From contig NC_010628.1 of assembly GCF_000020025.1 (NCBI RefSeq), positions 4,200,001-4,232,000 of the forward strand: 32,000 nucleotides of DNA, in the 5' to 3' direction. The notes below the pieces were generated by a model, which saw nothing but the letters and a program-made list of their open reading frames with translations, was not told where the DNA came from and made no database searches. Positions within the stretch are counted from its first letter, which is position 1, and every line of letters starts with the position of its first letter. The stretch comes from Nostoc punctiforme PCC 73102 (GTDB taxonomy: Bacteria > Cyanobacteriota > Cyanobacteriia > Cyanobacteriales > Nostocaceae). The translations under genes were made by a program, and so were the position numbers. Below are positions 1 to 32,000 of the stretch, piece by piece.

Positions 1-2
1 AT

Positions 3-200
3 GATATAGAGGTTCAAGCACCTTTTGATAGTTACGGATTAGATTCCATGTTAGCAATTAGTATTGCCAATGCCGGACAAAAATATTTAGGAATCCAGGT
101 TTCTCCATTGATGTTAGTACATTATCCGACAATTGCCGTACTTTCGCAGCACCTAGCTACAGAATTGGCAGCATCTGAAACAGAAGCTTTTGAAATTTGA
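3..200 (+). CDS. 3' end of an upstream megasynthase gene: terminal carrier-protein (ACP/PCP) domain, 5'-truncated by the window edge
   Basis: Frame 3 is open from the window edge: DIEVQAPFDSYGLDSMLAISIANAGQKYLGIQVSPLMLVHYPTIAVLSQHLATELAASETEAFEI*, with stop TGA at 198-200. GLDSM matches the GxDS phosphopantetheine-attachment motif of carrier domains. It is absent from the ORF track because no start codon lies in the window. Confidence 0.7.
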   Translation, partial: DIEVQAPFDSYGLDSMLAISIANAGQKYLGIQVSPLMLVHYPTIAVLSQHLATELAASETEAFEI

Positions 201-242
201 TTTATATTTTAAAAAATTAGATAATTAAGGATTTTAGCAATC

Positions 243-2105
243 ATGAATATCACTGAACTTGTAGATAACTTGACTCAAAAAGGTGTAAAATTATGGGTTG
301 ATAATGATAAACTTCGCATTCATTCACCCAAAGGAATATTAACACCAGAAATCCAAAGCGAACTGGCAAAACGCAAAGTCGAAATTCTCAGTTTACTGCA
401 AAGAAAAAATAACGATTCTGAATGTCCTACAGATAATGGTCAATCCCTAAGCTTACAAACTATCGGACGTTTAATTGGCGGTTTTTCCCAAAAAACCGAT
501 ACAGATTTTAAGCCGCCTGTTACCAACCCCGAAGTTATGGCGCAAAAGCTGAAAATTACTTTTCGACCCTTGCCCAAGGGATATCAAGAAGCAGCAATTA
601 TTAAATTTCGAGAACAATTAACGCAGAAACTCCAAGATTGTGGCGTGCAGATTGCAGATTGGGAATCAGCCACCAAAGAAATGAACTATGAAATCACCAT
701 TCCCCTAACTAATCTGCGAAAGACAATCAAAACTAGGGTGGTGAAAGCCGATGTTAGTGCCATTATCGATGTTGAAAGAAAACCGAATTTACTCAGTAAG
801 CTGAAGATTTGTATTGCAGAAAATCTCTATAATTTCTATTCTCAATTTATTTGGAAACATCAAAAACAGTCTGTCTCCAAAATTGCTCAATTTATCAGTT
901 GGGCTGAAGAGAATATTCAACCAGTAGAAGACCCTACCAATACCCAAATTATTGTATTGACAGACTTGGATGAAGAATTTGTTAGCTCCAATCTCCCCTA
1001 TCAACAAAAAATCCCTATTGGCGTAAATACTCTAGTCAGAACATTTTCTGAGATTGTCATTGGTGTGTCTTCTCATCAGATTTCTATATTAAATATGAAT
1101 CTTTCCGATTCTACATTTCCTGTGGAATCAATCGATGATTTTGTTTTGAAATCTTTAACACCGAAAATATACGTACCAATTTTACCATTGCCGTTGAGCA
1201 GATTTACCATTAGTCAATATGACCCAAATCAATCCCCCTATGCAGCCCAACTGGTAAAATTTGGTCAAGAATTAGCAGCAACAGAATTGCTGCCTTCTGG
1301 ATTCAAAATTGACGATGTAATTACCAGAAAATCCCATCGAGATATTGTAGACTGGATGGCAAATGGGAGAACAGGTGTATCTTATGGTTTTGTCGCTTAT
1401 GCAGAACCTCCACAATATGTCGGGGCTGGAGAAATCTCAGCTAGTGAATGGGAGAACTTATCACCCATCCCTGGATTTAGCAACGATGAACTGCGACTAA
1501 ATCAAATTGGTAGGAGATATTTAAAAACCAAAATTGGTAATGAATATCGATACAAACAAATACCAGATATTTGGGTTGTCAGTTCTCGTTCGGGTTCCAA
1601 AAAAACAGACCTAAATTTGGAAACCGATATTCTCAGGATTGGCTTGCAAGATAGGCTGTTGTTGCAATTACCAGAAGCAATTAACCCAAGCGCTGGGGAT
1701 ATTAAACCATCATACGACTTGTACGTGATGGTGGCGATCGCCCTCTCTGCTTCCCTATATGCGCCAGAACTCATTGAAAATGGTGCGCCAATGGTTCATT
1801 TCCACGGATACCCATCTCTTGATTGGTTTAAGTCCGAGAAAGAATATTACACAGGTGTCCACAATCCCTCAGTTCCCTGTGGAACTTATGAATCAGGAGT
1901 CTTTAACTTCCTGGGGATATACGATTTAGTTCAACAACATGGCAGTGATATTGCCTTAGCTAGTCTCATTGAACCAGATCACGGTACAAATATCATCGGC
2001 CGGGATCTGGAATATATACTTTCTAGAATCAAAACTGGAATTGAACAAGGAGAAATTGAACTAGGAGGAAAATATTTCCCTTCTTTAAAACAGAACTTGA
2101 ATTAA
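243..2105 (+). CDS. 620-aa protein: TubC-type N-terminal NRPS/PKS docking domain fused to a roughly 560-aa body of unknown function
   Basis: Long ORF starting 43 nt after the carrier-domain stop. The N-terminus MNITELVDNLTQKGVKLWVDNDKLRIHSPKGILTPEIQSELAKRKVEILSLLQ fits the TubC_N docking pattern (G-V-x-LW-x-x-x-x-KLR ... LTPE ... K-x-EIL-x-LL). I found no condensation HHxxxDG, adenylation, KS, or thioesterase GxSxG motif in the remainder. Confidence 0.75.
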   Translation: MNITELVDNLTQKGVKLWVDNDKLRIHSPKGILTPEIQSELAKRKVEILSLLQRKNNDSECPTDNGQSLSLQTIGRLIGGFSQKTDTDFKPPVTNPEVMAQKLKITFRPLPKGYQEAAIIKFREQLTQKLQDCGVQIADWESATKEMNYEITIPLTNLRKTIKTRVVKADVSAIIDVERKPNLLSKLKICIAENLYNFYSQFIWKHQKQSVSKIAQFISWAEENIQPVEDPTNTQIIVLTDLDEEFVSSNLPYQQKIPIGVNTLVRTFSEIVIGVSSHQISILNMNLSDSTFPVESIDDFVLKSLTPKIYVPILPLPLSRFTISQYDPNQSPYAAQLVKFGQELAATELLPSGFKIDDVITRKSHRDIVDWMANGRTGVSYGFVAYAEPPQYVGAGEISASEWENLSPIPGFSNDELRLNQIGRRYLKTKIGNEYRYKQIPDIWVVSSRSGSKKTDLNLETDILRIGLQDRLLLQLPEAINPSAGDIKPSYDLYVMVAIALSASLYAPELIENGAPMVHFHGYPSLDWFKSEKEYYTGVHNPSVPCGTYESGVFNFLGIYDLVQQHGSDIALASLIEPDHGTNIIGRDLEYILSRIKTGIEQGEIELGGKYFPSLKQNLN

Positions 2106-2113
2106 ATCAACTC

Positions 2114-2140
2114 AGGTTGACTATCATCAATAGTCAACCT
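2114..2140 (+). terminator. Perfect 10-bp stem hairpin between the 620-aa gene and the SDR gene
   Basis: AGGTTGACTA (2114-2123) pairs with TAGTCAACCT (2131-2140) around a 7-nt loop. No U-run follows, so it could be an mRNA-stability or attenuation hairpin rather than an intrinsic terminator. Confidence 0.3.
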
Positions 2141-2174
2141 CTTAGGCATACAAATTAACATTTAACCAAGCATT

Positions 2175-3032
2175 ATGACCAGCATAGCGGGTAAAACAGT
2201 ACTTTTAACAGGAGCTTCTCGCGGCATCGGTGTCTTCATTGCTCGTGCTTTAGCCAAGGAACAAGCAACTATCATTGGAGTTGGGCGATCGCATCAACAA
2301 CTTGACAATCTTACTACTGAACTCAAAGCTTTGGGATGTAATTTCATTCCCTTTACCTGTGACATCAGCAATTTATCAGAACTACCAATTTTATTAAATA
2401 AAATTAATCAAATCGTTGGTGACGTTGACATCTTAATTAATAACGCCGGCATCGAAATTTATCGCTCATTTCCAGATTATTCCCTGGCTGAGATGCAATC
2501 AGTCATCTCGACTAACTTACTAGCAGCAATGGAACTATCCCGGCTACTACTGCCAAATATGTTAGTTCAAAACAGTGGTCATATTGTCAACATTGCCTCC
2601 CTAGCTGCTAAAAAAGGACATCCTTACGACAGCATTTATTCTGCTAGTAAAGCAGGTTTATTAATGTGGAGTGATGCTGTTAGACAAGAATTAGCTGATA
2701 CTGGTGTAGAAATCTCAACCATTTGTCCAGGATATATTGCCGAACAAGGAATGCTAGCTGATACTGGCATTCCTGCACCCAGTTTATCCGGCACATCTCA
2801 ACCGGAAGCAGTAGCGAAAGCAGTGATTCAAGCCATTAAGAAAAATCAAGCTGAAGTCATAGTTAATAAAGATTTAATAACAGTAGGATTGACAAAAATA
2901 CTCTTTGCTCTTTGGCAATTTTTTCCAAAATTTGGAGATGCCATTTATCGCAGGATTGGTGTCATAGCACTAAACAAAAAACGTAGACAAACTAAAAATT
3001 ATTCCAATTCAATCAACCTCTTGCATAAATAG
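2175..3032 (+). CDS. Short-chain dehydrogenase/reductase (classical SDR)
   Basis: TGASRGIG cofactor motif, NNAG, and catalytic YSASK (YxxxK), with a hydrophobic C-terminal tail. Confidence 0.85.
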   Translation: MTSIAGKTVLLTGASRGIGVFIARALAKEQATIIGVGRSHQQLDNLTTELKALGCNFIPFTCDISNLSELPILLNKINQIVGDVDILINNAGIEIYRSFPDYSLAEMQSVISTNLLAAMELSRLLLPNMLVQNSGHIVNIASLAAKKGHPYDSIYSASKAGLLMWSDAVRQELADTGVEISTICPGYIAEQGMLADTGIPAPSLSGTSQPEAVAKAVIQAIKKNQAEVIVNKDLITVGLTKILFALWQFFPKFGDAIYRRIGVIALNKKRRQTKNYSNSINLLHK

Positions 3033-3061
3033 CGAGTTAATTATTCATTAAAAAAATAAAT

Positions 3062-4399
3062 ATGGGAAAGCAACAGATTTGGAAAAACTGGTGGGAAAAT
3101 CACACATGTACACCAGAACACTACTATCAACCAGAACAAATAGATGAAGTTGTTGAGATTATTAAATCTGCAAACCTTGAACAAAAGCAAATCAAAGTGA
3201 TTGGTAGTGGTCGTTCTTGGTCAGATATACCTTGTACCGATGGATACATGATTTCCTTAGATAAATTCAATCAGGTTTTAGATATAGACATAGAACAGAA
3301 GACCGTAATAGTAAAATCTGGTATACGTATCTACCAATTAGTCGATATTTTAGCCAAGCATGGTTTAGCTTTATCTTCACTAGGTTCGATTTGTGAGCAA
3401 AGCATAGCAGGAGCTATTTCTACCGGAACACATGGCAATTCTTTACATCAAGGAGGACTGGCATCATCAATTTTAGAATTAGAACTAGTTAATGGGATTG
3501 GAGAAGTTATCAAGTGTTCCAAATCAGAAAACCCTGATTTGTTTTCAGCAGCCTTGATTGGACTTGGTGCTATTGGTATCATCACCCAAGTCAAAATTCA
3601 GTGCTGCAATCAATTTTGGTTAACTGAAACCTTGCAATGTTGGAATATCAAAGATGTTTTAGAAAATTTGGACACTCTCAAAAAAAATGATTATTGTCGT
3701 TTTTGGTATACCACAACCAACAAAGATGCCATAGTCCAAACTTTTTCAGATTCCCAAATTCTAGAAAAGACAGGATTTATTCATTTTATCAAACGCATCA
3801 TCACTCAAATATTCTGGTTTTTGTGGATTTCTTGGCATGATAATCCGGCTGAACATGATTCTCAGTCTTTTACTAGAAAAGACGAATCCCAACATATTCT
3901 ATGCTATCCCAGATTTTTTCTCAAACTATATAAACTCTCTTTTCGGATGACAAAATATTGTCAAAATGTATTGATATCAGAATATGGTATCCCTGAAGAG
4001 ATGGCGAGTATTGCTATGAACAAAATTTTATCTCTTGTAGATCGGGGGATAATCAAAGGACATTTAAGATTTGAAGTTCGCTTTGGAGCAGCAGAAGATG
4101 TGTGGCTAAGTACTGCTTATCAACGTCCTACTTGTTATATACAAGTCCTGTTTGAGAAAAAGAATTTTACTTCTACCCAAGACCAAAATGATGCTTTTAT
4201 TCAAGTTGAAAATATTATCAAAAATTTAGCTGGGAGACCACATTGGGCAAAAGATCATCTGTATACAAATGATGATTTACGCTCGACATACCCCCGTTGG
4301 CAAGAATTTTTGCAAATTAGACAGCAAACCGATCCTCAGCAATGTTTTACCAATAGTTACTTAAATAAAATATTTGATGATGTCAGGAGAACTGCATGA
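3062..4399 (+). CDS. FAD-linked oxidase of the VAO/PCMH superfamily with a C-terminal ALO domain (gulonolactone/arabinonolactone oxidase- or DprE1-like)
   Basis: The N-terminus WKNWWENHTCTPEHYYQPEQIDEVVEII...IKVIGSGRSWSDI and the C-terminal GRPHWAKDH...YPRWQEFLQIRQQTDPQQCF pattern are typical of ALO-domain flavoenzymes. Arg (GSGRSWS) occupies the position where gulonolactone-oxidase-type enzymes usually carry the covalent-FAD His. Confidence 0.8.
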   Translation: MGKQQIWKNWWENHTCTPEHYYQPEQIDEVVEIIKSANLEQKQIKVIGSGRSWSDIPCTDGYMISLDKFNQVLDIDIEQKTVIVKSGIRIYQLVDILAKHGLALSSLGSICEQSIAGAISTGTHGNSLHQGGLASSILELELVNGIGEVIKCSKSENPDLFSAALIGLGAIGIITQVKIQCCNQFWLTETLQCWNIKDVLENLDTLKKNDYCRFWYTTTNKDAIVQTFSDSQILEKTGFIHFIKRIITQIFWFLWISWHDNPAEHDSQSFTRKDESQHILCYPRFFLKLYKLSFRMTKYCQNVLISEYGIPEEMASIAMNKILSLVDRGIIKGHLRFEVRFGAAEDVWLSTAYQRPTCYIQVLFEKKNFTSTQDQNDAFIQVENIIKNLAGRPHWAKDHLYTNDDLRSTYPRWQEFLQIRQQTDPQQCFTNSYLNKIFDDVRRTA

Positions 4400-5184
4400 A
4401 ATGGCCAGAAAAATATGGAGAATGGGCGATTGTCACAGGTGCTTCTTCCGGAATTGGTAGAGCATTTGCTCATGATTTAGCCCAACGAGGGATGAATCTG
4501 ATTCTCGTAGCCCGCCAACTTGCAGGGCTGGAAGAAGTAGCCGCAGAATGTAACTCTTGGGAAACAAAAACTTACTTGTGTGCCGTTGATTTGACCGAGC
4601 CTAATGGGATACATAAGCTGATATCTTTAGTTGGCGATAGAGAAGTTGGCATTTTAGTTAATAATGTAGGTATTGTTGCTAGAGGTTTATTTACTAAAAT
4701 TGAACTTCAAAGACAACTAGATATGGTAACGCTACACTGTACTGTTCCTGTAGCCCTTACGCACCATTATTTAGCTCAGATGCTCAAAAGAAATCAAGGA
4801 GCTATTATTAATATTTCTTCGGTGGCTGCTTATCATTTTCAACCCTTGTTGACAACCTATGCTGCAACGAAAGAGTTCGATTGGAAGTTTAGTAAGTCTC
4901 TAGCTTGGGAACTGAAAGATACAGACATTGATATATTAACTGTAGTACCAGGATTCACTAAAACAGCAGCCTATGAGGCTGCCGACTGGAAAATTGATTT
5001 TGATTCTATTCCTGCTTTATTTAAGCCGCAAAATCCACGAGAAGTATCGAAAAAATCTCTTGATATCCTTGGTAAGCAACGCTCAATTATAGTTGCTTCC
5101 TTCATGGAAAAACTAATCATCAATGCTAATTACTTACTCCCCGATAGATTCATGGAATTTATCTTGAGTAAGATGTTTGTTTAA
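4396..5184 (+). CDS. Short-chain dehydrogenase/reductase, translationally coupled to the upstream flavoenzyme
   Basis: TGASSGIG, NNVG and YAATK motifs. Its ATG overlaps the upstream stop (GCATGAAATGG, an ATGA overlap). Confidence 0.85.
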   Translation: MKWPEKYGEWAIVTGASSGIGRAFAHDLAQRGMNLILVARQLAGLEEVAAECNSWETKTYLCAVDLTEPNGIHKLISLVGDREVGILVNNVGIVARGLFTKIELQRQLDMVTLHCTVPVALTHHYLAQMLKRNQGAIINISSVAAYHFQPLLTTYAATKEFDWKFSKSLAWELKDTDIDILTVVPGFTKTAAYEAADWKIDFDSIPALFKPQNPREVSKKSLDILGKQRSIIVASFMEKLIINANYLLPDRFMEFILSKMFV

Positions 5185-5221
5185 ATAAATTTCACAACAT
5201 TACTTTTTAAAATTTCAGCAA

Positions 5222-6550
5222 ATGAGCAATTTACAAAAAGTTATTGTTTTTGGCGCAAGTGGTTTTCTCGGCGAGCATATTATCAAATCCTTAATCAGTG
5301 AAAATTGGGATGTCTATGCTGCTGTGAGAACTAAACCCGAGTCTTCTACCGATGGCTTTAACCAGACTCAAGTAACCTACTATGAAGGAGACTTAGAAGA
5401 CCAAAAGTACATCCAGGATGCTATCGCCGGGATGGATGCAATTATTTTTTCCGCAGGATGTACTTGGAAGAGTGATTTGGAGATTTCCGAATACTATCGA
5501 CGCAATGTCCAAATTACCAAGAATTTTTTCACTGCTCTTGGCGATCGCCCCAATGTTCGGATTGTCTACACATCCTCTATGTCTGTCATCGCAGGCAGTA
5601 AATCTGATTATATCTTCTTTGAGGATAGCGATCGCTCTCAAGTCAGCCAAAATCAATTAAGTCCTTACGATTTAGCCAAAATCGAATGCGAACAGATAGC
5701 ACTGGACTATGCTCAAAGAGGTAATAATCTTGTAATACTAAATCCTGGTAATATGTTGGGACCAGGAGTTTTTAACCATTCCAAAATTACTACATCGATT
5801 CTCGTCTTATGGTTTTGTCAAAAACAATTTCCATTCTACATAAATGGGGGACACTCCTATTGCGATGTTCGAGATGTTGCTAAAGCTCATGTTGCAGCAC
5901 TAACCCGTGGACGCAGTGGTGAACGCTACATCGTGGCTGGAGACAACTTAGATATGGCAAGTATCTCTAGTTTACTGGTGAAAATGACTGGCTTTAAGAT
6001 GCCTCAACAGTTACCTGCTAGCGGCGTATATTTGTTATCGTTACTACTGGAAAGTTTATCTTTATTAAGCTTCAGATTATTCAAAAATCCCTATCATCCA
6101 GATTTCGTCAAATCTTTTGCCCTGCATTATTATGCTAATTCTCAAAAAGCAATTAAGGAACTTGCTTACAATATTACTCCCATCGAAACCACTCTTATAG
6201 ATACTATTAAATATTTTGGTAAACGGGAACTGCTATCAGAAGACTTGAATTTTTTTGCGTTAATGACTCATAGTAATATTCAATCCTTGATTTATCTGCG
6301 ACAATTAGCTTCCCAACATACATTTTCTCAATTTTTACTCTCTAAAATTTCGCAGATATACGGAATTTGTCAATCAAATTTATCTTTAAATAATGTTTTA
6401 GATAACTTGGTTAATCATAGCAAATTTAACATTAAGACTGGCAAATTTCAACCAGATAAAACCAAATGTCAAGAAGACTTGAAAAGTATCAATCAACTAT
6501 TTGAATATCTTTATTTTGCATCGAATGATTTTCTTTCAGAAGTAATTTGA
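5222..6550 (+). CDS. NAD(P)-dependent epimerase/dehydratase-family (extended SDR) protein with a roughly 110-aa C-terminal extension of unknown function
   Basis: VFGASGFLGEHI Rossmann motif and YDLAK (YxxxK). The C-terminal third has no motif I recognise. Confidence 0.75.
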   Translation: MSNLQKVIVFGASGFLGEHIIKSLISENWDVYAAVRTKPESSTDGFNQTQVTYYEGDLEDQKYIQDAIAGMDAIIFSAGCTWKSDLEISEYYRRNVQITKNFFTALGDRPNVRIVYTSSMSVIAGSKSDYIFFEDSDRSQVSQNQLSPYDLAKIECEQIALDYAQRGNNLVILNPGNMLGPGVFNHSKITTSILVLWFCQKQFPFYINGGHSYCDVRDVAKAHVAALTRGRSGERYIVAGDNLDMASISSLLVKMTGFKMPQQLPASGVYLLSLLLESLSLLSFRLFKNPYHPDFVKSFALHYYANSQKAIKELAYNITPIETTLIDTIKYFGKRELLSEDLNFFALMTHSNIQSLIYLRQLASQHTFSQFLLSKISQIYGICQSNLSLNNVLDNLVNHSKFNIKTGKFQPDKTKCQEDLKSINQLFEYLYFASNDFLSEVI

Positions 6551-6558
6551 GAGTGGAT

Positions 6559-8241
6559 ATGAGTATAGATAGTTACGATTGGCTAGAAAAATGCGATATT
6601 TGCATAGTTGGTACAGGTGCGGCAGGAGGAATTCTAGCCCATCAGCTGGCAATGAATAACTTTTCGGTGCTTTCTTTAGAACAAGGAGAAAAGATTGATA
6701 ATAGCTACTTCTCCAACCAACTGAAGCCCGAACAAGAAGAAAATTTTGGCATTGCCCCTGATATGTCTTGGCCTTTGAAGCCAGCTGCATCTTTTTACTA
6801 TGATAACTTTCAAGCTAGTCAACTCTACGCCAAACAAGAGACATCATCGATTTCATCACAATCTGAAGAAATTTTTGATAATCGACAGATTTTTCGACTC
6901 AACGGAAAGCAAAATTTGTGGGGCGGCGTTTGTTTACGATATTCACGTAGAGATTTTCGTGGCAAAGATTATGGAGATTCCGACTCGAATTGGCCAATTG
7001 GGTATGAAGATTTAGAATCTCACTACACAGAGATTGAACGCCTGATAGGTGTTTGCGGCACGAAAGAAGGGCTTGACGATCTACCTGATGGTGAGTTTAT
7101 TCCCCCAAAACCCTTGCGGCCTGCTGATAAACTTGTGATCGATGCTGTCAAGAAATTCCGTGATGTCAATATCAGAGCTATTCCCAGTCGCAAAGCAATT
7201 GAAACCCGTCTGGAAGTTGCCCATCATTGCCAAAGTTGCGGTATGTGTGCTTATGGCTGTAGTTCTGGCAGCATTTATAAATTTTCCAGTCATCTACTAC
7301 CACGTATTGTTAACCGGAGTAATTACCAAATACTTTATCAGAGTAAAGTTATACGTTTACTCAGACATCAAGATTCCCACAGAATTTATGCTGCCGAATG
7401 TCTAGATACTGCAACTAACCAAAGATTCCGAGTGGAAGCAAAAGTATTTATTCTGGCTGCTGGGGCGCTAGAAACACCACGCATCCTGTTTAATTCTCAA
7501 GACGAAGCTTATCCCCAGGGATTTGCCAACAGTTCCGGGACTTTAGGCTGTTACCTCCAAGATAATATCTTGATTAACGTTGGCACTTCTTTGGTGAAGC
7601 TATTTGCTACACAAGAAAAATATGATGTCGGTTTTGGAGATAATATCTTAATACCACGGTTTTTATTCGACAATAAAGAATTTCGTGGTGGATACATGGC
7701 TCTTTATTATAACTCCTATCCGAAGCGTCCTAACTATATTGATGGGTTAGAAATCTTTCCCGACTGGAGTAAAAACTGGTTAGCCAAGTCCTTGTTTAAG
7801 ACTTACGCTGTACTACATTTTCAAGGTAAACCAGAGGTTAAAAAGTCAAATTGTATTGTCCCTAGTCAAGAACGTGATGTTTACGGTATTCCCAAGGTGG
7901 ATGTGCATTATGAATTCACAGAAAATGACCAGCAAATGCAGCAAAGTATGGCTCAGTATGGTCAAAGAATTTTACGCCAATGTTCAGGACTTGTGGTTTT
8001 TTCCTACACATCAAAACCTGGTAACTCCATTCATTATGCTGGTACTTGTCGTATGGCGCAAAATAGTCAAGAAGGAATTGTGGACAGTAATTTAAAGACA
8101 TTCGACCACGAAAATCTTTATCTGTGTGATGGGAGTGTGATACCCGAAATATCAGAAAAAAACTACTCATTGACGATTATGGCCTTAGCAAATCGCTTGG
8201 CATCATATTTGTCAACAAAATATCAGCATCTGAGAATTTAA
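6559..8241 (+). CDS. GMC-family FAD oxidoreductase
   Basis: N-terminal DICIVGTGAAGGILA...LEQG FAD-binding fold and the C-terminal HYAGTCRM...VVDSNLKTFDHENLYLCDGSVIP GMC_oxred_C pattern. I prefer the ATG at 6559 (MSIDSYDW) over the TTG at 6547 given in the track. Confidence 0.8.
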   Translation: MSIDSYDWLEKCDICIVGTGAAGGILAHQLAMNNFSVLSLEQGEKIDNSYFSNQLKPEQEENFGIAPDMSWPLKPAASFYYDNFQASQLYAKQETSSISSQSEEIFDNRQIFRLNGKQNLWGGVCLRYSRRDFRGKDYGDSDSNWPIGYEDLESHYTEIERLIGVCGTKEGLDDLPDGEFIPPKPLRPADKLVIDAVKKFRDVNIRAIPSRKAIETRLEVAHHCQSCGMCAYGCSSGSIYKFSSHLLPRIVNRSNYQILYQSKVIRLLRHQDSHRIYAAECLDTATNQRFRVEAKVFILAAGALETPRILFNSQDEAYPQGFANSSGTLGCYLQDNILINVGTSLVKLFATQEKYDVGFGDNILIPRFLFDNKEFRGGYMALYYNSYPKRPNYIDGLEIFPDWSKNWLAKSLFKTYAVLHFQGKPEVKKSNCIVPSQERDVYGIPKVDVHYEFTENDQQMQQSMAQYGQRILRQCSGLVVFSYTSKPGNSIHYAGTCRMAQNSQEGIVDSNLKTFDHENLYLCDGSVIPEISEKNYSLTIMALANRLASYLSTKYQHLRI

Positions 8242-8283
8242 TTGCTGAAAAACAAATATGTAGTCTTCATCAGCATAATACAA

Positions 8284-9498
8284 ATGTCTTCTCATCCAAG
8301 CCACACTCTACTTTTTTTGTTCACAACTTTTCTTCCAGAAGTCACGGGTTCAGCTATTTTTAATTGGGAACGAGTCCAATGGTTTGCCAAGCAAGGAATT
8401 TACCGTATAATTGTTTTAGCACCAGATTGGCAAGAACAATCAAAATTGCCTGTTGTACCACCAGATTTAGCAGAAAACTTAATTCTAGAAACTTATCCTT
8501 CTCAGCCTTGGTTGCTTTACCCTTTGCTGCATGTGCCTAAGTTTTCTACGGCTCGTTACATTAACCAAAGGATAGCTCATTACAAACCAGATTTAATCAA
8601 TGTTGTAGATGTAGAGCGGTTATTCTTATTTAGCACTTGGCATTTACCGGGTAGACGCTATGCCAAAAACAACAAAATTCTTTATATCACCGAATATCAT
8701 ACAGATTATTGTAATCATGTCAGTACCTATCCCGCTGGTAATTTGTTGCGAGAAATATTATGGAAACCAATAACCAAATATTTGTACAATAAATGTGATA
8801 TTACTATAGCCATAAGTCCCACAGCAAGTAAAATTTTGCAAAAAATGGGCATTTCCAATGCTATAACCATACCCATGTATGGTTTAGATTTATCCGCATA
8901 TACTCCTAGTCGCCGCAATCGGCAATTTTTAGAAACTTGGTTAACTCCTCAAGAAAAAGACAATAAAGTTATCTTATTTTTGGGAAGAATTGCCTTAGAA
9001 AAAAGAATTGATATACTCATCAAAGCATTTTCTACATTACAACTTAAACAAAAAAATAGTTCTTTAATCATCGCTGGAGATGGGCCTGTAGAAGTCGTTC
9101 AGAAATTAAAAAATCTGGCTAAATCTATTCCTAATATTCACTTTATAGGTTTTGTACATGGAGAAAAAAAAGCTAACCTATTAGCTGCATCTGATATCTA
9201 CTGTAGCCCTGCTCCCTACGAAACCTTTGGCCGTACACTTGTAGAAGCAATGGCTTCTGGTACACCAGCAATTACTGTTAATAGTGGTGGAGTTTCTGAC
9301 TATATTTTAGATGGAATCAATGGCTATCTTGTCGAACCAAATGATGTAGAAGCATTAACTCATGCAATTCTCAAAATTTTGAGAAATGAAAATAGAAACG
9401 TTATACAACGGGCTTGCGAAGATGCTAAACAATTTTCTCTAGAACAAGCCTGTGAAAATCTCCATAATTATTACCAAGAGATTTTAAATAAAAACTGA
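8284..9498 (+). CDS. Glycosyltransferase, GT4 / group-1 family
   Basis: The C-terminal half (FLGRIALEKRIDILIKAF...ETFGRTLVEAMASGTPAI...GYLVEP) has the GT-B EX7E-type signature. I prefer the ATG at 8284 (MSSHPSH) over the TTG at 8242. Confidence 0.8.
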   Translation: MSSHPSHTLLFLFTTFLPEVTGSAIFNWERVQWFAKQGIYRIIVLAPDWQEQSKLPVVPPDLAENLILETYPSQPWLLYPLLHVPKFSTARYINQRIAHYKPDLINVVDVERLFLFSTWHLPGRRYAKNNKILYITEYHTDYCNHVSTYPAGNLLREILWKPITKYLYNKCDITIAISPTASKILQKMGISNAITIPMYGLDLSAYTPSRRNRQFLETWLTPQEKDNKVILFLGRIALEKRIDILIKAFSTLQLKQKNSSLIIAGDGPVEVVQKLKNLAKSIPNIHFIGFVHGEKKANLLAASDIYCSPAPYETFGRTLVEAMASGTPAITVNSGGVSDYILDGINGYLVEPNDVEALTHAILKILRNENRNVIQRACEDAKQFSLEQACENLHNYYQEILNKN

Positions 9499-9526
9499 TT
9501 TAATTTAATTGATAGGATTTTTAAAA

Positions 9527-10477
9527 ATGGATTCAGTATCACCAGAACTTATTTCTAATAACCAAGGTTACGATCGCAGCCACAAGCAGCGTTTGGAATG
9601 TTTGATTTGCAATTATCATGTCGATTTAAATGATAAATCAGCATTTTCTACGTTCTTCTGTAACGTCAGAGCATTTAGAGATGAAAAATTTCCGATTTGG
9701 CGTTGTCCCACATGCCAAACCATTCATTGTCTTGATGTCGTAGATATTGACTCATACTACGCCAAATACCCTTTTGCGGAAGCGAAACTAACATTACCCT
9801 TCCGATTATGTTATCAAAACCTCTGCCAAAAAATGATTGAGCATGGCTTCTCTAAGACTCACTCATTCCTTGATTATGGTTGTGGTAACGGTTTAGTTGT
9901 ACAATATCTGCGAGAAAATGGCTTTGCCAATGCTTACGGTTACGATCCTTATGCGCCCAAAGAAAGCTTTGGTGATGCTACAGTACTGCAAAGAGGCCCA
10001 TTCGATTATATTTTGCTGCAAGATATTATCGAACATGTAGAAGATCCTCATGCTTTGTTAAGTAAATTAGATAGTTTATTAGCACCAGGTGGTTATCTAC
10101 TTTTAGGCACACCTAACGCAACCAATATTGACATCAATCGTCCGGAATTATCTAACTACTATAACGCGGTGCATGTACCCTATCACATTCATATCTATAC
10201 TCGTGAAGTTGTAGAGTCTTTGGGCAAGCAACAGGGATGGGAAGTTGTGAAGTTTTTCAATCGCGGCTATGACGATACGCGTTGGTTTGGGCTTAACACT
10301 CGGACATGGAATGAGTACCAAAGTATCTCAGATGGTACCTTCGATGTCATTTTTGAAGAAATTAACATTTGGCAAGCTTTAAAATCCTATAGATTTCTCT
10401 TCTATGCATTTTTTGGTTACTGGCTTAGTCTCCGTACTGACATGACTATTATGTTTCGTAAAAAAATTACAGACTAA
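9527..10477 (+). CDS. Class I SAM-dependent methyltransferase with an N-terminal Cys-rich (zinc-ribbon-like) segment
   Basis: LDYGCGNGLVVQYL matches SAM motif I, followed by ILLQDIIEHVEDP and LLAPGGYLLLGTPN. The N-terminus has CLIC...CPTC pairs. I prefer the ATG at 9527 over the TTG at 9509. Confidence 0.75.
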   Translation: MDSVSPELISNNQGYDRSHKQRLECLICNYHVDLNDKSAFSTFFCNVRAFRDEKFPIWRCPTCQTIHCLDVVDIDSYYAKYPFAEAKLTLPFRLCYQNLCQKMIEHGFSKTHSFLDYGCGNGLVVQYLRENGFANAYGYDPYAPKESFGDATVLQRGPFDYILLQDIIEHVEDPHALLSKLDSLLAPGGYLLLGTPNATNIDINRPELSNYYNAVHVPYHIHIYTREVVESLGKQQGWEVVKFFNRGYDDTRWFGLNTRTWNEYQSISDGTFDVIFEEINIWQALKSYRFLFYAFFGYWLSLRTDMTIMFRKKITD

Positions 10478-10811
10478 ATCATTGCAAATAGATCAAACTG
10501 AATATGTCAAGTAATTACATTGCTTATTAATATAGCTTTTCAATCTTTATCATTAATTTAAGTAAAACTACTTAAATATATAGAACCAATGAAATTTATT
10601 ATCAAGAGATAATAAATCTGTACAAATACGTAATACAATCAAAACTAACAGAATTTTTTACCCTTTTGTCAGGGTATTTACCTTCTTTGAATAGTTGTGA
10701 TTGAAGAATATACATTTAACATACATCTAACTGTATGTATGAATGATTTCTGTGATCTCTAGCCAAGCTTCAGACAGTATTTCAGTGTTCGTATTAAAGT
10801 CATAAAAAACA

Positions 10812-13397
10812 ATGAAAACAATCAAAAAGTCTACTAAGAAAACAATCGATAAGTCTACTAAAAAGCCAAAGTACACTTTAGTAGATTCCCTTGAAGGTGC
10901 AGTTAATGAAGTTCCTAGTAAGATAACTCAATTTGTAAATTCACTTGGAGGTATAACCGATGTTAATGCTACTAATCCAAATGATTTCTTATTTGTCACA
11001 CTCACACCTGCAAGTGACGTAGTTTTTGGAGGATTTGGCGAATATCAGCTGTTATTTGGACGTAGAGGCAATGATGTACTCTATGGTTTAGATCAGAGTT
11101 TAAGTAATCAGAAATCATCACTTAACATTGATGTGATGCTTGGTGATTCTGAACCAGTTGCTTTATTTGCATATTCAGATATTTTGAATACATTAGGTGG
11201 AAATCCTCCCACTATTGGGAAGGATAGATTTGTACTTGGTGACTGGCGAAAGTCATATTACACAAATAATGGTTATTACGACTTTGCATACATTGTTGAT
11301 TTCAACCGTAATCAAGATGTGATTCAACTACATGGGCGTGCAGAAGATTATGATTTTATTGATGTTCCTTTTCTGGGAACAGCTATATTTCAGAAGTCAA
11401 AAGATAGTCCGTTATTTTGGGATGGAGAGTTAGTCGGAGTTGTATTTGCGGCCTCTAATTTAGATCCGAATGCTTCTTATTTCCGCTATGTAGGCTCTAC
11501 TCCACCGCCAGTATCAGGGCCAACCCAAGTTAAGCATTTAGGTACTGTTGGTTTTGATCTAGCTACTGCTGTTGCTACAGATATTTCGGGAAATGTCTAT
11601 GTAGTAGGTGTAACTTCTGGTGCGTTTATAGGTAATAATGCTGGTTCTTATGATATCTGGCTCACCAAATATGATAGTGATGGTAATCAGTTATGGAATC
11701 AACAGTTTGGTAGTTCCAAATTTGACTTAGCTGTTGCCATTACAACAGATAAGTTAGGTAACTTTTATCTGGTGGGAAGTACCCAAGGTGACTTGGCAGG
11801 AAAACCTACGGAAGCAGAGCAACAAGATGCTTGGCTAGCTAAATATGACAGTAATGGTAATCAATTGTGGATTCGTCAACTAGGAGATTCAATAGTTACT
11901 GGTGGTTCTGATGTTACTGTTGACGACAACGGCAATATCTATGTAGCTGGACTGACAGTTACTCCAGATCAAAGGCCAGTTGCCATCATTGATGCTCAGG
12001 ATGATTTTTGGGTAACAAAGTACGATTCTAATGGTACCCAACAGTGGTTTACCAAAGTTGGGACAGATCCATCTTATCCAGCGATTTGGGATGAAGCTTA
12101 CGGTGTAGCCCTTGCAAAGGATGGATCTGTCTATTCTACAGGATGGACTTATGGTGGTCTAGCTAGAGACAATCCCCAATTGGGATTATACGATTCTTGG
12201 ATCACTAAATATAACAACGATGGACAAGTGCAATGGATTAGACAGTTTGGTAGTGCAAACGATGACTTTTCTTGGAGTGTTGTCACCGATAGTCAAGGTA
12301 ATGTCTATGCCTACGGATGGACTGGCGGTGATTTTGGTGGTAAAAGTTTTGGACAAGATGACGTTTGGCTAATTAAGTTTTCTTCTGATGGCACCCAAGA
12401 TTGGGTACGTCAGTTTGGTACTAGCGGTGATGATGCAGTCTTTTTAGATGGACTCAAGATTGATTCAAAAGATCAATTATATGTTGCTGGTTATACTGAT
12501 GGTAGCTTTGGTGGTTCCAATGCAGGGTCTTATGATGCCTTCGTTGCCAGCTTTGATACCAATGGCAACCAACTTTGGATTCAACAGTTTGGCAGTGCTG
12601 AACTCGATAAGGCTACAAATCTGACTGTTGATAACTTTGATAATGTCTACGTTACGGGATTTACAGAGGGTTCATTGGGTGGTTCCAATGCTGGCTCTGT
12701 AGATAGTTGGGTCGCCAAGTTGAATTCTGCAACAGGGACTTTGGAAACATTTAATCCATCTTCAACTCCAATACTCAATAAAATAGCTGGTACTAATAGT
12801 AAAGATAGCCTTATCGGTACTGAACCAACCTCTAGCAATTTGAAATCATTGAATGCAAAAACTTCTGCAACTTCAAATCCAGCTAATGGGAACGATGAAA
12901 TTCATGGTCAAGGAGGCAATGACACTATAGATGGTAAGGGAGGTAATGATGTGCTGTATGGTGACGTCGGTAATGATACACTCATTGGCGGCGCAGGAAA
13001 CGACAAACTGGTTGGTGGTGCTGGAAATGATATCTTGACTGGTGGTTCTGGTAAAGATAACTTTATCTTCGACACAGGCAAATTTTTTGCCAACAGGGAT
13101 CTTGGTGTAGATGGAATTACTGACTTTGAACTTGGTGATAAGATTGTCCTGAGTAAAAGCACTTTCACCACCTTGAAAAGTTCGTTAGGAGACGGCTTTA
13201 ACAACTTGAAAGATTTTGCTGTAGTTACTAATGGTACGGCAGCTAAAAGTAGCCAAGCCTTTATTGTGTACGATTCAGTTCATGGTGATTTATACTACAA
13301 TCAAAACGGCTCTAGCTCTGGATTTGGCAGTGGTGCTCTCTTTGCTACCTTGGTTAATCATCCCAGTCTTAGTGCCAGTGATTTTCGTATCGTATAG
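10812..13397 (+). CDS. Large secreted protein: SBBP-type beta-propeller repeats plus C-terminal RTX calcium-binding nonapeptide repeats (type I secretion substrate)
   Basis: There are about 10 repeats of the form D-x-W-(L/V/I)-x-K-Y-D-S-x-G-x-x-x-W-x-x-Q-x-G. These are followed by [53 protein letters not shown] (GGxGxD). There is no N-terminal signal peptide, and the C-terminus (...LSASDFRIV) has the T1SS-substrate style. Confidence 0.85.
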
Positions 13398-13422
13398 TAG
13401 CTAACTTTTACTTCAGTGAAAG

Positions 13423-13563
13423 TGGTGTTTTAGGTGAATGAATATTTACTTAGAGTACACTACATGACCAAAGCCCGCTTTGAAAAGTTGGGAAATTCCC
13501 TCAGGCTAGATAAAATTCTCATCTGGCAGGATAACGAATAGCAATCAATCACACAAGTGTACT
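13423..13563 (+). pseudogene. Orphan 3'-terminal fragment of a paralog of the 609-aa gene at 18744-20573
   Basis: By hand alignment it matches 20459-20595 with about 14 substitutions plus a 4-nt GAAT duplication that creates a stop. Without the duplication it reads GVLGEYLLRVHYMTKARFEKLGNSLRLDKILIWQDNE*, against GVLGEYLPEIHYMTKARFEKLGNSLKPDKIPIWEDND* for the intact copy. The match continues about 20 nt past the stop codon. Confidence 0.85.
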
Positions 13564-14029
13564 CATGACCACTAAACTCAGATTCTTGAATCACTCTCAA
13601 AATCTGGGTTTTAGTGATTTAAACGATCGCTAAGATAAATTTTCTCATAAACCTCCAAACCCTTAGCTTGCAAACAAAGATTCACAAAAATAATTTTATT
13701 TTCCTCAATCAAAAAAATATAACTGTGCAACCATAGGTAAAATTTTATACTGATTTTTACTGAGTTATGCAAATTATTTTATTTATATTTTACCAAGTCA
13801 TAAAATTTTATCAAAGTTAAATCTAATTTCTGCGGTAGTTGGTGAATTTCCTGTGCTGCTGATATCCACTGCTAGGTAAGTAGATTTCATGACTAACTAG
13901 CATACGTAAAAACTGAATTTAAGTATAAAAAATTATACTTTTGAACAAAATTGGCATTTTAATAAGTAAATATCCTGAATAATAATAAATTTATGGTAGC
14001 AATTTTGATCGGCGTTCAAAAACAAGGAG

Positions 14030-15217
14030 ATGATGAAGCGGATGTTAAAAAAAAAATCTTTAAATCTTTGGTTAATTGGACTGCTTGTTTTAGCTGGTCT
14101 AGTAGCGAGTACTACAACCTTTTACGGTTTATCTTTCTTTAGGCAAGGAGTGGGAGAAAGCAATACATCAGCTCCAACGATAAAGAAACTAGTAACTAGA
14201 AAGATAACGGCTTTAGGGAGATTGCAACCATTAACAGAAGTTATTCGCTTGTCAGCACCCCAGACTTTAGAGAACGATCGCGTCGCTCAATTGTTTATCA
14301 AAGAAGGTGATAAGTTGAAAAAAGGACAAATAATCGCCACATTAGACTCTAAACAAAGCCTACAATTAGCCTTAAAAGAGGCACAAGAGCAAGTCAGAGT
14401 TGCCCAATCTCGGTATGACCAAATCAAAGCAGGTGCAAAAGCGGGAGATATTCAAGCGCAAAAGGCTACAATTACTAAATTGCAAGCCGAATTACAAGGA
14501 GAAATTGCCACCCAAAAAGCTAATATTGCTCGTTGGCAATCAGAAGTTACCAATGCTCAGGCAGAATATAATCGGTCTCAATCCCTGTACCAACAAGGGG
14601 CGATCGCCGTTTCTGATTTCGATCGCAAGCGTTTAGCCCTAGAAACGGCTCAAGCTCAATTAGCCCAAGCATCTGCCCAGCAAAATGGTACTGTAGCCAC
14701 ACTTGAAGCCCAAATCACCGAAGCCAAAGAAGTACTTAACCGGATAGCTGAAGTACGTCCTGTCGATCTACAAGCTGCAAAAACCGAGATAGACAGAGCC
14801 AATGCTGCTGTAAAACGCGTCCAAAACGACTTAAATCAGGCTGATATCAAGGCACCAATTGCTGGACAAATTATTAAAATTCATACCCGACCGGGGGAAA
14901 AGCTGACTGATGAAGGTATTGCCGATCTAGGGCAAACCAATGACATGGTAGCGATCGCCGAAGTCTATCAAACCGATATTGCTAAAATTCACGTAGGGCA
15001 AAAAGCCCTGATTACCAGTCAAGCATTTACTGGACAAGTCAAAGGCACTGTTTACGAACTTGGACTGGAAGTTATTCGCCAAAATGTGTTTAGTAACCAA
15101 CCAGGAGAAAACCTCGACCGCCGAGTTGTAGAAGTCAAAGTGCGTTTGCAACCTGAAGACAGCGAACGCGTATCCCGTTTGACTAACTTACAAGTCCAAG
15201 TAGCTATAGAAATCTGA
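14030..15217 (+). CDS. devB: ABC-exporter membrane fusion protein, DevB family (HlyD-like)
   Basis: N-terminal TM segment, then ITALGRLQPLTEVIRLSAP...RVAQLFIKEGDKLKKGQIIATLDS, a long coiled coil and a C-terminal beta-barrel region, as in DevB-family adaptors. An AAGGAG RBS abuts the first ATG, so the real start may be the Met at 14042. Confidence 0.8.
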   Translation: MMKRMLKKKSLNLWLIGLLVLAGLVASTTTFYGLSFFRQGVGESNTSAPTIKKLVTRKITALGRLQPLTEVIRLSAPQTLENDRVAQLFIKEGDKLKKGQIIATLDSKQSLQLALKEAQEQVRVAQSRYDQIKAGAKAGDIQAQKATITKLQAELQGEIATQKANIARWQSEVTNAQAEYNRSQSLYQQGAIAVSDFDRKRLALETAQAQLAQASAQQNGTVATLEAQITEAKEVLNRIAEVRPVDLQAAKTEIDRANAAVKRVQNDLNQADIKAPIAGQIIKIHTRPGEKLTDEGIADLGQTNDMVAIAEVYQTDIAKIHVGQKALITSQAFTGQVKGTVYELGLEVIRQNVFSNQPGENLDRRVVEVKVRLQPEDSERVSRLTNLQVQVAIEI

Positions 15218-15290
15218 AGTCAAAAGAATATAGGCTACCTGTGAGAATTCATTAGACAGTCCTTTCATTTTTTCTCCAAAAATTCAATTT

Positions 15291-16457
15291 ATGCTTCGTA
15301 AACTATTTTATAGAATTCCTTTAGCCTGGTTGCAAATGTCCAGGGAAAAAACTCGTTTAGCAGTTGCAATTGTGGGAATTGCTTTTGCAGATATTCTGAT
15401 GTTTGTACAATTGGGGTTTAAGAGTGCGCTCTACGACGCTGCTGTTAGACCTCAATATTCTCTACAAGGGGATCTTTTCTTAATTAATCCCCAGTTTGAA
15501 ACTGTGTTCTCTGTCAAGAGTTTTTCCAGACAACGTTTATATCAAGCTGCGGGATTTGACAGTGTGAGTTCGGTTAGTTACCTCTACATTGATTCTGGAC
15601 AGTGGCGCAATCCTATTACCCACAAAGACCGCCGGATTCTAATTTTTGGCATAGATCCGGCCAATTCTGCTTTTAAATTACCAGAGGTCAATCAACATTT
15701 GGATGACTTAAAAATGCTTGATACTGTGCTATTCGATCAAATGGGACGCTCAGAATATGGCCCCATCTCTGCTCTTTTACAAAAGTCTGATTTCTTACAA
15801 ACAGAAGTTAATAATGTTTTGATCCGAGTAGCAGGAATATTTAATTTGGGAGCATCTTTTGCAGCTGACGGTAACGCCATTACTAGTGAATCAACTTTTA
15901 TGAAGTTATTTCCCAACCGTCGGACAGACCAGATTGATATAGGTATAATTAAACTGAAATCCAATGCAGATATTCAACGGATACAAGCAGATATACAGAC
16001 TATTTTACCCGCAGATATTCAAGTGTTAACACAAGTAGAGTTGGCTACAAGGGAGAAAGAATATTGGGCGAATTCTACTCCCATTGGATTTATATTTGGA
16101 TTAGGTTCACTAGTGGCTTTTATCGTTGGTACAGTGATTGTTTACCAGATTATTTATGCAGATGTCTCCGATCATTTACCAGAATACGCTACATTGAAGG
16201 CAATGGGATATAGCAATCGCTACTTAATAATTGTCATTTTTCAAGAATCATTGATTTTGGCCTTAATAGGCTTCATTCCAGGTTGTGTTCTATCTTTGGG
16301 AGTATATCATGCTGCCCAAATATCTACCCGATTGCCAATTATGATGACAGTTAGTCGAGCTGTTGTTGTGCTGTTGTTGACCATTGTCATGTGTTTTATT
16401 TCTGGAGGTATTGCGATCAATAAGTTACACAAAGCTGACCCTGCGGATATATTTTAA
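15291..16457 (+). CDS. devC: ABC-exporter permease, DevC family (FtsX/MacB-like)
   Basis: IPLAWLQMSREKTRLAVAIVGIAFADILMFVQLGFKSALYDAA... followed by a periplasmic domain and a C-terminal FtsX-type 3-TM bundle. This is the typical DevC architecture and size. Confidence 0.8.
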   Translation: MLRKLFYRIPLAWLQMSREKTRLAVAIVGIAFADILMFVQLGFKSALYDAAVRPQYSLQGDLFLINPQFETVFSVKSFSRQRLYQAAGFDSVSSVSYLYIDSGQWRNPITHKDRRILIFGIDPANSAFKLPEVNQHLDDLKMLDTVLFDQMGRSEYGPISALLQKSDFLQTEVNNVLIRVAGIFNLGASFAADGNAITSESTFMKLFPNRRTDQIDIGIIKLKSNADIQRIQADIQTILPADIQVLTQVELATREKEYWANSTPIGFIFGLGSLVAFIVGTVIVYQIIYADVSDHLPEYATLKAMGYSNRYLIIVIFQESLILALIGFIPGCVLSLGVYHAAQISTRLPIMMTVSRAVVVLLLTIVMCFISGGIAINKLHKADPADIF

Positions 16458-16648
16458 CTAGGTCGATGTAAATAATTATCGTTGGGATTGGGCACGGGAA
16501 AATGGGTTTGATCCTTTTGAGGTCGCAGAGTCTCAATTCGTAAATGTTTAGGGCAACTCATTCGAGATATGCAAACATGATTCTCTGAAATCACAAAACT
16601 TTTCACCAATGATATGATATGTATGAAGATAAGGTAAGATTGAGTTAA

Positions 16649-17779
16649 TTAATTACACCAAGATTTCTCAAAAACTCTATAGACTTTGGAACGTTCAGCC
16701 CCAAGTTTGAGTAACAGTGTTTGAGCCATTGTATTATCTTCTAAGATTGGCGAAAACTCAATTTCAGTATAATTGGAATTTAAATATTGTTGCATTATCT
16801 CGCACCAGAGAAGCACTCCTAAACCCAAGGATTGATATTGTTTGCGGATACACAAGCTATCTAAACGGTAACGCGTAATTTCATTCTCACGACCAAAGGT
16901 GAAGATACGTCGGCCTAAATACCGTAGTAATCCCGGTAAGGTTTTAGTCTGGTGCAGAATTTGAAAAACATCAGGTACAAGCATACCAAACCCAACAGGA
17001 TTATCTCCTATAAGGACAAACAGAAACAGCCGAGGGTCAATTACCTGAATCCAATCCAGCACCAATTGGTAAAATTCCGACCGTTCAATGTATGTATACC
17101 CCCATTGACCTGCAAACCCATCATTGTAGAGATCGCAAACAAGGTCAGATTCTTGGGCAAGCTGATCTGGATTCAACTGACGATAGGTGATTCGTTTATT
17201 GCGCCACCTTTGGGCATTTTTTGTCAAGAACTCAGGGATAGTCAATTCTCCTTTAATTCTGAAAGCGTTATAGTCCTTAGCTTTTTTAAAGCCTGAGGAT
17301 TCTAATTGGTTTGGATAGTATGATCGGTTGTATGGCATGGCCACGTATGGGCTATCATCGAATCCGGCAATTAGCATTCCAGCACCATAAATTGGAGAGA
17401 GGGAAAATGGCCCTAATAGTTGTGTCATACCATAAGACTGAGCCCAATTCTCAACCTGCTCAAATAATATCTTTGATACATCTTGGTCATCAATGCATTC
17501 ATAGAATCCAAAAAAAGCGGTTTGTACACCGTAGGTTTGGTTATAAGTGCCATCGATGGAGCCTGCAATCCGACCAACTATTTTTCCATTCTGGTAAGCC
17601 AGCCATGCTTCTAGAATCCCATGCTCGTAGAATCCACATTCTTCAGGATCGAACATCTTGACAAGATTGGCAACAGGCCAGGAAACCCAATATGGATCGT
17701 CTTTGTAGAGTTGATAGTTGTACTGAAAAAACTGTCGTTTTTTGCGTAGATTGTTAACTTGTCTGATTTCAATAGACAT
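16649..17779 (-). CDS. GNAT-like N-acetyltransferase-family protein (roughly 375-aa two-lobe family)
   Basis: The pattern F..YN.QLYKDDPYWV...FYEHG...AWLAY.NGKIVGRIAG..D...N......AFFGFYECIDD...L......W....G...L.GP...S...G.G.L..GFD..P...MPYN..YYP..LE..GF.K.KD..AF matches, from memory, a widespread uncharacterised GNAT-annotated family. The product call is tentative. Confidence 0.55.
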   Translation of the reverse strand: MSIEIRQVNNLRKKRQFFQYNYQLYKDDPYWVSWPVANLVKMFDPEECGFYEHGILEAWLAYQNGKIVGRIAGSIDGTYNQTYGVQTAFFGFYECIDDQDVSKILFEQVENWAQSYGMTQLLGPFSLSPIYGAGMLIAGFDDSPYVAMPYNRSYYPNQLESSGFKKAKDYNAFRIKGELTIPEFLTKNAQRWRNKRITYRQLNPDQLAQESDLVCDLYNDGFAGQWGYTYIERSEFYQLVLDWIQVIDPRLFLFVLIGDNPVGFGMLVPDVFQILHQTKTLPGLLRYLGRRIFTFGRENEITRYRLDSLCIRKQYQSLGLGVLLWCEIMQQYLNSNYTEIEFSPILEDNTMAQTLLLKLGAERSKVYRVFEKSWCN

Positions 17780-18299
17780 TTTGAATATGGATTACCAGTT
17801 CTCGAAACTTGCTGATTTGTATAACTTGAAATTGGTTTTTATTAATTTGATAAGGATATCAGAAACCGAATGTGCTTTTTGCAAAGCATATTTACTTTCA
17901 GCTTAACTATAGCAGCCGTCAACAGTTCTTTGTCATCTGTCTGGGGTTAAGACTACCTGATTTTTGTCAATTAGTAATTATGCTTGAAATTTAGAAAAAA
18001 ATAGAGAGATGAAGTAAAGTTTTGTATTGAACTTATGGGGCAAGAATGAATGATACGTATCAACGGCGATCGCCTGCTGAAAAATTTTATTTACGACCCC
18101 AATTTCAGCAAGACCTAAGTACCATTGCTGATTGATAAATGGTGTCAGATTTTAAACTCTGACGAACGTCCATAAACCATCAAATCACTGGATTAGCGAT
18201 CGCGATACAACTAGCAAGGCTTTACCCGAAATTAGAAATATTTACCCGAAAATCATGCAGGAATGGTATATGTGGTGATAATTCATCTAAATTAGGACT

Positions 18300-18439
18300 A
18301 GCCCTTTCAAGGTGGTAAAATTTTTGAACAATAATTCTTCTTTTCTCTGTGTTCTCTGTATCTCTATAGTATAATAAAACACTTTTAAACCACAGAGCAC
18401 AGAGAAAGCAGAGGTTTTAAGAGTCACCTTGAAAGGGCT
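18300..18439. mobile_element. MITE-like long imperfect palindrome flanked by an 11-bp direct repeat
   Basis: Terminal inverted repeats AGCCCTTTCAAGGTG (18300-18314) and CACCTTGAAAGGGCT (18425-18439). There is further internal arm pairing (TTTCTCTGTGTTCTCTGT with CACAGAGCACAGAGAAAG). AAATTAGGACT occurs at 18289-18299 and again at 18441-18451, resembling a target-site duplication. Confidence 0.5.
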
Positions 18440-18743
18440 AAAATTAGGACTTACGCACTGTACAAATTTATCGTGATGTGTATTAACGAAAATGGGTTGT
18501 TTCAAGCTTTTCTAAATTATTCTTATGATTGCCAATAGACCACGCTATAGGGCAATTCATAAATTGCCCCTACGACAAATATGGTTTTTGACCTTTTCCA
18601 TATTTGATGTTTATTGTCAATGTGTAAGTTCTAATAAATATTGAGGAAGCTTAATACTTATTTACAAGAACCTTTCCCATATTCAATGTTTATTCACTGA
18701 GTAAATAGCTAAATTTTGTCAACCAATCAGAGCTATTAGAGCT

Positions 18744-20573
18744 ATGAATTGTCTCCGTAATCGGTTTGTTAAGATTGCTCTGACTACCGTGCTTTCTCTA
18801 GGATTGTACCTACTAGCAGCCAATTTTAGCCATCGTGGCAATCTTGTAGAAGCCAATTCTCAATCTCAATTAATTGCACAAGCAAATCGTCGTCCTTCTT
18901 GGCTGGCACCGTCTCCACCTAAGTTCCCTTATTTCCGGGATAGGAAAGTAGTGATTGCCAAGGCACAAAAAATTTCGGATGGTCTTGAAGCCCACATTAA
19001 AGCATGGTTTGCGGGTAAGGCTCCTCCGGGGATTCCAAATACATTGATTCCGAAGGGGGTGGATACCAAAGAATTCCGTAATTTTCGCTTAGTAAAACCT
19101 GAGGAGATTACACCTGAGCAACAATGGGCAGTCCGACCGGCTGAGAAAATTAATCTCAAAGCAACTCGTGGGTTTTTCCCAGACCCCAATGCAACCTACT
19201 TAGTATTACCTAATCTGCTTGCCCCCTTTGGCAGTAAGGTAATCGTTGAAGGAGAATTTCCTCATGCGCGGTTCTTTGACATTCAAGCCACACCTTCGTT
19301 TCATCCTGAAGCCTACCGATATCGGGGCTTTGGTGTTGGCGAAGTGCCGATTGTAGATGTTGATATCGATCCACTACCAGGAAATGTCAATCCATTCCGA
19401 GTAGATGCGAACCGTAATGCCACTAAGCGTAAATATCGAGTGACATTCGATATGGCAATCGGCAATCCTGTTGATTTGAATCCAGTGTTTCGTCCTCCTC
19501 ATTATCGCGCACCTGGCAACAATCGCATGGGTGGCTCAATCCTCTATCAAGGACCTTGGGGAGAGACTAAACCTTGGGGCCATGGACTGGGTGTATGGGA
19601 TATGGGTCAGATATGGATTCGCTATTATGCACCAGATAAAGCTAAGGGTTCCTTAGGGGGTGTAGCACTTCCCAAAGTCTATTATCAGTTCCCTGATGGT
19701 AGAAAATACTATATCCAAGCTGATTTTGAAGGTTGGGAGAATCGATCTAATCGGCGCATTGCTGCTAAGTGGACAGCTCCTGAAGATCCAACTAAACATA
19801 AAGGTGCAAAAACGGGATGGTTCAAGAAATTTGGTATTTTTCGAGCAATTGTTGAGGGAATGGCTTTGGAAGTTCCCTGGTTGAACCTAGACCAGGAGTA
19901 TGTACGCGATCTCGATCTTGGTGTCGCAGGTCGTGGAGAAGACATGCCACCACCTGGTAACTTTTCAGTGGCAGCAACGGAATGTAATTACATTAATTAT
20001 TTGTTACGGGGTATGTCTCTGGGACGGGATAAGGTTGCCGTATTAACTGGTAAATTGCCGACAACTCCACGTACACGCAATGGTGAAGCCGTGATGAAAA
20101 AAGCCCAGGCTCGTTACTGGTCAATCACTGCTACTGATACAGCATTGCCCGAACCTGATGGCTTTGTTGGTGCAGTCTTACATTCAGTCATGGATGATGA
20201 AATTATCACAGATGCTCAGCAGCGATATGCGATCGTTTTATCTCGAGCGGAAGACCGTCCGAAAAATGCAACGGCCAGCAATGGTGTCACCTGGGTCAAC
20301 TGGGGACCAACTACAAACGTCACCTGGACTCTGCGTTGGATGAGCGTTTATCCCAATTGGGACTTTGGTTTAACTCCAGACGATCGCAAGATAGGATGGG
20401 CTAGTGATTGGGCAAGCAAACGATATGACCCATCCATAATTGGACAAAACTCTCACAATGGTGTTTTAGGTGAATATTTACCTGAAATACACTATATGAC
20501 TAAAGCCCGTTTTGAAAAGTTGGGAAATTCCCTCAAACCAGATAAAATTCCCATCTGGGAGGATAACGACTAG
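18744..20573 (+). CDS. 609-aa predicted secreted or membrane-anchored protein of unknown function
   Basis: Long ORF with an N-terminal hydrophobic segment (IALTTVLSLGLYLLAANF). I am not confident of any recognisable domain; ARYWSITATD is faintly reminiscent of DUF1214/DUF1254-type proteins. Confidence 0.7.
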   Translation: MNCLRNRFVKIALTTVLSLGLYLLAANFSHRGNLVEANSQSQLIAQANRRPSWLAPSPPKFPYFRDRKVVIAKAQKISDGLEAHIKAWFAGKAPPGIPNTLIPKGVDTKEFRNFRLVKPEEITPEQQWAVRPAEKINLKATRGFFPDPNATYLVLPNLLAPFGSKVIVEGEFPHARFFDIQATPSFHPEAYRYRGFGVGEVPIVDVDIDPLPGNVNPFRVDANRNATKRKYRVTFDMAIGNPVDLNPVFRPPHYRAPGNNRMGGSILYQGPWGETKPWGHGLGVWDMGQIWIRYYAPDKAKGSLGGVALPKVYYQFPDGRKYYIQADFEGWENRSNRRIAAKWTAPEDPTKHKGAKTGWFKKFGIFRAIVEGMALEVPWLNLDQEYVRDLDLGVAGRGEDMPPPGNFSVAATECNYINYLLRGMSLGRDKVAVLTGKLPTTPRTRNGEAVMKKAQARYWSITATDTALPEPDGFVGAVLHSVMDDEIITDAQQRYAIVLSRAEDRPKNATASNGVTWVNWGPTTNVTWTLRWMSVYPNWDFGLTPDDRKIGWASDWASKRYDPSIIGQNSHNGVLGEYLPEIHYMTKARFEKLGNSLKPDKIPIWEDND

Positions 20574-20650
20574 CAATCAATCACATAAGTGTACTTAAAC
20601 AATACTCGGGAATACTCCGGACAATTTTTAGTTGAGGGAATCGACAAGAA

Positions 20651-20710
20651 AGCTATCGAACCATTAAGGTGCTGATTAGAACAAACAAGCACCTTAATGG
20701 TTCGATAGCT
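20651..20710. repeat. Perfect 23-bp-arm inverted repeat (hairpin) downstream of the 609-aa gene
   Basis: AGCTATCGAACCATTAAGGTGCT (20651-20673), a 14-nt loop, then AGCACCTTAATGGTTCGATAGCT (20688-20710). There is no trailing T-run. Confidence 0.7.
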
Positions 20711-20750
20711 ATATGGCAATACGGTTTAGTTAAGGCTGAAAGTTCTGTAA

Positions 20751-20912
20751 ATTAAGCATTGTCCCAAGAATGAAAATGAGCTTGTGGTGCATCTCAAAGA
20801 TTTCTCATTGGTGTCTCCAGATATACAAAGTAGTGACGTACTGAAAGCAATCGAGACAGCGATTCCACCTTTTGCCATCGAACAGGCGATCGCTTATACC
20901 AAAACCGAAGAG
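20751..20912 (+). pseudogene. N-terminal fragment of an IS4-family transposase gene (no start codon; ends at the recombinase element)
   Basis: The open frame reads ...NENELVVHLKDFSLVSPDIQSSDVLKAIETAIPPFAIEQAIAYTKTEE, which resembles the IS4 transposase N-terminal domain from memory. The frame stops exactly at the left inverted repeat at 20913, and no continuation is visible beyond 21734. Confidence 0.4.
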
Positions 20913-20951
20913 GGGGTTTTTTGTATAAACCCTCGAAAAGGGGGATTATGA
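20913..20951. repeat. Left 39-bp terminal inverted repeat of the recombinase element
   Basis: See the element entry. It overlaps the recombinase stop codon. Confidence 0.8.
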
Positions 20952-21515
20952 GTTTTCTGAAAGGGAAGAGGTAGAATTTCCAAGGTAACGATAGACACTC
21001 GCCTTGGAAAGATCGAAGTCTTTCATCAAGATTTTAATAAGCACGCCTTGCTTCCGTTGAAGCCGAAGTTCCACGATCTGCTCTTGAGACAAACGTTTAC
21101 TCCTGCCAAATCGAACACCTAACTCCTTTGCCTTATTAATGCCATCTAGCTGACGCTCAGAACGGAGTTCAGTCTCAAATTCAGCGATCGCTGCCAGCAT
21201 GTTAAAAAGTAGCCGTCCGGTAGCATCCGACGTGTCGATATTTTGGTCGAGCACCTGCAAGGCAACATGTTTACGCTGGAGTGCATCAGCGATCGTGCAA
21301 AGGTGAAGAGTCGAACGAGCTAACCGATCTAAGCGTGACACAATCAATGTATCGCCATCTCTAACATATTCCAGACAAGCCGCAAGCTGGGAACGTTGCT
21401 GGTTAGTGCCGCTTTGTGTTTCCTGATAAATCTTGTCGCAATGTTTGAGTTTATGTAACTGAATATCCAAACTCTGTCCCGACGAGCTTACTCTTGCGTA
21501 CCCAACCCTCGCCAT
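20946..21515 (-). CDS. Small serine recombinase (resolvase/invertase family, 189 aa)
   Basis: MARVGYARVSSSGQSLDIQ carries the catalytic-Ser motif, followed by DTLIVSRLDRLARS, AEFETELRSERQ and a C-terminal HTH (SKASVYRYL). Size and layout match Hin/Gin/Tn3-type resolvases. Confidence 0.9.
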   Translation of the reverse strand: MARVGYARVSSSGQSLDIQLHKLKHCDKIYQETQSGTNQQRSQLAACLEYVRDGDTLIVSRLDRLARSTLHLCTIADALQRKHVALQVLDQNIDTSDATGRLLFNMLAAIAEFETELRSERQLDGINKAKELGVRFGRSKRLSQEQIVELRLQRKQGVLIKILMKDFDLSKASVYRYLGNSTSSLSENS

Positions 21516-21607
21516 ACAAACGCCTTTTGATGTAGTTACGTCTCATTATGCCTTGGACTTTAAGATAATTGTATTTTGAGACATGGAAAGAGACATAATT
21601 AAATAAC

Positions 21608-21635
21608 GTCTCAGATTGTACACTTTCTGAGACGG
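21608..21635. promoter_or_regulatory. res/crossover-like 28-bp dyad upstream of the recombinase gene
   Basis: CGTCTCAGA-ttgtacactt-TCTGAGACG has perfect 9-bp arms. Extra GTCTCA/TGAGAC/AGAGAC half-sites lie at 21541-21546, 21578-21583 and 21591-21596, like the accessory subsites of a res region. Confidence 0.5.
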
Positions 21636-21695
21636 GGTTTAGCCAAGAATCTTATCTGGCAAGAGTTATAGGGTGATAGCGTCAAAACTCACTTT

Positions 21696-21734
21696 TCATA
21701 ATCCCCCTTTTCGAGGGTTTATCCCAAAAACCCC
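21696..21734. repeat. Right 39-bp terminal inverted repeat of the recombinase element
   Basis: TCATAATCCCCCTTTTCGAGGGTTTATCCCAAAAACCCC is the reverse complement of the left IR with 2 mismatches. Confidence 0.8.
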
Positions 21735-22067
21735 TAATACTATTCGTGCGATGTTTGGTGCTGTTCGGTTAACCATTGCAGTGCTATCACAAATAAAAGT
21801 GACGTTGAAAACTTAGTTTTGGGTAATAAGGACAGCAATTAGCGTATTTAGCCCAACATTTAATCAAAATTTATTTAGCCTTTAATCTTCAGAATTTACA
21901 AAGATTATTAGTAGCTTGATATGTAAATAATATAATAATATACGTAAATTTATTTGCATTATTGGTATCAAAAAATACTAATAAGTAGCCTTTAGAAGTG
22001 CTTGACAAATTATGCATCAAGTGCTGGGCATTTTTGGATTTATAAAAAACCAACAAATTCAACGTTT

Positions 22068-22793
22068 ATGTCCGACTGCCAAGCAAAACCTGAAACCAAC
22101 TACTTAAGTACGTCTAGTGGTAAGTATTTGACAGCGTTTCAGAGGAAACTGCTACTACAAAATTTGCAAAAAAGTCTAGTTGAATCCTACCGCCAACGAA
22201 TTGAAATCATGTTGTTGGCAGATGAGGGGAAAACTCAAAGGTCGATTTGTCAAACTTTGGGATGTTGTGCAGCAACAGCACGACATTGGACACACATAGC
22301 CCGGAGTGGCATGGCGCACCAATGGCAAGATTGCCCCATTGGTCGCCCGAAGGCAGTAAATGACCAGTATTTAGAACGTTTGAAAGAACTGGTTAATAGT
22401 AGTCCTCGCGCTCATGGCTATGCTTTTCGTCGGTGGACAGCAAACTGGCTAGGGAAACATCTAGCAAAAGAATTTGGGATTGAGGTGAGCGATCGCCATA
22501 TCAAGCGACTGCTCAAACAGATGGGATTATCCACACTACCAAAACCCAGTAATGTTGAACAAAACAGCACTGAACAAGTTCAGGGTTCCAAAATTTTGAT
22601 TTGTGACCTCCAATCGGCAGGTATTCCAGATGATTCCGAATTTTTACCTATTAATTTTGCCAAATTAGGAAAACATTTAGACATTCATGGCGCAAAATAT
22701 ATCTGCTCAGTTGCTTACTCTGCAACAGTTCAACAATACTCTGGGTCTTTCTCTTTCTACAGAGGAATTTCAACACTGTCTTCAACAAGTTAA
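22068..22793 (+). CDS. Helix-turn-helix protein resembling the N-terminal DNA-binding half of IS630-type transposases (no DDE domain); possible regulator
   Basis: RIEIMLLADEGKTQRSICQTLGCCAATARHWTHIA is the HTH. GRPKAVNDQYLERLKELVNSSPRAHGYAFRRWTANWLGKHLAKEFGIEVSDRHIKRLLKQMGLS is the winged-helix part. I prefer the ATG at 22068 over the TTG at 22002. The 3' 107 nt overlap the transporter ORF. Confidence 0.6.
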   Translation: MSDCQAKPETNYLSTSSGKYLTAFQRKLLLQNLQKSLVESYRQRIEIMLLADEGKTQRSICQTLGCCAATARHWTHIARSGMAHQWQDCPIGRPKAVNDQYLERLKELVNSSPRAHGYAFRRWTANWLGKHLAKEFGIEVSDRHIKRLLKQMGLSTLPKPSNVEQNSTEQVQGSKILICDLQSAGIPDDSEFLPINFAKLGKHLDIHGAKYICSVAYSATVQQYSGSFSFYRGISTLSSTS

Positions 22794-25416
22794 ATTTATC
22801 AACCCAAAAGTCGGCAAGTTTTGGCAAGGAACTGATGCTCAACCAGGAATCTATATTGCGATCGCTGGCAAAGTCAGGTTGCTTGATAGCACCGATGAGT
22901 TAATCGCTACTTTGGAATTGGGAGACTCATTTGGGGAATTTACCTTGTTTAAGGAGGGTGACTTTAGACCTTATGCAGCAAGAGCTTCAGTCAACTTGCA
23001 ACTGTGTTTTATTCCGAGTGAAGTGTTGTGGCCATTGATGGCTAAATATCCTCAAATTCGAGAGCATTTATGGGCTAAGGCGCTGTCCCGTAATCCGCAA
23101 CAGTTAGACTCAGATAACCCCCCAGTACTGCCAACTGACTCAAAAAGGCTGCATGAAACAAGGATTTTGTCAACACCAGCAGTAGAGCCAAGCGCGAAAA
23201 AGATTAGCAAAGCCTATTTTCCCAACTCCACGCAGCGAGTGGGGCATTTATTACAACGTGTGATTCGGCGCTACCCATTTTTTGCCCAACAGAGTGGATC
23301 GGATTGTGGTGCAGCTTGTTTAGTGATGGTGTCTCGGTATTGGGGGAAAAACTTTAGTGTAAATCGCTTGCGGGATATCGCCAATGTTGACCGTAATGGC
23401 TCATCGTTGCGGGGGTTATCGGCGGCGGCAGAAAGTATTGGGTTTGCTACGCGACCAGTGAAAGCGAGTCTTGACCAATTGGCCAAGCAAAAATTGCCTG
23501 CGATCGCCCACTGGGAAGGCAAGCATTACATTGTAGTCTACGAAATTACCCCTAAACAGGTAATTGTGGCAGATCCTGGTATTGGTCAACGCACCCTCAG
23601 CCACCAAGAATTTAAAGCCAACTGGACTGGCTATACACTGCTACTGCAACCCACAGCCTGGTTGAAGGATGCCAAAGAAACTATAACTCCCTTTTGGCAA
23701 TTCTTTGAATTGATGAAGCCTCACGCTTTAGTGATGCTAGAAGTGTTTATCGCTTCCTTATTTATCCAGATTTTTGGACTTGTTACTCCTTTATTTACCC
23801 AGCTAATTTTAGACCGTGTAGTAGTACAGCGTTCTGAACTAACCTTAACGGCGGTGGGATTAGGCTTACTGATTTTTAGTTTATTCCGTGTGGCGATGAC
23901 AGGATTGCGGCAATACCTGTTAGACCACACAGCGAATAAGGTAGATTTAGCCCTGATTGTCGGATTTATTCGCCATACCCTGCGGCTACCTTTGAGTTAC
24001 TTTGAGTCCCGTTATGTGGGGGATATTATCTCTCGCGTACAGGAAAACCGCAAAATTCAACGCTTCCTCTCAGGTGAGGCATTATCGATCCTGCTAGATT
24101 TAGTCACTGTTTTTATTTATTTAGGATTGATGTTTTGGTACAGTTGGAAAATGGCGTTATTAGTATTAGTAATTATACCGCCTTTTTTCCTTTTGGCATT
24201 GATTGCCACACCTTTTTTACAAAAGATTTCTAGGGAAATCTTTAATGCTGTTGCCAAAGAAAGTAGCTATCTAATTGAAACTCTTTCTGGTATACGAACG
24301 GTTAAATCCACAGCAGTAGAACAAACGGTGCGGTGGCATTGGGAAGAGTTATTAAGTAAGGAAGTAAAAACTAACTTTTCCGGGCAAATTATCAGCAATC
24401 GGTTGCAAATATTCAGCAACACAATTGAAGCAGTGCTAACTACCGTCTTACTGTGGTTTGGGGCGTACCAAGTTATTCATAACGAGTTAACCATTGGGCA
24501 ATTGGTGGCATTTAATATGCTGCTAGGAAATATTATTACACCCTTCCAACGATTAACAGTTTTGTGGAATCAATTACAAGAAGTGGTGATTGCAGTAGAA
24601 CGCATTAATGATGTCTTGGATGCGGAACCAGAAGAGGATTTGCAGCATCAGGTACGACAATCTTTACCATCAATTCAAGGTAATATTCGCTTTGATAACG
24701 TGACATTTCGCTATCACCCCGAAAGCGATGTTAATGTTTTGGAAAATCTCAGTTTTGAAGTCCAAAGCGGGCAAATGGTTGCTCTGGTCGGACGGAGTGG
24801 TTCGGGGAAAACCACAATTTCTAAGCTGGTTTTGGGGTTATATCCTCCCACAGATGGCAAAGTGTTGATTGATGGACAGGATATTACCAGTCTTTCGTTG
24901 CGTTCTCTACGCGAACAGGTTGGGGTAGTTGACCAAGATACCTTTTTGTTTGGTGGAACGATTCGGGAAAATATTAGCTTGGCACATCCTGGGGCAACTT
25001 TGGTAGAGATTATTGAAGCGGCGCGATTGGCGGGTGCCGATCAGTTTATTAAAAACTTACCTATGGGTTATGAAACCCAGATTGGGGAAGGAGGGGGGAT
25101 GTTATCTGGAGGACAGCGACAAAGAATTGCGATCGCAAAAGCATTGTTAGGCAATCCCAAGCTGTTGATTTTGGATGAGGCCACTTCCCATCTAGATGCA
25201 GAGTCAGAAAGGATTATCCAGACGAATTTAAACACAATTCTTCAAGACAGAACCACCTTAGTCATCGCCCATCGCCTTTCAACTGTGCGGAATGCAGATT
25301 TGATTTTAGTGTTAGATCGCGGCGTGTTGATTGAAAGTGGGACTCACAAAGAGTTGATGGCGAAGCGAGGACATTATTTTTATCTCAATCATCAGCAGAT
25401 GGATGTTGCCGGGTGA
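22687..25416 (+). CDS. Cyclic-nucleotide-binding-domain / C39 peptidase / ABC transporter fusion (double-glycine-leader peptide processing exporter)
   Basis: cNMP-like segment GDSFGEFTLFKEGDFRPYAARA. C39 catalytic set: Q-x4-DC (QQSGSDCGAACLVMVSRYWG), H (EGKHYIVVYE) and D (VADPG). Six-TM ABC_membrane domain. Walker A GRSGSGKTT, signature LSGGQRQR, Walker B LLILDEATS and H-loop IAHRLS. Confidence 0.9.
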   Translation: MAQNISAQLLTLQQFNNTLGLSLSTEEFQHCLQQVKFINPKVGKFWQGTDAQPGIYIAIAGKVRLLDSTDELIATLELGDSFGEFTLFKEGDFRPYAARASVNLQLCFIPSEVLWPLMAKYPQIREHLWAKALSRNPQQLDSDNPPVLPTDSKRLHETRILSTPAVEPSAKKISKAYFPNSTQRVGHLLQRVIRRYPFFAQQSGSDCGAACLVMVSRYWGKNFSVNRLRDIANVDRNGSSLRGLSAAAESIGFATRPVKASLDQLAKQKLPAIAHWEGKHYIVVYEITPKQVIVADPGIGQRTLSHQEFKANWTGYTLLLQPTAWLKDAKETITPFWQFFELMKPHALVMLEVFIASLFIQIFGLVTPLFTQLILDRVVVQRSELTLTAVGLGLLIFSLFRVAMTGLRQYLLDHTANKVDLALIVGFIRHTLRLPLSYFESRYVGDIISRVQENRKIQRFLSGEALSILLDLVTVFIYLGLMFWYSWKMALLVLVIIPPFFLLALIATPFLQKISREIFNAVAKESSYLIETLSGIRTVKSTAVEQTVRWHWEELLSKEVKTNFSGQIISNRLQIFSNTIEAVLTTVLLWFGAYQVIHNELTIGQLVAFNMLLGNIITPFQRLTVLWNQLQEVVIAVERINDVLDAEPEEDLQHQVRQSLPSIQGNIRFDNVTFRYHPESDVNVLENLSFEVQSGQMVALVGRSGSGKTTISKLVLGLYPPTDGKVLIDGQDITSLSLRSLREQVGVVDQDTFLFGGTIRENISLAHPGATLVEIIEAARLAGADQFIKNLPMGYETQIGEGGGMLSGGQRQRIAIAKALLGNPKLLILDEATSHLDAESERIIQTNLNTILQDRTTLVIAHRLSTVRNADLILVLDRGVLIESGTHKELMAKRGHYFYLNHQQMDVAG

Positions 25417-25488
25417 AACAAAAGGACAAGGAGGAAGCTTTTCTTATCTCCCTATATCCAAAATTCCAAATTGATATTAGGAAAAATC

Positions 25489-27012
25489 ATGCCAAATACA
25501 TTGAATGGAAGGGTTCAAACCCAAATCTATGATGTAGAACAGCACGAAGAAATTTTAAGAGAGCAAATACCAGCTAGATCGACTGATGATTGGGCTGATG
25601 CAACCAAGGATTTACTTGATAGCTTGCCCCAGGTTTGGACAAGGGGATTGTTGTACTTTTTAATCGTGTTTGTGTCGATCATTTTACCTTGGGCAATGCT
25701 ATCTAAAGTGGATGAAACTGGTACAGCAAGAGGGCGGCTTGAGCCAAAGGGAAAGACGGTTAGACTCGATGCTGCTGTGGCAGGTACTGTTGCCGAAATT
25801 CGGATAAAAGAGGGCGATTCGGTTAAAGTTGGGCAGACTTTATTAGTGTTGGAATCGGAATTAGTTAAAGCAGAATTACGGCAAGTGCAAGATAAGTTAG
25901 AAGGACAATTAAATCGACTTTCTCAGTTAAATTCATCTAAAAGTCAGTTAGTTGTATCTTTGACAACTCAACAGCAACAAAACCAATCTCAAGAGTTAGA
26001 AAAGCAGTCTCAAATTGACCAAGCGCGAGAGAATATGAATGCTCTTAGGAATTCTTATGACTTACAAAAAGACGAAAAATTAGCTCAAGTTAATCAGGCA
26101 CGGCAAACTCTTGAACATAGTCAGACAGCTAATAAGTTAGTAAACAGTAGTTTGACGAGTACCGAGCGGGAAGTGGAACGCTATCGCAATCTTTGGCAAT
26201 CAGGCGTTGTGCCAGAAATTAATGTTGTTGAAAAACAAGATATAGCTAAAGACAAGCAACAGTTATACGAACAAAATAAATCAGATATTCAGCAAGCTAA
26301 ACTACGTTTGCTAGAACAACAGAGTAGTTATGAGCGGACTATTCGGCAAGCAAATGCAGATATTGAGCAGGCAGAATTGCGGCTGAAAGAACAGGAAAGG
26401 AGTTATCAGACCTTAACTCGTTCCAGCAAGCTAGCTGTGTTAAAAATCGACGAACAACAGAAGAGTTTAGAAACAGAAATTACTACGCTTCAGGCAGAAA
26501 TTGCTCAAACCAAGAGTCAGATTGTCTCCTTAAAGTTTCAGTTAGGACAACGAGAGTTAAGAGCCACAGTGAATGGTAGAGTGTTTCAGTTACCGATACA
26601 ACGGGCTGGGTCTGTAGTGCAGCCAGGAACAATGATTGCAGAAATTGCACCTCAAGGTTCGCCTTTAATAATTCGGGCGCAAATGGCGACAACTGAAAGT
26701 GGTTTTTTGCGAAAAGGGTTGCCAGTCAAATTAAAGTTTGACGCTTATCCCTTTCAGGATTATGGAATAGTAGAAGGCAATTTAGCAGAGATTTCCCCTA
26801 CTACCTTAGAAGTAGATACACCTAATGGCAAGGTAGCAGCTTATGACTTAGAAATTGCCTTAAAACAAAATTGTCTTCTCTCGGCGAATAAGTGTATTGC
26901 CTTGCATCCTGGGGATACTGCAACAGCTGAAGTTATTGTGCGTCAGCGTCGGATTATTGATTTTCTGCTCGATCCATTTAAGCAATTGCAGCAGGGTGGG
27001 GTGAAATTGTAA
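25489..27012 (+). CDS. HlyD-family type I secretion membrane fusion protein
   Basis: N-terminal TM (LLYFLIVFVSIILPWAML), a lipoyl-like motif (GTVAEIRIKEGDSVKVGQTLLVLES), a very long Q/E-rich coiled coil and a C-terminal beta domain. The ATG at 25489 is preceded by a GGAGGAAG-type RBS region; the track start at 25471 is a TTG. Confidence 0.85.
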   Translation: MPNTLNGRVQTQIYDVEQHEEILREQIPARSTDDWADATKDLLDSLPQVWTRGLLYFLIVFVSIILPWAMLSKVDETGTARGRLEPKGKTVRLDAAVAGTVAEIRIKEGDSVKVGQTLLVLESELVKAELRQVQDKLEGQLNRLSQLNSSKSQLVVSLTTQQQQNQSQELEKQSQIDQARENMNALRNSYDLQKDEKLAQVNQARQTLEHSQTANKLVNSSLTSTEREVERYRNLWQSGVVPEINVVEKQDIAKDKQQLYEQNKSDIQQAKLRLLEQQSSYERTIRQANADIEQAELRLKEQERSYQTLTRSSKLAVLKIDEQQKSLETEITTLQAEIAQTKSQIVSLKFQLGQRELRATVNGRVFQLPIQRAGSVVQPGTMIAEIAPQGSPLIIRAQMATTESGFLRKGLPVKLKFDAYPFQDYGIVEGNLAEISPTTLEVDTPNGKVAAYDLEIALKQNCLLSANKCIALHPGDTATAEVIVRQRRIIDFLLDPFKQLQQGGVKL

Positions 27013-27054
27013 AAAACCAACTTTCCCTACGTTCAAAAGATATGGAAATTAGAA

Positions 27055-27086
27055 ATGTAGAGACGTTATATGTAATATCTCTACAT
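27055..27086. repeat. Nostoc-type REP-like hairpin (degenerate GTAGAGACG...CGTCTCTAC family) after the HlyD gene
   Basis: ATGTAGAGA (27055-27063) pairs with TCTCTACAT (27078-27086). It may also act as the operon-internal terminator. Confidence 0.4.
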
Positions 27087-27151
27087 CCAGCTAAGAAGTC
27101 ATGCTCTCATATTTAATTTTAATTTTGCTAACCAAATTTAGGATAAATATC

Positions 27152-27880
27152 ATGTCACAATCTATCAACATTACCAACGAAGACATTCTACACCAAGTTA
27201 AGTTATCTTGTAAAATTCCTGAGATAGTTGAGCAGATTATTACCCGTAAGCTAATCATAGCGGCTGCTGAAGAAGCTGGAATAAAAGTAGAGGTTGAGGA
27301 ACTTCAGAAAGCAGCAGACCAAATACGGTTAGTTAATAAACTCGATAGTGCCGATCGTACTTGGCAATGGTTAGAGAAACATAGTTTGTCCTTAGATGAT
27401 TTTGAAGAAATTGCTTACTTAAATCTCATATCTGGAAAATTAACTAATCATCTTTTTGCTGATAAGGTTGAACCCTATTTCATTGAGAACCAACTAGATT
27501 ATGTTGGTGTGGTGATGTATGAAGTTGTTCTAGATGACGAAGATTTAGCCCTAGAACTCTTCTATGCGATTAAGGAAGGTGAAATGAGTTTCTATGATGT
27601 AGCTCACAAATTTATTCAGGATACTGAGTTACGCCGAAAAGGGGGATATTTAGGGATAGTGCGCCGCAAAGATTTAAAACCAGAGATTTCTGCTGCTGTT
27701 TTTAGTGCTAAACCGCCACAGGTTATTAAACCAATTGTAACATCTAAGGGAATACATTTGATTTTAGTAGAGGAATTAATTCAACCAGACCTAAATGAGA
27801 AACTTCGCACAAATATCATTTTTAACTTATTCTCTCACTGGCTTAATCAACAAATTGCACAATCTGAAACAAGTAAGTAA
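27152..27880 (+). CDS. Parvulin-type peptidyl-prolyl cis-trans isomerase with a SurA-like N-terminal helical domain
   Basis: The C-terminal GGYLGIVRRKDLKPEISAAVFSAKPPQVIKPIVTSKGIHLILVEE is a PpiC/parvulin pattern. There is no clear signal peptide from Met 27152. The alternative ATG at 27101 adds MLSYLILILLTKFRINI. Confidence 0.75.
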   Translation: MSQSINITNEDILHQVKLSCKIPEIVEQIITRKLIIAAAEEAGIKVEVEELQKAADQIRLVNKLDSADRTWQWLEKHSLSLDDFEEIAYLNLISGKLTNHLFADKVEPYFIENQLDYVGVVMYEVVLDDEDLALELFYAIKEGEMSFYDVAHKFIQDTELRRKGGYLGIVRRKDLKPEISAAVFSAKPPQVIKPIVTSKGIHLILVEELIQPDLNEKLRTNIIFNLFSHWLNQQIAQSETSK

Positions 27881-27934
27881 AACTAATTACATATTAAGGT
27901 ATTTGATATTTATTAGCATTGGGTTGGTGGTATA

Positions 27935-27943
27935 GGCCCAGAC
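27935..27943. repeat. Left copy of the 9-bp target-site duplication GGCCCAGAC
   Basis: It lies immediately outside the left IR and is identical to 30144-30152. Confidence 0.8.
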
Positions 27944-28102
27944 CATCAGTGAGAGGTTAGAGTGATTGCACTTTTGTCAAGAGGGTGCAGGAAAAGGAGA
28001 TAAATCCAGCTTGGAGATTGGTTTTCGCAGGGCTTTAACTACTCCTAAATCTTGATTTTCTTTGGCAGCAAAGTACTTAATAGGGTCATCCGCTTTACCT
28101 TT

Positions 28103-29338
28103 GTGATAGGGGGTGCATCCCAGTTTTTATTATTCCAAAACAAATAAATAACAGGGAAGGATTGTTACAGAAAACGGAAGTCAGGAAGTAAGGGGATATC
28201 AGGAAGGGATAATAAAGTCATCAAGACTAGGTGTATCAATGACTCCTGAAGAAGAACAACAGATAAAAGAATATTCTCGTGCAATAGCAAAGATACTGTA
28301 CAAAAGTACTACGGGTGAGCAACTCACAAGTTTGGCAAAAATAGAAGAAGTAGTACGCTCTCAAATGCGGAAGCATGTAATGCCAGAAGTAGGGTTTTTT
28401 TATCGAAAATGCCGCAGGAGAAAGCAGAGGATACAAACGAAAAATAAAAAGTATTATTGGAGAACTGCCAATTACAAACTCTCAAGCACAAAAGCTAGAA
28501 ATTAGACCCCATAATCAATTGAGTCCATATTTAGAAGCTTGTTGCTTACGAATCAGCGCGTCGGTATCGTATCAACGTGCGGCAGAAGATATTGAATATT
28601 TAACTGGTGTAGAAGTATCAAAAAGTGTGCAGCAACGATTAGTGCATCGTCAAAATTTTGAATTACCGCAAGTAGAATCAACTGTGGAAGAATTGAGTGT
28701 GGATGGAGGAAATATACGCATTCGTACAATCAAGGGACAAGTCTGTGATTGGAAGGGTTATAAAGCTACCTGCTTACATGAAAAACAAGCTATTGCTGCC
28801 TCATTTCAAGAAAATAGTCTTGTAATTGATTGGGTCAAAAGCCAATCAATTGCTCCTATCTTGACCTGTCTTGGCGATGGCCATGACGGTATTTGGAATA
28901 TTGTCCGCGATTTTGCTCCCGAACACCAGCGTCGGGAAGTACTTGATTGGTTTCATCTGATGGAAAACCTACACAAGATTGGCGGTTCTAATCAACGGCT
29001 CAATCAGGCTAAAATCCTTCTCTGGCAAGGAAAAGTTGATGATGCTATCGCTGTCTTTGCTGACTGTCAGCTAAAACAAGCTTTTAATTTCTGTACTTAT
29101 CTTGAGAAACATCGACACCGGATTGTCAATTACCAATATTATCAAGCAGAACAAATCTGTTCCATTGGTTCTGGTGCTATTGAGTCTACTGTCAAACAGA
29201 TTGACCGTCGAACCAAAATTTCTGGCGCACAATGGAAATCTGATAACGTTCCTCAAGTCTTAGCTCAACGCCAGAGCTTATCTCAATGGATTAATCTTTG
29301 CTCACTAAATAAAAACTGGGATGCTCCCTGTCATAGGC
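28103..29338 (+). mobile_element. Possible inner element carrying the ISKra4-like transposase (boundaries approximate)
   Basis: Inverted repeat with a perfect 17-bp core: GCATCCCAGTTTTTATT (28115-28131) and AATAAAAACTGGGATGC (29308-29324). Weaker matches extend outward. No target duplication is seen. Confidence 0.35.
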
Positions 29339-29346
29339 GACACTAA
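28239..29346 (+). pseudogene. ISKra4-family-like transposase gene split by a single frameshift in a T7 run
   Basis: ORFs 28239-28505 and 28519-29346 join into one frame if one T is removed from TTTTTTT at 28395-28401. The joined frame reads ...MPEVGFFIENAAGESRGYKRKIKSIIGELPITNSQAQKLEIRPHNQLSPYLEACCL.... Downstream motifs (LTCLGDGHDGIWNI, DWFHLMENLHK, SIGSGAIESTVKQI, KISGAQW) match my memory of cyanobacterial ISKra4-family transposases. Confidence 0.65.
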
Positions 29347-29864
29347 AATGGTACAAGCCACGAAAAATCATCTCTAAAGAAATGCGGTCAAATGGTAAAG
29401 CTAATTCATCAGCTATCCAAAGTCGTTCAAAATTAAGTAGTGCGAACTTAATGCTATCAGGCAGTGGTCGCTTAAGCCGTTGCTGCCAATTCAGTTGTAA
29501 CTGAGGTAGTAAATCTTTAAAGACCCGCTCAAATAATTCAGCAGGGAAAACTAAAAATCTTTCTGACAAAGACTGTTGAGCAACTTTAGTAACAGGACAC
29601 CATAATAAACCTTCTCATGCTAACAGACGATTCAACTCTTGAACGCCAGGAACTTGTCGCCACAACAGTGTTAATATTGCTGCTACCATTAAAGATAAAT
29701 TGAGAACTCTGTCTCGTAATCCTAACTGTTTATAATATTTTTGTTGGGCAAAAACTGCTGGGGTTAAATATTGCTTCTAAGTGTTTAGCGATCGCTTCAT
29801 TATCTATAGTAGGAGTATTATGTCGGTGTGGGTAGTCAGAGTTTTGTTTTGGTCGCTTGGGCAT
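29339..29864 (-). pseudogene. 5' portion of a DDE transposase gene (IS4-superfamily-like) with a frameshift, an in-frame TGA and a 3' truncation
   Basis: The minus strand reads MPKRPKQNSDYPHRHNTPTIDNEAIAKHLEA, then a frameshift in a T-run. It continues LTPAVFAQQKYYKQLGLRDRVLNLSLMVAAILTLLWRQVPGVQELNRLLA*EGLLWCPVTKVAQQSLSERFLVFPAELFERVFKDLLPQLQLNWQQRLKRPLPDSIKFALLNFERLWIAD.... No catalytic DDE region follows. The family assignment is from memory. Confidence 0.5.
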
Positions 29865-30143
29865 GGTGGTAAACCAAACTTTTCATTACCTCGTTTAATA
29901 ATTGAATTTACACAACAATGTTGCCCGCTTCTTGCTTTAGTTTTTTGTCGTTACAATACTTTTTCTTACCTTATTTAAGTTATCAATTACCTTCAAGATA
30001 ATGATAATCAAATAGTGGGGGAGGAGGCAAGCTTCTCTTGCCTTCTCCCCCTCTCCCCATACACGATTATCATTCTTATTAAGACTATTTTGAGTATTTT
30101 AGCTGATTGACAAAAGGCGCTTTATTCTAACCTCTTACGGATG

Positions 30144-30152
30144 GGCCCAGAC
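30144..30152. repeat. Right copy of the 9-bp target-site duplication GGCCCAGAC
   Basis: It lies immediately outside the right IR and is identical to 27935-27943. Confidence 0.8.
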
Positions 30153-30463
30153 TAGTTTTTGCGTAATGCTTCAAGAGAGTACAAAATTAATAACCTAAGT
30201 TGCTAGCGATCGCAAAGTACTTTTTTTAAGTACAAAACTTAATTCTTAGTATCTAAACACTACTTAAAAAATAGCTTTTGATACAAAATTAATACTGTTT
30301 ATAGGTACTAACTAGCAACTTATGTTAATAGTGTTTGAGGCAGTATAAGACTTATATTTGATTTTTGAGAAACTAAGCTGCCTAGAAGCTTGACACATCA
30401 AGCTTTCCTTGTGAGTATAATGAGGAAAATGTAAGATTCCTACGTTAGTGGCTAACTAACAAC

Positions 30464-30703
30464 TTAGTCAAGTCCCAAAGTTGCTAGTGTTATTGTTTTT
30501 ATTGTCAAGATAGCTGTTGTTTCTGTTGTTGGTATAGCTGTTGTTGTTGTAGCCGTTACTGTTGTTACTGTTATTATTGTTGAATTGAGTCCACCCTGAA
30601 TGCTGAGAGCATCACTTTCAGACAATTGGTCCAAATAGCTTTCGGAATCATCAAATAATTCACTGCCAGTAACGGATAGATTATCAATTTTTATTGTACT
30701 CAT
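30464..30703 (-). CDS. Double-glycine-leader peptide precursor with a 41-aa threonine-rich core
   Basis: Strong RBS (AAGGAGA, 7 nt upstream). The leader MSTIKIDNLSVTGSELFDDSESYLDQLSESDALSIQGG has hydrophobic residues at -4, -12 and -15. The core is LNSTIITVTTVTATTTTAIPTTETTAILTIKTITLATLGLD. Confidence 0.8.
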   Translation of the reverse strand: MSTIKIDNLSVTGSELFDDSESYLDQLSESDALSIQGGLNSTIITVTTVTATTTTAIPTTETTAILTIKTITLATLGLD

Positions 30704-31115
30704 TGCTTTATCTCCTTTGAAGAATTATTCAGGTTGCATAGGTATTAATTGCTGTATTTACCAATACTTACCTGAAAATATCTATATCTTAAAAGTTAAG
30801 ATTAGCAAATTCAATTTACAAAATTACTTTTTGATGACATAATTATTTCATTATTAGCTTAATTTTAAATATAAAAAAAGTTTTTAGACAAATTGAAGAG
30901 TTTGCTTTTAATATAAGACATTAACAAGGCTCATCTCTATTATTATGGGTAAAATAATCTAGGAGAAATCCAATTATAAAATTATAGTATATTAAAAAGA
31001 GACAAAACTAATTCATTTATGCGATCGCAAATTTTAAATCTGAGCAAAAACTAGAAAAAAATCAGCCCAAAATCCCTCTTGGACTGAACGATAAAAATTT
31101 AGATTTTGACTTTGT

Positions 31116-31304
31116 TCAAAGTAGTTCACTGTTTGAATTCGCTTCTTTCTGCTCAATATGTTGGCTCTGTTGTTGGCGACCTAGATATGAATCTTTATCG
31201 TTCTTACCTACAATGTATCCAAAGGCTGCACTTCCAATAGCTAGGAACAACAGTAGAACAATGCCTTCGTAACCATTGGGTTGATAAACAGGAGGCTGAC
31301 TCAT
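31116..31304 (-). CDS. 62-aa single-TM protein: leaderless paralog of the neighbouring precursor core (candidate immunity or partner protein)
   Basis: MSQPPVYQPNGYEGIVLLLFLAIGSAAFGYIVGKNDKDSYLGRQQQSQHIEQKEANSNSELL. The segment GSAAFGYIVGKNDK aligns with ASAALGYAVGRNDR of the 63-aa precursor. The RBS is weak. Confidence 0.55.
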   Translation of the reverse strand: MSQPPVYQPNGYEGIVLLLFLAIGSAAFGYIVGKNDKDSYLGRQQQSQHIEQKEANSNSELL

Positions 31305-31434
31305 AAATTAATTTCCCGTTAATACAACTAAAAATTTACCTTAAATGCAGAGTGAAGGACATGAGTATTAAGACTAAGCCCTTCACTAAATGAACTGAAA
31401 ATTTTTGAATGATCTACAGAGGGATTATAGCTTA

Positions 31435-31626
31435 CTAGCGATCGTTACGACCCACTGCATATCCTAGTGCAGCAGAAGCTAAACCAAGGCTGATAAGTGC
31501 AAAAATGGTGAAACCACCATGAGATGATCCTGCTTGTTCATCAGATAGCTCGTTGAGAAAGCTTTCCTGATCTATAAAAAGAGATGAACCGGCTGGTTTA
31601 ATGTCGCTAATACAAATGGTTGCCAT
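31435..31626 (-). CDS. Double-glycine-leader peptide precursor with a 25-aa hydrophobic core
   Basis: AAGGAAA RBS upstream. Leader MATICISDIKPAGSSLFIDQESFLNELSDEQAGSSHGG and core FTIFALISLGLASAALGYAVGRNDR. Confidence 0.8.
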   Translation of the reverse strand: MATICISDIKPAGSSLFIDQESFLNELSDEQAGSSHGGFTIFALISLGLASAALGYAVGRNDR

Positions 31627-31676
31627 GATTGAATTTCCTTTTATTTCAATTAAGCGAAAAGTGGTTTTTGCTGATT

Positions 31677-31714
31677 GCTAAACCTACATATATATAGGAA
31701 ATAATGTAGGTTTA
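31677..31714. terminator. Perfect 12-bp-stem hairpin between two precursor genes
   Basis: CTAAACCTACAT (31677-31688) pairs with ATGTAGGTTTAG (31703-31714) around a 14-nt loop. No adjacent U-run, so it may be a partial terminator or an RNA-processing/stability element. Confidence 0.35.
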
Positions 31715-31799
31715 GAATAGTCTTGCTAAATCAATCAGACTTTTTAAACTACATACAAATGCTTCTTAACCTGTTCAAAATATTTAGAACAAGCAGAGT

Positions 31800-32000
31800 T
31801 TAGTAGTAGCGACCTTTAATGTAGGAAGCAACAAAAGTAACACCAACAACAGTAAGACCAATGCTTAAACAAGCTCCACTACTAGCTGTAGTGATAACTG
31901 TCCAAATAGCACCACCTTGATTACCTAATTCATCTTCAGTTAAAGACATCAGATAGCTTTCTTGATCGGCAAACAAATCGTAACCGGCTGGGCGTAAATC
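31800..32000 (-). CDS. Third double-glycine-leader peptide precursor, 5'-truncated by the window edge
   Basis: Not in the ORF track. The minus strand from 32000 reads DLRPAGYDLFADQESYLMSLTEDELGNQGG followed by the core AIWTVITTASSGACLSIGLTVVGVTFVASYIKGRYY*, with the stop at 31800-31802. The leader is homologous to the other two. Confidence 0.75.
   Translation of the reverse strand, partial: DLRPAGYDLFADQESYLMSLTEDELGNQGGAIWTVITTASSGACLSIGLTVVGVTFVASYIKGRYY

Follow-up and report, generated by a model that had tools for sequence, protein, structure and literature searches.

The window analysed here, a 32,000-nt stretch of the Nostoc punctiforme PCC 73102 genome (CP001037, 4,200,001-4,232,000), contains a double-glycine peptide export locus with the following features, given in window coordinates.

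22068-22793, plus strand: HTH-only protein, 241 aa, WP_041565474.1 (HTH_32, HTH_33 and HTH_23 above cut-off, Pfam)
22687-25416, plus strand: long-type peptidase-containing ABC exporter, 909 aa, ACC81803.1 / B2J032
22714-23106, plus strand: CNB-fold (CRP effector-like) domain of the exporter, residues ~10-140, with phosphate-binding cassette G79-A100 (PF00027, AF2, Foldseek)
23107-23271, plus strand: linker between the CNB and C39 domains, residues 141-195, predicted disordered (AF2)
23272-23655, plus strand: C39 double-glycine peptidase domain with Q201, C207, H280 and D296 (PF03412, motifs, Foldseek)
23737-25413, plus strand: ABC transmembrane domain and nucleotide-binding domain (PF00664, PF00005, motifs, PCAT1/HlyB homology)
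25489-27012, plus strand: HlyD-family type I secretion adaptor, 507 aa, ACC81804.1, one N-terminal TM helix (TIGR01843)
27152-27880, plus strand: PrsA/SurA-like parvulin, 242 aa, ACC81805.1, without signal peptide, divergent active site (PF00639)
27943-30144, no strand: IS insertion, nested; the decayed outer element survives as a remnant that has 38-nt inverted repeats and is flanked by a GGCCCAGAC duplication
28111-29328, plus strand: inner ISKra4-family element, 21-nt inverted repeats (95% complementary), broken transposase (NF033572)
30464-30703, minus strand: GG-leader precursor 1, 79 aa, leader ending in LSIQGG, Thr-rich core (leader family; CDS8, Wang 2011 Table S3)
31062-31087, minus strand: terminator-like hairpin, 11 pairs then a T-run, after the precursor sub-operon (consensus match only)
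31116-31304, minus strand: leaderless 62-aa single-TM protein, immunity-protein candidate (CDS9, Wang 2011)
31435-31626, minus strand: GG-leader precursor 2, Npun_R3386, 63 aa, leader ending in SSHGG, hydrophobic TM-like core
31800-32000, minus strand: GG-leader precursor 3, Npun_R3387, 73 aa in the genome, leader ending in GNQGG, N-terminus beyond the window end

Judged from its sequence, the exporter belongs to the peptidase-containing double-glycine type and carries a CNB-fold domain at its N-terminus. All four of its Pfam domains score above their gathering cut-offs: cNMP_binding (residues 45-121, 34.8 bits against 27.5, E 1.7e-8), Peptidase_C39 (196-323, 142 against 22), ABC_membrane (351-619, 171 against 28) and ABC_tran (685-834, 128 against 25); its scores lie below the curated NCBIfam cut-offs of TIGR01193 (500.5 < 523.85) and TIGR01846 (672.5 < 725.55). 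The initial annotation had described the C39 catalytic set as intact and the ABC core as complete, and each element could be located: the four catalytic residues of the peptidase, and the Walker A motif (702-709), Q-loop (Q750), LSGGQ signature (806-810), Walker B motif (D830/E831) and H-loop (H862) of the ATPase. The peptidase domains of PCAT1 (C. thermocellum), ComA and LahT have the same C39 fold and Q/C/H/D set (29-40% identity, rmsd ~2-2.7 Å, Foldseek), and the C39 and ABC parts show whole-length homology with the PCAT1, ComA and HlyB structures; by contrast, the N-terminal CNB domain is present in none of the solved PCAT1/ComA/LahT/CvaB/HlyB-type structures. In the linker region, residues 152-201 have an AF2 pLDDT below 50, the C-terminal part of the linker carries the conserved motif KKISKAYFPxPTQRVGHLLQR, and A176, Y177, P179, Y196 and P197 are invariant. 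In the adjoining HlyD gene (TIGR01843, 228.9 bits; cut-off 208.65), the TM helix spans residues 54-81 of a 513-aa ORF; the partnership of the exporter with HlyD is as in the CvaB and HlyB systems of Gram-negative type I secretion.

Identity and conservation of the cluster

The locus is not new; it is the same as a cluster published in 2011. The precursor coordinates in Table S3 of Wang et al. 2011 equal the window coordinates plus 4,200,000, and the precursor ORFs at this N. punctiforme locus are given there by coordinate as belonging to a "group II" cluster (PMC3140520). The same paper describes a "long-type" transporter made of CAP_ED, C39 and ABC domains and accompanied by HlyD and SurA, ties SurA in its main text to the long-type transporter clusters of groups I, II and VI, and is our source for the statement that Dirix et al. 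2004 first told long-type transporters apart. The domain set of these three groups of Wang, Fewer and Sivonen 2011 (CAP_ED, C39 and ABC, HlyD, rotamase/SurA, GG precursors) is identical to that of the N. punctiforme locus, without any difference in kind; on points of detail, their catalogue counts CDS7, an ORF within the IS, as a precursor, and labels two precursors NHLP and N11P, for which the NCBIfam models give no support at E ≤ 0.01. We consider, with a probability of about three in four, that the locus is an export and maturation operon of this known cyanobacterial double-glycine peptide cluster (long-type, group II).

Two further cyanobacterial exporters allow comparison. [quoted passage not shown] It shares the architecture of the N. 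punctiforme exporter but is the longer protein, its catalytic Cys lying at 347 versus 207, and it has no adjacent membrane-fusion protein/HlyD; the HetC paper makes no mention of an isomerase. PteB of Synechococcus elongatus PCC 7942 is, like the N. punctiforme exporter, a C39 ABC exporter for small GG-motif proteins encoded nearby; it exports the GG-peptides EbfG1-4, requires its catalytic Cys, and enables biofilm formation through its products, the terms cNMP domain, HlyD and PPIase being absent from the text of the paper (PMC4997328). The description of this module as functionally uncharacterised is thus outdated, since its architecture and SurA linkage were published in 2011, with this very locus among the examples, and given the name that the exporter already bears in UniProt and the work on GG-peptide export by PteB and on the cNMP domain of HetC.

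The exporter, HlyD and PPIase genes occur together in all 76 evaluable Nostocales loci, and also in the more distant loci L081-L083 and L087, so that the PPIase linkage is kept in related loci; all parts of the locus are under purifying selection (dN/dS 0.06-0.36). While the genes and gene order of the initial annotation stand, the module begins one gene before position 22687, with the HTH gene at 22068-22793. In 87/87 loci this gene is the immediate upstream neighbour on the same strand (dN/dS 0.23); in the window its last 107 nt overlap the exporter start in a different frame. Its product is equivalent to the DNA-binding, N-terminal half of a transposase of IS630 type, the DDE domain being absent (NF033545 positions 1-125 of 299, with 71 bits where the cut-off is 100), and has ~1948 homologues, the 120 listed among them being HTH-only proteins of 187-259 aa. 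This conserved upstream gene had escaped notice, also in the initial annotation: the papers and annotations checked hold no link between it and such clusters, nor was any mention of it found in the text or supplements of Wang 2011 that were searched (PMC3140520). The IS630-derived protein would be a likely transcriptional regulator of the cassette; a search for an operator motif found none.

A nested IS of 2.2 kb separates exporter, HlyD and PPIase from the double-glycine precursors. The imperfect 38-nt repeats of the outer element occupy 27943-27980 and 30107-30144, with the direct repeat GGCCCAGAC on either side (27935-27943 and 30144-30152); the inner transposase scores 251.6 with NF033572 (cut-off 205), the match covering positions 115-416 of the 422 in the model. 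With the insertion and one repeat copy deleted, the stop codons of the PPIase (27880) and of the nearest precursor (30464) are ~374 bp apart, in agreement with the earlier estimate of about 370 bp, and this supports the proposal that the precursors belong to one locus with the exporter genes. The precursor genes lie on the minus strand, which corrects the initial annotation; with regard to the anatomy of the export module, every one of its sequence-level statements holds up.

Precursor peptides and their possible products

The locus encodes at least three double-glycine precursors. Across 88 sequence sets (87 loci plus the N. punctiforme window), 109 unique leader-bearing ORFs are found in 59, mostly less than ~2 kb from the PPIase; their leaders are conserved and their cores hypervariable. 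The leader is 37-38 aa long, with the consensus MA-x-IKI-x-DL-x-PAGSELF-x-DSESFL-x-EL...GG. By homology, the cytoplasmic C39 domain of the exporter would bind the leader and cut it after Gly-Gly, and the peptide would then leave by way of the ABC core, HlyD and an outer-membrane factor whose gene lies elsewhere, no such factor being present within the 32,000-nt window.

A leaderless TM protein beside TM-like precursors is an arrangement typical of a bacteriocin and its immunity protein. The 62-aa protein adjoins precursors 2 and 3, both with TM-helix-like cores; its own TM segment is similar to the precursor 2 core, and the only co-occurrence seen is with precursors 2 and 3 in one related locus (L008). 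These features speak against a different reading in which the peptides are not bacteriocins but have roles at the cell surface, in the matrix or in signalling, like EbfG/PteB and HetC, and in which the parvulin prevents their premature self-assembly. Such a role is nevertheless a possibility of some weight, if not the one we would choose: cores at related loci display alternating β-strand-like runs, for example TVTVTVTWTWTW and ITITITITF, as well as N/T-rich repeats, and PteB/EbfG and HetC exemplify non-antibiotic roles of such transporters.

The N-terminal CNB-fold domain and its possible ligand

The ~130-aa N-terminal domain, earlier described as cNMP-binding-like, is recovered as such in the profile search (PF00027) and is confidently modelled by AF2 (pLDDT 93-98), with Foldseek matches to the CNB domains of CAP, GlxR, DNR, FNR, HCN and PKG. 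The β-roll CNB fold and the cassette Gly-Glu are shared with the effector domains of CRP, FNR and NtcA; these are fused to a DNA-binding domain, whereas the exporter domain is fused to a transporter and its family has an unconserved cassette Arg and Pro in place of Ser/Thr. HMMER aligns fgeftlfkegdfrpyaara of the exporter to fgemslldege-rsasava of T. thermophilus CAP (4ev0), which places R94 at the cassette Arg and P95 at the Ser position and confirms that Glu (E84) and Arg are retained with Pro replacing Ser; G83, E84 and R94 align with G71, E72 and R82 of CRP. W46, K62, R64, Y96, A98 and A100 show no variation, E84 and R99 almost none (dN/dS of the domain, 0.145). This domain of 140 residues with a CRP-effector fold, attached by a flexible linker of ~50 residues and under purifying selection, would serve as a regulatory input.

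HetC's N-terminal domain binds ppGpp with a KD of 59 µM, gives no signal with cAMP, cCMP, c-di-GMP or 2-OG, and is essential in vivo, its removal abolishing function (PMC10986499). Since this was measured for HetC, the ligand of the N. punctiforme domain is, by analogy, more likely to be a non-cyclic guanine nucleotide, for example (p)ppGpp or GTP, and most likely not cAMP or cGMP; the poor conservation of the cassette Arg likewise suggests that the domain probably binds no cyclic nucleotides.

A purely protein-protein function is also possible, the domain then having no small ligand and acting as a docking or dimerisation module with a partner such as the HTH protein, parvulin or leader peptide. 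The strict conservation of W46, Y56, K62, R64 and Y96 outside the canonical pocket, the constant co-occurrence of the domain with the HTH gene and the PPIase, the SurA reported with the long-type clusters of groups I, II and VI, and a variant (P0150) in which the same domain is fused to HlyD instead would all fit. With cassette G83 and E84 retained in 86/87 loci and nucleotide binding by the HetC domain, however, we regard this as unlikely.

More doubtful still is the genuine cAMP/cGMP gate of the initial annotation, in which leader cleavage or export would be turned on or off by a ligand bound to the N-terminal domain. The PF00027 score, the confidently predicted fold, the match to CRP at G83, E84 and R94, and a UniProt name (B2J032) that already reads "cyclic nucleotide-regulated" favour it, and as Glu84 and Arg94 are CRP-like in the N. 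punctiforme exporter, cAMP or cGMP binding may still apply to this protein. The term "cyclic-nucleotide-gated" nevertheless hinges on R94, and Arg occupies this position in only 23 of the 87 related loci (K33/R23/Q21), Lys being found in the two fragment homologues that are closest (84-85% identity across the N-terminal 190 aa) and mostly Gln, Ser, Leu or Ala among 96 family representatives (Q29/S13/L8/A8). The next position, Ser/Thr in CRP-type domains, is Pro in 72/87 loci, a residue in which neither side chain nor backbone can hydrogen-bond to the phosphate; to this is added the lack of signal of the HetC domain with cAMP, cCMP and c-di-GMP.

A parvulin without a signal peptide

As annotated, HlyD follows the exporter and precedes a parvulin without an obvious signal peptide (PF00639, 46.3 bits against 21.7). 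The top fold matches of its model, only moderately confident at pLDDT 68, are PrsA and SurA, and the model suggests the architecture of PrsA, SurA and PEB4, with a single parvulin domain enclosed by a helical chaperone module made of N- and C-terminal parts, SurA_N itself scoring below cut-off (23.7 < 30.8). It differs from them in having no signal peptide or lipid anchor, in carrying E124 at the first catalytic His, and in reading GGYLG for GGDLG, with a Tyr that is invariant in 121/121 sequences; D157 and H202 are retained. Dual-His parvulin mutants reportedly keep their activity, and E124 is therefore no proof of inactivity; the divergent active site nonetheless means that, of the "dedicated parvulin PPIase" proposed earlier, the linked parvulin domain stands while "prolyl isomerase" is not assured, and proline isomerisation is uncertain. 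The protein would be a cytoplasmic PrsA/SurA-like chaperone that probably holds aggregation-prone hydrophobic or β-strand-prone precursors export-competent. That it instead acts outside the cytoplasm, folding peptides after export as its nearest structural relatives PrsA, SurA and PEB4, all extracytoplasmic, might suggest, is very improbable: neither the protein nor 120 homologues, which share the hydrophilic N-terminus MSQxITITNEDIL, have a hydrophobic N-terminal segment, signal peptide or lipobox, and the annotated start at 27152 is backed by an AGGA 10 nt upstream and by the identity of all 242 aa to ACC81805.1.

A long-type export locus catalogued in 2011

The export locus is an already known entity, since Wang et al. 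2011 described its long-type architecture and listed the locus itself, and UniProt already names the exporter (B2J032) as cyclic nucleotide-regulated. Long-type transporters were first distinguished by Dirix et al. 2004, as cited in PMC3140520; in the 2011 survey they occur in nearly every cyanobacterial genome and combine CAP_ED, C39 and ABC domains with accompanying HlyD and SurA, in 57 group I and 23 group II clusters (PMC3140520), a scheme reused by Micallef et al. 2015. The complete set of a long-type cluster, namely CAP_ED + C39 + ABC, HlyD and the rotamase (SurA), is present here. Three elements only are added to the published catalogue: a cyclic-nucleotide contact that is not conserved, an altered parvulin active site and a transposase-derived, probably domesticated HTH gene within the cassette. 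The mechanistic questions raised by the sensor domain and the parvulin are real, though not first raised by this locus, which offers a clean and compact experimental example: a single sensor domain, three precursors and one gene that is a candidate for immunity. Its features are as follows.

22068-22793, plus strand: HTH-only protein, first of four plus-strand genes
22687-25416, plus strand: exporter, 909 aa (ACC81803.1, UniProt B2J032)
25489-27012, plus strand: HlyD (ACC81804.1)
27152-27880, plus strand: parvulin (PPIase), 242 aa (ACC81805.1)
27943-30144: nested insertion of 2.2 kb, between the parvulin and the precursors
30464-30703, minus strand: precursor 1
31116-31304, minus strand: leaderless membrane protein, 62 aa
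31435-31626, minus strand: precursor 2 (Npun_R3386)
31800 to past the window end, minus strand: precursor 3

The window spans 4,200,001-4,232,000 of the N. punctiforme PCC 73102 chromosome (CP001037). Once 4,200,000 is added to the window coordinates, the four small ORFs agree exactly with Table S3 of Wang et al. 2011 (4230464-4230703, 4231116-4231304, 4231435-4231626 and 4231800-4232021). Extra modification genes, the mark of group II versus group I, were not recognised between 18 and 32 kb, in a cluster that may exceed the window, and an Rfam scan of 20.5-32 kb returned zero matches.

The exporter had been read from the sequence as carrying an intact C39 catalytic set and a complete ABC core, followed by HlyD and then by a parvulin-like PPIase, and profile searches bear this out. 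The C39 domain scores 142 bits against PF03412 and retains all catalytic residues (Q201, C207, H280 and D296), while its AlphaFold2 model is matched by Foldseek to the peptidase domains of PCAT1, ComA and LahT. The ABC part (PF00664, 171 bits; PF00005, 128 bits) contains Walker A at 702-709, the Q-loop Q750, LSGGQ at 806-810, Walker B D830/E831 and the H-loop H862. With its C39 set, a type I transmembrane domain joined to a full nucleotide-binding domain, and GG-leader substrates nearby, the exporter has the features of a PCAT. It scores 500.5 bits against TIGR01193 (cut-off 523.85) and zero NCBIfam models reach their cut-off for it; all domains being present, it is a member of a divergent subfamily. 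HlyD passes TIGR01843 (228.9 bits; cut-off 208.65) and has a single N-terminal TM helix (residues 54-81); the parvulin domain passes PF00639 (46.3 bits versus 21.7). Leader cleavage and ATP-dependent export have been shown only for the relatives PteB of S. elongatus, which exports the GG-proteins EbfG1-4 and is tied to biofilm formation (PMC4997328), and HetC, tied to heterocyst differentiation (PMC10986499).

The precursor genes had been assigned to the same locus by removal of an IS insertion, and with the element deleted the first precursor indeed lies about 374 bp from the PPIase stop. The insertion carries imperfect inverted repeats of 38 nt and is bordered by the direct repeat GGCCCAGAC at 27935-27943 and 30144-30152; the outer element is decayed and was itself hit by a broken ISKra4-family element (28111-29328). 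When the IS-deleted junction was compared by blastn with 80 related loci, no locus spanned it, the intergenic DNA having diverged too far, and these loci contained no further copy of the IS; as no empty site was recovered, the evidence for the IS is its inverted repeats and the duplication on either side.

Relatives were surveyed with one genome per species by alignment of the N-terminal 330 residues of the exporter, and at least 567 were found. The best 80 of these at least 567 loci are all from Nostocales, and HlyD and a parvulin accompany the exporter in 76 of the 80, the contigs of the remaining four stopping just past the exporter. Linkage to the PPIase, on which the initial annotation had staked its reading, is therefore conserved in all 76 evaluable loci; the order is exporter-HlyD-PPIase in 73 and the PPIase lies upstream in three. 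Distant loci (41-48% identity in the N-terminal part) carry the same gene set, and all parts of the cassette are under purifying selection (dN/dS 0.06-0.36).

Nucleotide identity to other Nostoc loci (L001, L005, L006, L008 and L013) is 82-96% from the HTH gene through HlyD and falls to 59-80% in the PPIase gene (about 26900-27880), with L019 and L024 as exceptions (86-90% across that gene); the dS of the PPIase is 1.17, versus approximately 0.45 for its neighbours. This pattern suggests that a recombination boundary lies where HlyD meets the PPIase gene, and that two or more PPIase lineages exist. The lineages do not co-vary with the precursor set: L008 has the same precursors and a PPIase of 73% identity, and L019 and L024 have the same PPIase lineage and different precursors.

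The N-terminal domain and its possible ligand

The N-terminal part of the exporter had been described as a cNMP-binding-like domain, and it scores as cNMP_binding (CNB) in a profile search (PF00027, 34.8 bits; gathering cut-off 27.5). In an AlphaFold2 model of residues 1-340, the CNB domain (10-140) has a pLDDT of 93-98, the linker (152-201) is below 50 and the C39 domain is confident. Foldseek matches the modelled domain to the CNB domains of CAP/CRP, GlxR, DNR, FNR, HCN and PKG; none of the solved structures among the matches unites a CNB domain with a C39 domain. The family is narrow, with 214 of 1.84 billion representatives matching at E <= 0.001. A word-indexed search with the N-terminal 190 aa retrieved 42 short fragments, all but four of which contain PF00027. 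Among the family variants P0150 (660 aa), P0134, P0126 and P0144, one is fused to HlyD and not to an exporter; other variants have an added ~100-120 aa between CNB and C39, resulting in an extension of ~310 aa.

In canonical CNB domains, the Ser, Thr or Ala that follows the cassette Arg provides a hydrogen bond to the phosphate. HMMER alignment with T. thermophilus CAP places R94 on the cassette Arg and P95 on the next Ser, the register initially proposed. Position 94 is variable among the 87 related loci (K33, R23, Q21, E3, others 7) and among 96 representatives of the family taken at 50% identity (Q29, S13, L8, A8, I7). It is Lys in both of the closest fragment homologues, whose identity over the N-terminal 190 aa is 84-85%. 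Pro occupies position 95 in 72 of the 87 loci. Other positions are constant across these loci: W46, K62, R64, Y96, A98 and A100 do not vary at all, and E84 and R99 hardly do. The view of the domain as a cyclic-nucleotide sensor thus stands as regards the CNB fold but not as regards the ligand contacts, with Arg94 kept in only 23 of 87 loci and the following position mostly Pro. Binding of cAMP by the exporter's own domain is possible on sequence grounds, Glu84 and Arg94 both being kept; however, Arg94 is without selection in the family, which argues that cAMP binding is not the function maintained there.

Contrary to the initial annotation, signalling input of this kind has been characterised in part, for a protein with the same domain layout. 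In HetC from Nostoc PCC 7120 the cNMP domain is essential in vivo, and the purified N-terminal part of HetC shows zero response to cAMP, cCMP, c-di-GMP and 2-OG, while it binds ppGpp with a KD of 59 ± 11 µM and has lower affinity for GTP and GDP (PMC10986499). By analogy, we infer that the ligand of HetC may extend to the exporter's CNB domain, HetC being likened to the exporter by architecture and published description only; no HetC-specific name or NCBIfam model occurs among the family representatives.

Linker residues 173-200 (23203-23286) follow the pattern KKISKAYFPxPTQRVGHLLQRxxRRYPFF and are highly conserved, though predicted to be disordered, with A176, Y177, P179, Y196 and P197 invariant. 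Such conservation suggests a binding motif.

The HTH gene, the parvulin and a possible signalling circuit

The gene upstream of the exporter matches positions 1-125 of the 299 of an IS630 transposase model (71 bits, cut-off 100) and lacks a DDE domain. It resembles an IS630 fragment, yet in 87 of 87 loci, distant ones included, it lies directly upstream of the exporter and shares its strand, and it evolves under purifying selection (dN/dS 0.23). It has approximately 1948 homologues; among the 120 matches listed, these are HTH-only proteins of 187-259 aa, often mis-annotated as transposase. The 3' end of the gene overlaps the first ~35 codons of the exporter in a different frame (22687-22793). 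An overlap of 67-103 nt, mostly about 100, is found in 78 of the 80 Nostocales loci, and a gap of 23-213 nt takes its place in distant loci. The overlapping tail may have a function or may simply follow from the loss of a stop codon. The gene is probably a domesticated, transposase-derived regulator and a member of the cassette. We found no mention of it in the published accounts consulted, and a comparison of 8- and 10-mers between the regions preceding the HTH gene and those preceding the precursors revealed no shared operator motif.

The start of the parvulin is at 27152 and not at 27101, as indicated by three features: the protein so defined is identical to the NCBI entry, its N-terminus is conserved among homologues, and an AGGA lies 10 nt before the start. 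The absence of a signal peptide, noted from the sequence at the outset, extends to 120 homologues: neither they nor the parvulin have a hydrophobic N-terminal segment, the conserved N-terminus being hydrophilic (maximum hydropathy 1.09 in the parvulin) and devoid of signal peptide or lipobox. The structural model (pLDDT 68, moderate) consists of a helical chaperone module surrounding a single parvulin domain, with PrsA, SurA and PEB4 as the best Foldseek matches and an rmsd of 3.2-3.7 Å to the Pin1 and SurA-P2 domains. The active site was aligned with Par10, Pin1 and PrsA reference sequences; against these, the first catalytic His is replaced by Glu (E124; 120 of 121 sequences) within a strictly conserved MYEVVL strand, and the PF00639 match begins at profile position 21, past this strand. 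The GGDLG motif reads GGYLG, with Tyr in 121 of 121 sequences, while D157 and H202 are retained. Given the substitutions at the first His and in GGDLG, catalysis is in doubt, and the protein is no less likely to act as a chaperone. Assignment to the PpiC-related peptide maturation proteins of TIGR04500 is rejected (59.4 bits, cut-off 180), and the leader Pro is not a compelling PPIase target, since Pro occurs at leader position 11 in only 67 of 109 leaders.

The main text of Wang et al. places SurA with long-type groups I, II and VI, and Table S2 lists a rotamase under group V too (PMC3140520); this distribution hints at a link between the parvulin and the transporter type rather than GG-peptide export generally.

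A more speculative reading, to which we give roughly one chance in ten, is that the HTH protein, the CNB-C39-ABC exporter, HlyD and the parvulin constitute a signal-coupled export device of long-type transporters, a "split CRP" or trigger transporter. The CRP-like domain, tethered to the transporter, would respond to a non-cyclic alarmone, for example (p)ppGpp, and would partner the separately encoded, translationally overlapped HTH protein, coupling export status to transcription. The parvulin would perhaps act not on cargo but on the invariant F178-P179 and Y196-P197 bonds at the end of the linker.

Precursor peptides and the flanking region

Three GG-leader precursors lie in the window, and 109 unique leader-bearing ORFs were found in 59 of 88 sequence sets (the 87 loci and the window), mostly within ~2 kb of the PPIase and on either strand. 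The 37-38-aa leader is conserved (MA-x-IKI-x-DL-x-PAGSELF-x-DSESFL-x-EL...GG) and the cores are hypervariable; in the window, one is a Thr-rich beta-prone peptide and two are TM-helix-like. The precursors have no NCBIfam or Pfam match at E <= 0.01 that would place them with NHLP or N11P. At L056, L059, L061, L063, L068 and other related loci, many of the cores encoded downstream of the PPIase consist of alternating beta-strand-like runs (TVTVTVTWTWTW, ITITITITF, TLPFTLPWTLTW) or of N/T-rich repeats (NANTVGNVNTVG). Both kinds recall self-assembling or surface peptides more than they do classical bacteriocins. The aggregation-prone cores of the window itself would be fitting clients for a cytoplasmic holdase, a role that the parvulin may have.

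The leaderless 62-aa protein (31116-31304, minus strand) contains a TM segment, LAIGSAAFGYIVGKNDKD, that resembles the adjacent precursor core LGLASAALGYAVGRNDR; among the related loci it recurs only in L008, beside the same precursors. It is either a candidate immunity protein or a precursor whose leader has been lost. The precursor named "CDS7" by Wang et al. 2011 corresponds to an ORF at 29781-29978 (plus strand) within the IS remnant, without the leader of this precursor family, and is probably spurious.

An unrelated-looking cluster (243-17779) occupies the region upstream of the export operon. It encodes a TubC_N docking-domain protein, two SDRs, an FAD/ALO oxidase, an epimerase, a GMC oxidoreductase, a GT4 glycosyltransferase and a methyltransferase, together with an 861-aa SBBP beta-propeller/RTX-repeat protein (10812-13397) and a DevB/DevC-like HlyD + FtsX pair (14030-16457). 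Further along, a 609-aa protein (18744-20573, plus strand) has a signal-peptide-like N-terminus and zero Pfam or NCBIfam matches, and its gene is adjoined by that of a serine resolvase (20946-21515, minus strand).

Follow-up and report, generated by a model that had tools for sequence, protein, structure and literature searches.

The right-hand end of the window, a stretch of 32,000 nucleotides of Nostoc punctiforme PCC 73102 (NC_010628.1, positions 4,200,001 to 4,232,000) analysed here at its full length, carries three small minus-strand genes, P1, P2 and P3, that encode peptides with a double-glycine leader. What are these peptides: bacteriocins exported as such, or substrates of a maturation machinery, and if so, of which one? 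The initial annotation left two possibilities, unmodified class-II-like peptides or peptides modified by enzymes encoded elsewhere. The second is favoured here. P1-P3 are quite likely the RiPP precursors of a widespread cyanobacterial kinase-lyase cluster that the window cuts in two, and are probably not plain unmodified bacteriocins. What the sequences show are the genes themselves, their leader family, purifying selection, a conserved neighbourhood, and the retention of the expected active-site residues, judged in the lyase from their invariance and spacing and in the C39 peptidase from motif reading.

The precursor genes and their leader

Only the 3' part of P1 (31800-32000, residues 8-73 of 73) lies in the window: residues 8-37 of a 37-residue leader (31911-32000), a 36-residue core with one Cys (AIWTVITTASSGACLSIGLTVVGVTFVASYIKGRYY, 31803-31910) and the stop codon (31800-31802). 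Codons 1-7 (MATIKIS) lie past the edge, and the full length was taken from contig L004, identical to the window end, and from L001. P2 (31435-31626, 63 amino acids) comprises a 38-residue leader (MATICISDIKPAGSSLFIDQESFLNELSDEQAGSSHGG, 31513-31626) and a 25-residue core without Cys (FTIFALISLGLASAALGYAVGRNDR, 31438-31512), with AAGGAA 8 nt upstream of its ATG. P3 (30464-30703, 79 amino acids) is formed by a 38-residue leader (MSTIKIDNLSVTGSELFDDSESYLDQLSESDALSIQGG, 30590-30703) and a Thr-rich core of 41 residues, also devoid of Cys (30467-30589); AGGAG is found 8 nt upstream of its ATG. The initial annotation was right about the three open reading frames, the sequences and lengths of their leaders and cores, the mutual unrelatedness of the three cores and the truncation of P1, which is cut at residue 8. 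Its expectation that the array would continue past 32000 did not hold: only the first seven codons of P1 lie there, and no other leader-family ORF follows within 3.7 kb in L004 (100% identity) or within 9.6 kb in L001 (96-97% identity). Loss of the frames in relatives had been named as the observation that would speak against these genes; the frames are preserved. Compared with paralogues and orthologues of Nostoc sp. NMS8, pN/pS amounts to 0.15-0.31 for P1 and 0.21-0.27 for P2, and both genes are under purifying selection. Several P2 orthologues retain the core (P0004, P0007, P0014, P0024 and P0046), while the P3 leader belongs to the subtype of P0005, P0023, P0027 and P0028.

The distinctive leader noted earlier as common to the three genes is confirmed: the leaders are 37-38 residues long, terminate in GG, and share 51-57% pairwise identity with 14 invariant columns. 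A profile built from these three alone (leaders plus four core residues) retrieves 73 protein clusters from 5.8 billion sequences, with E-values from 1e-20 to 3e-10, a likeness far above chance. The family is cyanobacterial and comprises 1632 clusters at 50% identity. Within the window, the family HMM detects P3 (E 1e-23), P2 (1e-19) and the truncated P1 (3e-13); with every stop-to-stop frame of 20 amino acids or more included, nothing else scores better than E 0.3. Neither Pfam nor NCBIfam holds a model for this leader: at E <= 1, NCBIfam returns no family for P1, P2, P3 or the neighbouring orf62, and at E <= 10, Pfam returns two chance-level low-complexity matches for P3 and none for P1, P2 and orf62. 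The Nif11 (TIGR03798 and Pfam Nif11), NHLP and bacteriocin signal models of these two databases do not match the leader significantly.

The leader is bipartite. Its N-terminal module of 24 residues reads M-A-x-I-x-I-x-D/N-L-x-x-x-G-x-x-L-F-x-D-S-E-S-F/Y-L, and is followed by a C-terminal module with L at -12, acidic residues at -10 and -8, L at -7, T/I/V at -4, and G at -2 and -1. Among 157 family members, positions -2/-1 are occupied by GG in 151, GA in three and GS in three; the positions typical of C39-processed leaders are well kept, with L at -12 (90%), E/D at -8 (94%), L/M at -7 and T/I/V at -4. From sequence, the leaders of P1-P3 therefore have the features predicted for double-glycine leaders processed by a C39 peptidase. 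Conservation is highest in the part of the leader that is dispensable for C39 cleavage.

Ser or Thr occurs in 154 of the 157 distinct cores of the family, Thr making up 12.7% of the residues, and Thr/Ser-Pro is enriched about 7-fold at the first core positions, family-wide. Cys is found in 70 of these cores and is absent from 87; Ser/Thr located 2-5 residues from a Cys is observed 85 times, vs 64 ± 5 in shuffled cores. Many cores stand apart from typical cationic antimicrobials by being extremely hydrophobic or rich in Thr/Pro. Those of P1 and P2 look like conserved hydrophobic membrane helices with GxxxG/SxxxG (small-xxx-small) motifs and charged tails. In P1, Ser/Thr is conserved at -2 to -4 relative to the single conserved Cys, and the core, including an S/T-S/T-x-x-Cys motif, is kept across Nostoc, Dolichospermum and Roholtiella; the P2 core has few Ser/Thr, and these are poorly conserved. 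Being without Cys, P2 and P3 are not lanthipeptides in the strict sense, and among P1-P3 at most P1 could give rise to one.

Downstream of P2, orf62 (31116-31304, minus strand) encodes a leaderless single-pass membrane protein of 62 amino acids. The hydrophobic segment of this protein (LAIGSAAFGYIVGKNDK) and the P2 core (LGLASAALGYAVGRNDR) are paralogous, and phmmer links orf62 to P2 cores with E-values of 0.003-0.007. The gene also follows P2 orthologues directly in two other strains (Nostoc sp. NMS8, L016; Dolichospermum sp. UHCC 0259, L012), its pN/pS is 0.37, and its product is a candidate immunity or partner protein. Just past it, a terminator-like hairpin identified by consensus match only (31062-31087, minus strand) combines an 11-pair stem and a T-run (TTTTTTTCTA), and would end a P1-P2-orf62 transcription unit. 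A search of the window against Rfam returns no non-coding RNA family.

Two strain differences affect this region, and both count against the kinase-lyase reading. P3 sits in a segment of ~575 bp, present in L002-L004 and L006, missing from L001 and L005, and replaced by an IS4 fragment in a near-identical strain; P3 is absent from a sister strain. Furthermore, relative to strain L001, an insertion of ~2.2 kb (27943-30144, blastn breakpoints) stands between the peptide genes and the export module. This insertion carries an ISKra4-family transposase fragment (28519-29346, plus strand; NF033572, 252 bits, profile positions 115-416 only) that is not part of the peptide system.

The export and modification halves of the cluster

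The export module lies inside the window on the plus strand. A 909-residue protein (22687-25416) assembles the Pfam domains cNMP_binding, Peptidase_C39 (E 1e-41), ABC_membrane and ABC_tran. Its C39 domain (residues about 190-330) harbors a Cys in the C39-type active-site motif SDCGAACL and a downstream His in AIAHWEGKHY, which, by motif reading, we take to be the catalytic residues. Located 5-9 kb from the peptide genes and convergent with them, it is presumed to be the GG-leader protease and exporter of P1-P3, a role that had already been proposed for it and that is supported here. The preceding gene (22002-22793) encodes a homeodomain-like HTH protein of 263 amino acids (Pfam HTH_32/HTH_33/HTH_23), a presumed regulator; the last ~100 nt of this gene are shared, in a different frame, with the exporter gene, and the same gene and overlap occur in L010-L013. 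The exporter is followed by an HlyD-family periplasmic adaptor of 513 amino acids (25471-27012; TIGR01843 type_I_hlyD, 229 bits, above cut-off) and by a parvulin (PpiC/SurA-like) PPIase of 259 amino acids (27101-27880; Pfam Rotamase, E 9e-12), which weakly matches TIGR04500 'peptide maturation system protein' and whose gene is also convergent with the peptide genes. As reported earlier, the window contains no LanM, radical SAM or YcaO gene.

The modification half begins ~280 nt beyond position 32000. The initial annotation had advised extending the window, and this was done through two contigs. L004, 100% identical to 29495-32000, continues with genes for a PPIase (251 amino acids), an AKR-like protein (338), a HopA1 protein (372) and an APH protein; L001, 96-97% identical, displays the complete enzyme set, with the kinase and lyase genes at 5156-7463 of that contig. 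All four genes lie within ~4.5 kb of the edge, on the strand of the peptides, and the order of transcription is APH/LxmK-like Ser/Thr kinase, HopA1-family phospho-lyase, AKR-fold protein, second parvulin, and P1-P2-orf62. The probable modification enzymes are encoded elsewhere, as one of the two earlier alternatives had it, in the sense that they are outside the window; they are not distant, being immediately adjacent on the same strand.

In class V lanthipeptides and thioamitides, dehydration is the work of an APH-family kinase paired with a HopA1-family lyase. The kinase found here matches PF01636 (APH, E 8e-12), and an HxDxxxxN motif can be read by eye in its sequence. Its best NCBIfam match is the class V lanthionine synthetase subunit LxmK (NF038156, E 3e-25); with 89 bits, far short of the cut-off of 315, it counts as a distant relative and not as an equivalog. 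The lyase matches PF17914 (HopA1, 212 bits) and the 'Lyase' chain 9dk1_B of a solved structure. Its invariant residues R209/K240/R250/Y257, spaced 31/10/7, appear to correspond, by spacing and not by direct alignment, to the active-site set highlighted in CaoY, R187/K219/R229/Y236, spaced 32/10/7 (PMC9486802). In CaoY, elimination depends on K219 and R187 and is no more than impaired in R229Q, and Y236 was assigned by homology to Tyr158 of SpvC (PMC9486802). A second APH-like cyclase (LanX) is absent: a single APH-family gene is found within 10 kb in L001 and L004.

The assignment of the 338-residue protein is more delicate. Its top Foldseek matches are all AKRs, and the AlphaFold model was used for fold assignment only, given its low confidence (pLDDT 57). 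Profile alignment to Kv-beta2 places the invariant Phe70 and Val106 at the catalytic Asp and Lys, so that the Asp-Tyr-Lys-His tetrad of AKRs is incomplete. A role as dehydro-residue reductase, of a new LanJ type, was considered and not adopted, since the canonical Asp and Lys are replaced.

A recurrent neighbourhood and its possible readings

A survey seeded with the lyase covered 80 species loci, the best-matching 80 of at least 512 related cyanobacterial loci, and the following counts apply to those 80. The APH kinase adjoins the lyase in all 80, and leader-family ORFs are found in 76 (160 ORFs; within 6 kb in 75 loci). A PPIase homologue is present in 71 loci, the cNMP-C39-ABC exporter with HlyD in 69, and the HTH gene in 61. 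In twelve loci the kinase-lyase pair is present twice, as a rule on either side of the peptide genes; the additional one is a full pair and not a LanX. Contexts seeded with the leader instead, from Nostoc, Gloeotrichia, Microseira, Dolichospermum, Atlanticothrix and others, exhibit APH and HopA1 beside the peptides in eight of eight informative cases, L015 having been left out as it ends 400 bp past the peptide gene. P1/P2-type peptides stand beside an APH-HopA1-AKR-PPIase set in the window lineage, L012 and L016; in other lineages a ScyE-like beta-propeller takes the place of the AKR-fold protein. Filamentous and often heterocystous cyanobacteria account for most occurrences of the cluster type, which is found in unicellular Crocosphaera (L094) as well. 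Among its culturable carriers are Trichodesmium erythraeum IMS101, Tolypothrix tenuis PCC 7101, Calothrix sp. PCC 7103, Nostoc carneum NIES-2107 and Dolichospermum sp. UHCC 0259. The adjacency of kinase and lyase to the peptides, and its recurrence in 76 of the best-matching 80 of at least 512 loci, make the unmodified reading the less likely one. As all these genes travel together, co-occurrence fits recognition of the leader by the kinase and lyase or by the exporter and PPIase alone, and cannot separate the two.

In the mechanism that we propose, the N-terminal leader module would be the docking site of the kinase-lyase pair. The kinase would phosphorylate Ser/Thr of the core and the lyase would eliminate the phosphate, yielding Dha/Dhb, as suggested by the biochemistry of CaoK/CaoY, LxmK/LxmY and TvaC/TvaD. 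In P1, a Ser/Thr located 2-4 residues upstream of the Cys could form one (methyl)lanthionine; P2 and P3, having no Cys, may remain linear dehydropeptides or be further processed by the AKR-fold protein and/or the parvulins. By the known mechanism of its family, the C39 domain would cut past GG, and the core would be exported with HlyD. On a more speculative note, orf62 would probably protect the producer or pair with P2.

The unmodified alternative can be framed more precisely: P1 and P2 would be a class-II-like two-peptide bacteriocin with orf62 as its immunity protein, and the kinase and lyase would serve other substrates, for example Thr-rich ones of the P3 kind. Their helical cores with small-xxx-small motifs and charged tails, the scarcity and poor conservation of Ser/Thr in P2, and the small membrane-protein gene followed by a terminator-like hairpin agree with this proposal, as does the C-terminal leader module, which by itself fits a classical double-glycine signal. 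The Dolichospermum P2 orthologue, which has lost the central leader motif and kept GG and the core, favors it as well and counts against the kinase-lyase reading. However, peptides of the P1/P2 type adjoin the modification set in each of the three lineages listed above, the strongly conserved 24-residue N-terminal module would be superfluous for C39 processing, and the Ser/Thr-x-x-Cys arrangement of P1 is kept across genera. We regard a two-peptide bacteriocin as unlikely, though far from negligible. Modification by a radical SAM enzyme in place of the kinase and lyase is, for its part, highly improbable. A radical SAM/SPASM gene does lie ~4.7 kb past P1 in L001, and near the peptides in several other loci; yet its product belongs to TIGR04103 'nif11-class peptide radical SAM maturase 3' (836 bits) and has its own substrate, as it adjoins its own Nif11 precursor. 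Moreover, radical SAM genes are absent from 48 of the 76 leader-bearing loci (among the best-matching 80 of at least 512), and L014 is a complete, compact cluster with neither a radical SAM nor a Nif11 gene. This enzyme was rejected as the modifier on account of its Nif11-specific family and its absence from most loci.

Two further proposals keep the kinase-lyase route and alter its outcome. The products could be secreted signals, or developmental or surface peptides, exported through a HetC-like transporter. The cyclic-nucleotide-binding domain of the exporter and its pairing with an HTH protein are in line with such a role, as are the prevalence of the cluster in filamentous, often heterocystous cyanobacteria, the skew of HetP-like proteins towards group II clusters (Wang et al. 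2011, PMC3140520), and cores that do not resemble typical cationic antimicrobials. Hypervariable cores and an immunity-like orf62 fit conflict systems better, however, and the cluster is also found in Crocosphaera; a signaling role seems rather improbable. Alternatively, the cluster may define a distinct RiPP class and not a lanthipeptide variant, its dehydro residues or phospho-intermediates being handled by enzymes new to RiPP chemistry. The candidates would be the AKR-fold protein, with Phe/Val for Asp/Lys, or the ScyE-like beta-propeller of other lineages; the parvulins would possibly act Pin1-like on phospho-Thr/Ser-Pro, and orf62 would be an immunity protein derived from the toxin's own core. 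This idea is doubtful, and is put forward tentatively.

Relation to known systems

The kind of cluster described here is already known, yet uncharacterised: it was noted bioinformatically as group II in 2011 and probably as type-B in 2022. Group II bacteriocin clusters combine a long CAP_ED-C39-ABC transporter, HlyD, a SurA-type rotamase, extra modification genes and arrays of GG precursors (PMC3140520). By its gene content, the present cluster belongs to this group, its modification genes lying just past the window. Group II was described in Trichodesmium IMS101, also recovered by the scan reported here, and in the Microcoleus/Coleofasciculus chthonoplastes lineage (PMC3140520). The type-B putative LanA are cyanobacterial, encoded beside LanK/LanY, and uncharacterised; they share a common leader with diverse cores, and their selection was restricted to Cys-containing ORFs (PMC9486802). 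Compared by description, they are probably the same leader family. The two papers do not name the leader or provide a product or function (PMC3140520, PMC9486802), and no description of the AKR-fold and ScyE-like subtypes was found in the text consulted. The leader motif strings are absent from the paper texts searched, figures and supplementary tables lying outside that search; text searches pairing LanK/LanY or HopA1 with cyanobacterial genera returned only noise, and the literature searched holds no report of a characterised product of this cluster type.

The family marked by this leader ranks among the larger precursor families that lack a model. Should the proposed route be right, many cyanobacteria, mostly filamentous, would make hypervariable, dehydrated and mostly Cys-free peptides, among them Trichodesmium, Moorena and many lichen and plant-symbiotic Nostoc; to our knowledge, the kinase-lyase route has so far been described solely for a small number of antibiotics from actinobacteria. 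As to annotation, many small genes that are unannotated or labelled 'hypothetical' would be recovered with a leader HMM, and where an array runs up to the edge of a window, the lack of a modification enzyme inside it is hardly informative.

The closest relatives are the class V systems of lexapeptide (LxmK/LxmY/LxmX), cacaoidin (CaoK/CaoY) and pristinin (SprPT/SprH3), and the thioamitide pair TvaC/TvaD, which likewise place an APH kinase beside a HopA1 lyase, together with small precursor genes whose cores are Ser/Thr-rich. The present leader, in contrast, is unrelated to the actinobacterial 'type-A' and ends in GG, with a C39 ABC exporter; LanX, the flavin decarboxylase and the F420 reductase are absent from this lineage, the accessory genes encoding instead an AKR-fold protein, a ScyE-like beta-propeller and parvulins; and over half of the family cores, including P2 and P3, are without Cys.

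Class II/IIb bacteriocins share the GG site, the hydrophobic positions -4/-7/-12 and the acidic -8, a C39 ABC transporter with an accessory protein, and adjacent small hydrophobic GxxxG-type peptides followed by a small membrane-protein gene. They differ in that the leader here is about twice as long, with an additional and more conserved N-terminal module, that a kinase and a lyase invariably stand beside the peptides, and that the host is Gram-negative, with an HlyD-type adaptor. Finally, prochlorosins and the Nif11/NHLP RiPPs resemble the present family in pairing a single conserved leader with a multitude of hypervariable cores, in one genome as well as across genomes, and are likewise cyanobacterial, with a GG site and C39 ABC export; the leader described here belongs to another family (no TIGR03798 or Pfam Nif11 match), and is accompanied by a split kinase and lyase instead of LanM.

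Precursor genes and their leader family

The minus strand between 30464 and 32000 encodes three short ORFs that share their N-terminal region, the double-glycine (GG) leader precursor genes P1 to P3. P3 (30464-30703, 79 aa) comprises the leader MSTIKIDNLSVTGSELFDDSESYLDQLSESDALSIQGG followed by a 41-aa Thr-rich core, P2 (31435-31626, 63 aa) the leader MATICISDIKPAGSSLFIDQESFLNELSDEQAGSSHGG and the core FTIFALISLGLASAALGYAVGRNDR, and P1 (31800 to the window edge) the leader part DLRPAGYDLFADQESYLMSLTEDELGNQGG and a hydrophobic 36-aa core with one Cys. Cys is absent from the P2 and P3 cores. The leaders display 51-57% identity with 14 invariant columns, and AGGAG (P3) or AAGGAA (P2) is located ~8 nt 5' of the ATG. 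Re-reading of the minus strand confirmed the shared-leader genes described in the initial annotation, whose sequences, lengths and coordinates are correct. P1 and P2 also withstood the frame and conservation check proposed there: compared with the copies of Nostoc sp. NMS8, pN/pS is 0.15-0.31 for P1 and 0.21-0.27 for P2, both of which are genuine genes under selection. P1 orthologues keep (S/T)(S/T)-x-x-C across genera. In the Dolichospermum P2 orthologue (contig L012, 10419-10589), an internal deletion has taken out the G-x-x-L-F-x-D stretch of the leader, leaving the GG site and the core.

A profile of the three window leaders alone retrieved 73 clusters (E 1e-20 to 3e-10) from 5.8 billion proteins; many lack a source name, those with one are all cyanobacterial, and each given protein name is 'hypothetical protein'. 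The leader HMM suggested by the initial annotation was built and run. Exactly three window ORFs match it (E 1e-23, 1e-19 and 3e-13), no other window ORF scoring better than E 0.3, and exhaustive profile search of 1.84 billion representatives yielded 1632 clusters at E ≤ 1e-3 and 485 at E ≤ 1e-10. Pfam and NCBIfam hold no model matching the P1-P3 leader, and an Rfam scan of the window returned no family.

Leaders of the family align over their full length, with cores varying in length and sequence. Column statistics reveal a bipartite leader: its last 12 residues form a textbook double-glycine signal (L-12, D/E-10, E/D-8, L-7, T/I/V-4, G-2, G-1), while conservation peaks further upstream, at M1, A2, I4, I6, L9, G13, L16, F17, D19, E21, S22, F/Y23 and L24. 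This upstream module is dispensable for C39 processing, and may be a recognition element for the modification machinery. The cleavage site is GG in 151 of 157 members, GA in three and GS in three. Among 157 distinct cores, 154 contain Ser/Thr, Thr being the commonest residue (12.7%), and 70 contain Cys. Ser/Thr occurs 2-5 residues from Cys 85 times, vs 64 ± 5 in shuffles; 0/2000 shuffles reach 85, which is not a probability since the sequences are related.

Genes on both sides of the window edge

Exact-protein look-up of P2 gave access to the neighbourhood beyond 32000 in several contigs, of which L004 matches window 29495-32000 at 100% identity and L001 at 96-97%. In both, P1 extends past the edge by just its first seven codons (MATIKIS). 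Upstream of P1 on the same strand, transcription would run through genes for a 386-aa APH-family kinase, a 372-aa HopA1-family protein, a 338-aa AKR-like protein and a 251-aa parvulin PPIase before reaching P1-P2-orf62. From this gene order, the array ends here and the window edge separates the peptides from their probable modification genes. The earlier interpretation thus holds for GG precursors with a shared leader and fails for an array running on past 32000.

Among NCBIfam models, the kinase best matches LxmK, a class V lanthionine synthetase subunit (E 3e-25), at 89 bits against a far higher cut-off of 315. The 372-aa protein matches PF17914 HopA1 (212 bits) and the solved chain 9dk1_B, named 'Lyase'. 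The spacing of its invariant R209, K240, R250 and Y257 (31/10/7) parallels that of the residues R187/K219/R229/Y236 highlighted in CaoY (32/10/7), of which K219 and R187 are required for elimination, R229Q is only impaired, and Y236 was assigned by homology to SpvC (PMC9486802). In class V lanthipeptides and thioamitides, an APH and a HopA1 protein together make up a two-protein dehydratase acting on Ser/Thr (PMC9486802). The family of the AKR-like protein is cyanobacterial and highly conserved (74-90% identity). The model of this protein, though weak (pLDDT 57), has an AKR barrel fold and its top Foldseek matches are all AKRs; in a profile alignment with Kv-beta2 the canonical catalytic Asp and Lys correspond to invariant Phe70 and Val106.

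Further upstream of the kinase, L001 carries a second, separate RiPP-like unit (2300-5142) composed of Nif11-leader precursor(s), a radical SAM/SPASM enzyme, a ~60-aa ORF (66 aa), a Cys-rich protein of 145 aa and an 80-aa peptide whose GG leader is of another type. The radical SAM enzyme was considered as the P1-P3 modifier; it matches TIGR04103, 'nif11-class peptide radical SAM maturase 3' (836 bits, above cut-off), and therefore pairs with the adjacent Nif11 precursor rather than with P1-P3.

In leader-seeded look-ups, APH and HopA1 genes adjoin the peptide genes in 8/8 informative contexts: the window lineage, a 6.4-Mb Nostoc contig, Gloeotrichia echinulata, Nostoc FACHB-280, Microseira wollei, Dolichospermum UHCC 0259, Atlanticothrix CENA357 and GCA_006365015. 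The GCA_006365015 cluster is compact and devoid of radical SAM and Nif11 genes: HlyD, ABC and HTH occupy one strand, and three peptides followed by APH, HopA1, AKR-like and PPIase the other. A lyase-seeded scan uncovered at least 512 related loci among species-representative genomes, the best 80 of which were scanned with purpose-built HMMs. These 80 are cyanobacterial, one record being titled only 'uncultured bacterium', and include Trichodesmium IMS101, Moorena, Okeania, Coleofasciculus, Crocosphaera and Mastigocoleus. Among them, an APH-family kinase is present in 80/80 and leader-family ORFs in 76 (160 ORFs; within 6 kb of the lyase in 75 loci), 48 having such ORFs without a radical SAM gene. 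A PPIase occurs in 71, the ABC exporter and HlyD in 69, an HTH protein in 61, the 145-aa Cys-rich protein in 41, and the AKR-like protein plus a second PPIase in 16, while 12 loci carry two kinase-lyase pairs that typically flank the peptide genes. A ScyE-like beta-propeller is found instead of the AKR-like protein and PPIase in eight of the 80. In L007 (8388-9644; NF033206, E 2e-110) and seven other species loci, a ScyD/ScyE-family beta-propeller occupies the place of the AKR-fold protein and PPIase of the window lineage. The P3 leader is of the subtype typical of these ScyE-type clusters; those of P1 and P2 differ.

Within the 80 loci, 43/155 cores bear Ser/Thr-Pro in their first four residues, vs 5.8 ± 2.3 in shuffles, and one or two parvulin PPIases are encoded per cluster. 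Together these observations raise the idea of a Pin1-like phospho-Thr-Pro step. The P1-P3 cores do not carry the motif.

The export half lies on the plus strand and converges on the peptide genes, an arrangement shared by nearly all related loci. Domain scans (Pfam/NCBIfam) identify the HTH (22002-22793), cNMP-C39-ABC exporter (22687-25416), HlyD (25471-27012) and parvulin PPIase (27101-27880) genes, and a C39-type Cys motif and downstream His are visible in the exporter sequence. The HTH gene overlaps the exporter start by ~100 nt in a different frame, an overlap also called in L010, L011, L012 and L013. Relative to L001, a ~2.2-kb insertion (27943-30144) between PPIase and peptide genes separates the two cluster halves; it harbors a truncated ISKra4-family transposase fragment (28519-29346, plus strand) and small ORFs. 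Homology of L002/L003 to the window ends near 29407, followed by different neighbours (MFS transporter, 1373-aa protein). The ~575-bp segment carrying P3 (~30395-30968) is present in four contigs of the lineage; in strains L001/L005 (96-97% identical), an IS4 N-terminal fragment takes its place (L001 10660-10860).

Elsewhere in the window, a plus-strand run of tailoring-type genes (243-10477: TubC_N docking-domain protein, two SDRs, FAD/ALO oxidase, NAD epimerase, GMC oxidoreductase, GT4 glycosyltransferase, methyltransferase), with a downstream DevB-like adaptor and FtsX-type permease (14030-16457), looks like a glycolipid or polyketide tailoring/export island unrelated to the precursor peptides. 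Other genes encode an 861-aa protein with SBBP beta-propeller and RTX repeats (10812-13397, plus), a 609-aa protein without Pfam or NCBIfam match (18744-20573, plus) and a serine recombinase (resolvase; 20946-21515, minus).

orf62 and the proposed pathway

A fourth ORF, omitted from the initial annotation, is orf62 (31116-31304, minus strand), a 62-aa leaderless membrane protein. Its hydrophobic segment LAIGSAAFGYIVGKNDK is similar and paralogous to the P2 core LGLASAALGYAVGRNDR. With a pN/pS of 0.37 against Nostoc sp. NMS8 copies, orf62 is kept directly 3' of the P2 orthologue in that strain (L016 15563-15751) and in Dolichospermum (L012 10708-10908). Its role may be in immunity, as a protein that arose from the very peptide against which it protects. 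The terminator-like hairpin 3' of it (31062-31087) suggests that P1-P2-orf62 form one unit and that P3 is expressed separately.

The genes, the leader family, the selection, the synteny and the conserved catalytic residues are observed directly. By analogy with characterised homologues, from which all of its chemistry is drawn, the most likely mechanism, which we regard as probable, is leader-guided kinase-lyase dehydration followed by GG cleavage and export. Precursors would be bound through the N-terminal leader module; the kinase would phosphorylate core Ser/Thr and the lyase eliminate to Dha/Dhb, whereby P1 may gain one thioether ring. The AKR-fold protein and parvulins could have a chaperone role or contribute an additional step, the C39 domain would cleave after GG, the ABC/HlyD pair would export the product, and orf62 may give immunity. 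The main rival, by which P1 and P2 would be unmodified two-peptide-type bacteriocins merely sharing the exporter, seems rather improbable.

Relation to known systems

At the dehydration step, the proposed kinase-lyase system would be comparable to class V systems, but by strict criteria it is not a member of this class because LanX is absent, Cys is missing from P2 and P3, and the kinase is under the family cut-off. The cluster fits the group II bacteriocin clusters, with a long CAP_ED-C39-ABC protein, HlyD, SurA, additional modification genes and GG precursors in arrays; 58 precursors of this group were listed as unclassified ('Other') by Wang, Fewer and Sivonen (2011; PMC3140520). In 2022, the van der Donk laboratory described, in LanK/LanY neighbourhoods, a 'type-B' putative LanA group that is all cyanobacterial and uncharacterised, with a common leader and diverse cores (PMC9486802); it is probably the same family as that of P1-P3. 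In the paper texts searched, neither the leader motif strings nor a product of such clusters was found. The result would not surprise a RiPP specialist: the cluster is of a kind already known and experimentally uncharacterised, of which the window locus is a further example, and it points to a very large precursor family without a curated model, with putative chemistry and easily obtained producer strains.

Follow-up and report, generated by a model that had tools for sequence, protein, structure and literature searches.

The closest described systems are precursor peptides associated with HopA1-like genes. In a survey of HopA1/phosphotransferase-associated loci, Eyles et al. 2021 (Chem Sci, PMC8153245) reported a Family 1A of 570 peptides in 183 clusters, which together with Family 1B makes up the majority of such clusters; no Ser, Thr or Cys position is conserved in the cores of Family 1A. 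The ESI of that work lists, among the HopA1-associated precursors of Family 1A, the exact sequence of the peptide considered here (WP_012409787_4, Nostoc punctiforme PCC 73102), referred to below as pre79. Family 1A is treated there in general terms, and its Thr-rich, Cys-free subfamily, the repeat origin of cores and the presence or absence of precursors among strains are not discussed. No characterised product of this cyanobacterial precursor family was found in the literature searched. As for enzymes of related type, the CaoK/CaoY pair carries out eight dehydrations in vitro (PMC9486802), and kintamdin has a Thr-rich N-terminal core with stepwise processing (PMC10880069). The EbfG peptides illustrate that a GG peptide may serve as a component of matrix or amyloid and need not act as an antibiotic (PMC9981879).

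Within the window (the whole 32,000-nt stretch of DNA that was analysed), pre79 is a genuine small gene for a secreted-peptide precursor of N. punctiforme (Table 1). Its leader of 38 aa is of the double-glycine type, MSTIKIDNLSVTGSELFDDSESYLDQLSESDALSIQGG, and is followed by a core of 41 residues; the computed unmodified mass of the whole precursor is 8235.23 Da. The first-pass annotation had read a minus-strand frame with a strong RBS and a canonical GG leader, and the translation is identical to its string. Its count of 17 Thr and no Cys among the 41 core residues is exact, with a single Ser in addition. The minus-strand reading is borne out by 45 homologues that have a common leader, and by differences in leader DNA that concentrate at third codon positions (2797 vs 1001 and 873), an excess indicating coding selection. 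The opposite strand, described there as reading poly-Val and lacking a start codon, consists of 43 Val-rich codons between stops and contains none of the listed ORFs of at least 30 aa; the Asn-rich −1 frame is likewise open across the core DNA. Against the leader profile pre79 scores E = 5e-24. The peptide has no match among Pfam and NCBIfam profiles, even at E <= 1, and an Rfam scan of the whole window returned none either.

Table 1. Features of the pre79 locus in window coordinates.
Feature	Coordinates	Strand	Remarks
pre79 precursor gene	30464..30703	-	79 aa, ATG start; ORF list and sequence
pre79 leader codons	30590-30703	-	
pre79 core codons	30467-30589	-	
pre79 stop codon	30464-30466	-	
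Shine-Dalgarno-like AAGGAG	30712..30717	-	8 nt 5' of the pre79 ATG; read from the sequence
Nested imperfect in-frame tandem repeats	30493..30582	-	specify the Thr-rich stretch of the core; Tandem Repeats Finder
Strain-variable cassette with pre79 and upstream region	30396..30969		blastn of L036 and L037; both junctions read
p62, leaderless small membrane protein	31116..31304	-	transmembrane segment resembles the pre63 core
pre63, second GG-leader precursor	31435..31626	-	core FTIFALISLGLASAALGYAVGRNDR; WP_012409787_5 in the ESI of PMC8153245
pre73, third GG-leader precursor	31800..32000	-	5' end cut by the window edge; full 73 aa in L003 and L036
cNMP-binding / C39 peptidase / ABC exporter	22687..25416	+	909 aa; predicted leader-cleaving transporter
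HlyD-family periplasmic adaptor	25471..27012	+	TIGR01843, 229 bits, over its cut-off
PpiC/parvulin-like accessory protein PpiC1	27101..27880	+	Pfam Rotamase 9e-12
Broken ISKra4-family transposase	28239..29346	+	two ORFs; NF033572 1.5e-74, model positions 115-416 of 422

The homologues combine a near-invariant leader with variable cores, and pre79 keeps all 15 invariant leader columns, G37 and G38 included. The wider leader superfamily comprises 548 representative clusters, and the precursor family is confined to cyanobacteria. According to the 55 unique cores of the subfamily, which range from 10 to 41 aa, cores typically lack Cys (47/55) and begin with Thr (43/55), and all except one contain at least one Ser or Thr (54/55). 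One core type keeps its reading frame in different genera, the loci L009 and L012 showing 4 synonymous differences and 1 non-synonymous. As for the pre79 core itself, the near-identical contigs L001, L002, L004 and L005 show no difference from the window over 29493-32000 and are thus uninformative on selection. The window locus encodes three non-identical GG-leader precursors (pre79, pre63 and pre73), and the PTPPV(F/Y/V)L motif found at the C-terminus of the relatives with the closest leaders is missing from pre79.

The core had been called extraordinary for its threonine. The count is indeed far above the local proteome background of 5.5% (binomial P = 1.6e-11) and still high against the subfamily core rate of 23.3% (P = 0.007); Thr-rich, Cys-free cores are, however, typical of the whole subfamily, so that pre79 takes a trait of its family to the extreme rather than being a one-off. 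The proposed alternation of Thr with I/V/A/L does not hold up, since the number of T-h-T triplets is 4 against a mean of 2.8 in composition-matched shuffles (P = 0.30). Nor does the suggested amphipathic beta-structure, the beta hydrophobic moment of the core lying under the shuffle mean. AlphaFold2, given the family alignment, yields no structure for the precursor (pLDDT 55, pTM 0.13) and no strands in the core, which for so short a peptide is weak evidence against beta structure.

The genes that bear most directly on the fate of the core lie beyond the window end. Contig L003 matches the window with 100% identity across 29495-32000 and runs on through PpiC2, an AKR-like gene, a HopA1-like gene and the C-terminus of a kinase, so the kinase of the window's own strain is represented by its last 137 aa. 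In L036 the gene order is APH, HopA1, AKR-like, PpiC2 and precursors, followed by convergent PpiC1, HlyD and ABC genes; in both contigs APH, HopA1, AKR-like, PpiC2 and the precursors are all on one strand. The distance from pre79 to the HopA1 bait is 3458 nt on the same strand in the ESI entry (PMC8153245). Regarding other genomes, 22 of 29 related loci, representing at least 10 cyanobacterial genera, have a HopA1-like gene at most 10 kb from the precursor, and in the close subfamily the kinase/lyase pair is linked by the same distance (HopA1-like gene within 10 kb) in 15 of 16 loci. The genes called in L036 and the window ORFs of at least 100 aa include neither a second APH-like gene nor a flavoprotein decarboxylase.

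Both enzymes retain intact catalytic motifs. The kinase matches PF01636 APH (9.7e-12), and its best NCBIfam match is the class V LxmK model NF038156 (2.7e-25, full length), with 89 bits vs the cut-off of 315, which makes it a distant LxmK relative and not an equivalog, whose substrate and chemistry could differ. Its H218, D220, N225 and D244 are invariant across 21 sequences and fall in H-x-D-x4-N and D(W)E motifs. The HopA1-like lyase (WP_012409787) matches PF17914 with 5.6e-63 and aligns with LxmY (PDB 9DK1 chain B, E = 9.7e-8), keeping R and K-x9-R-x6-Y. All of 23 homologues carry these residues (R209, K240, R250 and Y257), which are spaced like R187, K219, R229 and Y236 of CaoY. In CaoY, elimination was lost or almost lost in K219A and R187A and R229Q led to inefficient dehydration, while Tyr236 was assigned by conservation with SpvC (PMC9486802). 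The AKR-like protein has only weak N-terminal matches in the PDB, to Kv-beta/AKR proteins.

On the other side of the precursors lies the export machinery. According to Pfam, the exporter contains Peptidase_C39 (1e-41), ABC_membrane (6e-50) and ABC_tran (5e-37), and the GG leader, the adjacent C39-peptidase ABC transporter and the HlyD adaptor together constitute a PCAT-type export gene set. In the window and in most related loci the exporter and HlyD are convergent to the precursor family, and HlyD and PpiC1 are syntenic in related loci. PpiC1 also matches TIGR04500, 'putative peptide maturation system protein', at 3e-16, under the cut-off. A 2.2-kb segment (27944-30140), which holds the transposase and divides the precursors from the exporter genes, is absent from L036 according to blastn. 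Closer to pre79, a terminator-like hairpin (31062-31087) lies 3' of p62, followed by a gap of 360 nt with pre79 beyond it. BLASTP aligns p62 with the pre63 core at 12/23 identical residues (E = 4e-7); p62 is a candidate immunity or partner protein. The pre79 cassette is flanked by IS debris.

Taken with a probability of roughly 0.55, the preferred reading is that pre79 is a substrate of the neighbouring LanK-type kinase and LanY-type lyase, that its Thr/Ser residues are dehydrated, and that it is exported after GG cleavage. The earlier description of the core as a dense field of potential dehydration sites gains strong contextual support from this pair, situated some 3.5 kb upstream, past the window end and on the strand of pre79. 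The gene, its leader family, the synteny and the intact motifs of the enzymes are established, whereas the action of the enzymes on the pre79 core, the number of sites modified and the role of the product are inferred. In such a pathway, the conserved 38-aa leader would dock pre79 on a kinase-lyase complex, the core Thr/Ser (17 Thr and 1 Ser) would be phosphorylated one by one, and elimination of the phosphate by the lyase would leave dehydrobutyrine or dehydroalanine. The ABC transporter would then cleave past Gly-Gly with its C39 peptidase domain and export the peptide together with HlyD, with the PpiC-like proteins serving as accessory or chaperone factors. The predicted product is a 41-mer that is linear, strongly hydrophobic and dehydrated at multiple sites; a core without Cys allows no lanthionine ring, hence the product would not be a lanthipeptide. 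According to the computed monoisotopic masses, the unmodified core has 4189.35 Da, and 18 dehydrations would reduce it to 3865.16 Da. ACA-rich repeats expanding in frame would have given rise to the Thr-rich core, and pre79 would be a strain-specific accessory variant. Its position, about 3.5 kb from the lyase, past the hairpin and the 360-nt gap, between IS remnants and absent in a close relative, means, however, that it may not be co-expressed with the enzymes or needed.

A more specific version of this reading is put forward tentatively. Most of the 18 Ser/Thr might be dehydrated, or some left phosphorylated, resulting in a secreted linear poly-dehydrobutyrine 41-mer, that is, a cyanobacterial non-lanthipeptide RiPP made by class-V-lanthipeptide machinery, with new cores appearing by in-frame ACA-rich slippage.

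Export and leader cleavage could also occur with the core left unmodified, in which case pre79 would be a hydrophobic peptide similar to class II bacteriocins or an EbfG-like amyloid-type matrix component. A GG leader together with C39-ABC, HlyD and PpiC genes is the generic layout of cyanobacterial 'bacteriocin' clusters (PMC3140520), and EbfG1-3, which are secreted via a GG motif, form amyloid and enable biofilms, provide a precedent (PMC4997328, PMC9981879). All beta-branched residues are enriched in the subfamily cores (T 23.3%, I 15%, V 8.5%), and the enrichment of Ile, Val, Leu and Pro alongside Thr means that a role of a purely physical kind, beta-prone or hydrophobic, fits as well, as does the hydrophobicity of the pre79 core (GRAVY = +0.79). 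The kinase/lyase linkage in 15 of 16 loci, however, is hard to explain unless the leaders belong to substrates, and neither an alternating amphipathic pattern nor predicted beta structure (the latter of little weight for a short peptide) is seen in the core. An unmodified product is considered unlikely.

The DNA of the core suggests a further alternative, according to which the Thr-rich stretch is a recent neutral or decaying microsatellite-like expansion in an accessory copy that is perhaps poorly expressed or unexpressed and may have no function of its own. The nested repeats have periods of 3, 9, 15 and 24 nt, and the codons are atypical: ACA makes up 15/17 Thr codons vs 32% in the large ORFs of the window, and ATA 5/6 Ile codons vs 18%. 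Moreover, the −1 frame is open too, as low-complexity DNA predicts; no orthologue of the core other than identical copies exists among 5.8 billion proteins; and the cassette is bordered by IS debris and missing from L036 and L037 (blastn vs the window), a 96-97% identical strain having an IS4-like remnant of about 200 nt in its place. The lack of the PTPPV(F/Y/V)L motif and the location past the terminator-like hairpin fit as well. Against these points stand a leader with all 15 invariant positions intact, a preserved GG site, a good RBS and the fact that every repeat period is a multiple of three, with the frame open over 41 codons. Thr-rich cores behind the same leader, which the first-pass annotation had proposed to look for in other genomes, do exist in independent lineages (18/34 in Nostoc FACHB-280, 14/38 in Microseira wollei and 12/28 in P0137) and are built from ACA repeats there as well, which suggests that repeat expansion is the family's normal route of making cores. 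Likewise, the paralogues L014b and L014c differ by one in-frame 15-nt unit. Neutral or decaying expansion is regarded as unlikely, slightly more so than an unmodified exported peptide. A diversity-generating retroelement was considered as a source of the cores and set aside, since no reverse transcriptase domain is present among window ORFs of at least 100 aa and tandem repeats account for the A-rich composition.

Finally, a flat TxT beta-solenoid or ice-binding-like face, or a dense O-glycosylation substrate, both raised in the first-pass annotation on the basis of high Thr and a few TVT, TAT and TIT triplets, is very improbable, because T-h-T occurs at chance level, the beta moment and the strandless AlphaFold2 model argue against it, the DNA repeats (9, 15 and 24 nt) amount to units of 3-8 residues, too short for solenoid coils, no regular coil repeat exists in the 41 residues, and the conserved locus contains no glycosyltransferase in the related loci inspected. 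For the same last reason O-glycosylation was dropped as a leading idea; the sole glycosyltransferase of the window (8242-9498) belongs, 21 kb away, to a gene set of glycolipid type.

If dehydration by the LanK/LanY pair is correct, pre79 would provide the first defined product type for Family 1A and would extend LanK/LanY dehydratases beyond lanthipeptide and thioamitide pathways to Cys-free, Thr-rich cores. Up to 18 dehydro residues would give the peptide unusual rigidity and reactivity. Repeat-driven diversification of cores behind a fixed leader would be a simple natural route to peptide libraries, useful in engineering. Whether the peptide acts as an antibiotic, a matrix component or a signal can be tested, since its host, N. 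punctiforme, is a plant symbiont amenable to genetics. The gain is tempered by the fact that the gene and its family are already catalogued and the remainder is prediction.

In comparison with known systems, the GG 'bacteriocin' clusters described by Wang, Fewer and Sivonen 2011 (PMC3140520) resemble the locus in having a cNMP/C39 ABC transporter, HlyD, a SurA-like rotamase and several precursors; pre79 was not found in the available part of the text of that paper. EbfG, with its GG motif and PCAT-dependent export, serves as precedent only; a GG motif and a PCAT are present at the pre79 locus. The kinase/lyase pair, however, is absent from the descriptions of both (PMC3140520, PMC4997328, PMC9981879). 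Nostolanthin of N. punctiforme (preprint 10.64898/2026.08.14.744816) was rejected as a counterpart, being the product of another cluster with LanM and a Nif11 leader. Linaridins of the cypemycin type are alike in predicted chemistry only (a linear peptide with several dehydrobutyrines and no lanthionine), whereas leader, exporter and taxon differ and no linaridin-specific genes were noted among the Pfam domains. In the thioamitides and kintamdin (TvaC/D, TsaC/D, KinC/D), an APH-like kinase and a HopA1-like lyase similarly dehydrate Thr/Ser, but the pre79 locus has neither YcaO/TfuA thioamidation genes nor a Cys-derived macrocycle, and its leader belongs to another family. Class V lanthipeptides (the lanthidins lexapeptide, cacaoidin and pristinin A3) employ the same two-protein type of dehydratase (LxmKY, CaoKY), acting on a leader-bearing substrate with a Thr/Ser-rich hydrophobic core. 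In contrast to them, the pre79 core has 0 Cys and hence no (methyl)lanthionine or AviMeCys, and no LanX second APH-like cyclase, LanD decarboxylase or F420-dependent reductase is seen at the locus; the host is a cyanobacterium rather than an actinobacterium, the enzymes are distant, and the leader would be removed by a C39-ABC transporter. With Family 1A the locus shares restriction to cyanobacteria, a GG leader, hypervariable cores, several precursors per locus, and HopA1 and APH genes nearby.

The minus-strand ORF of the 79-aa precursor pre79 encodes the leader MSTIKIDNLSVTGSELFDDSESYLDQLSESDALSIQGG and, after it, the core LNSTIITVTTVTATTTTAIPTTETTAILTIKTITLATLGLD. Of the 41 core residues, 17 are Thr and one is Ser, and Cys is absent; this number of Thr has a binomial P of 1.6e-11 against the 5.5% Thr of the window's large ORFs. 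The Thr-rich, Cys-free core described by the first-pass annotation is thus confirmed, as are the ribosome-binding site (AAGGAG, 8 nt before the ATG) and the GG leader of the minus-strand frame. The opposite plus strand is Val-rich between stops, as had also been noted, and the ORF list shows nothing of at least 30 aa there. The −1 frame of the core DNA is also open and reads QFNNNNSNNSNGYNNNSYTNNRNNSYLDNKNNNTSNFGT, as follows from the (ACA)n-like repeat, so that one frameshift where leader and core meet would swap the Thr-rich core for an Asn-rich one.

Coordinates of features in the window and on contig L036 from a 96–97% identical strain
Feature	Position	Strand	Remark
Glycolipid-type gene set and further genes	243-17779		first half of window
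SBBP beta-propeller/RTX-repeat protein	10812-13397		861 aa
DevB/DevC-like exporter genes	14030-16457
609-aa ORF	18744-20573	plus
Serine resolvase	20946-21515	minus
IS630-like HTH ORF	22002-22793	plus	overlaps ABC exporter gene start by ~100 nt
cNMP-binding/C39-peptidase/ABC exporter	22687-25416	plus
HlyD	25471-27012	plus
PpiC-like protein	27101-27880	plus
Extra 2.2-kb segment	27944-30140
Broken ISKra4 transposase	28239-29346		in extra segment
92-aa ORF	29291-29569		in extra segment
Cassette holding pre79	30396-30969		575 nt
pre79 ORF	30464-30703	minus	79 codons, ATG start
pre79 core DNA	30467-30589	minus
AAGGAG	30712-30717
Terminator-like hairpin	31062-31087		downstream of p62
p62, leaderless	31116-31304	minus	62 aa
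pre63	31435-31626	minus
pre73	31800-32000	minus	partial
Second RiPP module	L036:2300-5142		beyond window 3' end, window-genome minus strand
Aldo-keto-reductase-like protein	L036:7457-8473
Second PpiC-like protein	L036:8568-9323
IS4-like remnant	L036:10657-10860

A search of 5.8 billion proteins returned 45 relatives of pre79 from Nostoc, Gloeotrichia, Atlanticothrix, and Microseira, which share the near-invariant leader MATIKIDNLSVTGSEFFSDSESYLDQLTELSExDALSIKGG (15 invariant columns, Gly-Gly included), followed by hypervariable cores of 10–41 residues. When 1.84 billion cluster representatives were searched with a profile, 548 clusters of the wider leader superfamily emerged at E <= 1e-3. Among the 24 genes compared, leader DNA differences concentrate at third codon positions (2797 vs 1001 and 873), and the core type TTWTIVTVTLLLRSDS, common to Atlanticothrix and Nostoc, shows 4 synonymous and 1 non-synonymous core differences. 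Thus, translation follows the leader's frame, and the frame conservation that the earlier reading called for is found in this one related core type. Protein-level selection acts on at least some cores of the family, and pre79 is very probably a genuine GG-leader precursor of the cyanobacterial HopA1-associated family.

Compared with its relatives, the pre79 core is extreme rather than unique. In the close subfamily (55 unique cores, 996 residues) Thr accounts for 23.3% of residues, followed by Ile (15.2%), Leu (9.9%), Pro (9.5%), and Val (8.5%), with Cys at 0.8%. Thr occupies the first core position (+1) in 43 of the 55 cores, Ser or Thr is present in 54, Cys is absent from 47, and Thr-Pro and Pro-Thr dipeptides are abundant (24 and 32 per 996 residues, respectively). 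The search for Thr-rich cores behind the same leader, suggested earlier, found them in Nostoc sp. FACHB-280 (LIITTPTTTIPTTTIPTITTTPTTTRTPPTTWYC, 18 Thr of 34, with two paralogues besides), Microseira wollei (14 of 38), and a Nostocales MAG; farther leaders also precede such cores, e.g., P0137 (12 of 28) and P0152 (LASVTVTVTLTVTVSWSWTW). Among 185 representatives with a median of 12% Thr, pre79 has the second-highest Thr fraction and the largest number of Thr.

The core DNA is built of imperfect tandem repeats nested in one another, whose periods (3, 9, 15, and 24 nt) are all divisible by three. Its codons are atypical: ACA encodes 15 of 17 Thr and ATA 5 of 6 Ile (32% and 18% in the window's large genes, respectively). 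The FACHB-280 paralogues have cores of similar ACA/CCA/ATA units that differ by one in-frame 15-nt unit. Judging from these sequences, in-frame slippage of A/C-rich repeats looks like the normal route to new cores in this family, so the pre79 core is probably young.

Within the window the precursors lie on the minus strand in the order pre73, pre63, p62, and pre79, convergent with the plus-strand exporter, HlyD, and PpiC-like genes. The overlapping contig L003 is 100% identical across 29495-32000 and continues, on the precursors' strand, through genes for a second PpiC-like protein, an aldo-keto-reductase-like protein, and a HopA1-domain protein (PF17914, 5.6e-63) to the C-terminus of a further protein upstream, which in related loci is a 386-aa aminoglycoside-phosphotransferase-like kinase (PF01636). 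One genome per species gave 29 loci, in Nostoc, Atlanticothrix, Microseira, Hydrococcus, Coleofasciculus, Desmonostoc, Microcystis, Crocosphaera, Raphidiopsis, and Arthrospira. A HopA1-like gene lies within 10 kb of the precursor in 22 of them (15 of 16 for the close subfamily), mostly preceded by a kinase homologue according to C-terminal tblastn, and convergent PpiC, HlyD, and ABC genes also occur in most loci.

Several neighbours deserve mention in their own right. The hydrophobic segment of p62, which has no GG leader, shares 52% identity with the pre63 core across 23 aa (E = 4e-7), and p62 could be a leaderless paralogue acting as an immunity or partner protein. Directly upstream of the kinase/lyase pair, L036 carries a second RiPP module: besides small ORFs (66, 80, and 145 aa), it has a Nif11-leader precursor (TIGR03798, 1.3e-15) and a radical SAM/SPASM maturase that passes the TIGR04103 cut-off (836 bits). 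Two maturation systems appear fused in a single locus; the relatives of pre79 with the closest leaders are located between this module and the kinase in L041 and L043. The aldo-keto-reductase-like and second PpiC-like genes stand beside pre73/pre63-type precursors in some loci only (L036, L003, L019, and L024). The former product has a weak Pfam match and no NCBIfam match; as a ketone reductase it would suit the reduction of an N-terminal 2-oxobutyryl group that a dehydrated Thr +1 could yield. A parvulin/PpiC-type PPIase is encoded in every related locus (L007-L035). Pin1-type parvulins act on phospho-Ser/Thr-Pro, and, since the cores are rich in TP and PT, what the kinase makes might be a substrate of the PPIase.

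Of the NCBIfam models, LxmK, a class V lanthionine synthetase subunit, fits the kinase best (2.7e-25, full length), the 89 bits being far under the 315-bit equivalog cut-off; the catalytic-loop His, Asp, and Asn and the Mg-binding Asp are invariant. The HopA1-like lyase aligns with chain B of PDB 9DK1 (E = 9.7e-8), the LxmY subunit of the lexapeptide dehydratase LxmKY, and keeps the R...K-x9-R-x6-Y pattern. Its R209, K240, R250, and Y257 do not vary among 23 cyanobacterial homologues and are spaced as R187, K219, R229, and Y236 of CaoY. According to mutagenesis, the first three CaoY residues matter for phosphate elimination, R187 and K219 strongly, the role of Tyr236 is inferred from SpvC, and CaoK/CaoY performs eight successive dehydrations in vitro (PMC9486802).

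In the likeliest mechanism, the leader would recruit the kinase-lyase complex, core Thr/Ser would be phosphorylated and the phosphate eliminated to give dehydrobutyrine or dehydroalanine, and the C39 domain would cut after GG, with HlyD-assisted export. The predicted product is a linear, hydrophobic, multiply dehydrated 41-mer (computed mass 4189.35 Da unmodified, 3865.16 Da minimum after 18 dehydrations), which cannot be a lanthipeptide because the core has no Cys. The analysis shows the gene, its leader family, the synteny, and enzymes with intact catalytic motifs. We infer the core as substrate, the extent of modification, and the product's action, and put the probability that the pair dehydrates pre79 at roughly 0.5–0.55. 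That LanK/LanY machinery makes a poly-dehydrobutyrine non-lanthipeptide with repeat-diversified cores is a more speculative and rather unlikely proposal.

Alternatively, pre79 could be exported unmodified and act physically, as a bacteriocin-like peptide or an amyloid/matrix peptide like the EbfG proteins of Synechococcus, which carry a GG motif (PMC4997328, PMC9981879). Cores enriched jointly in Thr, Ile, and Val agree with such a role, whereas the tight linkage of precursors to the candidate dehydratase argues against it. In a further alternative, the core would be a young and possibly non-functional repeat expansion: it is a singleton among the 5.8 billion proteins, has atypical codons, and lies downstream of a terminator-like hairpin amid IS debris, and in the 96–97% identical strain (L036, L037) an IS4-like remnant replaces its cassette. 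However, the leader and ribosome-binding site are intact, the repeats are in frame, and Thr-rich cores have arisen independently elsewhere. Ice-binding, beta-solenoid, and O-glycosylated readings find no support, and the alternation of Thr with Ile/Val/Ala/Leu and the amphipathic beta pattern seen earlier are rejected, with T-h-T triplets at composition level (4 vs 2.8 in shuffles, P = 0.30) and a beta-type hydrophobic moment below the shuffle mean.

Relative to that 96–97% identical strain, the window also has the extra 2.2-kb segment; the precursor-exporter interval is a rearrangement hotspot, and the pre79 copy is accessory and IS-flanked. The IS630-like HTH region is kept in related loci, blastn matches extending to about window position 21997. 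The 609-aa ORF has no Pfam or NCBIfam match. The glycolipid-type set includes a TubC_N docking-domain protein, two SDRs, an ALO/FAD oxidase, an epimerase, a GMC oxidoreductase, a GT4 glycosyltransferase, and a methyltransferase, and a GNAT protein lies in the same region; like the SBBP beta-propeller/RTX-repeat protein and the DevB/DevC-like exporter genes, these are unrelated to the precursor locus.

As for known systems, Eyles et al. 2021 mined HopA1-like proteins and defined Family 1A (570 peptides, 183 clusters), which is exclusive to cyanobacteria and combines a conserved GG leader with variable cores in which no Ser, Thr, or Cys is conserved (PMC8153245). The exact pre79 peptide is WP_012409787_4 in its supplementary dataset, entered under Nostoc punctiforme PCC 73102, 3458 nt from the HopA1 bait, in agreement with L003 (HopA1 end 1562, pre79 start 5021). 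Gene and family being catalogued, the precursor is not a new discovery; it is an uncharacterised member of a known family, for which the literature searched gave no characterised product. Added here are the Thr-rich and Cys-free nature of subfamily cores, a Thr at +1 in nearly all of them, the conserved LanY catalytic residues with the LxmY structural match, the repeat-slippage origin suggested for the cores, the recognition of the pre79 copy as accessory and IS-flanked, and the rejection of the amphipathic-beta/ice-binding idea. In its arrangement of exporter, HlyD, and rotamase genes, the locus is a generic cyanobacterial "bacteriocin" cluster as described by Wang et al. 2011. Cys, a LanX-type cyclase, and LanD are all absent, which sets the locus apart from lanthipeptides, although it would work like the dehydration system of class V lanthipeptides or thioamitides.
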